Assembly (NCBI GenBank): GCA_964035545.1
Contig: OZ037771.1
Location: 4,165,628-4,229,627, forward strand
Direction of reading: 5' to 3'
Length of the DNA: 64,000 nt
From: Bugula neritina
Taxonomy: Eukaryota; Animalia; Bryozoa
Under the pieces are notes generated by a model, which had not been told where the DNA came from, searched no databases, and saw only the letters and a list, made by a program, of their open reading frames with translations. Shown one piece after another: positions 1 to 64,000 of the stretch. The position numbers were made by a program, and so were the translations under genes. Numbering within the stretch: position 1 is the first letter of the stretch; every line of letters begins with the position of its first letter.

Positions 1-3000
1 CACTACGGCCAACCTCATTGGCTCACGGAGTTTCTCCGTAAGTATTATTCTTATTCTATGTAATTTGTATCTTCTGATACACACGCACACACACAGACAC
101 ACACGTGCACGTGAGTTTGCACACACACTTATATAAGCATTAGGCCGGAAAGTTTGTACATTAATTGTTAGCAAGCCAATTTTGAAAAGTAATTGTTGTG
201 ACAAACCGTTATATTTGAACGATCAGTAGTGCACAACTTGTTCATTAACCTAATTCAGTAATATTCAATAAAATCTTTTAATTAAAGAATCTTAGCTTTT
301 TATTCTATGTTTTTTAATATACTGTGTTAAGTGTTGTGGTTATGTATATTTAAGTTGCGTAATATTTAATACAACATGTATATAGACTGTGCGATTGTCA
401 TATGTGTTGCAGGCATAGCCGAGGTTGCTTTCCTCTGTCTGTTTATCAGTGAAATGCTGATTAAGATGTGGGGACTCGGTCTAGACAGATACTTTCACTC
501 TTCATTCAATAAATTTGACTGCCTGGTGATAGCTGGGAGTGTTTTCGAACTTATCTACACTTCCTGGTCACCACAATCCTTTGGACTGTCTGTGTTGCGT
601 GCCTTGAGACTTCTACGCATATTCAAAGTGACAAAGTAAGATTTATGCTCCCTTGATTTACCAGATAAAACTTGATTTTTATAAACTCACTACAAGAACA
701 AAAGTTGTACACCTTCTAGAAAACATATTTGTTCATTGAAAACTATTTTCATTATAAAAAGAGTTTTAATATTTTAATATACATATGACTAGATCTGTTT
801 TTCTATAGTCAAGTTCACAAAAGAGCTTGATATGAACTTAGTGTGATAATTTGTTGCAAGGAGCCAATGACTTGTATAGGAAGTATACAACTCCCACTGT
901 AGTTTTGAGCATCAAGTCATGTGATAATATTCCAACATGTCTGCAGGTACTGGTCCTCTCTGAGTAATCTGGTCATCTCTCTAATGAATTCCATCAGAGC
1001 CATTGCCAGTCTACTCTTTCTACTTTTCCTCTTCATTGTAATCTTTGCTCTGCTGGGCATGCAGTTGTTTGGAGGAGAATTCAACTTTCCCGACGGCCGA
1101 CCTAAGCAACACTTTGACACGTCCCACATGGCTATGATGACCGTCTTTCAGGTCTCTCCTTATACTTTGTCTATGGGAAATTCTAGAAAAATGTTTTTTC
1201 TTTTCATTTCCTGTGATGAAGTTGCATTAGGCTTTTTTTCAATTGACTCGAGTATTTTGTTTAAAGTCTCCATCTCTGCACGAATCCCTGATGGTAGAAA
1301 GCTAAGTACTACTGTACCTTTCTCTATGCTGGCAACATGGGTTGGGGGCTTTCAAAGTAACACAAGGGCACTCTGTTTTGTAAAATACTTGTGAAGACTT
1401 ATCCCATATGTCTATTTGACTCTGCCCAATTAGAAGAGTCATAAATATGATTAATACTTATTATTTAAAATCATTATGAAGGATTTAGAATGCTATTATG
1501 AAATATTATGATGAAAGATTTAGAATAAGATTATTCTTTAAAATTATTATGAAAGACTTAGCATACTAAGTCTCATTTCTGTGTACTGACTGTCGTCTGC
1601 CAAAGTTGTCGTCTGCTAAGCGTTGTCTGCTAAGGGTTGCCGTCTGCTTTGTTACTAGATACTGACGGGAGAAGACTGGAATGAAGTGATGTATGACGCT
1701 ATTCGAGCAAAGGGAGGCGTAGGGAAGGGAGGCATGTTTTGTAGCATATACTTCATCCTCCTTGTCGTCTTTGGCAACTGTATCCTTTTATTATTATTGG
1801 CAAATCATTTTAGAGATTTACAGAATAATATTATGGTCAATGATTTCTACAAATGCGTACAATTAGGGCGTTCTGGAGTTATGCCTATTGGCTTGGAATA
1901 CCAGTTTAAAAAATTGTTGCCGCAAGGTGTTGGTTGACTTGACTTGCGTGTAGATACTTTGCTGAATGTCTTCTTGGCTATCGCTGTGGACAACTTGGCC
2001 AACGCCCAGGAGTTGAGTGAGGCGGAAGCAAACGCCGCCGAAGAGGAAGCCAGGGTAGGACTTCCTGTAGAACTTACCATTTTATTTGGAGTTGCATTTC
2101 CTACTTAATGTTGACTACATTATATAGACATTATATGCATATATTCTAATCTGTGTATAGAAAGCTTTGCTGGTGTGAAGTTAGTGAAAATTATTGCTTA
2201 TTTATAAATATGCTGCAAAATATCCTCCTGCCACTATATGATAACAAATTGGTTGCTTAGAGTAAGAAACATTTTGTGATTGCTTCTAGAGGCATTAAAA
2301 CTACCATGACCTAAATTTAGTACGTGTAAAATTATGTATTGTTTCCACTGACCCTCATGCGGTTTACCATATTTCAGGATACTGTTATGGTAAATATTGC
2401 GCTTGCTTTCTATACTACCATCTGTCATGCTACTTCATACTTTGAGTGGTAGCAGTACCTTAATTGTAGTTTGTCTTCTCTGTTCAACTGAAGTCAGTAT
2501 AACTCTGTCTATAACACTGTAGACAAGATACAATGTAGTTGTGTATTGCTAAACAAAATATCTCTGAGACTGACTATCTGATTGGCTGACTGGTTGGCTG
2601 GCTATCTGATTGGCTGGTTAGTTGGCTAGCTATCTGATTGATTGGCTGGTTAGTTAGCTAGCTATCTGATTGGCTGGTTGGTTGGCTGGCTATCTGATTG
2701 GCTGGTTAGTTGGCTAGCTATCTGATTGGTTGGCTGGCAGGTTGACAGGCTAGCCTACTGATAAACTTTAGCTTGGTCTACTCGGCCACATTACCAGTTA
2801 CCACTCAATATTATTTATGACCAAAACAGTTGAAGTGTTATAGTTTTTCCATTCTTTCTCTTTAGATGTTAGTTGGTGAACGTTCTTCATGTGGATGTTG
2901 AGACATTTTACTGTTTGTGTTAGGAAATAATCTGCATGCATCTTTTGCTAATGTAACCTGATTTTGTGTCTAATAATTTATACAGAACCTGCTAAATCTG

Positions 3001-6000
3001 TAAATGCTAACTTCCAAGTGTTAAAAAGTTTATGTTTTTATATTTAATTTTTTATCTTCGGTGATAACTTCTAAAAAAGAGAAAATTTCAGTAATTTGTT
3101 AACAATTTTCATTTGTTCTTGTCGAGTGTTGAATTTCTCGACACGAGTGGCATTTTGTTTGGATGTTTATACATTCTTATTTGTTATTTGGTTTAGAAAA
3201 AAGAGGTATTGAAATCACTGCACTCGGAAGCCAATTCGCCAAGCGCCATCAAAGCTCCTGACATCATCATATCTTCTACACCACCAGCTGCTACGTCAGC
3301 AACTGCAGCAGTCAGTAACGGAACCGGCCCTGCTGCCAAGAGCTCTGCCGATACTAAAGTTACTGTAGCCAAAACTGATAAAGGTGACTAATGCTTTTCA
3401 GTTATTCTTTTATGATAGTTTAAACATTAAATTGCAGAAAATTTGAATCATGCAGTAGTGTTTTGGTGTGTCAATATGGATAGTTTTCTATCAAAACAAA
3501 GGAGCTTTAAAAATTTAAAAGTTTATAGCAATATTGTAGCTTTTTTAAGTAGGACAATCATTGTGATGAAATTTGAGTGAATCATCAGAAATTTGAGAGC
3601 CACTCATACAGAATTATTGATTAGTGAGAGCTGCCAATGCATAACAGCAATTAAAGTTTTAGTGATTCAGTCATTGAATAATCATAGTGACTGACAGTCA
3701 TTGATGAGTCATAGTGACGGAATCACTGGGGATCTACTCTAATAAAATTAAATATAACGAACACTTCGATTGTCGTTTTTTTGCCAACAGCTGACGATTC
3801 AGACGATGAGGCCGACACAGAAATTCCAGATTATGATAAACCGGGACCCAAAGTCATGTTACCTTTTAGTTCTTTTTATATATTTGGACCAACTCATCCG
3901 TAAGTATGCAAATGCTGATTTCTGGAAAGTTTGTGTACAATTTATTGGCAAATAATCTAGTATCTTCTCTACCTTACGACAGTAAAACAATTGGTTTACA
4001 TTTCACTAACTACTACAAATCTAACTTCTTTTCTGTAGGTATGAAAATGCATTTTTACTTTTTACAAATATACAATACACTTTAGCAAAGTAGTGTTTTG
4101 ATACTTTCTTTTGTTTTTTTTGTGATTTGGCTGTTCAAGGTTTATTTAAAAGTTGAAACTTGGCTGAAACTACTGTGACTATATTGTGTGTTTGTTAATT
4201 TGTAGCGTAAGGGAATTCTGCCACTTTGTTGTCAACCTGCGCTTCTTTGACTTATTCATCATGATTGTGATTGGTGCAAGTAGCATAGCCTTAGCTGCAG
4301 AAGACCCAGTCAACAAGAAGTCTAATCGCAATGAGATACTCAACTATATGGACTTTGTGTTTACTGGGGTGTTTGCCATAGAAATGACAGTCAAGGTGAA
4401 AAATGAAATATAATTTGATGTATTCTTGTTGAAAACTATTTCTGTTGTTATTTTTGTTAGTTTTCAATGTTGATGGTTATCAAAAATGCTCAGTAGCTTA
4501 GTAGATGTTAATAACTTGGCAGTTTGAACTGAATTTAAAATGTGATATTTTGAACAGAGTGGTTTTATTTGCTAAAAGTTCATTTTTAGCTTCTAGTGCA
4601 CTCATTGTGTTCATGAAAATATTTGTAAATTTCTTGAAGATCATATAAATTATTGTGTGAGCAGTATTAGTGATTAGAGCAGTAGATCAGTAGTTCACAT
4701 CCCAACAAAGGTCATTGGTAATGTTAGGAAGAGCATCCAGTCATAATTGTTCCTGTGCCACATCTGAGTAAGTCCCTATCACGCTTCAAAAAACTTTTTC
4801 CATCAGGGGTTTCCCACAGGAATAGCGGCTATAAACTTGTGTGAGTTTATATATAAGATTTCATGTTTCAGATGATAGACCAAGGGCTAATATTGCATCC
4901 TGGAGCCTACGCTAGGGACTTGTGGAATATTATAGATGCTACTGTGGTGCTGTGTGCTCTCGTAGGATTTGCCTTCCCGTAAGTTCCTCTCCAGTAACAT
5001 TTGTCTGCTGTAGATACCTACAGAACTGTAACCTGCAGAACAAAATTATTTTACTAATTTTTAGTGCGAATTTTTTTCAAGTGAAGCCTCTCTAAAATAG
5101 CATAGCAACAAAGTTATACTTACTTTCATTAATAACCAATGACAAGTTTAGGGTTATCCTTTCATCATCTTCCAGTCGAAACTAGTGAATTCTTATTTTG
5201 GTTTTCGGCTGTTTGGCCGAGCTGAAAAGTTGTAATTTGAAATACACTGCTCTGTTGTGATGACTCACAGCTCAAGTTCTGAGGCAAATTCAGCGTCAAA
5301 ATAACTCAACATTCTCATACAGAGTTGTACTACATAATACATGCATGAGATAATTATTTTTCAAAATACATAAATAGAGATGCTGACGAAGAAGTAACAA
5401 GGTATGACAACTTCAATATTATCATTTTAAAAATTCTTATAAATATCTCTTATGATTTTTAAATGCAATTATGATGATATGTTCATAATAATTTGGCTTA
5501 TATGATTGCTGCCATGAGCTATATTGGTTATTGAGTGTCTTTGTTGCTGCCGTACATTAGGCTGTGCATTTTATTGCCTACTAATCACAAAACGGATAAA
5601 TTTATAGAAATACAGTTTATATAGCTCTATAGTTTTATAGTTTTATACCAGAATATGCTACATAAGTTTTTGCTCGGTAATAATTATTATACTTTCATCA
5701 TTATATGTTTTATTACATAATATAATTTATTTGCTTATTATATTATTTGTTGAAATTTCTAGCAGTGACTGCGTTGGTTTTGTCATATATTGTATCAGGT
5801 GTTCTGATGCCACTAGATGTCAGTTCACATATGGCTTAGTGCTTGCAGGTGCTCTGCCATGTGTCAAGTTATATCTTTTTCTGTACACACATAATGGTAT
5901 TTTTAGCTCTTTTTGGAAGATATTTGCCTGGTTGACATCTTTTACTGGGTATTTACAGGTGTCTGGGTATTTTAGTTTTTATTGGTGACATTCTGTGTTA

Positions 6001-7366
6001 GGTTGAATGTATTTTCTCAGATGGACCGAGTGTACTAAAAGATACTGAATGTGAGACCATGACTGAATAAAAATTATATATACACTTATAATATATTATA
6101 ATATTATATAACATATATGTAATATATAATATATATCTTGTATTATATATAATATATATTGTAGATAATATAATATGTATTATACATAATGTATGTTATA
6201 AGCTGTCAAATTTTTGTTTATTTGATTAAGCATTTTGTATATAATTTCACAAGCATAATATTTGGGGTCTTATCATTTCATTAATATGATCGAAATGAAT
6301 TTGTTTTACGATCAATTCTGCTTACCAATGTTACTAACGCTAGCACTATCAGGTAATACTACTTTTTTGTAATGTTATGTTTAGTTGACTACTTTTCATA
6401 TCTCTTCACTAACATGATATCAGTTCACATGACAAGGCTGCTAATATGTGAATTTACTCCCTTCAAGCTTGACGTTTTCTTGCAACGCCAAAATTAATTG
6501 AAACCCCATCTGCAGATATTCAAAGCTTTTTTAAGCTAATCTCAAACTAGTTTGTAACTGTTTGTATATTATGATGATGTGAATAAATTCTTATTGACTT
6601 TCACTCATTACGTTATATTACAACTCTTGGCAATGGTATCTACTGATCACCTTGGTCACCTTTCACCGCCGTGGTCCTGCACGGGTGATATCTACTGATT
6701 GTACTCAAAACTCATATAATTCTAAATTACATGAATATATTATCAAACAAGACCTAATTGTCGCCAAATATTGTATATACAGCACTATATTAGATGCAGG
6801 AGGCCTGTCTCACAACGTAAATACTTTGTATATTATGTTCTCCAGATTTCTATTTTTGTTAAAGTTCTACTGACCCGACAGCCACTAACACGGTTGGCAG
6901 CAACTTGAGCACAATCAAGTCACTTCGAGTTCTTCGAGTTTTAAGGCCTCTTAAAACGATCAACAGAGTCCCTAAACTTAAGGTATGATTTATTGTGTGT
7001 TTGCAATGTTTATACTCTGTATAGTAATAGTTATTGCTACACTTACACACTGTGTAACTACACTTACACACTGTACTGCTACACTTACAGGCCGTGTTTG
7101 ACTGTGTGGTCAACTCGCTGAAGAATGTGATGAACATCCTGATAGTCTACACGCTGTTCCAGTTTATTTTCGCTGTTATCGGAGTTCAGCTGTTTAAAGG
7201 GAAATTCTTCTTCTGCAATGACGAGTCTAAGAAGTTTGCTTCTGACTGCAAGTATGTTGACTTCCTGTTCCCCCACTTCCTGTTCTACCACTTCCTGTTT
7301 ATTCTGCCGGCATATTTATTTGAATATATACATGTATGTATATGAATATATATATGAATATATATA

Positions 7367-7402
<36 letters not shown>

Positions 7403-10400
7403 GAATGGTTACAGAGGGGAATTCTTCTACTACGAGCCTGGAGCAGATGTTCCTGTGGTGATGCAGAGAGAATGGAGAGCCCAGGACTTCAACTATGACA
7501 ATGTAGTGTCCGGCTGGCTGACGCTGTTCACAGTCACTACTGGAGAAGGGTGGCCATTGTACGTACCTTTAGTCTCTCTGTTGGTTCTCAGCTTATACAT
7601 TATATAGTACATATATTATACTATACTATAATGCAGAGTATACAGTACAGAGTATACAGTACAGAGTATACAGTACAGAGTATACAGTACAGAGTATACA
7701 GTACAGAGTATACAGTACAGAGTACACAGTACAGAGTATACAGTGCAGAGTATACAGCACAGAGTATACAGTACATAGTATACAGTACAGAGTATACAGT
7801 ACAGGGTATACAGTACGGAGTATTCAGTACGGAGTATACAGTACAGAGTATACAGCACAGAGTATACAGTACAGAGTATACAGTACAGAGTACACAGTAC
7901 AGAGTACACAGTACAGAGTACACAGTACAGAGTACACAGTACAGAGTACACAGTACAGAGTATACAGTACAGAGTATACAGTACAGGGTATACAGTACAG
8001 GGTATACAGTACAGAGTATACAGTACAGGGTATACAGTACAGAGTATACAGTACAGAGTATACACTATAGAGTATACAGTACAGAGTATACAGTACAGAG
8101 TATACGGTACAGAGTATGCAGTACAGAGTATGCAGTACAGAGTATACAGTACAGAGTATATAGTATAGAGTACAGAGTATATAGTATAGAGTACAGAGTA
8201 TGCGATCCTAGTATATATTTGTAATTATCAATAACTGCAAAATAAAAAGTACCTTGAAATACCTGTTCAGTAAAATTAAAAACATGCTGATACTAGAACT
8301 GAATTATTGTAGTGTTTTGATTAATTCGATGGAATCGACAAACGTAGACGAGGGACCCCGGCCAGGGTCAAAACCGGCCATGGCTATCTACTATGTCATT
8401 TTCTTCATTATCTTCCCCTTCTTCTTTGTGAATATATTCGTGGCGCTTATCATCATCACGTTCCAGCAGCAGGGAGATACGGAGCTGGAGGACCAGAACC
8501 TGGACAAGAACCAGGTAAGTCTCTCTCACTCATAATACTGTTACAATATCCTATGCTATTAGAATAATGTGTCTCTGTTGAGACATGAACCCCTTTTGCA
8601 TTGTGGGAAAATTTTGTATTTGTATCTAATGTATTTTTTTTGTATCAAAAATGTATTTTCTCTATGCTCTTTTGTATTGTCGGAAGATATTTTTTCTCTA
8701 TGCTAATCTGTGTAGCTACAACATAATTAGGAGTTGGTTTCACCATTGGCAAGGTCTAACCTCAGTTATTGAGTACTTCATTGTGGAATTAAATACCAGA
8801 GGTTGCAGTTCTTCATGTGCATAGGTCTAGCTGGTGTAAATTTCCTCTTCAAAATATGTTTCCTCGTTACTTTATCATGAAATTTTATTACATAACGTTT
8901 GATGTTAAAAGTTTTCTAGCCACTTAAATTGTTTAGTCGTGAAAAACACCTCCATTTTGCCTCATTATCAATTTTGAAAAGCTGGTAGCATTCGAAGCAC
9001 GTTTTTCATGTTCCAAAACTGTTTAAATAATCAACCATTCTCCTAAAACTGGCATACCTCACCTTTTAAAAAATTATTTTATTTATGTGCTACTCCTAAA
9101 GTTGACAAGTAGTATTCAAAATAACTTCTTCCCCCTAATTAAGGCACAATATCACCACCTGAGAGGTTTTTCTTATCTCATTCCGTTTACAATTTAACCG
9201 TTTAATCCACTGAACTGAAACTATAAGGGTTTAATCTGCCACGTTTTTCACAGAGATTTCCCAATGTCGATAGGCTTTTAATGCAGTTGTGTTGAAAAAG
9301 GTCACCATATTAGACTGAGTAAACTGCGGTTTTAACTTTGAAACTATGTTTTGCAGAAACAGTGTATAGACTTTGTGGTGAATGCTAAGCCGATGGATAA
9401 ATATGTCCCTCGCAATAAGCTGGGCAACCAGCACCGTATTTGGGTGATTGTCAATAGCTGGCCGTTTGATTTCTTTATCATGCTCATCATTGCCCTGAAT
9501 ACTATCGTGTTGATGACTAAGGTAGGCTCACTTTGCTCCTAGTGGGTAGTGTGATATATAGTATAGCTAAATGTATAACATCTATGATAAGGTTAGACGT
9601 ATATCAGTTTATATAAAAACATATAGTGATTCTGAGAAAGTCATTGATAGCGAATTTATAAACATTATAATAATAAATTTGTCACAATATGTGTTATGTG
9701 AGTCATATAAAATAACATTAGCTACACATGCTATAATATGTTCCTTGTGTAAAGTCATACAGTATATATACTATTGTAATATAAACTCATCTAATACAAT
9801 ATGCAACTTAGCCAATCGTATGTCACCAACTAGCCGTACATGTTGAAGTTATCTATACTTATAACTGTACTACCAATGAGCTCTAGTACTATTCATATAA
9901 TATTGTTATTTCAGTACTACAAAGAAGATGAAGATCTCACTCCCCTTGACCACTTATTCAAAGAGAAAATTCTAAACTATGTAAACATTGTCTTCACTTC
10001 TGTCTTCACCATAGAATGTGCTCTCAAAATATATGCTTTTAACCCCAAGGTGTGTGAGAATCTTAACTACAGTGCTCTCTCCGTATCTCACAAACCTAGG
10101 GTTTCCGTAACCTAGATTTGTGACATAGTAGAATACCATATTTGACTCACAGATCTGTTAAATTTGGCCATTTTATCCCTATACACACATGCATACACAT
10201 AAGTCACAAAATGAAGGTCCAAGCCCTTCTCGTGACCTATGGCACTATATTTTAATTCTAAGAGTGTTTCTACAATAAGTTACTGACGCTTACAACTCTT
10301 TAGCCTTCCATTACTTGTTTCCGCCATATTGAGTTGAATCCAAACCAGTTCTTGTGTCATTACTTGCTGGAAGGTAGAGAATATTAACTAGATGGTAGCC

Positions 10401-13400
10401 AACTTACTCTTGCAGATGTTTAAGCTGCTTACTGTTTGCAATAATAGCCGAGGAAACAATTTTTAATTATTTCAGTGAGAAACTTAGCAATTGCTTATTT
10501 CAAGTAAACAGCAAAAATAACTAATAATTAAATGGAATATAGTTTGATATAATATTTATAAAATTTATGGCGGTTATTTTTAGGAATATTACTTTCTCAA
10601 GTTGAACAATTAGCACTGTAGGCTGTTTGATTGTTTAAAGGTGTGTTTTAATTTTGTCTGGTCATATTCTCATTTCATATGGAAGAAATAGCAATAATCA
10701 ATTTTGTATGCTTCTATTTTAGAATTATTTCCGTGACGCGTGGAACGCCTTTGACTTCATCACCGTTGTCGGTAGTATAGTGGACATATTCGTCTCTAAC
10801 TACTCTGTGAGTGTGCTGTGATTCTCCAAGAATATGACTTTACTAGTCGTTCTAACTCATATGCACCGTTTGCATGTACTTGACACATTTCTAGACTAAT
10901 CCATACCCATTATCATATACCTATATGTGATGCATGCTAATGTGTATACTTGACTAGCTATAATTCTATTTTTTGTTTCTATTTCCTTTTTTCAGAAATC
11001 TGTGAGTATAAAAAGAATTGAGTTAGCTTTCTATGAAGTGTGTGCACCTTTATGGTTAATTTCCAGCACATTCATAACTTGACTATGTGCACATTATGAG
11101 CATATTTCTCTGTTGTATGTATATGTGACTGTGCGTGTGAGTGTGCGTGTGTGCCCTCGAATGAGTGAGTGAGTGAGTGAATGAGCCAGCGAGCAAGCGA
11201 GTTAGTAATTACGTGAGCGAGCAAGTGAGTGAAGGAGTGAGTGAGTGAGGGAGTGAGTGAGTGAGTGAGCGAGTGAGCAAGCGAGTGAGTAATTACGTGA
11301 GCGAGCAAGTGAGTGAAGGAGTGAGTGAGTGAGTGAGCGAGTGAGTGGGTAAGTGAGCGATCGAGTGAGTGAGTGAGCGAGCGAGCGAGTGAGTGAGTGA
11401 GTGGGTGAGTGAGTGAGTGAGTGAGTGAGTGAGTGAGTGGGTGTATAGACCAGCATGTATATGAATTACGCTCATACTCAGGCAACTATATAGATAATGC
11501 GTAGCTGTTTTCTGTTGTAACACACTCACTTGTGATGAAGTAAAAAAACCGGTTTCTCTTATTTTAATATATTATTTGCTAAAATTTCAACTGACTTCAT
11601 TCCAAGCTCATTAAATATCTTATAATTAAAGTAAATGTCTCTCTCTTCAACAGAATGGAGAAAATAAGAATTTCAATTTGGGATTTCTGAGACTCTTTAG
11701 AGCTGCGAGGCTGATCAAACTACTGAGACAGAGTTACACTATCCGTACACTGCTGTGGACGTTTGTGCAGTCTATAAAGGTGAGTATCACCCGCTTAGTC
11801 TGTAATCAGTTGATGGTATTTAGGCTAAGCGTTTATTTATCTGCCTCTTCCGCCTCTTCATGCCTTCCTTTTCATGGGGTCAAATATGGTGCAAAATTTA
11901 TTCAAGAAAATTTTAGCCCAGACAATTCACATCACCCATTTGTCTTCTATTCAAAAATCTGAACTATTTGAGCTTTCCTTTTTGATTTTCATTCTCAAAA
12001 CTATATGGAGTTCACTCTCTAAACTGCTTGAGTACCACTCTGTAAACTACTTGAGTTTCACTCTCCAAGTTATTTGAGTTGGTGCAAGTTCATTTTGATA
12101 TAACCAAAATGTCAAATAAGTTCAACAATCTATATACAGTTTTCATCATAACATATATTAAGAGAAGGTAAAATTGGTCCAAAATTATCAGATATTACAT
12201 TGTCTAGTATAATTATAAAATCATATTAAATGTATAAAAATTATATTGTACTATATATTATAACTATATCACACTATTTAAATTATATATAATTATTATA
12301 TTATATATAATTATTATATTATATATAATTATTATATTATATATAATTATTCAATCGTTTATGCATATTCATTATTATTATTATATTATATATAATTATT
12401 ATGTTGTATATAATTATTATATTATATATAATTATTATATTATCGATATTATAGATATACCCATTATATTACATAAACAAATATCATTCATTCATCAATT
12501 TTATAAGGAATGTACAGAAACAGTTCTACATTTAATATGCCAAACACAAATGATAAACACACACTATAATGTTAAGCAAATATAGGCTATATGAATTGTG
12601 TTTAATACAATATTGTTAATAGCTGATACTTGTGTAATATTTTTAAGGTGTCTGTACAGATCTTGCACAAAATGAAAGGAAAAACTGTTATGCATTTGTT
12701 TAAGCATTTCAGTCGAATTATCAGCCCAAAACTATAGTTTGTGTAAAAATCTTTTGCGTGATTGAAAATTTACTCTCTGCTTCTTATGATGCCATAATTT
12801 CTTCAATCTCATTTGTAAGGATATTAGTTCATAGCATGTTAAATGTCTGTACAGCTCTCATTCAATGATGAACTGGAACCTGAAATAGTAAATATTGTTG
12901 GTACTAATTACAGATTTTTTTAAGAGTTAAAAAGGGGACTAGTGGAAGAAATTATATGCAATATATATTGAAAGATATTATATAGCTCGTGTATATAAAT
13001 CAAGTATAATTGCCATTTTTTCTGTGTCCCACTCATTCACAGCCCAAATGCTGACTTTATAGCATTGAAAATAAAAGTCAAGTAATTTATTTTTTACTTT
13101 TTTGGTGACATACATTACATTAAACATGAGCTAGTTATCGGTTTCTGATTTAAATAGTCTGATACAGCATACAAACAAACATACACTGGCTTCTCATTCT
13201 TCTCATAGACACATTTAATGAAAAAACACATGAGATATACAAAACCTAGTTTTTCGACTTCATTTAAGGAAAAATCTTCAATACTGTTCCGTCTTACCTC
13301 ATAGGTCTCCTCTGGTTTACCTTGACTTTGTAAATCATCCTGATTCATATACTCCTCTTCATTCGCTTCTGCATACACCTCTTCCTCTCTACTGTCTCTA

Positions 13401-16400
13401 ACGTCTGCTGATGAAAGATGGTTACCATCTTGAGCGCCGTTATTTATATCATCGTACAATGCTTGTTCTGCTTCTTCATAAAAGGCAGAATTCACCTTCC
13501 CACTTCGCTCTTGCACCTCGTCGTAAACCTCTAACTGAGAGTCGACTCGTGGTGCCACCTGTGGGGCATCATTTATGTCCAAGTAGAGTTCTTGATCTTC
13601 CTGTAATAGCAATAGCCCTACAGTGTCATAGCGGGTGGCTATTAGCCTCCCCCTCAGCTGCAGGCATCAGTGTGAGGGGTAGAGAGGCTAGTGTTCAAGT
13701 TCTTCATTATCAATCAAATCGGTTTACTTAGCTGCTATGTTAATTTATTCAATTTTATTTCCTAAAGAGTTGGGAAGTACAAGTATACTTTGTAGTTGTT
13801 AGATGTTGAAGTTAGAATAGAGTTTGTATGTCTTACTGTTTGCTGTGAAAGTGGTTTTCCTTGATTGTTATTGTATGTTGGTGTCTGTTTGTAATTTTCA
13901 TATATCTCCTCATTGGGGTTGCTGGAAAGGGTGATAAAGTATTAGTTTTATTTGCATAACAATTTTACATGTCTGACTGAAGGAATGTATTCTGGTTGTT
14001 TTGCCAACCACCATGTATGAAACAGCATTGTGGGAATAAGCAGTGTAAATGCCAACTGTTTTAATGCAACTCTATAAAGATTTTCTTATAACTCACAACT
14101 GTTGGAAGTATCCACCCCTGTAAGACCCCCTCATTACAATGGTTCATAAGTAGGCTAAGGATTGTGCCTCTTACCATGCTGGCAACATGGTTTGAGGGAT
14201 TTTATTATGCCACAGGAAAAAATAATAGGATATGACGCTCTTCCTGGCATTACCAATAGCCTGGGCTTGAGTTCATGGGTTGCAGGGTTAAAGGGCACAT
14301 ATATCACACTAGGCCTATGCTCTAGTCACTGGGCTACAGGCTAACCATCAGGAGTCTATTAGGTCATTACTGTATAAAACTTTTCTTATGTAGCAGAATA
14401 AAATTTCACCAACTACCATATTCATTATAACTAACATTAACAAGGTTAGCAATATTTTGACTGAAAAACTAAAATATTAGGTAAACAGGGACTGACCTTT
14501 TATCGTTAGAACTGTCCGGTTCTCTCTAAAATACCAAATTTAGTTTAAATAACATGAGATGATAATAATGCAGTTTATATTTAGGAGTTTTCTTCTCTTA
14601 TAGTTTTTAGGCAACTCCTGAATATAAAACAAACTTTGAGCCTTTCTAAAGAATATTTGACTATTTCTAGTTCAATTGAGTGAACACTCAGCAGTTAGTT
14701 GAGTTAGTTAAGTTAGAAATCATTTATTGCAGCATCTTTTGATTTTCTGTCATAGACCCTTTTCAGAGGTCCCCAATGTTCCTCCTTACAATTAAGAGTT
14801 GTGTCCTCCCAAAATGAAATTTGTTGAGTAAAATAGGCTTGAACTCATTTTTGTGGATTTGGTTGCTGAGCAATGCTTAAGTTTCACTTTAGCATTGCTC
14901 AGTAACCAAAACTACATAAATGCTTTCAAGATTATTTTTGTCAAAATTATCCATGAAGAAATATTTTTAAAAATATTTTTGAACTGCTAATATGTGTGCT
15001 TATACGAAAATATCTATTTCCTAAAATTACAATTCTATAGCATAATTAGAATTCTAAGTAGCAGCCAAACTTTAAATTTTTAATGAGTTTACTCTTTATA
15101 TAAAGGTTCAACCTATTCCCTTTGGGAGGACACAACTCTTAATTGTAAAGGGGGTATTAGGGACCTCTGTAAAAGGTCTATTGGTGTTATAAAAGCTATC
15201 AATGAGTACTAAATTATTTCAGTGTGTTTTTATCATTTTGTTTAAACCAAGGAAAATAGTTTGTAAATCTGTTTAAATAACTCACCATTAACAAAGATTA
15301 TCTGCAATTAAACAAAGTATTGTATCCAAGTTTAAAAACATTACCTGCGTAGGTGTGGGCTTATGTTCAGTGTGCCCAGCACCTGTAAGACCGACTTTTT
15401 CTAGCTGACGTGTAGGCTCTAAAGAAACAAATATCTGCAGTTGCAATAGAGAAACAAATATCTGCAGTCACTATAGAGAAACAAATATCTGAATTTACTA
15501 TAGAGAAACGAATATCTGCAGTTACTGTAAAGAAACAAATATCTGCAGTTCCTATAAAAGAGGTAATACTTGCAGTTGTAATAGAGAAACAAATATCTGC
15601 AGTTATTATAGAGAAACAAATATCTATAGACAAACTTATTTCATGGCCTAATGTGGAGATACAGAACAGTTTCAACAAATAAGAAGCAATCTTTCTATCA
15701 AGCAGAGTGCAGGTGCACTAAACTCACTTAGTTCCTTGTTAAGTTAGTTAAGATGAATTTAGAATGTATAGCAAACATACTGAAAGATATCGGCTAAACT
15801 CTAAGCTTATGAAAATATATTCCAATAATGATCATAGGTAGGTTTTTGTTTTGAGTGTTTTGTTAAAACACTGTTTTGTGAAAACACCGTTTTGTTGAAG
15901 TGTGGAATGCAATGGCTGCTAAGAAATACTTCTATTTTTCTTATCTACTTTTCTACGTAAAACAAACAATGTTTATTTGATCACTAGCTAAAAGAATAAA
16001 CTCGATTTGTAAAAACATGCTGCTAAACCCTAAGCCAATCATTTTCAGTAATGAATTAACCTCTAGGGCAACTCACTTCAGAAAATCATTGGCAAAATAA
16101 ATATTAAATTTATTTGAATGGTACAGATGGGCTGGAATATTGCCTAATCCTCAGTAATTTACTCCGGCAGTGATACCCACTGAACTGAAACTATAACCCT
16201 GGAAAGGACATCCGGTAGCTTTATAATGTAACCTCGCGTCCAAAGAGCAGCCATATTGGTGGATTGCTAGTTTCACTTTGAAGTAAGATTTTCGGGCAGT
16301 TTATCACGTGACCTGTTCATATTTTCACGTCAACTGGAGCCTCTTTTCGAGAAGTATTTTAATTTTAACCAGTTCGCCGCCATTATTAAATTTTCAATTG

Positions 16401-19400
16401 TCGTGGTTTGTCACTAATAATAAGCATTACTAACAATGGATACTTCTGAACACACTTATCACGCAGTTTCGAAAAGCCAAAGAACATCAGGATCACAGTT
16501 TTTTGCTTATAATTGCTTCAATTACTCAAATTCAGCGCGTTGATAGCAAAGACTAAGAGAGAAACACTTCATTTCACAGGTTCAGGTTGGGGTTAGTTCG
16601 AGTAATACTAGTACTTCTACTAATAGTAATACTAATACTATTACTAGTAGTAATACTTACACTAATACTAATAGTTATTAGTAATTGTATTCGTATCAAT
16701 TATTATGGTAAAGATGGTTTATGAATATATGGTAATGACTATACTTTTAGTTTGAGTCATAATGATGATCTAAATCTTAATTTATTGTAATTCAAATTGA
16801 CCAACTTTTTATAGCAATTACCCATTTACTTTTGGTCATTTCAATTTGAAGATTTAGCTATAAAACTGAACTACAACTTGAATTAGAGTCTAATTGTAAC
16901 ACTAACGCTATATAAGTATATAATAAAATATAGCCAAAGGCTTAAGTTTTGTTGACAAATAAATGATCCAAGGCAAAGTAGATCTTACACAAAATTGTAC
17001 TAGAAGTTGGCTAGTATTAGAATTTAGCAAAAGCTTTTTTATAAAAACATTATAATATGCAGCAAAAATCAATAGTTTGTATACTAAATTTACTTAGCTT
17101 TAGCTTTAAGTATTCATATATTTTTATTTTAGATTCCCTAACAAAATAAAGGATTTCGGCATGTGTAAGGAATGGTGGCAAGTGTCCAGGCGCTAAGAAG
17201 AACTATCAGAAACTGCAAAACTGTGCAGTAAACATTTCTATCCTCAGCATATTGACACCACTGGCCAAACTGGCAGGTTGCATGAAGGAGCTGTTCCATT
17301 AGCAGAGTTGGTTTCTACTCTATCTAGGCTTTTATTAGGTTCTGAACTATAGTGTAAAATTAGCATTCTTTCAAAGTTGTCCAAAAATTATATTTGTTAT
17401 GCAAGTTACTTTTAAAATTCTTTTTAGAAACCGGTTACATCACAGAATACGAATGTGAGTAAAAATTCTAGCAATGAAGATCTACCAATTTACAACAGTT
17501 TTAACAGCCATAATTAATTAGATTTGAATAATTGTCAAGTCATTTTTAAGAGAGAATTAGTATTTTCTTTTTGTGCAGCATACAGCATAGCAAGTTGAAT
17601 GTTTTTGGAGTACACCTGTGTTTTCTAAAAAGATTAAAAGCTTTTGAATTGTTTTACTGGCTTGATAACTTGAAATTATTAGAATGGTATTTTAGGATCA
17701 TTCTTACAGTGAAGGGGGAGATTGGTGGATACGATATTTTTGGCATTGAAAAGCATGCTATGGAAACTTCTACTGACATTGAGAACCACCACTCTACGTT
17801 ACTCAACCTCATTGTTGAAATATATTATGATTTATTTTAACACAATTTGTCTAAAATAAAAAAACTTGTTTTACATAACGTGAGCTGTCAACAGAGAAAT
17901 AATGAAAATGTTCTTTTTAGGAGTCAATAGTCTTTTTATTTATAGTTTTTATTTATATTACTTACATTATATATCAGGTTTTAAGTGATATCTACTTGCT
18001 TTTGTTGTTTTAAAGTAAAATATTTTTATAACAACTAACCTCATTTCTCTATTCTATAGCCAACAATTATTACCAGCAGCTAAATTTAAGTAGATGTTAT
18101 ATTATATACCAGGTTTTTACTTGATATCAACTTGCTTTTGTTGTTTCAAAAAAGAATATTTTTATAACTACCAGCTTTATTTCTTTATGTTATAGCCAAC
18201 CCTTATTACCAGCAGATAAAAATAGAGTACATTTTGGAATTATTCACTTGTGTAGTGTGATGCCAAAGGTTTTATAAATACTGCAAAATATAGTAATTTC
18301 CATTACTTTTACATTAGAAAGTAGGCGATGTCCAAAAATAAGAATTCTTCAATATGGCTGAATTATTAGGACGTTTAAAATCTACATTGGCCATTCCAGG
18401 GGATTATAGTTCAATGGTGATACCATTTGGAAGTTCTGTAACTAATCATGTGACATCTTATTGACCTCTACTAAAATATGTAATTATATAAATATATTAT
18501 TCTCAATACCTCTGAAGCCAGCTGCAAGTGTGTGTGACTTGTTTCCTTTTTCTGCTGCTTTCCCATTGGCTCCTCCTGCCCCTAGATTAGATATAGTTTA
18601 TTATATTATCATTTCATATGATTTTTTATCTCATGTTCAACAGTAATTCATAATATGATTGTCCTTCACTGTTTAAATAGGGCTACAGAGTTACAGGTTA
18701 GCCCAGTGTTTCACATCTCATCCTGAATGTCTACATATTTTGTGTTTAGATAGTATTTCAGTTCATCACTCAATGACTAATTAGATCTTCATGTAAAGGA
18801 CAGATCTACAAGCTCTATCTAACTTCAATTTCATTGGGTATTACAGTCCATAATGTTAAACTATGACAGCTATTGCTCTGTAGAAATTGTTCCCACCTGT
18901 TGAATTTGGGAGTGTTGATGATTTGCCATGGTTTTCCATTTGTATCACTTCTGGACCTGCATAACACAATATTCAATAGAATTAAATATAACCCTGACAG
19001 AAAAACACTAATTCCTAATGACATAAGGTTATTTAGTGCCTATATACTTTACAGTTTATGTGATATATAACTTATATAACTTAATTATAGTGTTCCTAAA
19101 GTGTTAATATCATTATGTATATAACTTTACAATAAGTAATTCATCACAAATTTTGTTGGGAAAGTCAATAAGATTAATTAACATGAATTTCAAATCCATG
19201 TTATGCCTCAAGTACACTAAGTAAACTACTAGTTGATTTCACCCCACAGTTTATTTTCAAAGTAGAAATAGATAATTTAATTTGCATGTCTAGGGACTGA
19301 AACAAAAACAACGTCACACCAACATAAGTTTATTGAAGCAGATAAATTTAACCTGCAGCAGGGTTTGGACTGTAAACATTTACTGCTGCTGTTTCTTCAA

Positions 19401-22400
19401 TGCTCTTTCCTTTCCATTGCCGTCTCTTTCTAAAATATAAATTAATATAAAATACAGTGTGTATTTTTTAGTATGTATATTTTGCCAAAAATTGTTTGAT
19501 TTTAATAACTGTGCAACTATTAGCACTATACAATATAATATTGTTTTTATATAAAAAAAAGTGTTATATATTATTGACTTGTAATAATTAAATTATTATT
19601 TAAAAACTTGACATTTTCATTGTCAATATAAAAGCAGTATTTTCTTATGGTACTCTAATTTTTTCGTGTCACTTAGGTTCTCTACTTGATAAAATTACTG
19701 TGACTGTCAGTACTATTACAGTAACTGTTGGTGTATTCTTGCAGTAACCATCAGTGTACTACTATTATACTGTCAGTGTACTATTGCAGTAACTGTCAGA
19801 GTAGTGTCCGACTAGCAGTTATTATGTAAATAAGCCATAGAGGGGAAAACTCCAAGCTCACCGCTGGAGCCTACTGCTTAGATCTTCTAATTCTAGACTG
19901 TGTTTAGTATACAACATCTGATTACACTCCAAACCCACAGACATAAACTCAATGTATGAAAGAAAGCAAAGTCACAATTGCCCTTATAAGAACTTCACAT
20001 GCTGTAACATTTGAAAATTTCACGAGGGTAGAAGTTTGCTGACTGACCTACCTCCATAATAAGTACACAAGAACTAGAATAGCTATTACTGCGATGCACA
20101 GGAACACAGCCAGCACAGGTGTGGCTACTCTGAATCCATCATACGCCTTTAAGTTACTGCTGCTCACATGTTGCGAAGTCAGCTGCGCTGTTGTAGGACC
20201 AGGCAGCGTGGTGGCTCCATCTGTGGTGGTTTCCAGGGTAGTAGTAGTTTCTAAGGTGGTAGTGGTTTCTAAGGTGGTAGTGGTTTCTAAGGTGGTAGTG
20301 GTTTCTAAGGTGGTAGTAGTTTCTACAGTAGTGGTGTTGGAGGAGGTGGTGTTGCTCAGAGAGTTGGTGGTGGTTCTTAGAGTGGGCAAAGAGGTGCTGA
20401 GGGATGTTGTGTTCTCTGCCATGTTAAAGCTGGTTAGACACTGTTCATATCCCCTTTGCTGAAGTCAGCTAGTTCTCTCACCTTATCTCCTCAAATCAGA
20501 ATCTATTAGTGGGCCTACAATGAAACAACTGTGACAGGCATATGTATTTGGTATTCTTATCTGCACCAATAGACTCTTGGGTGGAGAATTTCTTATCACA
20601 AAAATAGATACGGGAAGACCACTCACCTCTCAAACCCTGCCGCCAGTCAAACCTGGTTACTAAGGCTATATTACTTTGTCGCTCACACTGCACTTAGTTC
20701 CTCAATAAGATAAACTGATAATGTTGTACAAGCTACTGCCTTCTTGCGACTTCTCACCTGATGCTCTCTTTAGTCAACTATTGTTCAACTTTGTGAAAAC
20801 AAAATAACCTTACATAATGTTTGAATAAAAATATCTCATTTGTTAATGAAGTGAAAAGAAATGCAGTCTTGTGTAAATCTAAGAGGAAGTTGGCTTGTAT
20901 ACTCAATGCGAGTTTGTGAACCGCAATTTTTCAAGTAAGAAAATGATTATGGGTTGAGGCTAGAGTGTGCTGATACAACGCTGTTAGTTGGCTTAAAACT
21001 ATTCTGTGATATTTCTATAATTGTGTTTGCTAACTGTCATAGCAACCATTAGAACGTTATGAAGATGTTATATGGTCTATAGAGTTGTCTCCCTTTAAAT
21101 TTCAAGCTATTTTATGACTAATTGCACAGAAATATATTTGATGAACTCCATTATTTACTTCCAACATCAGATAGTTAAATTTCCATGCTTTTGTATAGTT
21201 TATATATCAACATTTAGCAAAATTCTTTATTATTTTATTAGCATCACTAGTCTGTATATTATATTAACAATAAACAGTATATTGACAATTATATTAACAA
21301 TAAATAGTTGTACATGACATTGTGTTCATGTATACTACTTACTGATATATTACTTAAAACTTCTAAATCAACTCATTTGATTGGCAGAACTGCTTCAAAC
21401 TGGCTGTATTTACACCAGAATTTGGATGCAAATATATAGTATCATCTCTGCCCTTCCCATCTAATGACACTGTCAGTGGCCATATTTAATACTTCCTGTA
21501 CTACAGCAGTTGACACTAAACTTTTATTCTATATACAGTTGCTGTAATGTTTTATGGCCATATTTATGAATTACCGCATATAGGCATTATATTATTCTCG
21601 TTGAAATATCTGTTGGCTTCAAATTTTAAGGTCAAAGTTTTGAGTTATAAATTTCTGAATAGCAACGGTGATCTTTAGCAATAATAAGCAACTAAATTAA
21701 ATTAATTCAAAGCAAGTTGAGTTTTTGTTAATAGGAAATATTTATACATTATTTTTATATTGAAAGATTATCAGCTAAAGGTATCAAAGTGAATTAAACT
21801 TTCAACTGACAAAAGTTATACATAATTTTATACATGGAAAGTCTCAAGTCAAATGTATGGCTCCTGCTTAGTAGAGTCAATATATTTTTGAGAAAAGAAC
21901 CAAATCTTGCTATTAGGTGCCATATTTATACGTTTATACTAGTTTGGAGCGTGGTTGCATGCAGACAACGTTTCATGCTGCAACTAATAGCTAGAACTAA
22001 AGCTATCTAGAGAACACCACACATCTGTTGACAGAACTCTAGTATGCTGTATGACTTTATGATGATAATGTGTTTGTAGGCTCTACCATACGTCTGTCTG
22101 CTCATAGTGATGCTCTTCTTCATATATGCTATCATAGCAATGCAGGTATGTTACCATAGCAATGCAGGTATGCTATCATAGCAATGCAGGTATGCTATCA
22201 TAGCAATGCAGGTATGTTATCATAGCAATGCAGGTGTGTTATCATAGCAATGCAGGTATGTTACCATAGCAATGCAGGTATGTTATCATAGCAATGCAGG
22301 TATGTTATCATAGCAATGCAGGTATGTTATAGCAATGCAGGTATGTTACCATAGCAATGCATGTACGTTATCATAGCAATGCAGGTATGTTATCATAGCA

Positions 22401-25400
22401 ATGCAGGTATGTTATAGCAATGCAGGTATGTTACCATAGCAATGCATGTACGTTATTATAGCAATACAGGTATGTTACCATAGCAATGCAGGTATGTTAT
22501 TATAGCAATGCAGGTACAATATTATAGCAATGCAGGTACTTTATTATAGCAATGCAGGTACTTTATTATAATAATGCAGGTACTTTATTATAGCAATGCA
22601 TGTACGTTATTATAGCAATGCAGGTATGTTATTATAGCAACAATGCAGGTACTTTATTATAGCAATGCATGTACGCTATCATACACACATATTTATAAGC
22701 TGTCTGGATATTCAAATCTGAGTTGAGTAGATCAAAAGGAAGTGTAACCATGGCAACTGTAATTCCAACACAAGTTCGCGAAATTAAATACTAAATGAAA
22801 AGGAGGTTCACAGGTGGAGAAAATTTCAGATATCAAAGTTTGTCAGTTTTGTGGCTCTGGCATTATACAACAGCCAAGCCAGACTTTTCTACTCAAGTAA
22901 CTAAAGCTGCTCAAGTCACTAAAGTTATTCAAGTCGTTGAAGTTGCACAAAACTTCAAAACAAATTTTATTTAAGTTTGCTAATGTAATTGATATCCGCT
23001 TTTATTATTTTCTGATTATGAGGAGATAACTTCTAGGGTGTTAATAGTGTATATTAGAGTTTGTAAACTAAATTAGATTCCATTTACACTGTCGCTATTT
23101 GCAGATATTTGGAAATATCAAGCTTGGAAAAGTGCCAGACTCAGCTATAAATAGACACAATAATTTCCAAAATATATTCAAGTCATTGATACTGCTGTTC
23201 AGGTATATATAATATACTTATATCTGCTTTTTTCTATAATATATAATATACTTATATCTGCAAGTTTCTATAATATATAATATATTTATATCTGCACATT
23301 TCTATTATTATTATTATTATTATATTGTGCTAACAGACACATCTGGTATTTAAATAAAATTCTCAATCCACACAGACCTTTACCATTACCTCCTACTATG
23401 AGCCAGTACATTGTACTCACTTGAATCTATAGTCGCCATCCTTGTGAGAATTCCTACTGAAGGTGGTTTTTTTTCAACAGGCTAAGGGCTTTTTCTCTAT
23501 TGTGAATGCCCTTCCTAACATCACCAATATGTCCTTTACTGGAATATGAACCACTAATCATGTAGGACGTATTTATTATATAATCCCATGCTATGTAATA
23601 TCTTGTAGTAACGTACACACCACACATGTACATATCACACAGTATGGATCAGAAAGTAAGTCATAGTGTGGCATAAGACAGAGTCTTACGTCTGTACACC
23701 AACTTACAAGAGTTCAAGGCCATTAGTGTTGGCTACAAAGGAGTAAGGGTGTGCATTTCCTGTTTTATCTCGTGATTATAATGGAGTTGCTGTTGGATGA
23801 CTCGTAGGTGCTGCACGGGGGAGGCGTGGCAGCTGATAATGTTGGCGTGTTTGGGAGATCAGGACTGTGAGGAGGGATCCCTTCTACCTAACGGGGAATG
23901 CGGCTCCAACTTTGCTTACATCTACTTCACTTCCTTCGTATTTCTCTCTTCCTTCCTTGTGAGTTCAATATATTGTATGGTATACTACATAGTATACAGT
24001 ATAATATATTACATAGTATACAGTATAATGTATTACATAGTATACAGTATAATATATTACATAGTTTGCAGTATAATATATTACATAGTATACAGTATAA
24101 TGTATTACATAATATACAGTATAATATATAATTACATGTATAATATTGCTGTTGTACACCAGTATTACTATCATACACTAAGATACAAATGATAAATAAA
24201 GTTTATATTGTTCAACTGACAATTTAATAATCAATTAAATGAATAGATATCCCTGATGTTGTTTATAAGCTATAATACTGATGAGATTCTATCACTATAA
24301 TATTTATTTATATAATTAAATAATTCAATACATAGTGTAAATGTAAACTGTACGTTGAAGTGTTTGTGTAATGTGTACGTGTAAAGTGTAACACTTTCTG
24401 TATGTGCAGATGCTGAACCTGTTTGTGGCAGTCATTATGGACAACTTTGATTACTTGACTAGAGATGCCTCTATACTCGGGCCCCATCATCTCGATGAGT
24501 TTATTAGGGGCTGGGCGGAGTACGACCCCGCTGCTACGTATGTTAATAAAGTTTCTAATCTATATTTTATTGAGTCAATAAAAACTGAAACGCTTGCACG
24601 ATCTCTAAGGTGTGCATTGTATTTTTGACTAAACAGTGTCATTATGTCATGAAGCCGCTGTTGAAATTTTCTACTTCCTGTATTGTAACTTTGCTATGGT
24701 TGCCATGGTTACAGGTCTCGTATTCACTACACTGACATGTACGAGATGCTGAAGAAAATGGAGCCTCCCGTTGGTTTTGGTAAAAACTGTCCTTACAGAT
24801 TTGCGTACAGAGTAAGTAATATGTCAGAGTAAGGAACAAGTCAGGCACAGTATTAAAATTTTTTTAGTAGTCTTAGTTCTTTAATTATTTGACCAATTTT
24901 GGTTTGGGGTCGGTTGAAATTCTTGTGAGAACATAACTTCTTTTGCTAAGTTTCTTACTTAGAACACATGCTTTTCTCAATTTCTCCATTACTGTACCTA
25001 CAACCTCTAATTATATGGGAATATTTGGTTATTGTGTTTAACTTGCATTACAGAAGTTGATCAGGATGAACATCCCAGTTAGTAAAAACCTTACAGTACA
25101 TTTCAGGACTACTTTATTTGCCCTCATCAGGGAAACTCTTCACATACAGTGTGGACCAGGTATGAATTCTTTAATTTGCTTAATAAATTTTGGTTTAAGA
25201 CGCAGGTTGAAATTCCCGCAAGAACTTAATTTCTTTTGCTTTATTTCTAATCTAGAACACAGGCTTTTCTCAATACCTCCGTTGCTGCACTTACTTTAGA
25301 ATTGCTTTTTGAAAGACTCGCTATCTTTTCCAAGTGTATAAATTGTTGCTTGTTCATGTTTAAAGCTGAAAAATAATTAAATGGCAAGCTAAAAATTTGT

Positions 25401-28400
25401 GTACCTCAACAATACTAAACTGAGACGCTTATCTTTACAGTGGAACAGATGAACGAGTATGATAAGGAACTGAGAAAAGTTATACAGAATCTGTGGCCAG
25501 TTCAGTCAAAGAAGATGCTTGATATTCTTGTTCCACCAGATGATGGTTTGTCCTTCTAGTTTTCTGTCTGTGTGTCTGTCTGTGTGTCACTGACTGAGAG
25601 TCACTGACTGGGAGTTACTACGTGCTAGTCATTAGGCGTTAGTTATGGGGTTAAAGTTACTGAGTGTGAGTTATAGAGTCACTGAGTGTGAGTTGTCAAC
25701 TAGTGACTAAGCCACAGTCAGGGAGTGTAAATAGTTAAACGTTGGCTACTGGGTCAGAAGTAAAAAAGTTTATTACTTAGAGTTATGGCAAAATATGAGT
25801 TACTGTATACTGTATAGCATTAGATAAGTGTGTGGTTTATAAGCATATGATTACCAATTTGTAGGTCAAGGTTATCAATGGCAGCTACTGTATTGGCAGT
25901 TGTCAGAATTGTATGTTCTAAGTTCTAAAATGATTGTGAATATTGATGACGACTTCAGCTGCTGAAACTGTTTTATTTTCTGTATTTGAATTTTTTTCAA
26001 ATAAAATTTAATGGTGTTTGGGAGTTTTATGATAATTCTCAACATGGTTGTCTTCTGCATTATGGAAATACGTCTGCAACCAATTTCCAAACGATAGACT
26101 ATTTCAAATAATGCATTTGCTATTTTTTTTAAAAGTCAAAAACTTGAACTTTTATTTTCACAGATTTGATGCACGACAAACTAACAACCGGAAAAATATA
26201 CGCTGGCCAGATTATTCTAGAAAACTGGAGAGCGTATAAAGAGTGTATGTTACGTGGAGAGAAAGGCCCTAAACCAGTGAGCTATTCAAGTTATTTACTT
26301 TTTATATAGCAGCTCGTTTTTTTTACCAGTATTATTATCGCATTTTTATATTATATGTTGTGTTATTGTTATTCTATTATGTTATATCATTTATTAGAGA
26401 GTCATATAATTGTTGGCCCATCTTTAGTCACATTTATGCTACAACATTCCATACTTGTTTTGTCCAGCTGCTCATTATATACACCTAGAAGGTAGTTTTA
26501 GCATTAATCTGTTTCTTATAATTGATGCGTAGTTTGGGCTAAGCGTGTTTATTGTCAAACCTACAAATATGTGTAATATTGTTAACACAATCAAAAACTG
26601 TGCATTTTACGAATATATTAATTGGTTTGGTTCTTACTTGTCATTATAGAAAATATTGTCCATGTTCAACTTTGACGCAATTGAGACCAGCCAAAGGTAA
26701 GATTTTTTACTGAAATTCGTTTACATAGTATGTCAAAATTATTCAAAACTTGAATGTTATTTCTAATTTACAATCTCATATTTTATGGGTGTTATTGGTA
26801 CTAGTTTGTATAATGAATTTACATTAACAATATGAGTTGCTGGCCAATTATGGATACAGTAAGCTATTGGTAGATCTCAAAGTGGGTGTGGTTTTAGTGG
26901 GTTTTCCCAATGCCCTTGCTAAGTAGTATTAATGTTGGCTATCACTATTAAGGCTTTAGATTATACTGTTGAGTCATACATTATCAGAATACCTGCTATA
27001 TATTTCCCCAATAAGTTGGTTATTGAAATCTATCTGTGTAACGTGTTTTATGTATTATATGTATGTTTCCTGGTCATTTGTTTCCCCCTGACACTCATGG
27101 AAGTTACATTATAGATAGAGATGTGATAATGCTATATGTTTTGTGTGTTGTAACTTGTAATCTAATGATAAATAATGGTAGTGATGTAGCCTTAGGCACA
27201 ATATGATACAGTGTATGCTGCGTTGCAGTGATAGTCTGTTCAAGAGAGGCTGGAATATCTTAAGAAGACATTCAAAGGCTACGAAATCTCCAAATAAAGA
27301 TTCCCAAGAGGTTTGTGTAATATTTCCTGTTGATTTCGTAGCACTTTTCAGATTAAGTTGGAGGACTGCCATCTCAGGGTCTATTAATAGCCTAGTTGTG
27401 TGATCTTGCAATATTACAATATAATTTCTAGATAGCGCAAATTTTACCTGTAAAAGACCCTTGCAAGTGAATATTATTTTCTCCGGTAATGGCTATAACC
27501 ACAACTCTTATAGACGTAGTGTAACCGATATTGATAGCTTGGAGAAGACAACTTCTAAATAAAAACTTGTAGTTCAGATTTTTTTCACCCAAATCTCTTT
27601 CTAATTGTTAATATTTATTGTTTTTAAAGTAATTTCATTCTCTCCTTCCTTCCAGTGCTTTTTCTCTTTTAAATATTTTTGTGGGAGATGACTTCTATTC
27701 TGTTACTAAGAGATGTTGTGTAATCGCTGCTGAATGGAGTGAAAGCTACTTTACCTACCTTACCCCACCTGCCACGCCTGTGACGCTTGTGTCACCTGTC
27801 AATAGTGACACTTGTGTCATCTGTCACGCCTGTGACACCTATATGACACCTGGCAATAGTGACACTTGTGCCATGTGTCACGCCGGTGACACTTGTGACA
27901 TCTACAGTCTTGCTCTAGTTTACGTGAGGATAATTTAACCATTCCAAATTCAACCAATTTCAAAGTTTTAATGTTTAAGTATTATATAATTAGAACTGGC
28001 TGATTAGCAGTATTGATGATACAACTTCCCAAACACTTGGATGTGGGCTACATTGTATTTTTCTTCATTGATTTTTTGGACATGTAAAATCGTAATAAAA
28101 AGATATATTTTGATTTTGCTAAATGAAACAAGATTTTAAATTATAGATTCATATTTTCGATACAAAGTTTTCACCATTGCAGAAGTTAAAGTAGCTCTGT
28201 GTTGACATGAGTGTTGCACTTGAAATTAACCCTCGCCCTGTATGCTTGCAGTTAGCCAATGCCTTTCCCCGATATCTTCACCCCGACGTTATTGAAGCTA
28301 GACATAAGATAGCATATGTAAGATTGGCATGCGAAAGCCACTGCACTTTGTAGCCTAAAGCTTGTTGTCGCCTGCTATGCAACTACTAATGCCAACGCAC

Positions 28401-31400
28401 CCGAAGCAATAACCTTTTAGACCAGAAAAAGTGTCATCCTTGTATTAAAAGATTATTTTCCTTTAATTTTATTTTAATGTGTTGACTAAAAACAGCTAAA
28501 CTCTGTAGCCTGGGCTCTAAATGTTGTGCTTGCTTTACAATACCCTGTCTTTGGTTCTAATACTAACCATATGACCGAGTCGCACTTTTGCATTCATTTT
28601 TGCGTGCAGCTGCGTTGCATTGTTTACCAGCTCCAAGTTTTGGTAATTCTTTTTCCATACTTATTTTGGTTAATATTGTCAATAATCCAAAAGAGAAAGC
28701 AATTCCAACTAATAAATGTGATCTGAGAACTTATGTAGTAAAAATATACATGCGCCATATCGCTGCACGCAAATTTTCTGGCTGTTGTATTTATCGTAAT
28801 CCTTCAGTGTTGTCTGTCTGTCTGTCCTAACCCTAGAATAAAGGTGCCAACAAGTTCCAAGCGCTAATAGACATGGCTAAGCAGGCAGAAGAGAAGGCGG
28901 GAGCTAAGCAATCGCAGGCTAGCCCTAAAACCCCACAACTTTTTGATGTGGTGTCAAAGTTGAGGGAGGTGGGTCGCCCGCCCGTCAACTCTTTGTCTAC
29001 CATAGCTGAAGAGGGCGCCGCATCTCAGATTTATTCTCTGCCGGTTTCCAACGCTCATGTATGTTGTGTGTAGTTCTATATACTAAGTACTCATGTATGT
29101 TGTGTGTAGTTCTATATATACTAAGCACTAATATAGGTGTTGTATAGTTACACTGAGTGTTGTAATGTAACGCTTGTAATCACACATAAATATTCGTGTT
29201 GTGTTGCTTGTTCATATACATTAGGATGGTATATAATGTAATACAATATTATACAGTTTAATAGAATATTATACAGTGTAATAGAATAGTATATAATGTA
29301 ATACAATGTGTGCAATGTATTATATGATGTGATGAAATATGCTATTCAGCTGTTAAGGTTAATGTAAAATTAGTCTTTATATCCCAGTCTACTTTGCACC
29401 AATTTGATTGGTTTGTCATAAACAAGAGATTAGGAAAGACAACTCCTTATATGTGAAGCTTCAATCTATCACTTCATATAAAATATAGAGATATAGAATA
29501 CTACTACTCATGCAGGGTATCAGTGATGATGGCTATATGGATGATCACCCGAAACCCAGCAACGCGTCAGACTTCACGCAGATGTCCTCAGTATACACCA
29601 ACGTCCACGTACACGAAGATACTAACGTCAGCGAGTACTGGGACCCGTGTGCTTACGACATCGATGGCAACAGAGTGACTCATCACCCAGAGCATCACGT
29701 TACGTCACCGTACCAGAGTCAGCAAACTACAGGGTCTATCAAGAAGTATGTGTGTATATATATATGTGTGCGTGCGTGCGTATATATATATATGTATGTA
29801 TGTATGTATCAGTTGAAATTATAAATAGTAACAGTAATGTCAGTTGTAGGAACAGTAATGCAACTGTAGCAATAAAAACCAAAGATGTTGATAAAAGTTC
29901 GGTACATTAATGGCAGCTCCACCACATGTTTGCTTCTCTCGTTTATGTTATATCAATTTCTTACCACACAGTTGTAGAGTTTGCATTCCGCGTGGCATTG
30001 TAGTACTCTACCGAGATATATATATTCTGATTGGTCGAACTAGTAAGGGTTTCCTGTGAATGTGTTGGCAGGTTTGCTCGAGGCCAGAACTGGGGTTCCG
30101 CCAGACTAATGCTGGAAGAGGAACACATCAAAACACAGGAGCAAAGAGCTCTGGCCAGGAGTCATAAGCCCTACCCTGAGGAGTGGAAGAAGAACATTGC
30201 AGACGCTGTACTCGGGATGACAACTATGGCCGTGTCCCCTTATGTAAGTCCCTTACGTATGTAAGTCCCTTATGTATGTAAGTCTCTTGTGTAAGTCTCA
30301 TATGTAAGTATGTTAAATGTAAGTGCTGTAAGTACTAATGCTATTTTTAGAGCTGAGAAAAACTATATTAGCATTTATGTAGTAATATTACTATTGCACT
30401 TCATATCTGTATATTACACCTTATATCTGTATATTACACCTTATATTTGTATATTACACCTTATATCTGTATATTACACCTTATATTTGTATATTACACC
30501 TTATATCTGTATATTACACTTTATTTCTGTACATTACACCTTATATCTGTACATTACACCTTATATCTGTATATTACACCTTATATTTGTATATTACACC
30601 TTATATCTGTATATTACACTTCATATTTGTATATTAAACCTTATATCTGTATATTACACCTTATATCTGTATATTACACCTTATATCTGTATATTACACC
30701 ATACATCTGTATATTACACCTTATATCTGTATATTACACTTCATATCTGTATATTACACCTTATGTCTGTATATTACACTTCATATATGTATATTATACC
30801 TTATATCTGTATATTACACTTCATATCTGTATATTACACCATATATCTGTATATTACACCTTATATATGTATATTACACCATATATCTGTATATTACACC
30901 TTATATATGTATATTACACCATACATCTGTATATTACACCTTATATCTGTATATTACACTTTATATCTGTATATTACACTTCATATCTGCATATTACACA
31001 CTGTGTATTGTATTTTATGACGAACCAATCACAGACCTAGTAGTTTAAGTATCATATTTCAGGTTCTGACAGAAGAGAATGCTCCACAACTAAACGTAAC
31101 TATCCGCACTGTGTAACAGCTATTTATAGCCTGTCTGCATTATAAGCGTCACTTTACTGTTGCTTATGCTACTCACTAAACCATGTCTAACGTGCGCTGC
31201 TTAGTCTATATGCATATGCTTATAAGGGTTTAGTTGATATAAGCACTGTATGTATACAGTCTATGCAATATGCTTTTCTCCAATCTACAGTTTTAAACAT
31301 TTCAAATACTGCAACGCTATCAGCTATCACAAGAACATATCAAAAAAGTAAAGCCGGATCTGTGAAGTATACAAAAACATAGTTTCTAGAAATTTCTCTT

Positions 31401-34400
31401 GTAGCTCCATCCGTCTGTTTCTAACACAATTTTGCCTTTAGATATATACATTTATTCAAAGTATTGGAAGTATTAGACATAGATGTATTACATGTGATAT
31501 CTATTGTACATGATAGCAATCCGTTGCTCTACTCACCTGGTTTATTGCTGCTGTGTTTTGTAGTGTAAGATTACTGATGAAGGTGCAACACCTATCCAGC
31601 CAGGTAACTATCACTTTCATCATTGTGGCTTATTTTACAGTTTTAAAATTGCTTCAGGGAAAGTTCGCTGATATTTTGCAGTAAAACCTCAAACAATTTT
31701 GTCAGCTTTTATATTTTCTACTTGTCTGTATGGTCATGTCGAATATCTGTGCCAGAAAAAGCCTAGTCTTTTTACTTGTAAGGGTAAAATATTCAGTATT
31801 AAGAAAATATACACATTATCTGCAGCTGACACTACATCTGCAGTTGAGTCTGTAACTGCAGCTGAATCTGCATCTGCAGTTGAATCTGCAGATCTGCAGC
31901 TGTATCTGCAGTTGAGTCTGTAACTGCAGCTGACACTACATCTGCAGTTGAGTCTGCAACTGCAGCTAAATCTGCAGTTGAGTCTGTGAGATGGTGTTGC
32001 TAGCAGATACCCAACTAGTGCTATTTAAGAGCTGAAATATTAAACTGCATAATATTACACGTTTCTTTAACCCAGGGCTTGAAAAACGTTTGATATTTTA
32101 ATAGTTACTTAGTTTTAGTTTTATTTAATATATATAATTACAACGTATAGTGCAATGTTGCAATGTTTAATGACACCACCCTAGAGTGTTGGTAACCATT
32201 ACCTGTACTGATTAACATGTATATCTTGTGTTACAATACTACAGGTAAACTGGAGGCACCTTATGTAGAAAGAGAGTCAGCGGAAAGCCCTAAGGATGCT
32301 GACTTTGACCACACAGACAGACCTTGCAGTCCTCCGTGAGTTTCCTGCTTCCATCATGTATTACTATTTCACTAATTTGATATGATGTGGTTGTAATATT
32401 AAGTATCATATATTTTACATAATGTTAGAGGTGCAGTAATGGGGAGATTGGTACAAACCTGGTTTATGTTATAGACCTCAAAAGACAACCTAATAAGTTG
32501 AAATTTTTGATAATTGAGCGCTAATTGCCGGGTTAAATATCTGCTTGAAAAAACACATGATTCGTAGTAAAGAGAATACTGAATGTGGTGTCTGCCATTT
32601 GTATGCATTTTCTATCTACTAAATTGGTCATTGTTTTAGAAATTGAAATAAAACTGCTTTTATCTCCTACACCTACATGGTGCAGGAATATAATATTACT
32701 AAGTAATTTATGTAGATTGTATTATTTCAGAGAGTAAAGCTAAAAGCTACACATATTTTCATTACTCAGCTTTGAAGCTTCTTGGCTTTATGGGAGATAT
32801 TATTAAAAGCTTTCATAGCCTACAACTGTATTTTATATATATATTTGTAAGATCTATAACTAACTTGTAGTTTCCATTTTGTACAATGTAATGTGTTCAT
32901 GCAAGAGAATATAGCTGGCAATAGTATAGCACTTCTGCAACTGGTGTAGGCCAAATGAATGCACCGTGTGTGGTGCTGTTGCTAAGTCAAATAGTTGATC
33001 ATTTAGGAGTGACTCCAGGTGGAATAGAACTCCGAGAACTCCCAGGAAGGTGTCCAACTTAGAAACTGTACCAGAGTTGGTCAGTCGGTCTTCTTCTGCC
33101 CATGATGACCAGAACCTCAGCTCCTACGTCATGCCTAAAGTTTCTCACAACAAGGACATCGGTTCGTGCATTTAGTAGTTGAAAACACTTCATACAGGTT
33201 CTAATCTGTGAAACTCATTTATCTATTTTATATACTCTACCTGGTTCGTTTATTCAGAAGTTGAAAATATGTTATACTTCTAGTTGATAAAGCCTGTTTA
33301 TTTATTCTATTTAGATATACTTTTGATGTATTTAAACCATATTTTTAAACATTATATAATGATCAAAATAGTATTTTAAGATTTTCTTGCGTGCATTTGC
33401 ATTGTCAAAGGCCAATAGTGACGTAATGTTTTTACAGGAAGTATTGAAAGTATGCTGCCGCCGACGCATAGCATGAGTAGATTGGCAGCGAGTGATGCCC
33501 GGCAGCATTACGATGAACATCCATTCGGCAGCAATATTTCTGCTGCCAGTAGCTTAGCTTCTGTGCAAACTGGAGAGATCAGTGCGAGTAGACCACGTCC
33601 AGCTCCGAGGAGGAAAGGTTGGTTCACAGAATAGTTGTGGGTTAATTTGTAACGTTCATGTGAGTTTTTGTACAAAAACACAACTTTTGCTCAAGTGAGA
33701 TTTTGGTGATTAGCTAGGTTATATCGATGTGCATGCCCATGCGCATCTAAAGTACTGAAACTTATGAGTTGGTTCAATGTTTACAGACACCAGCTCTAGA
33801 CCTGTGACACCAAGTGACTCTCTCCACTCGATGCAGTCTGGTAAACAAGCTCCGCCCACTTTTACCCCAAGGTCAGTGTATGGAAGGAATGTTACCATGT
33901 TGGCTAACTATGCTGTACACTTGTGTTCTATTAGTATAGTAATGCATGTTTGTTTATTTATTAAACTTCCCCTGCAAAATATTATAATTATTTTTAGGAA
34001 AGTTAAATTGGTAAATTTTATTTTTGTTTATAATCTGTTTTATTTGACAGGCCTAGAGATCGTAAAAGGAGTGGCCCTGAATATAGTAGAGTACCAACAG
34101 CAAATTACAAAGAGAATGTGGGTGGAACCAGTGCTTATCGCCATGGTGAAGGAGCAGTTGTTAGAGCTAGGGCTAACCCATTTTACAGTTTGTATTGCAT
34201 CAAACTTAACTTCATGCCTATGCTTATTGTCTGTCACATTATAATCTTGCTTTTTCTTCAATCAATTTTACTGAATTTGATGTAGATGTTTCGACCTTTC
34301 AAGGAAACTGCATTTCCATTTGATTTTAAATTGGAATTTTAATTTTTTAGCCACTGTATTTATATGATGGTGGTTTTATTGGTGGGAGGTTTCGCTTCTA

Positions 34401-35153
34401 ACTCAAAGTTACTTATATTATCTAGTCATGTAGCTGTAATTTAGAGTTATCAACTCTTCACCATATTTTAGACACTGATGAATCGGACGACTCCAGAAAA
34501 TTCTATGCACAAACTGGCGATCGATGGGATGATGAATATTATGATTCTGATCGAACACTTTCTGCAGGTTCGACTTGTTGATAACCATTTTTGTGCACAG
34601 CTTGTCACTTCTTTGGATGTTTTCTACTCGTACTCACCTTGCGAAATATTGTCATTCTATTCAAAATAGGTTGAAAATCCATCTGATTCTTTTAGATATT
34701 TTATACTGGAACTATATACCATATGTTTTAGATGTTATTGATATGTACCCGTCAACGCAGTGCTAGTTAGATCTTTGTTTTAAATTAAAGTTTCAATGTA
34801 GTGAAATTTGTAAACTAATGGCCTGTTGGCAACATCATTGGGATTACAATATAGGATAAATTTGTTATGCCATATAATAATGTTATCTAAATTATTTTGC
34901 ATCAGGCGAACACCAGATAAATCAACCTCGGCAGGGATATCATGGAAGAAATGCGTTATTGGATGTTGATCCTCGTTCTATTCAGCATCACCCGCTGTCA
35001 CGTCAAGAATCCTTTGAACAGAATGATCGAAGTCAGGACTACGAACTGCACGAAAGGCCAGCCGCCTCTTCTGCATATAATACTTACCACCATAAGAAAG
35101 CTAACATTATTGTAACTCAAGGAGAAGATGAGGAAGATGGAGACTGGTGCTGA
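1..35153 (+). CDS. Cav2: Voltage-gated calcium channel alpha-1 subunit, Cav2 (P/Q/N/R-type, cacophony/unc-2-like); 5'-truncated, multi-exon
   Basis: Phase-consistent GT-AG exons: <1-37, 413-635, 947-1151, 1659-1779, 1954-2054, 3197-3383, 3791-3899, 4206-4395, 4872-4978, 6865-6982, 7091-7251, 7415-7558, 8313-8514, 9357-9521, 9915-10049, 10723-10806, 11654-11779, 22080-22145, 23105-23202, 23808-23958, 24410-24537, 24715-24811, 25054-25159, 25441-25545, 26164-26276. The distal tail exons are less certain: 26650-26696, 27229-27310, 28837-29058, 29516-29745, 30072-30243, 31063-31095, 31564-31603, 32245-32335, 33007-33161, 33438-33617, 33787-33871, 34051-~34145, 34472-34567, 34906-35153. Motifs: S4 helices ([33 protein letters not shown]), pore glutamates [36 protein letters not shown]-like [18 protein letters not shown]-terminal EEDGDWC*. 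Confidence 0.97.
1780..1953 (+). other. U12-type (minor spliceosome) GT-AG intron in Cav2 IIS6
   Basis: The intron begins GTATCCTTT (the U12 5' splice-site consensus) and splits FGN-Y-TLLNVF as T|AT. There is no polypyrimidine tract, and a branch-like ACTTGAC lies ~10 nt before the terminal TAG. Confidence 0.85.
2572..2752. repeat. Intronic tandem repeat, ~28-bp unit CTATCTGATTGGCTGGTTAGTTGG
   Basis: About 6 imperfect copies read directly from the sequence. Confidence 0.85.
4672..4848 (+). mobile_element. tRNA-derived SINE copy, degenerate, with a V-SINE-like core
   Basis: Shares CATTGG..GTTAGGAAGAGCATCCAG.CATAATTG.TCCTGTGCC..ATCTGA.TAAGTCC and the 3' part GGGGTTTC.CACAGGAAT.GCG.CTATAAA with the copies at 47132 and 60672. 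Confidence 0.75.
5378..5401 (+). CDS. Candidate 24-nt cassette microexon in the Cav2 DIII S3-S4 linker (adds DADEEVTS)
   Basis: tag|AGATGCTGACGAAGAAGTAACAAG|gtatga. It is frame-preserving and stop-free in the phase-2 intron 4979-6864. Confidence 0.55.
7632..8200. repeat. Tandem repeat, 14-bp unit AGTATACAGTACAG
   Basis: About 40 copies. It accounts for the spurious ORFs 7550-8224, 7616-8065 and 7621-7923. Confidence 0.95.
9200..9236 (+). mobile_element. Probable P-element excision footprint (TSD + TIR remnant + TSD)
   Basis: GTTTAATC-CACTGAACTGAAACTATAAGG-GTTTAATC. The first 19 nt of the insert are identical to the left end of the element at 16178. Confidence 0.75.
10996..11001 (+). CDS. 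Candidate 6-nt microexon (KS) in the Cav2 DIV S3-S4 linker
   Basis: A long pyrimidine tract ends ...tttccttttttcag|AAATCT|gtgagt. It is phase 0, like the flanking exons, and has two upstream TGCATG motifs (10871, 10931). Confidence 0.75.
11160..11442. repeat. (GAGT)n-type microsatellite with an internal ~80-bp duplication
   Basis: Read directly. It is the source of the LTHS-repeat ORFs on the minus strand. Confidence 0.95.
12862..20422 (-). CDS. Nested antisense gene: uncharacterised single-pass membrane protein with a mucin-like ectodomain and a Tyr-motif-rich acidic tail (~324 aa)
   Basis: Phase-consistent exons on the minus strand: 20422-20052, 19429-19353, 18956-18897, 18581-18510, 15418-15345, 13600-13298, 12879-12862, totalling 975 nt including TGA. 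The protein has a Thr-rich N-terminus with 3 NTT sequons, [27 protein letters not shown] followed by RKRR, and a tail containing YLDI, YDEV, YEEA, YDDI, YAEA, YMNQ and YEVP. Confidence 0.8.
14140..14345 (-). mobile_element. SINE-like remnant; a related fragment lies at ~1300-1430
   Basis: Contains GCTCTTCCTGGCATTACCAAT (reverse of the SINE core) and a tRNA-like head end. It shares ATGCTGGCAACATGG with 1326-1341. Confidence 0.5.
14751..15183. mobile_element. MITE / non-autonomous DNA transposon with ~63-bp TIRs and an internal hairpin
   Basis: The left end CATAGACCCTTTTCAGAGGTCCC...ACAATTAAGAGTTGTGTCCTCCCAAA is the reverse complement of 15121-15183. An internal palindrome TTGGTTGCTGAGCAATGCT...AGCATTGCTCAGTAACCAA lies at ~14860-14909. 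No clear TSD. Confidence 0.85.
15421..15630. repeat. 30-bp tandem repeat abutting the acceptor of nested-gene exon 15418-15345
   Basis: About 7 copies of AGAAACAAATATCTGCAGTTNNNATAG. Confidence 0.9.
16178..18416 (+). mobile_element. Internally deleted P-superfamily (THAP9-like) DNA transposon, 2239 bp
   Basis: 8-bp TSD GTGATACC at 16170-16177 and 18417-18424, with CA...TG termini. The TIRs are imperfect: left CACTGAACTGAAACTATAACCCTGGAAAGG; right, reverse-complemented, CATTGAACTATAATCCCCTGGAATGG. Internal THAP remnants are present. Confidence 0.88.
16500..17930 (+). pseudogene. THAP-domain / THAP9-like transposase pseudogene fragments
   Basis: Spliced reading ...AYNCFN...TSFHR|[54 protein letters not shown] (exons ending at 16579 and starting at 17133) gives the THAP signature with an in-frame stop. 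17735-17930 resembles the P/THAP9 transposase C-terminus ([16 protein letters not shown]...VLFRSQ*). The catalytic core is absent. Confidence 0.82.
22126..22682 (+). repeat. 22-bp tandem repeat made of the Cav2 exon end plus 5' splice site (ATGYTATCATAGCAATGCAG|GT)
   Basis: About 25 units, ~21 of which retain CAG|GT. The first unit is the real exon 22080-22145 boundary (YAIIAMQ|gtatgt). Confidence 0.95.
23405..23565 (-). mobile_element. SINE copy, degenerate, reverse orientation
   Basis: TATAGTCGCCATCCTTGTGAGAA...GGCTAAGG...ATGCCCTTCCTAACATCACCAAT matches the reverse complement of the 47132 copy. Confidence 0.65.
23975..24135. repeat. 24-bp tandem repeat CATAGTATACAGTATAATRTATTA just after a donor site
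   Basis: About 6 copies. Confidence 0.9.
28252..28317 (+). CDS. Candidate 66-nt cassette exon in the Cav2 C-terminal tail ([22 protein letters not shown])
   Basis: ttgcag|...|gtaaga. It is phase 0-0 and stop-free, sits between phase-0 junctions 27310 and 28837, and has a TTAAC branch-like motif upstream. Confidence 0.5.
30398..31000. repeat. 20-bp tandem repeat TTATATCTGTATATTACACC
   Basis: About 30 copies. It explains ORFs 30310-31020 and 30447-31040. Confidence 0.95.
31815..31990. repeat. CTGCAG-rich degenerate tandem repeat
   Basis: Repeated TCTGCAGTTGAGTCTG / CTGCAGCTG units. Confidence 0.8.
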
Positions 35154-36238
35154 GTCCACACACACACGTGTCAAATAGGTACTGAACTGCGGAAAGTGAG
35201 CGAGTGGTCGTACAAGCATTAGAACTGAGATACCCTCTAGTATGGAGTTGTGCGACCCTAGCAACTGTCCTATTGGAAAACTCATTGGCAGGTAATGGCA
35301 AGCGTATTACAGTGACATTCGTGCTAATTCAATATAAAGTTCTCATCGTATTTTCATTTTAATATTCACTTTTCTATTCACAAATGAATTTAGACTTTCT
35401 TGCACTATTAGTAGTTTTAGAAGTCCTCAGTGTGGTTATTCTACATTAACCTAATGCACTAATTCACAGATACTATAAAGTATAAACTCTAACACTGCTT
35501 ACTAAATTTTCTTTTAATATAATAAAATTATCTTAATACAGACAGAAACACTGTGTGTAAATGAAAAGGGGTTTGCCAGCAGATGTTATTTATCTAACTC
35601 AAATTCTAAAGATGCTATGATTGAGGATGAGTACCTACACAATCGCATGAATAAAATATAAATGCATAGGTTTATTTTGTTAAAAAAGTAAACATAATTA
35701 CTAGGATGAAAATTTGCTACTTGACTTAGAAAAACGCTATTTCCCATACTAATTATGTAGCCATGTAACAAAATAAATGAATCTCCAGAAATGCTGGCAA
35801 TGGAAATATCTAAATCTGCTAAGATTTTAATTAAATAAAAATCACAAAATGTTTTGATTTCTATTTTGAACAAATAAAATATACATAAAATATAGTGCAG
35901 ACACAAAGATTTGTATCTACAATGTGCACAGAATAAAAAGTAATGTCATTACAAATCTACAGTACACTGTACAGTACATTAATAACTACATAAAATACAT
36001 AATATTTAAATTGAGATCAATGAGATCTTTATGGAGCTTACAGAATAAAAGCTATAAAATGCAGCCCATAAACTCATCTGCGTATCTACATATCTTGAGC
36101 ATTCTGTTAGACAGGTTTAGTAAGAATAAGTTTATAAAAGTCATTTAATTTACAGGATCTTCAGTTGCACATTACTTCAGAAGTAATTCCTTTGCTTGTT
36201 CTAAACAAATAGAATATGAATGTAGGTCGAGACCCAAC

Positions 36239-39200
36239 TCAATTGCTCAACTCGTTGCGTTTCCTCTTACGAGTGTTGTACTCGTTGCCACTTCCCTCAA
36301 AACGCAGAGCAGGCATGCAGTAGCGCTTTTCTAGTTTATAGATTTGCTGTAACTTCTTGGCATAGAGTTCATCTGGATCTACAAATGCAGGTCCTACAAC
36401 TAAACAAAATACATGTGTCAACCAAACTGAAGGAACCAAATAACACCACACAGTATAATACCAGAAAAAGTTAGGTAAGTTAAGAGAAAGCAATACAACA
36501 GTCTAAACTAACCTGCACTATGATGTGATCCATTGGCCATTCCAACCTCTCCGTTGACATTCTGATTAAAATCTTCTGATCTATTAAGACAGTATACTTG
36601 CATCACTTACACTGCAGTGTACTTACACAGCGCACTTACACATAACCTACTGTTAATCATATTAATTCATTCACAATACTGCTTGAAAGAGCGAGACAAA
36701 AGTATAAATTATAGGCCATGGTAACTAACATACGTAAAATACCTAATGAATGCAACCTATAGCCCCATTTCTTGGTACTAGTTTCACCAACACATATTTC
36801 CTGTGAGAGATCCAGTGCCTACCTGTATGATATGGTAGACTGGGAACTACTACTCCGACGCACTCTACGCTTTCGGGCTGCCGATGCTGAGGACGAAGCA
36901 GCTGTGCCGTTAGTATGCCCGTTGGTTAGTGCTTTAGAAGACTTTGTGTTCACATAACCATTCTTAGTGCTACCACGGTGTTGCTTTGGCCGTCTACAAG
37001 TATTGTGTGCTAGAGTATAAGTATTGTGTGCTAGAGTATATGTATTGTGTGCTAGAGTATTGTGTGCTAGAGTATATGTATTGTGTGCTAGAGTATTGTG
37101 TGCTAGAGTATATGTATTGTATGCTAGAGTATATGTATTGTATGCTAGAGTATTGTGTGCTAGAGTATTGTGTGCTAGAGTATAAATATTGCATAGTTTG
37201 TAGTTACATGCAGTTATGTACCACAAAGCAATGTATATAGAATTATCAGCCCAAACAGTATAGTATAAATATTGGAATTGTGTGCCCACATAGACTATAG
37301 AGTTGTCTGCCATCACTCACCTGTGTCCGTTAGCTTTTCTTGATTCAGTAGAACAGGGAGACCATCTCTCACTTGTATTATTGCTGCTAGTCCGTGACCT
37401 TGCTACTGTATCCCTGAAAATATCAATAAAAATGAAGTTATCTTCTCAATAGCCTGCACCCAGTAAAGCCCTGTGTCCTTACTAGAACACACGTAATATT
37501 TACACAGTACATGAGATCAGAGTTACAGCTCACTTACCCAGGACTATCTGGTATGATGGGACTGGTGGTGGCAATGCGGAGCTGTGAATTAGACATGCTG
37601 GTGCCTGTACTTGATGACACTATTGACATGCTGTAAAACAGAGACTCAAAGTGTTGTACAAGTGCATTACAACATTCAGTTAGTGTCAGTGAAATCCAAT
37701 AAACAACTGCTATCAGCATTCTTGCATTATTAATAAATATACTAATAGTTATGGGCATACAATTCCTACAGGTAACAATATCATCTGATTATTTACTAAA
37801 CTAATAGATAAAAACAAATTGAACACATAAAAACTATGACCCTGTCAATAATTAAACCTGTGGTCACACTAATAGAGTTCTAACACTCTTAAGAGCTAAA
37901 GCTTGCCAATGAGAAAGAGTTTTTAGTGAGCTTGCTAAAGTACATTAACGGGAAGTATTGCAAGGAAATGTGCTGGTTTGCCTGTATTGATGTAATTCTT
38001 AAACTACTAGGCTAATTAGAGATAGAGTATGGGTTGTAAGATACAGGTGATTACTTAGACAATGTTTGAGATGTTACAGGGTTTCTAAAAATAGTGAGAC
38101 GTCTTTATATTTGTTCCACAGAAACATTTTTAAGTGGACAGACTTATAAATTGTCTAGCTTACACCAAGTAACACTGTCTATTTATATTTGTTAAGTGGT
38201 CTATGAACTGGGAGAAGACAGCAAAAGCCTACACTAAAAGGAGCTCACAATCAATGTGACTAGTTTACTATATTTTCCAACTCAATTCTACTGCCTGAGA
38301 GATGTGGCCCCTTGAGTTGCAGTAGAGGAGAGATTGAGATAGTCTAAGTTCTTCAATTTTTTCAACAACATTTGGCTTGGGCACAGGTGGAAATTCTCAC
38401 AAGAACATAATTTCCTTTGCTACATTTTTAATCTAGAATGCAGGCTTTTTTCAATTTCTGCATTGCTGCACCACACGAAGCCACAGTTGACAGCAAATTG
38501 CTTAAACATGCATAAATATATTTACCCATCGTTACTGTGATCATCTGCAGAAAGACAAGAAGAATGCTGAGGACGTAGGAAAGTGTGATCAGCAGCAGTA
38601 GAACAAGAAGGTATGGATGTCTCTTCCTTTACTATCAGTTCATCTTTCACTCTACTGTTTGTGGTAGATGAGTCTGTAACCAGACAGATCGTAATACAAC
38701 CTCTCAATGAACTCTAACTGATGTCACCACAGAGTAATAAAGAGGGCTGAAACATTTTAGATAATATATTAAGACTCAATTCTTCAACAAAAGGTTGTAT
38801 TAGCTTCTATGGTATTGAGGCAAAACTCTAGCAATGCTTTTTAGAAGATTTTTGTAGCTAATGACAGCTTTACTTAATTATTCAAGTTTTAATGAGTTTC
38901 TTTTAATCAAATACTAAGAGCTCTGCAACTTTTTATGATAGCTTCCGCGTGTAGCTATAACGTTGATGTGCGGAGAAGCTATTTGATTGCACAAGATGCA
39001 TGTACATAGAATAGTGCTTAGGGCCTTGGCTATCATTACTGTTCTGTCACCTCTCTATTACCTCTTTATTGCAAAGACTACCTTAACACAGCTACAGGCT
39101 AACCACTCAATACAGCTGGAAACAATTAAATATTCTCATTTCAACAATAATAATAATATGCAGATTATTACTCTTCTCTAAAGTGTAGATATCCAAAGTG

Positions 39201-40896
39201 ACCGCCAGGTAAAGAACATGTAACTAATAGGTGACTAGTAGGTGACCACCAGGTAAAGAACAGGTAACTAGTAAGTGACTAGTAGGTGACCAACAGGTAC
39301 CTAGTAGGTAAGCAAGTGATCTAGGGAACTATAAGTTGGCAGGTTTGTAAATAAGCTATATGTTCAAGCAGTAAAAGTTTGTACAACTGCTGGAGAAAGT
39401 TATAATGGAATAAACAAGCATTAATTTGTTGCGACACAAAAACATCGCTACTCCATGTACTGTAAATATGGCCATCTATAATTAGAATCAGACTGTCACT
39501 ATTAAAGCCAACATCCATCATATAACAAATAAACAGAGGGCAATTTTAATGGATGGTTAAACAACAAGTAAACCTGTCAACACCAAACCCCAGTTACACA
39601 TTGATGTGTGTCACCTCCCAAGGCTATAGTAATGGCCTGACCAGTATTCAACTGCAAAGTTGTTTACCGAGTTGCAGTGAATAATAGCAAGGTTAGTTGA
39701 ACGCTGGCCAAGAATCATCTCTTGGCAACTGAGTTAAGTAGTCCAACTGAGTAGTAGTAGATTATTCAACACGACCCTACCAACAGGTATAGCCACAACT
39801 GACTATGGTTATTAATATGCATTACTCTTCCTACATTCACATAATACTGTTCACGTAATACTACCCTAACGTGGAGATTTGTACACTGCAGGGAGAATTA
39901 GCTGTGTCTTCTACTCACTAGATTAGTACAAAGGGCCACGTGGCCAGCTACTGCTACAGAGTACACCAATTGACCAGGAAATGAGCACACAACAATGGCT
40001 CTCAATAGCAATTACTAGTAACCAGGAGTCTGTTTTGAGATAAATAAAAGAGTAATAATACTGTAGTGAGTAGTGAGGCTATGCACCAGCTGATAGAGTG
40101 GTTGTGAGCTGAGGGGGGAGGGGGTGATGCAATGCTGCTGCAACTGATACAGCTAACCGGCCACTTGAACACTTACTATAAACATGGTCTTCTAATCAAT
40201 GTGTGAATCACACCCTCACCAGACACTATTTGAACTCTATTGTAAACAACAAACAACTAGCCATACCAATGTACTCTAGACTGCTCCTTACACAGAGCAA
40301 CAAAGCCAATGCCTCTGCCAGTGTGTCCCCCCCCCCCCCCCCATGTATCCAACACTGGGAAGTTTGTCTCCCAGTGTATCCACCACTGGAAAGGTACATA
40401 CATACATGTGCGTCTTATCTCACTACAGCTGTAAACATCACAGTCGCACAACTTACTGGAGTTGCACTTCTCGTTAGAAGATGAAACGTCGGGTGCAGGG
40501 GAAGAGCTGGAAGCAAAGTCTAATCTCTTGACTGTTTGTGGACACGGAGTCACTTTTATTGTCTCGGGATAGCCCTTCTCCTTGTCGGAGGGTCGGGGTG
40601 GTGTGCGAGGGTATCTCACTATAGGCTTGAAGTGGCGGTTGTATTCACCAGTGATTGAGTCTATGCTACTACTTCGCCTGGGAAGCTGTAACTTAGTACT
40701 CTGTAACAATATAAGTAGTAGTGGTAGTATTAGTATTAGTATTAGTAGTAGTAGTGGTAGTATTAGTAGTAGTAATAGTAGTAGTAATAGTAGTAGTACT
40801 AGTAGTAGTGGTAGTAGTAGCAGTAGTACTGGTAGTAGTAGTAGTAGTAGCAGTAGTACTGGTAGTAGTAGTAGTAGTACTGGTAGTAGTAGTACC

Positions 40897-40961
<65 letters not shown>

Positions 40962-41057
40962 CAGTAGTAGCGGTAGTAGTAGTAGTAGTAGCAGCAGTAG
41001 TAGTAGTAGTAGTAGTAGTAGTAGAAGTAGTAGTAGTAATAGCAGTAGTAATAGTAA

Positions 41058-41099
<42 letters not shown>

Positions 41100-41188
41100 A
41101 GTAGTAGTAGTAGAAGTAGTAGTAGTAATAGCAGTAGTAATAGTAATAGTAGTAGTAGTAGTAGTAGTAGTAGAAGTTGTAGTAGTAA

Positions 41189-41226
<38 letters not shown>

Positions 41227-44200
41227 ATAGTAGTAGTAGTAGTAGTAATAGTAGTACTGGTAGTAACACCCACTTACCTGGTTAATATTATTATGACTGG
41301 GTTTATTCTCCTACAACAAAAATAGAATCTGGAATAAACTTCATAAAAACTATGTAATGATAGTTTGAATCATTCCTGGAATATAAAAAACAGAGAGACT
41401 GAGGCCAATATTATCTGAGGATTACAGATATGCACAGGCCGCCGTGAAATCAACAGTCATAATTAATATTATTTCACTTCAGCCCGCTTTGGCTCACTGC
41501 CAACTACTATAATGGCTTCTATACGGTTGTTGGATGATACGTTGTGTTGGCCGGCGAAAGATACCCTGGATATATTAGCCTCGTGTTCCTAATCGATGAT
41601 ATAATCAATAAGGGAGCCACTCGCCGGCCGCTCGCATCGGCAAGCAGAATAGAAATAGCCAACTGCACCGAAGATACACTGTAACGCGCAGTTGATAATG
41701 CTAAAGGTAGTTCAGCTTGCCAATCCTACATAACAGCACCGATGCTGCCAGCTGACCTTGTTAGCAACTTTGAATGCAGCCAGCTCTCTCTTGTCTTTAG
41801 CCAACATTTCCTTGATGAGCTTTTCTGAAGCCTGTTCTTCTTTTTCTCTCTCTTCTCTTAACTACAACACATCATGGTGTAAATTCCAGTAAATTCTGTG
41901 AGTCATGTAGGAGTTTCCAGTTGCTAGTAGAGTAGACACTGAATAGGACATGGCGTGATCCATACAGACTACCAACTCATGTGAACAATAATAATACACA
42001 TACGCAATACTCTGAACTCAGTGGGTCCAACACGCCCTCCCAATAGCCCTAGAGTTTTCAGGACCCCCTACTACGCTTTATTATAACCAATGAACAAGTT
42101 ATAGTTGGAATTACATATTAATCATATACACAGCCAGTAACTAGACTAAGATCTATATTATTCAGAAGTACAGCTGGTAGCACTAGAGCCCCTGTACTAG
42201 AGTGATATGACGTGGTTATGTTGCTACAGCCAACCATTTCTGTTCAGAAAGGGGAAACATTATTATTTAATCCTACCACACTGGGCATCAACTACACGAT
42301 TTAGAAGGCAAGCAGCATGGGGACACAGGATTGGTGTTATAGCTATACATATATAGGACTGCTAAGATGGTTCTATAATCAATTGGGAGTGATTTAGTGC
42401 TGTAGTTAGGGGTTCTCCAGTTTGGAGTTATATCCCCAACTCCAAACTGGAGAACCTTAAGCTACTGCACTCAGTCACCCACAAATTGAAGCTGCTTACA
42501 GAACAATTCAGACTGCTAAGTGTAAAACACCCACCAACCACCTCATTTTATACATCATACCAACTTCACCTGTTCTACAGACCACCTGGTTATTTGCTTC
42601 AGCAGCAAATCTCATAGCTTGCTGCTACCAACTGTGTGCAAACTATCTACCACTTCATTCATCTCAATGGCAATCATAACAGGTAAAAAACCAAATAGTG
42701 AAACGAGTTTGACAGGATAAAAGAAGTTTGTTTTACAAAACCTTTAGTATTGATTAAAAGGTGAAAGACAAAGCCGGTTAGTGAAAGCACACTACACTGT
42801 CAGTGACACTTTGAATTAGCATATGCTGAATACATGATAGCACTTTGGACACTGAATACGGTGCTGATACTTTAAATACTCACTTTTTGTAACTCTAATT
42901 CATACTCTTTTCTTATTTCTCCAGTATTGGCCAACACCACTGAGAAGGATTCCCTCATTGCTAACAAAAAAAGCTCAATTATAATATACACATAACTTAC
43001 AGGTATACACAGTTTCAATATAACACAAGTCACCACCCAGTTGAGAGAAAAGTAGAAGTAATTTGAATACTTGGTGGTAACACACGTACTGAGAGTATAA
43101 GATGATCTACTATTAACAAGTCTAAACTTGCCCAGCCCGCCTGGCCCAGATAAAATATACAAATGAATAGAAGATGTATTGCGTTCGATTGAGTCATTAC
43201 GCACGCACATTGGGAATGCCAGTATATAGTAAGAGTAGTAGTAGGAAATGAGGGTACGTGATTGGCTGGTCACGTACTACACCTAAGTACGCGGCTGATA
43301 TACAGCATGCCGGGTGTGCATTGCCAGTTGAGCATAGGGTAATAAAATACCCGTAATGATGGTGCAATAGTTGCCAGGTAACACAGGGGCACTGCACCAC
43401 CTACCTCTGCCAACACCCAATAACTCATTCCAATTGTTTCCATAACCTAAGATGAACTAGAATTTTGTGAGATGAAAGTTACTACTATTTGAAATAGATT
43501 CAATTTCAAAAACCAGACAACTTGTATGAAATCAACTGTAATTACACAAACCAAGTGATAAATATGACTTTGAAATGCTGTATTAAAACTGAAACTGTGA
43601 TGCTGCTAGACTTTACCAGATGAAGGCAGCACTAGTATTTGAAACATATTCAACTGGCAATATTACGCAGCTCTAGCTTTTAAATTAGTTAAAATAAATC
43701 TTTAAAAAATAAAATCAATTAACTCAAGTTTTCAGGCTGGTTTCTGCCATGAATACAAAAAACAAAACCGTCAGTCCAGATTGAGATAGACTAGATCACT
43801 AGAATCATGTAATGGTTATAATAACTAAAAGATTTGAACTCCCGGACAACTTGCACCTTGCACGAAATAAAAACATCTGAATTCGAATAATTTGCTACTT
43901 TGCCAAAAATAACTTGTTATATTTAAGCATTACAAAGTAACATCTTAAAGGTTTTCGAGGCAGAGAAAATCATATCAAGCTATGACAGAGTGTGGAGTGA
44001 GGCCATAAGACACACCCTAAAACCAGCATGTTATGACATAAACCTTAACTTACGACATTGTAAACATTACAATTGCATAGAAACTCATTAGCCCAACCAT
44101 TACTATATATATTATATTAAGAAACTATAATAATAATATAATGCAAATGGACATAATATAGTAAATTTTTATACATACAAGAAATAACATTTTTATCAGT

Positions 44201-46347
44201 TATGCTAATAATCGGATCAACTTATGCAGAATGGAGTAGATCATTTAGGAATTCTAAGTCAGTTTATCCACGGTACTGCTAGTGTGCCGGGCATGTACGA
44301 CTTGTTTGTATTGTATAAAGTTGAAGGATAAACTTTTGATTCAATACTTTGGCAACAAAAGTGAGTTAGGAGTTTTCAGTTATTATTGCAGTTTTTGGAC
44401 ATTTTAGTTTAGTTACATTGTGAAATCTATTTGGACAGTTTAATGTCAAATAAATAAATAAATAAATTATATCTGTACATCTCAAGATCCCTTATAATAC
44501 AGTAACTTTTAGTCCATAGTTGACAAATTACAGGTTCAACTTTCAGTTTTTATAGCTGAGAACATTTGAGGTGTACAAACTCCAACCGAGGTACAGATTC
44601 AAACTGACTGGGGCAATTGTGAATAATAACCATCAGCAGTGTATCAAATTCTTAGAGCATGTTTGAGTTAGACACTACTAATTTTAATAGGCATTTACAC
44701 TCTTAGCCAATCCAAAATCTAACAATAAAATGGTGAGTAAGCAAGATTTATATTAGCTCTTTAGTAAAATAAATATAATAATATTAAATAGATTGATAAT
44801 ATTGATATTTATTTTACCAAAGTGGAAGTAAAAATCAAAAGACAATAGTCAAAATACTTATAACTGCATACTGATACACAAAAATATATGAAATACTATA
44901 CACATATTGATATAGTAACTGATAGTCATACCTATAACAAATGTGATACTTATACTGATAGTGATAGTCATACTCATACTGATAGTGATAGTTATACTCA
45001 TACTGATAGTGATAACTTATACTTATACTGATACCAAGATACAGAGTGAGAGTGAGTCAGGTGTTATGCCAGACATTATAGCAAATGTAGTACTAGTACC
45101 TATACGCTATACCACTACATCCACAGTGATTACTAATAGCAGTAAGTACAGTTATTATATTTATATTAATATGAATATCCATGGCAATAGAAAAATTAAT
45201 TTTTATCACTCATGAATATACTATATAGGTTACACCTGTAGTTGTATAGTAATACTTATAGTTATAGAATATAGACTTAAGTTGATGTTAAATATGGATA
45301 TGTAGTTGTAGATGTACTTACTAATACTAATACTAATACTTATACTTATAGTTATACTCATAGACTTATTTATAGTTATAGTATTACTATTAGTATAACT
45401 ATAGATAAGTATTAAGTATTAGTATAACTAGCACTATCAGTATCAGTATGATTATGAGTAGTACTAAACAGTAAATGAGTAAATAACATTAACATTATTA
45501 TTATCATTATGATAATGAATATGATCAAGTGATCAAGTTCAGCATTGCCATTAGTAAGACTAATACTAATAGTAATACTAATACAGTATAACTATAAGTA
45601 TAAGTATTAGTATTACTCGTACTCATGTCTCATAGTCATACTGTCATAGTAATGGTAACACTAACACTGATACTGATAGTGATACTGATAATCGTATTGA
45701 TACTGATACTCTAACAGTAACTCATACTGATACTTAGTCTTAGAGGTTAGAGTTAATGCTAGTCACTGTCAGTTACTGTTTTAGTGTTCAACTTTATGTT
45801 ACTTTGTTAGTATTACATTTAGATTTAGTGATTCACTGATTTAGTTTTATTATTAATATTACATTTAGTTTTACTATTACTATTAGTAGTATTACTTTTA
45901 CTATTAGTATTACTATTAGTAGTATTACTTTTACTATTAGTATTACTATTAGTATTAGAGTATTAGTATTACTATTAGTATTACTATTACTCTATTAGTA
46001 TTAGTATTACTATTACTATTAGTATGAGTATTAGTCTTACCTTGGCCTTCCCTCCTACTCCTTTTAGGCGTAGCTTTTCCACTCAAGCGAGCATTCACTT
46101 CCTCAGTAAAATTGGCTTTCATATATTCCCACTTTTCTTTATTGACTAATGTTCCTTTTCGAGCATGAAGACGTGCCCAGCTACCAATTCGACGTCTGCA
46201 GAAGGGGCATTGCAAATTGGCAGTTGTGATGATGGAATCAAAACAAGGTTTACATAAACAGTGATCACAGGGTAATATCACCGGTTCAACGAACACAGCC
46301 ATGCACACTTGGCAATGTGATTGTGATTTTGAATCTGCCATCAGCAT
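36239..46347 (-). CDS. RNF168: RING E3 ubiquitin ligase, RNF168/RNF169 family
   Basis: Exons on the minus strand: 46347-46041, 42960-42884, 41861-41757, 41310-41278, 40700-40457, 38673-38526, 37630-37538, 37413-37321, 36993-36823, 36580-36513, 36393-36239, all phase-consistent. Motifs: RING CQVC..EPVILPCDHCLCKPC..CPFCRRRIGSWAR, LRM1/UMI-like GEIRKEYE..ASEKLIKEMLA, and C-terminal MIU2-LRM2-like DELYAKKLQ..RFEGSGNEYNTR. Confidence 0.9.
36997..37190. repeat. 15/21-bp tandem repeat (GTATTGTGTGCTAGAGTA) abutting an RNF168 acceptor
   Basis: About 10 copies, ending at the 3' splice site of exon 36993-36823. Confidence 0.9.
40712..41265. repeat. (AGT)n microsatellite filling almost a whole RNF168 intron
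   Basis: About 550 bp of the 577-bp intron 40701-41277. It gives rise to the poly-L/S/V/Y ORFs. Confidence 0.97.
42368..42510. mobile_element. Short palindromic MITE, copy 1
   Basis: Hairpin GGTTCTCCAGTTTGGAGTT-loop-AACTCCAAACTGGAGAACC with extended arms. A second copy lies at 55215. Confidence 0.8.
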
Positions 46348-47876
46348 TAACTTTCAGGTATTTAGAAAAAAAATTCAAAACGCGCCCAGGCCTAGAGCCT
46401 AACAAACAAGCTATACGCACGATTTCGCCATGTAGCCTTAAAGTTTAAAAACACGTCACTATTTCTGAACAAACTACGTGGTGTGCTGTCACAAGTTGAG
46501 CAGTTTTATTAAACAAAGGCTATAAAAAGTCTCGGGTATCGGTTTCTCCTTGGTTGTTTCGATGAGATAACCCTATTATAAGTTAATCAAAATTAATTTT
46601 AGGTTGTTTCGAATTATTGCATTTGTTTATAGTTTCCTGTAAATGTTAATGGCACGAATTACGAATGATCATTATGATTATCACTAAAGTTAAATATTAA
46701 TATAGGCTGAAGCTAACAATGTACGTTGTGTTTAAGATAAAACTATATCAATATATTTAAAAAAAAAGTTGCATTATTAATTACTAGTAGTAGTATCATA
46801 CATGCACGTTTTCTCATGATTAATTTTGAATTAAAGTGCAATGAACGATTCAATCAATTATCAATATGAATATGAATATCATTTATGATTTCAGATTTGT
46901 GATTGTCAATCATCAATGTCATTGTCAATACTCATACTGTAATTAATAAATTATTATAACAATAATTATAAAATAAGTAATAGTATAAATATAGTACTGA
47001 TGCTAATAGCTATAGTTAGGTTAATTTCAAAATATAATTGAATATAAGGTTAAATATATCATTCTCATTCTGATTCTCAAATTTAAAATTAAATTTGATG
47101 GTTTTAATTTTATTAAATTTTATTAAAATTAGGCAGTCGTGGTCTAGCGATTAGATTTTAGAGTGTTGCTGTTTGCTTAAAAGCACGAAATTATGGGTTC
47201 AAGCCCCAAAAAGGCCATTGGTGGTTATAGAAAGAGCATCCAGGCATAATTGCTCCTGTGCCCATCTGAATAAGTCCTTAGCTCGATATAACAAATACCC
47301 TTTCCACCAGGGGTTTCTCACAGGAATGGCGACTATAAAATTGCGTGAGTTTTGTTATTAAATTTAATTGAAATGTAAAATAAATTAAACTAAGTTTAAA
47401 AGTTAAACTTAATGTTATGCTTATTTATAAATATTATTGCAAATCAGTTAAATATTATAATTAGTAATACTAATTGTTAATATAAATGTTTTTGAACTTT
47501 AACTTAAAGTTATCCTAAAAGTAAATGTGAGGGAAGTTGCTGAATATCTTGTGATTATCAGAAATCACCACTGCTATAGTACTGGAGATTTAATTATTTT
47601 ATATAATACCCAGAGTTCTCACTATCAGTAATTTAGTTTTCTTTTACTTGAAGTTTCAGTTTTAATGTAGCTTTATGTTAATTTTGAATTGATAATGTGT
47701 AAAGTTGGAAGCTGATGATGATGGTAGTGTTTTTCTTCAAAGTTACATTCATTATTAAATTAAAGTAATGGCTTCAGGTGTAGATTATATTTTGTGAAAG
47801 TAAGGATCTGATAATAATCAACAGGTCAAAGCTTATTTCAATGTTGCAGCTTCTTTTTGGCTAATCAAGAACTACC
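46348..47876. promoter_or_regulatory. Probable bidirectional promoter region for RNF168-like and THUMPD2-like, including the THUMPD2 5'UTR intron
   Basis: Divergent start codons lie ~1.5 kb apart. There is a CpG-richer patch with CACGT motifs at ~46380-46560 and an acceptor at 47849 just before the THUMPD2 ATG. Confidence 0.5.
47132..47352 (+). mobile_element. tRNA-derived SINE, near full length
   Basis: A-box-like GTGGTCTAGCG and B-box-like GGGTTCAAGCCC are followed by the core CATTGGTGGTTATAGAAAGAGCATCCAGG. At least 4 related copies occur in the window. Confidence 0.8.
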
Positions 47877-50800
47877 ATGGGAGTTATATGTGTCACTTGC
47901 GGCCGTGGAATGAAAGATTTGGTTATGAAAGAACTTCAATATAGATTCAATGCAAGAAGAGACTTTTCTATAATAAAGGTTAACTATGGGTGTCCAGCTG
48001 TAGTCCTCAAGTTTATAAATTCTGGCCTTTGACAAAGAATCTCAGCTAAAATTAAACTCTGCTTGTATGGGCAAACTATAATATTTTTAAGGGTAAATAG
48101 CAAATAGGAATATAGCTGAAATTAGAGGGAACATTGAAACATGAAAGAATTTATTTACCAACAATGTTAATATAAAGCACTGTAAATCTCAAATGTTTTC
48201 AATAGGATCCCTCTTTAGAAGGTAAAGTGTTTTTTACATGCCATCTCACAGATATATATGATGAGCTATTACAGCTGAAGTTAGTGGAGAGAATATTCAT
48301 AGTTGTGCATAAAGACACGCCTTCTACCAATAGCATCTGGTGGAGCAATGGTAAGCATATAATTTATACAAGTAGTAGTGAGTTAGTCATATGGAAGTAC
48401 AATTTTATGGCTCAAACATGTTTTCCTTGTCAGACATCAAAACTAAAACACACTTTAATCCTACAATTCCTGGCCTAGTAAATTTTCTTCTGTTCAAATA
48501 GAAAGGAAGTATAAAACGTTGCCAAGCAATGGTCATGTGATCAAACTCTGATTCGCAAGTGGTGTTATGTATTCTTTATTGTTTTGAGAGAAGATTGTTT
48601 TTTCTTGTATCAAATGTTGACTATACACACTGATATTATTGTGTTCCTGTTTCATATTATATTTTCATTGGTTTTGTTAATGTTGCAGATGACAGCATTG
48701 TTAGTATTGTACAAAGTTTTCTTATTGACATACAAAATACACTGAATGCTTGGCAGAGTTTACAGACTGATGAGGCAAAAGCTGTTCTTTCAACCAGTAA
48801 CAGCAGGTAAAGTAAAGTCCGTATATCTTTAACTACCAGAGACTAGCTTATGGTATACTTGCTACACTAATGTGTATCTCATTCAATACTCCAAAGTTTA
48901 TTTTAGTAGAAAAACACATGTAACTTCTAATTGTTGCGTTTGTATCTGCTTGATGTGCTCTAGCAACTGCTGAGATGAGTGAAAAGTGCTCTTAGTTGGT
49001 GTAACAACTGTACCCCTATACCACTGTACCCCTATACCACTGTACCCCTACACCACTGTACCCCTATACCACTGTACCCCTACACCACTGTACCACTAAA
49101 CTACTGTACCACTACACCACTGTACCCCTCACCACTGTACCACTGTTATATTTGTGAGTGTTGTCATTAGGCTTTAGAGATGATTATGAGAGTAACTGCT
49201 TAAGCTTTAAAAGCTATTAATCTAGATTTAAAAATTGTGTTTATAAGTTACAAATATTTGGTTATTCATTCATTCAGCCCTGATTCTGTGCACCAGGGAA
49301 AGAGAACTGTAGAGGGTAACCTGGTAGTGTGTGAGAGAAACTCTAATTGTATTAAAGATAAAGAACACAGCAGCTGCAATGGAGGTAAGACAACTACCAT
49401 GGTAATCAGAACAATCTTTAGTATAAGAATAATTACACAATATTAGTATAGAATTACTACCCTATACTAACATTGTATTATAACTAATACCATGCTATGT
49501 TTAACTATACAAACATTGTGTAACTTTCAATTTTTTTCAAAAAGATTCAAAGTGCTAGAAATGTTGTTTATAGTTAAGTCCTTTAAAGCCATAATTCCAT
49601 GATTGAGATGTTAATAAGTTGCGGAGAGCACCACATGAAGTGGAAAAGGTAAATTCGGGCTTTGGCTATATTTTTACTTTAACGTTTTACTGTAATTTAC
49701 ATCAAAAATTTCAACCGCAGTTTTATGTTGGATATTTTTACCATATGCGGAAGATTTGACTTGTTTGAACAGGTGGTAGTCAGGTGACACTTAGAGTAAG
49801 TGTCAAAGTGACAGGCTCATGCCGTGCTACTGTCTCCATAGAAAATGTAAGGAAGAGTGTGGGTGTCATACTAACCAACTCACTGGCAGGCAGTTACAAG
49901 GTGGTAGCAGGTGATGCTGACATTACACTCAACATAATGTGTAGGTAGGTGTCTACAAGGTGTCAGTTACTATACACTGTCGCTATACACTCTGCTACTA
50001 TACACTGTTACTATATACACTATTACTATACACTAAACACTCTGCTACTATACACTGTTACTATATACACTATTACTATACACTAAACACTCTTACTATA
50101 CACTGTTACTATCCACAGTTACTATACAGTATACACTGTTACTATACACTGTTACTATACACTGTTACTATACACTGTTACTATACACTGCTACTATACA
50201 CTGCTATTATACATTGTTACTATCTTGTAGTGATTTACTCTTACTCTTGGCAATACCTTTGAAGAAGAATCCCCTATCATTGAGAAGTTATTTAAAGTTT
50301 CCCGGACTTCGGTCCACGACGTGCGCTGCCTTAGTTCAGCTAGGTGAGTCAGCTACTAGGCTCGTCTTGATTGCAGGCTGTGAGAGCTCTAAGATTGATT
50401 AATTCTCTGTAAATCTTAAGTAATTGAAGAATGTATTCTATGATTTATCTGTTGTAGCCAGCAATTTATCTCAACAACAATTTCTGAAGGTCCTAATAAT
50501 ATCTTTCATAACTAGCAATATCTGCCGTAACTAGCAATATCTGCCGTAACTAGCAATATCTGCTATAACTAACAATTGTTCTTGGCAAGAAGTTTCAGTT
50601 AAGTTATGCGCTTGTTAGTCACTTCTCGGTTTTGGATCTATTTTGAAAATTGAAGGCATCTTCCACTAAAAGCACTACATTTCTCGGCAGGTTAATATTT
50701 TTAGTGTTTTTGAACAATAGTCTTTTTTGTTGAATCTACAGGGGATATTCAACCTTACGAGATAGTCTTAGATCCCATGTGTGGTGCTGGTACGGTGTTA

Positions 50801-51965
50801 TTGGAGGCTTCTCATGCCCAGCCTCTTGCCTACTATGTCGGGTTGGATATTGACTCTTCACAAATAAGTAAAGCTGTAGCCAACAAAGCCTTCTTCACTG
50901 CAGCATTCTCTCAGCCTCTCCATCTAGACATCGTGCAGTGTAGTGTTGAAGGTGCGAGCTGTTGCCTAGATATCAATGGTTAATATATACATCTCCAGAA
51001 TTTATGGAGAGTGTTGATTTGAAATTGATTTATTAAACACATTTTTTGCAAGGCGTTTGTTATAACAAAAAAAATATGTGATATTTATAGATATTAAACA
51101 GAAAGTTTCCTGATTGTGTCACTTAAAGCTGATGACAAATTTTAATTATGTATTTGTTTGCTCCACATTTAAACATAAAATTTATTAGTAATAGTGTTGA
51201 AACATTTCACTGTTAAGTATTTAGTGTATTAAAATTCCCTTTCAGCTCCGAGTTTCTTCAACTCTTTTGCTGATGTCATAGTTACTGATATACCATTTGG
51301 GGAGCAGCACACAGTGCAGGGGAATCTTTCTGACTTCTACCTGCGTTGCTGCCAACAGTTCACCAGGTCAGTATGTTGAGTCATCGTAAAGTAATTTCCT
51401 TTCCCAGTTACCGCTCGTTGAATGGTGTGCAGCTGCTCAATATATAAAATTCATTTGTATTGTACAAAATAATGAGCATTCTAAACCTGTATAAGTCCGA
51501 CATAAGAGATAAAGCAAAGCTATAGTCGCACACACATGTATGCAGTTCTTAAAGTATTCATCGTAAAGTTTATAAACTTGATGAGGAGAACACAATTTCT
51601 AATTTACATTCACAGCTCACTCTGGCAGAATATTCTTAAGATGAGACAACTCCTTTAATTATGTAGTTCATGCAAATGGCCAACAATCTCGTGTAACTTA
51701 AGTTGTTGCTGTGTTTTCGATAATCTTGACTGTATTCTTACGTGAAAGTTGAATACTGAATGACAGAATGTCAAGGTCGCATGGTTATTGCAGGTTGCTG
51801 TCGTTAAATGGGAGAGCTGTCGTCCTCGTCTCCAAGAAACAAGTCTCTTGTTTGACACAGCATGCTGTCAGCGTCGGGTTTCACATTAGTCGGCAGCATT
51901 ATATTACTCTGGGCAGGTCTGAGGTGTTCATCGTCTGTATGTCTAAAAAATCCCCAAGTATTTGA
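47877..51965 (+). CDS. THUMPD2: THUMP-domain SAM-dependent RNA guanine-N2 methyltransferase, THUMPD2-like
   Basis: Exons: 47877-47978, 48206-48350, 48689-48806, 49278-49384, 49773-49944, 50231-50343, 50742-50951, 51246-51366, 51794-51965. Motifs: VTCGRG, GKVFF, LKLVERIF, PLSLRSYLKFPGLRST, VLDPMCGAGTVLLEA, DVIVTDIPFG. Confidence 0.88.
49008..49146. repeat. Tandem repeat ACCACTGTACCCCTAT
   Basis: About 9 imperfect units. Confidence 0.9.
49965..50222. repeat. Degenerate CTGTTACTATACA tandem repeat filling a THUMPD2 intron
   Basis: Runs up to the acceptor at 50230. Confidence 0.9.
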
Positions 51966-51987
51966 AGATGCAGCCGTATAGTTGACT

Positions 51988-52185
51988 GGTGAACACAGAT
52001 GCTTGCTGTAAGTGTTGAAGATATAATCTACTGTTGAATACAGCTTCATACTGTAAGTGTTGAAGATATAGTCTACTGTTGAACACAGCTTCATACTGTA
52101 AGTGTTGAAGATATAGTCTACTGTTGAACACAGCTTCATACTGTAAGTATTGAAGATATTGTCTACTGTTGAACACAGCTCATAC
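51988..52185. repeat. 48-bp tandem repeat in the THUMPD2 3' UTR region
   Basis: About 4 copies of CTGTAAGTGTTGAAGATATAGTCTACTGTTGAACACAGCTTCATA. Confidence 0.9.
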
Positions 52186-53449
52186 ATCATCTGTTGATGT
52201 GTAAAACTTTAAAGTATTCTTTTACAATTGTTTTTGTTTGTATTCCAGCAACTGAATAGTAGTGACAGTTGCTTTTTCAAGTAGCTGAAATTTTTCAATA
52301 GCCTCAGCCCAGACTTATTTTCCTCCAGCAGCTCTAACCTTATGAAAGTGTTTGACTCACTGAAATATTACTCCAAGGAAGTTCAATGGTCTGAATACAA
52401 GATTCATTACACCTTTTGTGGAGTTGTCACACTTCGTATGGTGTCTGCTTCAGGGAGATAAACATCCACAGGACATTCTAAATAAAGTTGGACCTACACT
52501 GTTGCTGTAAAGTAGCATCTACCACTTTCACTGCATCTGTGCTGATCTGACATTGTTTGCTGCTGCTGCCTCTCTCATTCCTCTTGCTGCCAATGTCACA
52601 GAGTGCTACAAATATCTGAAGAAGTATCAACAAGTAAAAGGTGGTAGGTATTCAAAACAATTTTATAACTTAGTTTAACTATCTGGCATAGAAATCATTT
52701 CACACTTTTTGCTAACATACAAGGTGTTAGGTACTTTCTATGCCAGCTTTATATTAATTCATCAGGGAACACAACTCTATGTAGACAAGGAGTCTTGAAA
52801 CTTTAGTAACTTTTGTAACAAAGAGTTACAATTTAAATGTTGTTTTCAAATCATTTGCATGTCTTTTTTTGCAATTATCTTGTTGATATGAACTAAAGTT
52901 ATTCAACTGTCTACTGTTGTTAGTAGAACTGAATAATCTTTGTCAACTGCAACCCAAATGCTGTCCAAGGTCTCTGTTATAGTCAACTTCAAATTAACTG
53001 AATGTTGGTGTAAAATGCAATAAATAATGGAATATTATTATATTATGCATACTTTGCTTATCTCAATAGTGCTGTTCATGCTGGACATATGCTTTGTAGA
53101 AATGAAACCCATACAACCCATTGGATGACGTACTGTATCTCCAAAGTCGAATATCTCTCAGGATTCTGGTCTAAACAAACACATCTATTTCTATTCTACA
53201 TGAAATAATTATATATGGGAATTAAAGAGCTAAATTTAAATGTTTTTGCTACTAATATGTTGTTTTTCGGATATTTTCTATCTGTATTATAATTAGATTA
53301 GGTAAATTTAGTAGAAGACAATTTGCAACTAACGGTTATCATCGTGTATGTAAAATATTGTACATATCTATTAGTTTTCTATATTCAATATACAATGAGT
53401 CTCTCTAGACATCAACTCCTTAATCCAAGGAAGTGTTCTGCTATAAGAA

Positions 53450-53835
53450 TGTATCATAAAGTGTAAACTGTAGCAGTATATCATAAATTATCAATTGTAG
53501 CAGTATATCAAAGTGCATGAACTGTAGCAATATATTATGAAGTGTAAACTGTAGCAGTATATCATGAAGTGTAAACTGTAGCAGTATATCATAAATTATC
53601 AATTGTAGCAGTATATCAAAGTGCATGAACTGTAGCAATATATTATGAAGTGTAAACTGTAGCAGTATATCATGAAGTGTAAACTGTAGCAGTATATCAT
53701 AAATTATCAATTGTAGCAGTATATCAAAGTGCATGAACTGTAGCAATATATCATAAAAGTGTAAACTGTAGCAGTATATCATGAAGTGTAAACTGTAGAA
53801 ATATATCAAAGTATCAACTGCAGCAGTATATCAAA
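53450..53835. repeat. 27-bp satellite with 108-bp higher-order periodicity
   Basis: The units AACTGTAGCAGTATATCA... recur in a four-variant cycle, visible in ORF 53441-53809. Confidence 0.9.
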
Positions 53836-55214
53836 GAATACCATCTAATGATCGAGTGCATTTAAACTGTTATATAGCTGCACAGACACCAAATATTAGT
53901 TGATCTGCTTCCATATTCTGTACTAGTCTTTGTCAATTTTGAATACTGGAAAATACTTGCTAACATTTCCATACACTTGTATTTGTGGCACAAGTTTTTC
54001 CTCTTTGAACAGAAGTGGGATAATGCACTCGATGCTACCCTAGAATATTAACTGCTCAGTATTTTTAGACCCCTTTCTATGTATCAAAGTCTAATAACTA
54101 AACCACTAGTGCACCTGTTGAACCCAGGTGTAAATAAAAGTACCTTGAAATAAATTATTATAATTCATCTTCTCCAACACATGGTTTTGTTGAAGTGGAG
54201 GTTAGAAATGAGGATTAAACAAAGGAAACCCCAACTTTTGTTAATCTTTACGACTCCAAAGTGAACTGTTTGCTTTCTTCAATAATCCAAGAAAATAAAT
54301 ATGCAAACAATGTTAACTGCAGGGCTGCACTGAGTGGGTTTAGAGGAAGGTGCAGTTGGTGAACTCACAATACTTAATTGCAATATTTAGTGAGTCAAAT
54401 AATGAATTTGTTGAAAATGGAAGCAGTTAGTTCTGCTCCTAAACACATATTTATGTTCATCTTACAGGGATGTAGCAGTCTATTTCACATGGGAAACACC
54501 TGTTGAAATTTATGTTACTTGAAATTTAAGGCACTTGTGCATAATTATAACTCCTTTCCCTCTATAGTATGAGTTGAATCTACTTAAAATAAACATTATT
54601 GTATAAGAAAAGAACAGTTTTAGTGCAATGGTAGATTAGATTGAATTAGATTTTTAAATATAGCTACATGTTTGAAAATAATTAATTAATAGTCTTCCTC
54701 CATGTACTATAAGTTTCACCTTTGACCTTTTATGCAACTATAGCTCAAGAAAGCAAACTACATGTTGGTATTGTTGATGGAAAGAGTTTGAAAGATACAC
54801 ATAGATCCAACAAATACAAGCCATTTGATGCAATGGTAATGCAGAGCACAGTTCTAGCCCTAGTTACATGGCCATGGTTTAGGTGCAGTAACCACTCTAT
54901 CAACCAGATGGGTATATAACAAACCAATACTTGGTAACTGAGAAGAGCTTTTACACTGCATCATCTGTATGCAGTCTACCGGTAATAAGTGGTCTACCAT
55001 TTTCCACTTGCCATTATTTCTGAGAGTATTTAGTTCCACAAAGTGGAGTTTTCATAGTGCAGCTTCTAAACTTAAAGTACATCTCAATGCTTTAAAATAT
55101 CTTGTCTCAGTTTAACAAAATATTCAACAGCTATATATGATTTCCAAGGATGGAGTATGGCACCCCTCTGACAGAGTTCATAAGCACTTTGGCTATGAAA
55201 TCTGAGGGGTAGTC

Positions 55215-55375
55215 AGAGTTTTTCTATAAGCAGCTCCTAGTGGGGGGTGATTGAGTGCAGTAGTTCGCGGTTCTCCAGTTTGGAGTTGTTGAAACCACCA
55301 ACTTCAAACTCGAGAAAACGCAAACTACTGCACTCAGTCACCCCCAACTCGGCACTGCTTATAGAACAATTCTAG
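55215..55375. mobile_element. Short palindromic MITE, copy 2
   Basis: TTCTATAAGCAG...GGTGATTGAGTGCAGTAGTT...AACTACTGCACTCAGTCACC...CTGCTTATAGAA, homologous to 42368-42510. Confidence 0.85.
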
Positions 55376-56318
55376 TAGTCATGTCAATGCTAAAATCTCA
55401 AGTTCTATTCTTCACCGATGCTTTTGGCAAATTTGTAATGTTGCCTGCTTATACGAAAGAGTGTGATTTTGCTCCATTATTTATTAGTAATTGTCTTTCC
55501 ACCAGCACTATTACATTGAACTGTTTTGTGACCACTGCTGGAAAAATGGGGCAGTTGCAGTTGAGGCAATGCCACAACAGATAAAACTTTTCAGTATAAA
55601 GTTGCATTTAGTTTTTTATATTATTTTATTAGGGTAATACTAGCAAAATTAAGGTATATAATAATAATTATAATGCAAGACATTGTTAGTAATTTAGAGG
55701 TACAACAAGAGCCGAATATTTTACAGTATAAAAATAACATTCTTCTATACGGATATGCATTGCAAGGTTCAACTGAAATATTTTATAGCTATGAAATGCT
55801 TCTCGCCAAATAATCATTACAATATAATATTTATTATTCTACAAAAACTATTGATTATAATTTGTAGCATGCTGTATATACATCCACTATCTGTGTGGTT
55901 AAAGATGACATGTTTAATGCAAATATGGAATACACCACCAGCACTTCAAACAAACTGTAAACACATTCATTAAATCTGACATCATTTCAAAGTCTCTTTT
56001 GCAAATGTCCAGCAAGTCTTCATTGAGGTCAACACTGAGTGTGATGATGGCTTTAGTAGTTTAATAACAAACACCCAGTTACTTCAGAGAAGAGTGACTT
56101 AAAAAAAACTGACGTCACTTTACCGATTATCATTTCCCAAAACCAATCACAGCACTTCGACCTTAAACCATATCAATACTTGAGGTAGCGTCGTTTATAA
56201 AATCCACGGCAATTTAACAACTATCGTCTCACCGACAGTTTTACTTGAGCAGTCTAGCAATTAAGAAAATAAATAAAGATTTATAATACAGTTCAGTGTG
56301 ATGAGTCATCACTTTGAG

Positions 56319-57591
56319 TCAGTATGCAGTGGTTGGGCGAATAGATAGCCATTCACATATTTTTGGATGCGACTCAAATCGAGACCTCCATTCTCTCAGC
56401 TTCCAGTACGACTTCCTGTCGAGAAAGTCAGGTAGAAACATGCTGATGTTGTCAAACGCCACGTATATAACTGCATCTGCCAGACTCACCTGTAAAAACA
56501 GGATATTTACAATATAACAAGCAGACGGGAAGAGGGTAGATAGAACAATTACGCATTAAATTAAAGGTCAACAGATTAAACCACTGAATGTATGCCAATC
56601 ACTGATATGACACATATAACTTAGACGGCAGCATGTTTCAAATAGACATTTAAGTATCTAGCACTTTACATCCTGTATGGAAATTAGCCCAAGTACTTTT
56701 GGGCTGTTTGTGGTGTTGGTGGTGTGAGAACATGCCCTGCTTTGTTTCGCTTTCTCAAAATCAGCATATTCAATTGACATAGATTCTTACCAGAATTACA
56801 ATAAAGGGTTTCTACACTCAACCCCACATACCTGATCAAGAAACCACTCAGAACTTAGGTTTTCTGTGAGATAGTTCAAAAACCTTGGTAACAAATCTTC
56901 GCTATATTTAAATAGCACTTCATTCTAAAATAAGATAAATCACCCATTCTATATTTGAAAATTATAACAATTCAAATCATAATTAAAATAAATTATTTAT
57001 TAAATAAAACACAGGCACATTTAACTTTTAAATTTAAAAAATTAAGTAGCAGCTAATAAATGTTTTAATTTCTAGAATTATCTATAAAATAAGTAAGTGC
57101 TGGCTGCAGCATCAACCGTACAATAATCACAATGGTTGATATTAATGCTATACCAACTAACTTGCAAGCACCTGCTTTGTTTGACATGTTTGTGATTGCA
57201 ACTATCAGTGTGTTTACATAAACTAGCAACCATCCTAGTAAACAATGAGCCTGTTACTTCATTCACAATATTCATATACACTATCTTATCTACAAGACTA
57301 TCCCCTTGAATAAACTTGCCCTGTTACAAAATGTATGAACTCTTTATAAAGAAATAAATTTGAGAAAGGGAATCAACTTGATTTGTCCTTAAAAAGAATA
57401 TTTTACTGTTGCATGATCGCAGCCTATGTTAAACTTTTATATGCTATAGTTTACTATATAAAACTTTTAGCTTACCCTTTTGTTTTCATCTTTCTCGTTA
57501 AAGATTTCTGCAATTGGGTTTATGCTATCTCTCATGGTCTCCACTATCATATCTACTTTGACTTTGTCTGAACTAGTTCTTCCATCCAAAC
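56319..57591 (-). CDS. Glutathione S-transferase (sigma-class / S-crystallin-like), C-terminal domain exons; 5' exons not located
   Basis: Exons 57591-57476 (GLDGRTSSDKVKVDMIVETMRD...), 56924-56832 and 56489-56319 (VSLADAVIY...FESHPKICEWLSIRPTTAY*) splice in phase and show sigma-GST hallmarks. Confidence 0.8.
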
Positions 57592-59174
57592 CTGAAACGC
57601 AAGCAAAAAAATTATTAATTAGTAAAATTGATTTTAAAATAAATATTGCCAGCATTAAAGTATTAACTTAAAAAACAGTTCTTTAGGTTTATTTGACCAA
57701 TTTGTTTTAAAAAACTAGGCACTATTTAAATTGTGATTAGAAGTTGTCCTCCCATTAGAATATGAAGCTCGCGCATAAAGGGTGTAGCAAAACATGTCAA
57801 GTTGTGGGCGATGTGGTTTACCATAACGATAGCGCACTGTCGGCATAAACTCAGTCAGTGTGTTAGTCAGTGATTAAAATATGCCTTGTTGTAAAGAAAC
57901 AATTCCTTAATGTTAACTCAATTAATCATATATAATCTTATACTTTATTTCCCATTCATACTTTAAACACCTTTTAATTCCTCCGAACTTGCAGTTCTGG
58001 CTTCGATACGAACAAATGAAGAAGGAAGTGCCCCATTGCACCCAAAGTTGCGCGTATCGAGTATTATTTTAGCAAAGTATTTCACGCTGTGATGTTATAA
58101 AGTGAAGGGATTCCCTGTGTGTAACTGTGATAATTATAACATTGAAACTTAGTGCATTTCACTTGCGTTTGCACTAGTTGAACCCGTTGCAGGTTCATCA
58201 AGCGAATTGATGTGCAGCAGTTAAGAAATGTAGCTATCTCGTGTGCTAATATTTTGTTGGTGCTTTAACTCATTCATGAGGGTACATTAGGTTCTAACCA
58301 GTGCTCAATCTAAAATAATGGGGGGCTTAGAGTTGGACTCCCTAACTAAATCTTGGCGTATGAGTTTATGAGGTAAATAAACACGGATCTGAGCTGATTT
58401 ATTAAATGAGTTTGCACTAAAATACCTGCTGCCTTTGCAGCAATGCCACAGGCTAGGTCACTCAGTATCAAACCCAACACGATTAATTCTTGCCAAGGGT
58501 TCTATCAATGATAATTAAAAAACAAAAGACACAAGTAAGGCCTAATCTTCATTAATATGTCATAACATTAAGAAAGTAGTTTTGTAATTGTAACTAATAA
58601 CAATGAATTAAAATGGAAAGTTTTATTTTGCAAGAAATGTCAGTCCACAACTAATCAATGCAAGTGCAAAGTTTAGATGTACCAGAGGTTAAGTATAGAG
58701 GAGCTATTTTTGCACTAGTTTGCACTCCCAGCTGCACCAAATAAACTCAGATATAGAGATACAAATTTAATAACTAGTAAGTATAATTAAGCCGTAGTAG
58801 TTGAATGCTTTAATTAGATATATGTCGAAAATATTTTCAATTTTAGGAAATTTCTCAGCCAGTTTAGTTGAAGCTATTGGAGAAATTGAGAAAAGCCTGT
58901 GTTCTAGACTGAAAATATAGCAAAAGAAATGGTGCTTTGAATTTATTAAGAAAATTAAAGAGCTTGCGCTATTGGAATTTCTCTCCTACCGCACCTAAAT
59001 GATTAAGCTACAGTTCTCAAAGCTGAACTAAAAAAACTAGCAAATCTAGGGCCATTCAAAAAGAAAGCAATAAGCCACATGGAGATTTTAAATGACTATT
59101 TGTAGTGAGAAAGGGAGAAAAAGTTATGATTGTGTAATATAAACTTTTCTTAATTATTGGATAGCCATCACAGC

Positions 59175-59289
59175 ATAGCAGCAGTATTACTAGTAGTACG
59201 AGAAGTAATAGTAGTAGCAGCGGCAGTAGTACTAATAGTAGTAGCAGTAAAAGTATAAGTAATAGTTGTTGCTGTAGTATTAATAGTAT

Positions 59290-59321
<32 letters not shown>

Positions 59322-59367
59322 GTAGTAGTAGCAGTAGTATTAGTAGTAGTAGTAGTAGTAGTAGTAG

Positions 59368-59456
<89 letters not shown>

Positions 59457-59493
59457 ATAGCAGCAGCAATAGTAGTAGTAGTAGTAGTAGTAT
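59175..59493. repeat. (AGT)n microsatellite
   Basis: Read directly. It is the source of the poly-L and poly-T ORFs. Confidence 0.97.
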
Positions 59494-60671
59494 CAAGATG
59501 TAGCAATGTCTATATGTTTCATTCATAAAACCTCTTTGCATTTTGCCATGCTACTTAGTTATGTGATGGACCTTGATAATAATTACAAAAACATTCATGC
59601 AGCAGCACAATGAAATCCTATACAAGGCATATACATACATATGTAGGAGTTGTTTTGCCTGAGTTCAAATCTTCCAACACCGTTATGCATTAAATATTTG
59701 AGACCAAAACCTGCCAGATGCATTTTCTCAGCTTTAAAAGAGTTAAAATACATATCTGCATTCGTGAAAATCCATTGTAAAAATAAATCATTATTCAAAC
59801 TGTTCAAGTTGCATACATAATAGCAATTTTATCACGGTTTTTACCAATTATATATTCTTAATGTGCAGTTAATTTTGGGGGACAGGATGTGCGCATGACG
59901 AATGGGTTCGATTCAGGCTCAAGTTTACTACTTTCCCCTTGAAGTCCGCCACGTCAGACACGTCTGCACTTTGAACGTGACTCATCCCTACTAACTTACT
60001 GGCTGCGTTAGAGAGACAGCCGTGGGAACTGAATGCCAGTAAAGGGGAAGGAACGAAGCAAGAATTATGTAATCACTTATAATGTTGACAAGGCCTATCT
60101 TTCACAGGCTGGTGAAGTTCATTAACCATGCATTTGTCACGCAAAATATGCCAAAGTTGGTTAGTATTAATTTTATATCATGATACATTTAAAAGCATCA
60201 TTCATTCGTGTTTACTTGTATGCTACAATCAAATGAATGATGGCAAAGTAATTAGCTATGCTGATTTATATAGTTCCGAAATATTTAAGTATTTGTTGGC
60301 AATGCCTGCCTATTATATGTCTCATGAACTTGCAGACGAACTGTCTTAATGCCAAACTCATTTTCTGAGACATGAAAATATTTCAAACCTGGCACGTGGG
60401 GATGGGGTAATTGTAATTGACCCCAACCCTGCTGGCACGTGGGGTTTTGGAATTGCAGTTACTGCACACTCAGCATTACAAGGGAAATGTTTGAATAGTT
60501 AGTAGTAGGTTTAGTTATTCACATTTCATTCTACACATAGTTGCAAATAATATTTGCTAGATATTGTAAAACAATTCGAGTTTGAAAATCAGCTAGCAAA
60601 AAGAATTAAGAAATAAAAAACAATTGTGTAACTAAACAGTATAATTATCCAAGTGTTGAATATAAGAAACT

Positions 60672-60876
60672 AGCGGAAGTTTATAGTCACTATTTCTAAG
60701 AGAAACCCCTAATGGAAGGGGTTGTTGCTAAATCGGGCTAAGGACTTATTCAGGTGGGGCACAGGAGCAATTATGACTGGATGCTCTTCCTAACATAACC
60801 AATGGCCTTTGTCCGGCTGGAACCCATGACCTCGCGTTTACTAGGCAAACACTCTAACCCCTAGACCCTGCTCCCT
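60672..60876 (-). mobile_element. tRNA-derived SINE, near full length, reverse orientation
   Basis: Reverse complement of the 47132 family: GGACTTATTCAGGTGGGGCACAGGAGCAATTATGACTGGATGCTCTTCCTAAC...GAACCC...CTAGACC. Confidence 0.8.
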
Positions 60877-63800
60877 CAAGTGTTGAATATTATAGTGATA
60901 GGTGTTTAATATAATGCACGTGGTAGAACTACCAAAAACTTCTTCAGCCAAATTCTTGTCGTCTGAGATCTCCACTGAGTACAAGAATTTAATTTAATTC
61001 TGGTACTCTCATATAATTAACCCAAATTATGCAACCGATAGACAAATTTGAGAGAAATATAGATTACAAGTGTCATTGTCTACGTTCAATATAATTTTAG
61101 TTCACATTTGCATAATCTATTTTTATCCCCAAAAATGCATTCAAAATAATACAGTGCTTCAGGTGCCAATGCTAGTGCATATCTCCCACAGTGTTGTAAT
61201 GACATTCAGAGTGATAAATGCAGCCTTCTATTGCTAGTGCAAAGTGCCTACAAATTATTGACAGTGTGTCCCACACATGTGTGTAACCCATTCTATTAAT
61301 ACGCACTGGACTTTGGAAAACAAATCTCCATCATTAAACACTTGATAAATTACATTATTGTGAAAGTTTGAAGTTGAGTACAAAATCATAATTCCTGCCA
61401 GAGTATGTCCAGGTATGCATAAGTAATCGCCATTAGATTCGTAGATTTGCATCCTGTCTCTAATCTAAGCCCCAACTGCTATCTAGTGCGAAATATAATG
61501 CAAGCATGGAGTAACATAGCTGTACTGAAGCTTCCTGACTTTAAACTAAAATGTGGAAGATATAAAACGTTTTTCAAGTTTGAATATGGAAGGTCAAAGA
61601 AGCTAAAAGCTGTAATTTTGCAAAAATCTGAAACATAAATTGGAAATGTTTCACTACTGTTACCTTGCCAACTTGGTGCACAATTTAGGTATCTAAACTA
61701 AAACAATGGTATAAGCTAAAATAATTTTTACTTCTAAAGAAAAAATTTGAATGCATCATTTTAGGACCTTTACATGCATAGAATTAAAACACTATTCGTA
61801 AGGAAAAATCAATTACAACCTGTAACCTTATTAGTCAATTATTCAATTATTAATAATCAGTTTGACCTACACAACATCTTGTTTAGAAAATCAACATTTT
61901 AAGCATTTGTGGTTGTTTTGGTGCAAACCAACCACACTAGAATTACATTTCAATGACAACAATTAACACTGTAGTCATAATTAGTTGACCTGCTTGTTTG
62001 TTGCAGAAAGGAGTTACTACCATTCACTCTAACATACAGCAAGGACACCTTGTGACAGTTGGCAGGTGTCAGTTCAAGGTGCAAGGTGCTTGCTCTGTAA
62101 GTGGTCAACTACTGCTATCTAACTATCCCACATATAGTCCTATACATTCCTACCAATAAGCTACCCACTACTGTACCTATAGTCTTTCACCTTATATTCA
62201 CTAGATATAAAGATGAAAGCACTTTTTCAGACACCATTTCAAGGAGTAAGCTTCCTACAACTGTTAACATTAGACTTCAATGATGGCAATTAATGTCAAG
62301 ACTTGAATATTTCCAAGTAAAAACACCTGACGTTTGATTTTTTTCGAACAGCAATACACCCCGACTGCCACATGTCTGTCTTTGCCAGACAAAAGTGTAC
62401 TCACATCTTGTTATATAACACTACTGATGTCATTTCTATTGTAACTTTTGTATATTTTTATAACAGAAGGATATTATTTCTCAATATTACAGAATGAATA
62501 CTATATGTGCACCGAGTCACACAGCCAAACTGATCTAGACATGCTACATATACCTATAATAAATGTGCTGCATCTTTGTTTACAATGTAATTTGCTTAAA
62601 CTCTTAGTGCAGCATTAGAACAATTTTCTGCTAATATCAAATTCATATTGAATATGTATTATGTTAATATGTTTGGCATTGGATTAGAACATTCAACGAC
62701 TACAGGAGTTGTGTTCTCAGCCTAATACTATAGTCAAATGTTACATATTTAATACCAAATAATGTTTATCTGTGCATCCTTTAGACATAATTAACATACA
62801 TTTATCAGGTTTTCATTATCCAAGAAAAAGGACAAGTATTTGTGTGCTACTATTCTGCAGTGTAACTTTTTCAGTTTTTGTTTCTTATACTTAAAAGATA
62901 TCTTTTGATTTAAAGAGCATTCATTTTCTATGGCCAAAGATTGCTGGAACAAAGCATTTTCTGAAACTACTAAAACTGTGCTTTAAATTTTTGGAATAGC
63001 TTTCTGGGGTGATCGTGGGAATCTAATAAGGTTTAGGAATAATTTCGTGATTTGAAACTCATGACTAAAAATGTTATGTAAGCTCAAGTGACGTTATCAT
63101 ATGACAAACAGTAGTGAAGTATCTCCTTGGCTAATACACCTTATCACATGTTTCACAGCAGAGTGATGCACAACATGGTGGAATATCTCTAGATAAGAGA
63201 GGAATACTGCGGTACATGCCATAATGTAGGATAAAGGACGAAGATTAGAGAATATTGTGGCTGAGTCTATCGGTGTTAGGTAGCGTTATCAACCATTGAC
63301 TGGCCATTTTTATCTCATAGTCTTTTAGTGCTGAAAGTGCAGCAATATGCACCTTATTCTACAGTACAGTATATTATTCAATTACATATAGTATATGTTC
63401 TTGATTACCAAGTTTTTGGAAGCTCATATTTCCTGGAAACTGGGTGTGTTGACACTATCAATGACATAGAACTTTCCTCATAAAAAGTTGAAGGAACTTT
63501 CTTACAAAATGTTTGCTGGTGCTAGAATCTAGTACATTTGGTTCACTTAATTAATAGTATCAGAATAAGGTCACTATTTCCTTTAGTAAAGGTACCAAGG
63601 TGGGTTATGTAGAATTGCATTTTATAAAGACTTTTAGATATTTAGATAATCTTCACTTGTTTGGAAAATAAACCTTGAGTTATCAATTAACACTGGAAAC
63701 TTTTTAAATAGCAATTGTGATAAAAAAAACTTGTTCTACTTCATGAAAATCACAGAGGAAATTTGATTGAATAATTTAAAGCAGTGGGGTTTTAGGCCTG

Positions 63801-64000
63801 GGCAATCCTCCAGCCATCGCCCCAAATTTATTGGTTCAAAATCTGCTTTAGCCAAACATTAATGGTAATTAATGTTTCTATTCACAAATGTTGGAGTTGA
63901 AACTTTTATTCTCGCGCAGAGATATTCCATCAGCGACAACCAAACCCCTCCCTTTGCACTTAGTGTCTGTGAATGTTTCTCTCACTACAACTTTTTCTCC

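Follow-up and report, generated by a model that had tools for sequence, protein, structure and literature searches.

A nested antisense gene in a bryozoan Cav2 intron, predicted to encode a mucin-stalked membrane protein with a tyrosine-rich tail

Described systems of similar design

To our knowledge, transmembrane phosphotyrosine adaptors are known almost only from vertebrate immune cells. The TRAPs (LAT, NTAL/LAB, PAG/Cbp and LAX) share a single transmembrane (TM) helix, a tail of tyrosine motifs and the absence of an enzymatic domain, with an ectodomain of 4–16 residues that has no ligand-binding potential; a CxxC palmitoylation motif occurs in LAT, NTAL and PAG but not in LAX, and such adaptors came to light through searches for tyrosine-motif patterns, NTAL being identified by a screen that combined YxN motifs with a TM segment (PMC3342071). 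These proteins lack sequence homology to one another, such that the class is defined by its design. Comparable elements are found in other proteins. MUC1 and the sialomucins CD43, CD164, PSGL-1 and EVI2A/EVI2B carry a stalk of variable-number Thr/Ser tandem repeats on a single TM helix, and in the MUC1 tail several tyrosines can be phosphorylated, one of them within a YxN site for Grb2. Glycophorin C is a type III glycoprotein, whose glycosylated N-terminal ectodomain crosses the membrane with no cleavable signal peptide and is followed by one TM helix; EPEC Tir and vaccinia A36 contain Nck-recruiting motifs; and the EVI2A gene, which encodes a small membrane protein, lies in antisense orientation within an intron of NF1. 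The nephrin tail contains YDEV twice, and Nck-dependent recruitment to clustered nephrin has been described (PMC3237483). Here we compare with these systems a gene located in a 64,000-nucleotide stretch of Bugula DNA (the window, to which all positions refer).

Gene structure and conservation

The host is a Cav2-type channel gene, the best PDB matches of which are the N-, P/Q- and R-type alpha-1 subunits. The relevant intron (~11786 to ~22079) interrupts domain IV between S4 and S5, and is bounded on the plus strand by an S4 exon on its low side (11678–11785; Ion_trans positions 95–127, E=2.9e-5) and an S5 exon on its high side (ALPYV...IIAMQ; 22080–22146, ends approximate). A preliminary description of this DNA had proposed that the intron harbors an antisense protein-coding gene of seven minus-strand exons. 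All seven exist, each with its AG acceptor and GT donor, and join in phase to 975 nt (324 aa plus stop), as it had stated. The model is probably incomplete, however: two in-frame exons between its exons 5 and 6 were missed, namely 5b (14497–14525, 29 nt) and 5c (13837–13921, 85 nt), and nine exons provide the better fit. Together, 5b and 5c add 38 aa and three more tyrosines, and because a deposited B. neritina AUGUSTUS model (P0009) includes both, the product is likely a 362-aa protein encoded by nine coding exons. The 324-aa form without 5b and 5c is still in frame.

All parts of the gene lie on the minus strand. Exon 1 (20052–20422, 371 nt) begins at an ATG at 20422, encodes the Thr-rich ectodomain and TM helix, and breaks off within a codon (AG|A); both the ATG and the donor recur in the ortholog. 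The nearest in-frame stop is 15 codons upstream of this ATG, and a weak acceptor is positioned 33 nt before it, at which an upstream exon could still join. Exon 2 (19353–19429, 77 nt), which encodes the RKRR/QWKGK stop-transfer cluster and the NVYS tyrosine, is present in no deposited model, yet it is needed for the frame, as its omission would bring a stop into frame in exon 5; its length and AG/GT sites are kept in B. neritina. Exon 3 (18897–18956, 60 nt) contains the internal ATG at which P0009 starts, and exons 4 (18510–18581, 72 nt) and 5 (15345–15418, 74 nt) are in phase, kept in the ortholog and included in P0009. Directly upstream of the exon 5 acceptor is a 27-nt array of 7.5 acceptor-like units (15423–15625), also found in B. 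neritina; use of an upstream copy as acceptor would shift the frame. Exon 5b (REPDSSNDK) is in phase with conserved AG/GT sites, and exon 5c, bearing the EEIYENY and TPTYNN tyrosines, is included in a further deposited model, P0002, as well as in P0009. Exon 6 (13298–13600, 303 nt, 101 aa) encodes an acidic part of the tail with seven tyrosines (ELYLDI, EVYDEV, AFYEEA, ALYDDI, EVYAEA, EEYMNQ and ETYE), and differs from B. neritina by 25 mismatches and no indels. The coding part of exon 7 (12862–12879; VPVHH and stop) completes ETYEVP, so that this last motif forms only across the final junction (ETYE|VP), as had been noticed earlier; the same junction occurs in P0002 and P0009. Two poly(A)-like ATTAAA pattern matches (12531–12606), 255 and 325 nt after the stop, mark a putative 3′ end.

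The gene had been called hidden and undescribed, which is only partly correct. In GenBank, B. neritina already has entries for it, namely two fragments annotated as "hypothetical protein" (EB796_001684 and EB796_001685) plus haplotig copies; the gene is nevertheless uncharacterised and divided. The independently built AUGUSTUS model reproduces the succession of exons 3, 4, 5, 5b, 5c, 6 and 7 exactly, and the link from exon 1 through exon 2 to exon 3 is absent from the deposited models, AUGUSTUS having split the gene in two. These models were built with transcriptome hints (PMC7576161). The open reading frame list of the window likewise contains the gene as two pieces (20048–20422 and 13115–13612), in agreement with the preliminary description.

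An alternative origin for this structure is that open frames and splice-like sites arose by chance, or as a gene-prediction artefact, within the Cav2 intron. Low-complexity Thr-coding repeats make long open frames on both strands, and the deposited models are fragments without UTRs, as might be expected of such an artefact. The orthologous locus in the GenBank B. neritina assembly, the introns of which are ~85% identical, argues otherwise. Specifically, (i) all nine exon lengths are retained, apart from an in-frame 36-nt repeat change, as are 16 of 16 splice dinucleotides, although a single comparison species at ~15% divergence gives limited power for splice-site and tyrosine conservation; and (ii) no frameshifting indel occurs in 1,089 exon nucleotides, whereas the rate seen in introns (15.6 indel events per kb, of which 79% are not a multiple of three) predicts ~13 (P ~1.4e-6). 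Furthermore, the open frame around exon 6 extends for 183 codons in DNA of ~31% GC, third-codon positions hold 18 of 35 differences, and exon GC (0.35–0.53) is above that of introns (0.27–0.39). The tail dN/dS of 0.39 compares with 0.54–0.89 in off-frames, with the caution that intron pseudo-frames reach values down to 0.38; the ectodomain value is ~0.8–1.8. Because exon GC is above intron GC and the structure is conserved in a second species, the exon structure is more than chance by these sequence measures, and we consider an artefact highly improbable. A search of the animal's own genome revealed exon 6 as single copy and no paralogue of the nested gene. On sequence grounds, the locus is thus a single-copy protein-coding gene, antisense in the Cav2 domain IV S4–S5 intron of a Bugula-type bryozoan.

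Ectodomain and predicted topology

The preliminary description had read the N-terminus as Thr-rich, with ETTTTL repeats, three N-glycosylation sequons and no obvious signal peptide, followed by one TM helix and an RKRR stop-transfer sequence, and each of these features is recovered. The ectodomain comprises 98 residues, 41% of which are Thr (51 of 98 being Ser or Thr), with NTT sequons at residues 4, 24 and 29. Within exon 1, an 18-nt tandem repeat (20226–20325, 5.6 copies, LETTTT) forms a variable mucin-like region. At this position, B. neritina possesses instead 3.3 copies of a 15-nt unit, corresponding to the net in-frame difference of 36 nt; the unit has turned over between species, and the length of the region varies among alleles within B. 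neritina. By hydropathy, the N-terminal 30 residues lack a hydrophobic core, and the in-frame stop upstream of the ATG is also in keeping with the absence of a signal peptide. The hydrophobic segment spans residues 99–123 (20054–20128), with a 19-residue Kyte-Doolittle maximum of 3.31 at residues 103–121 and no other segment above 0.26, and AF2 predicts a helix at residues 91–122 (pLDDT 89–97). The N-terminal flank carries a charge of +1 and the C-terminal flank +4; RKRR directly follows the segment, its first Arg built across the exon 1/exon 2 junction. A hydrophobic helix followed by RKRRQWKGK would constitute an N-out signal anchor with type III topology, such that the 98-residue Thr/Ser repeat region would face outside as a short O-glycosylated stalk, and the 239-residue tail, predicted to be disordered, would face the cytosol. 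Translocation of a 98-residue N-terminus without a signal peptide is possible, yet long for type III proteins.

This predicted layout resembles glycophorin C in its type III arrangement of an N-terminal ectodomain (glycosylated there, predicted to be so here) and single TM helix, although the tail of glycophorin C is short and basic and engages 4.1/p55, where that of the bryozoan protein is acidic and Tyr-rich, and the two share no homology. The variable Ser/Thr repeat ectodomain and single TM helix are like those of MUC1, CD43 and CD164, and the MUC1 tail is similarly multi-Tyr with YxN; in contrast to MUC1 and the sialomucins, the bryozoan protein has no signal peptide, SEA domain or sequence homology, its stalk is tiny (5–6 repeats), and its tail is much longer and more acidic. 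The locus also resembles EVI2A in its intronic antisense position and its small membrane protein product. Pfam PF05399 (EVI2A) gave scores of 17.4 bits for exon 1 and 15.8 bits for the B. neritina model P0008, both below the cutoff of 25, and this match, over the Thr-rich region and TM helix, is compositional. Similarly, PF25639 (DUF7943) scored 15.8 bits against exon 6, below its cutoff of 27, and the longer ortholog tail in P0009 gave no match. The TRAP Pfam families were never among the matches, and the searches run revealed no similarity to any vertebrate protein. No relative outside Bugula was found by phmmer against 1.84 billion representatives, word searches, Pfam or the ESM Atlas, consistent with the orphan status previously proposed, as no full-length match to a known family emerged.

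The tyrosine-rich tail and its possible roles

The tail was described beforehand as disordered, acidic and Tyr-rich, with eight listed tyrosine motifs, all of which are present in the sequence. In the nine-exon product, it comprises 239 residues with 11 tyrosines (~4.6%) and a net charge of –20, and disorder is predicted by AF2 (mean pLDDT 52, pTM 0.15; the ESM Atlas model has pLDDT 0.41). All 11 tyrosines are kept in B. neritina, the conservation in related species on which the preliminary description had staked its reading, although at ~15% divergence such motif conservation is weak evidence. Within this two-species comparison, no part of the tail is better conserved than the tyrosines: positions within three residues of a Tyr make up 72 of the 239 but contain only 5 of the 35 differences, a depletion of substitutions (Fisher p=0.03). 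Acidic residues are enriched within the same distance relative to shuffles (p=0.002). The motifs include three YxN, one YDEV and one YxxP, and the tail contains no CxxC, cluster of proline-rich SH3 sites, or ITAM or ITIM spacing. It is also devoid of Cys, the sole Cys being located in the middle of the TM helix.

We tentatively favor, somewhat short of an even chance, a real gene for a type III mucin-stalked membrane protein, the tail of which would serve as an SH2-docking scaffold. The tail tyrosines occur mostly in acidic contexts of the form E-hydrophobic-Y-acidic and may be phosphorylated by Src-, Syk- or Abl-type kinases. A multivalent tail could then recruit Nck/Dock-type SH2 proteins at YDEV and YEVP, Grb2/Drk-type at YENY, YNN and YMN, and Src-type at YEEA, insofar as motif-to-SH2 assignments, which are pattern matches, can indicate partners; at least 46 SH2-domain exon matches exist in the genome. 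The tail would thereby be a scaffold for docking at the membrane, comparable to LAT/LAX or to the tails of nephrin and MUC1. It shares with nephrin, Tir and A36 an exact YDEV in acidic context, further Tyr motifs, a disordered membrane-tethered tail, and a multivalency such as underlies Nck/N-WASP actin assembly; it differs from nephrin in having one YDEV, no Ig or FnIII ectodomain, and no homology. The preliminary description had likened the design to LAT and PAG, a comparison that stands for the single TM helix and Tyr tail without a catalytic domain, and that fails for the 98-residue ectodomain and missing CxxC. More fully, the TRAPs likewise lack a signal peptide, are oriented N-out as predicted here, and have a long cytoplasmic tail that includes neither enzymatic nor folded domains (no Pfam domain in this case) and that bears ~10 tyrosines, several as YxN, in acidic contexts. 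They differ in that the bryozoan ectodomain consists of glycosylatable Thr repeats far beyond 4–16 residues, and in their juxtamembrane CxxC palmitoylation site, which LAX similarly lacks. TRAPs belong to vertebrate leukocytes, where their tyrosines are phosphorylated by Src/Syk kinases and bound by SH2 proteins; the present protein occurs in a bryozoan. By motif resemblance, a phosphotyrosine-adaptor reading is plausible.

The same gene and topology would also suit a cycling or endolysosomal sialomucin of the CD164/endolyn kind, with phosphorylation-independent trafficking signals: AP complexes would recognise YxxPhi motifs and acidic clusters, or Atg8 proteins would recognise LIR-like [Y]xx[ILV] motifs. 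YLDI, YDEV and YDDI match the YxxPhi sorting consensus, or the acidic LIR core, just as well as an SH2 reading, and both the fast-evolving mucin-like ectodomain and the strongly acidic tail would be expected of such a protein. However, 8 of 11 tyrosines depart from YxxPhi (YEEA, YAEA, YMNQ, YEVP, YENY, YKQT, YNNN and YSPN) and all are conserved, the tail has no dileucine motif, and the sorting tails described so far are short and contain no more than two motifs; we consider this role unlikely. Slightly less probable still, in our estimation, is a lineage-specific gene with a mainly extracellular role, as a small glycocalyx, anti-adhesive or settlement-related surface mucin, in which the tail is a loosely constrained acidic spacer and Tyr conservation reflects the closeness of the two species. 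The weak constraint evident from both dN/dS values, the turnover of the repeat unit and the lack of homologues elsewhere in the searches run are consistent with this role, and at ~9% exon divergence we estimate that chance retention of 11 tyrosines is not very unlikely. Against it are the avoidance of Tyr neighborhoods by substitutions and the non-random acidic context noted above, a Tyr content that is high for a disordered acidic region, and a tail 2.4 times longer than the ectodomain.

Returning to the docking scaffold, a more specific version, which we regard as doubtful, is that the protein is Bugula's own LAT/nephrin-like phosphotyrosine scaffold on a variable mucin stalk, convergent with TRAPs, and a shared subunit for tailless lineage-specific receptors; possible settings may include immune, colony-recognition or larval-settlement signalling. 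If true, this would be the first transmembrane adaptor of such design described in a lophotrochozoan, and a bryozoan-restricted protein of TRAP design would mean that disordered sequence repeatedly gives rise to this mode of signalling. We continue to treat the gene as an annotated hypothesis and not a discovery. The locus illustrates cleanly how a nested antisense gene in a Cav2 intron can be conserved, and corrects the GenBank B. neritina annotation, in which two or three fragment models represent one nine-exon gene. A protein of TRAP design would also open tyrosine-kinase signalling to study in a phylum for which there are hardly any functional data.

The nested gene and its host

Plus-strand ORFs across the window match Pfam Ion_trans and GPHH, and among solved structures they match the N-, P/Q- and R-type alpha-1 subunits best and the L-type less well, a ranking that identifies the host, by sequence similarity, as a Cav2 channel. 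A single host intron, flanked by the IVS4 exon (11678-11785) and the IVS5 exon (near 22080-22146), contains the nested gene. The minus strand of window 12800-20900 was read, and the seven-exon model of the preliminary description was then checked by script: e1 (20422-20052), e2 (19429-19353), e3 (18956-18897), e4 (18581-18510), e5 (15418-15345), e6 (13600-13298) and e7 (12879-12862), all on the minus strand. The claim that these exons join in phase was borne out (975 nt, giving 324 aa plus stop, with AG acceptor/GT donor on each). Its eight tyrosine motifs, the RKRR motif (the first R being assembled across the e1/e2 junction) and the ETYE/VP junction motif are all present in the model, and a mechanical ORF list does contain only two big pieces of the gene.

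Two further minus-strand exons with good splice sites, e5b (14525-14497, 29 nt) and e5c (13921-13837, 85 nt), are added here between e5 and e6, contributing 114 nt in frame and encoding three extra tyrosines. The deposited 207-aa model EB796_001685 (P0009) corresponds exactly to e3 (from an internal ATG)-e4-e5-e5b-e5c-e6-e7; because it includes e5b and e5c, the gene likely has nine coding exons, which yield a product of 362 aa. Seven exons alone also preserve the frame, and that shorter form could be an isoform. The B. neritina annotation was built by AUGUSTUS with a published transcriptome as hints (PMC7576161); e2 was found in no deposited model, and the AUGUSTUS model EB796_001684 terminates in the first intron of the nested gene. 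Exon e2 is required, since without it the frame, as read from the sequence, meets a stop in e5. Alternative splicing of e2, by skipping or through an internal GTAAAT donor, was rejected on the same reading, both forms running into stops.

A hydrophobic core was looked for in the N-terminus and none was found. An in-frame stop lies 15 codons 5' of the ATG, and an upstream in-frame ORF, considered as a signal-peptide exon, was rejected as coding because an additional stop breaks it in B. neritina. The sole candidate site for an upstream exon is a weak, purine-rich acceptor 33 nt 5' of the ATG.

Two splice sites in this region have been amplified into tandem arrays. The 3' end of the Cav2 IVS5 exon and its GT donor form a 22-nt array of 25.5 copies (22125-22683, plus strand; unit ...ATAGCAATGCAG/GTATGT), the period of which is not a multiple of three, so that most downstream donor copies would be frame-shifting if used. 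On the minus strand, a 27-nt array of 7.5 polypyrimidine-plus-AG acceptor-like units (15423-15625) lies directly 5' of the e5 acceptor, which is its final unit; use of the upstream acceptors that end at 15471, 15498 and 15525 would lengthen the exon by 52, 79 and 106 nt, respectively, and shift the frame into a stop. Both arrays occur on the B. neritina contig L004, the donor array with fewer copies (8052-8259) and the acceptor array with 9.7 (13150-13431). Elsewhere in the window, a 130-aa minus-strand ORF (45955-46347) encodes a C3HC4 RING finger that Pfam recognizes clearly (zf-C3HC4_3, E=4.5e-9); from its sequence, it is probably one exon of a distinct gene that encodes an E3 ligase and lies downstream of Cav2. 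Long trinucleotide-type microsatellites (40257-41325 and 59056-59541) generate spurious ORFs of 160-340 aa on both strands (poly-Leu, poly-Thr, poly-Ser and poly-Val), which were rejected as genes.

Conservation of the locus in B. neritina

A word search with the e6 ORF returned two proteins, EB796_001723 (P0002, a B. neritina hypothetical protein, 90% identity) and a Logan ORF (P0001), while the TM region matched EB796_001684, EB796_001741 and a further B. neritina protein, P0008. The contigs behind these matches show the same nesting, on the opposite strand between Ion_trans exons, and L004 (VXIV02000188.1) carries the whole locus. Introns are ~85% identical between the window and L004, which indicates that the window represents a closely related yet distinct Bugula lineage. 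In the draft assembly GCA_010799875.2, three contigs contain the locus or a portion of it, L004, L002 (VXIV02000192.1) and L005 (VXIV02000198.1). These are apparently uncollapsed haplotigs, as a result of which the fragment models occur in duplicate, EB796_001684 being paired with EB796_001741 and EB796_001685 with EB796_001723. A metagenome contig (L006, JGI 3300002729) was rejected as a third lineage, being the same species as L004 (99% identity); its Thr-repeat length differs from that of L004, and a 1-nt indel in the TM-coding part of e1 (629-1018) puts its called ORF (P0010) out of frame after ...VFLCV. The indel could reflect a mistake in assembly, or the allele could be null. Two intronic stretches of the window, 16171-18431 (e4-e5) and 14748-15177 (e5-e5b), are missing from the B. 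neritina locus and are probably lineage-specific insertions; Rfam and tRNA scans of the host intron, these stretches included, found nothing.

Over 3,644 nt of aligned intron sequence, 57 indel events were counted (15.6 per kb), 79% of them not multiples of three, whereas the 1,089 exon nt contain no frameshifting indel against ~13 expected (P about 1.4e-6). All nine exon lengths are kept in B. neritina, save that the Thr repeat differs by 36 nt, which preserves the frame, as are 16/16 splice dinucleotides, and GC content is 0.35-0.53 in exons versus 0.27-0.39 in introns. The tail has a dN/dS of 0.39 compared to 0.54-0.89 off-frame; for e5c-e7 the value is 0.28 versus 1.3-1.4. On its own dN/dS is a weak measure here, given that intron pseudo-frames reach down to 0.38. 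That the exons do not constitute a gene is set against the absence of frameshifting indels, and we regard it as highly improbable; from sequence comparison, the nested gene is very probably real and protein-coding.

Predicted ectodomain, transmembrane helix and tyrosine tail

The predicted ectodomain (98 aa) is 41% Thr, with Ser/Thr at 51/98 positions and three NTT sequons. Its LETTTT motif is encoded by an 18-nt repeat (5.6 copies) in the window; B. neritina has a different, 15-nt repeat at this position, which also varies between alleles. The ectodomain evolves fast (dN/dS about 0.8-1.8). The TM segment (residues 99-123) reaches a Kyte-Doolittle maximum of 3.31, is modeled by AF2 as a helix (pLDDT 89-97), and is flanked by charges of +1 before and +4 after, a combination that argues for a type III signal anchor, N-out and C-in. 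The +4 charge after the helix and the sequons on the N-side led to rejection of a type II arrangement, in which sulfated tyrosines would lie outside.

The tail comprises 239 aa with a net charge of -20, no Cys and 11 Tyr. Joined strings were used for counting only, and the AF2 tail fold is that of P0009; the tail is predicted to be disordered (mean pLDDT 52, pTM 0.15; Atlas model pLDDT 0.41). The preliminary description had made its reading depend on conservation of the tyrosines in related species, and all 11 are kept in B. neritina. Substitutions are depleted near them, with 5/35 lying within 3 residues of a Tyr, a neighborhood that takes in 72/239 tail positions (p=0.03). The main role could instead be extracellular, as a mucin with a loosely constrained tail, a reading that we consider unlikely and that the depletion of substitutions around the tyrosines speaks against. 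Acidic residues around the tail tyrosines are enriched relative to shuffles (p=0.002), and the motifs include three YxN, one YDEV and one YxxP; EEIYE and YEEA resemble the optimal sequences for phosphorylation by Src and for binding by its SH2 domain. ITAM, ITIM and hemITAM assignments were rejected, the spacing and -2 residues being unfit. That the tyrosines serve as trafficking signals of YxxPhi, acidic-cluster or LIR type appears doubtful.

Relatives and a possible docking function

Queries for relatives were individual exons, with P0009 as the natural joined tail. A phmmer search with e6 against 1.84 billion cluster representatives returned only two Bugula proteins and three unrelated repeat proteins: a bacterial adhesin-like repeat protein of 3,072 aa (P0003), a TPR-repeat protein (P0004) and a low-complexity repeat protein (P0005), each rejected because it scores by summing 5-8 repeated stretches. 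Word searches with e6, the TM region and the 207-aa tail found no relative beyond Bugula. Pfam assignments to EVI2A, DUF7943, RIFIN and LMP2 all fell below threshold; the ESM Atlas gave no feature match, and its structural rows are meaningless (all TM < 0.3, on the model with pLDDT 0.41). A sigma-70 promoter scan is irrelevant to a eukaryote. No clear match to a well-characterized family thus emerged from the phmmer, word, Pfam or Atlas searches, and the organism's own 216-Mb genome holds one copy. Provisionally, the nested gene would be a Bugula-restricted orphan within these collections, which hold few bryozoans. Its description as hidden and undescribed needs qualifying, in that fragments of the locus were already deposited as hypothetical proteins; the full gene model and functional hypothesis are new.

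Vertebrate transmembrane adaptor proteins (TRAPs, such as LAT and PAG) are defined by a single TM helix, a long tail without enzymatic domains and many Tyr motifs (PMC3342071), and the predicted product shares all of these features. However, it fails two TRAP hallmarks, bearing a 98-aa glycosylatable ectodomain and lacking a CxxC motif. The YDEV motif of its tail occurs twice in that of nephrin (PMC3237483). Many SH2 domains are encoded in the genome. By analogy, we tentatively propose that the product may be a membrane-anchored docking scaffold for phosphotyrosine-binding proteins, one that would work like a TRAP, the MUC1 tail or the nephrin tail while probably being no member of these families by descent.
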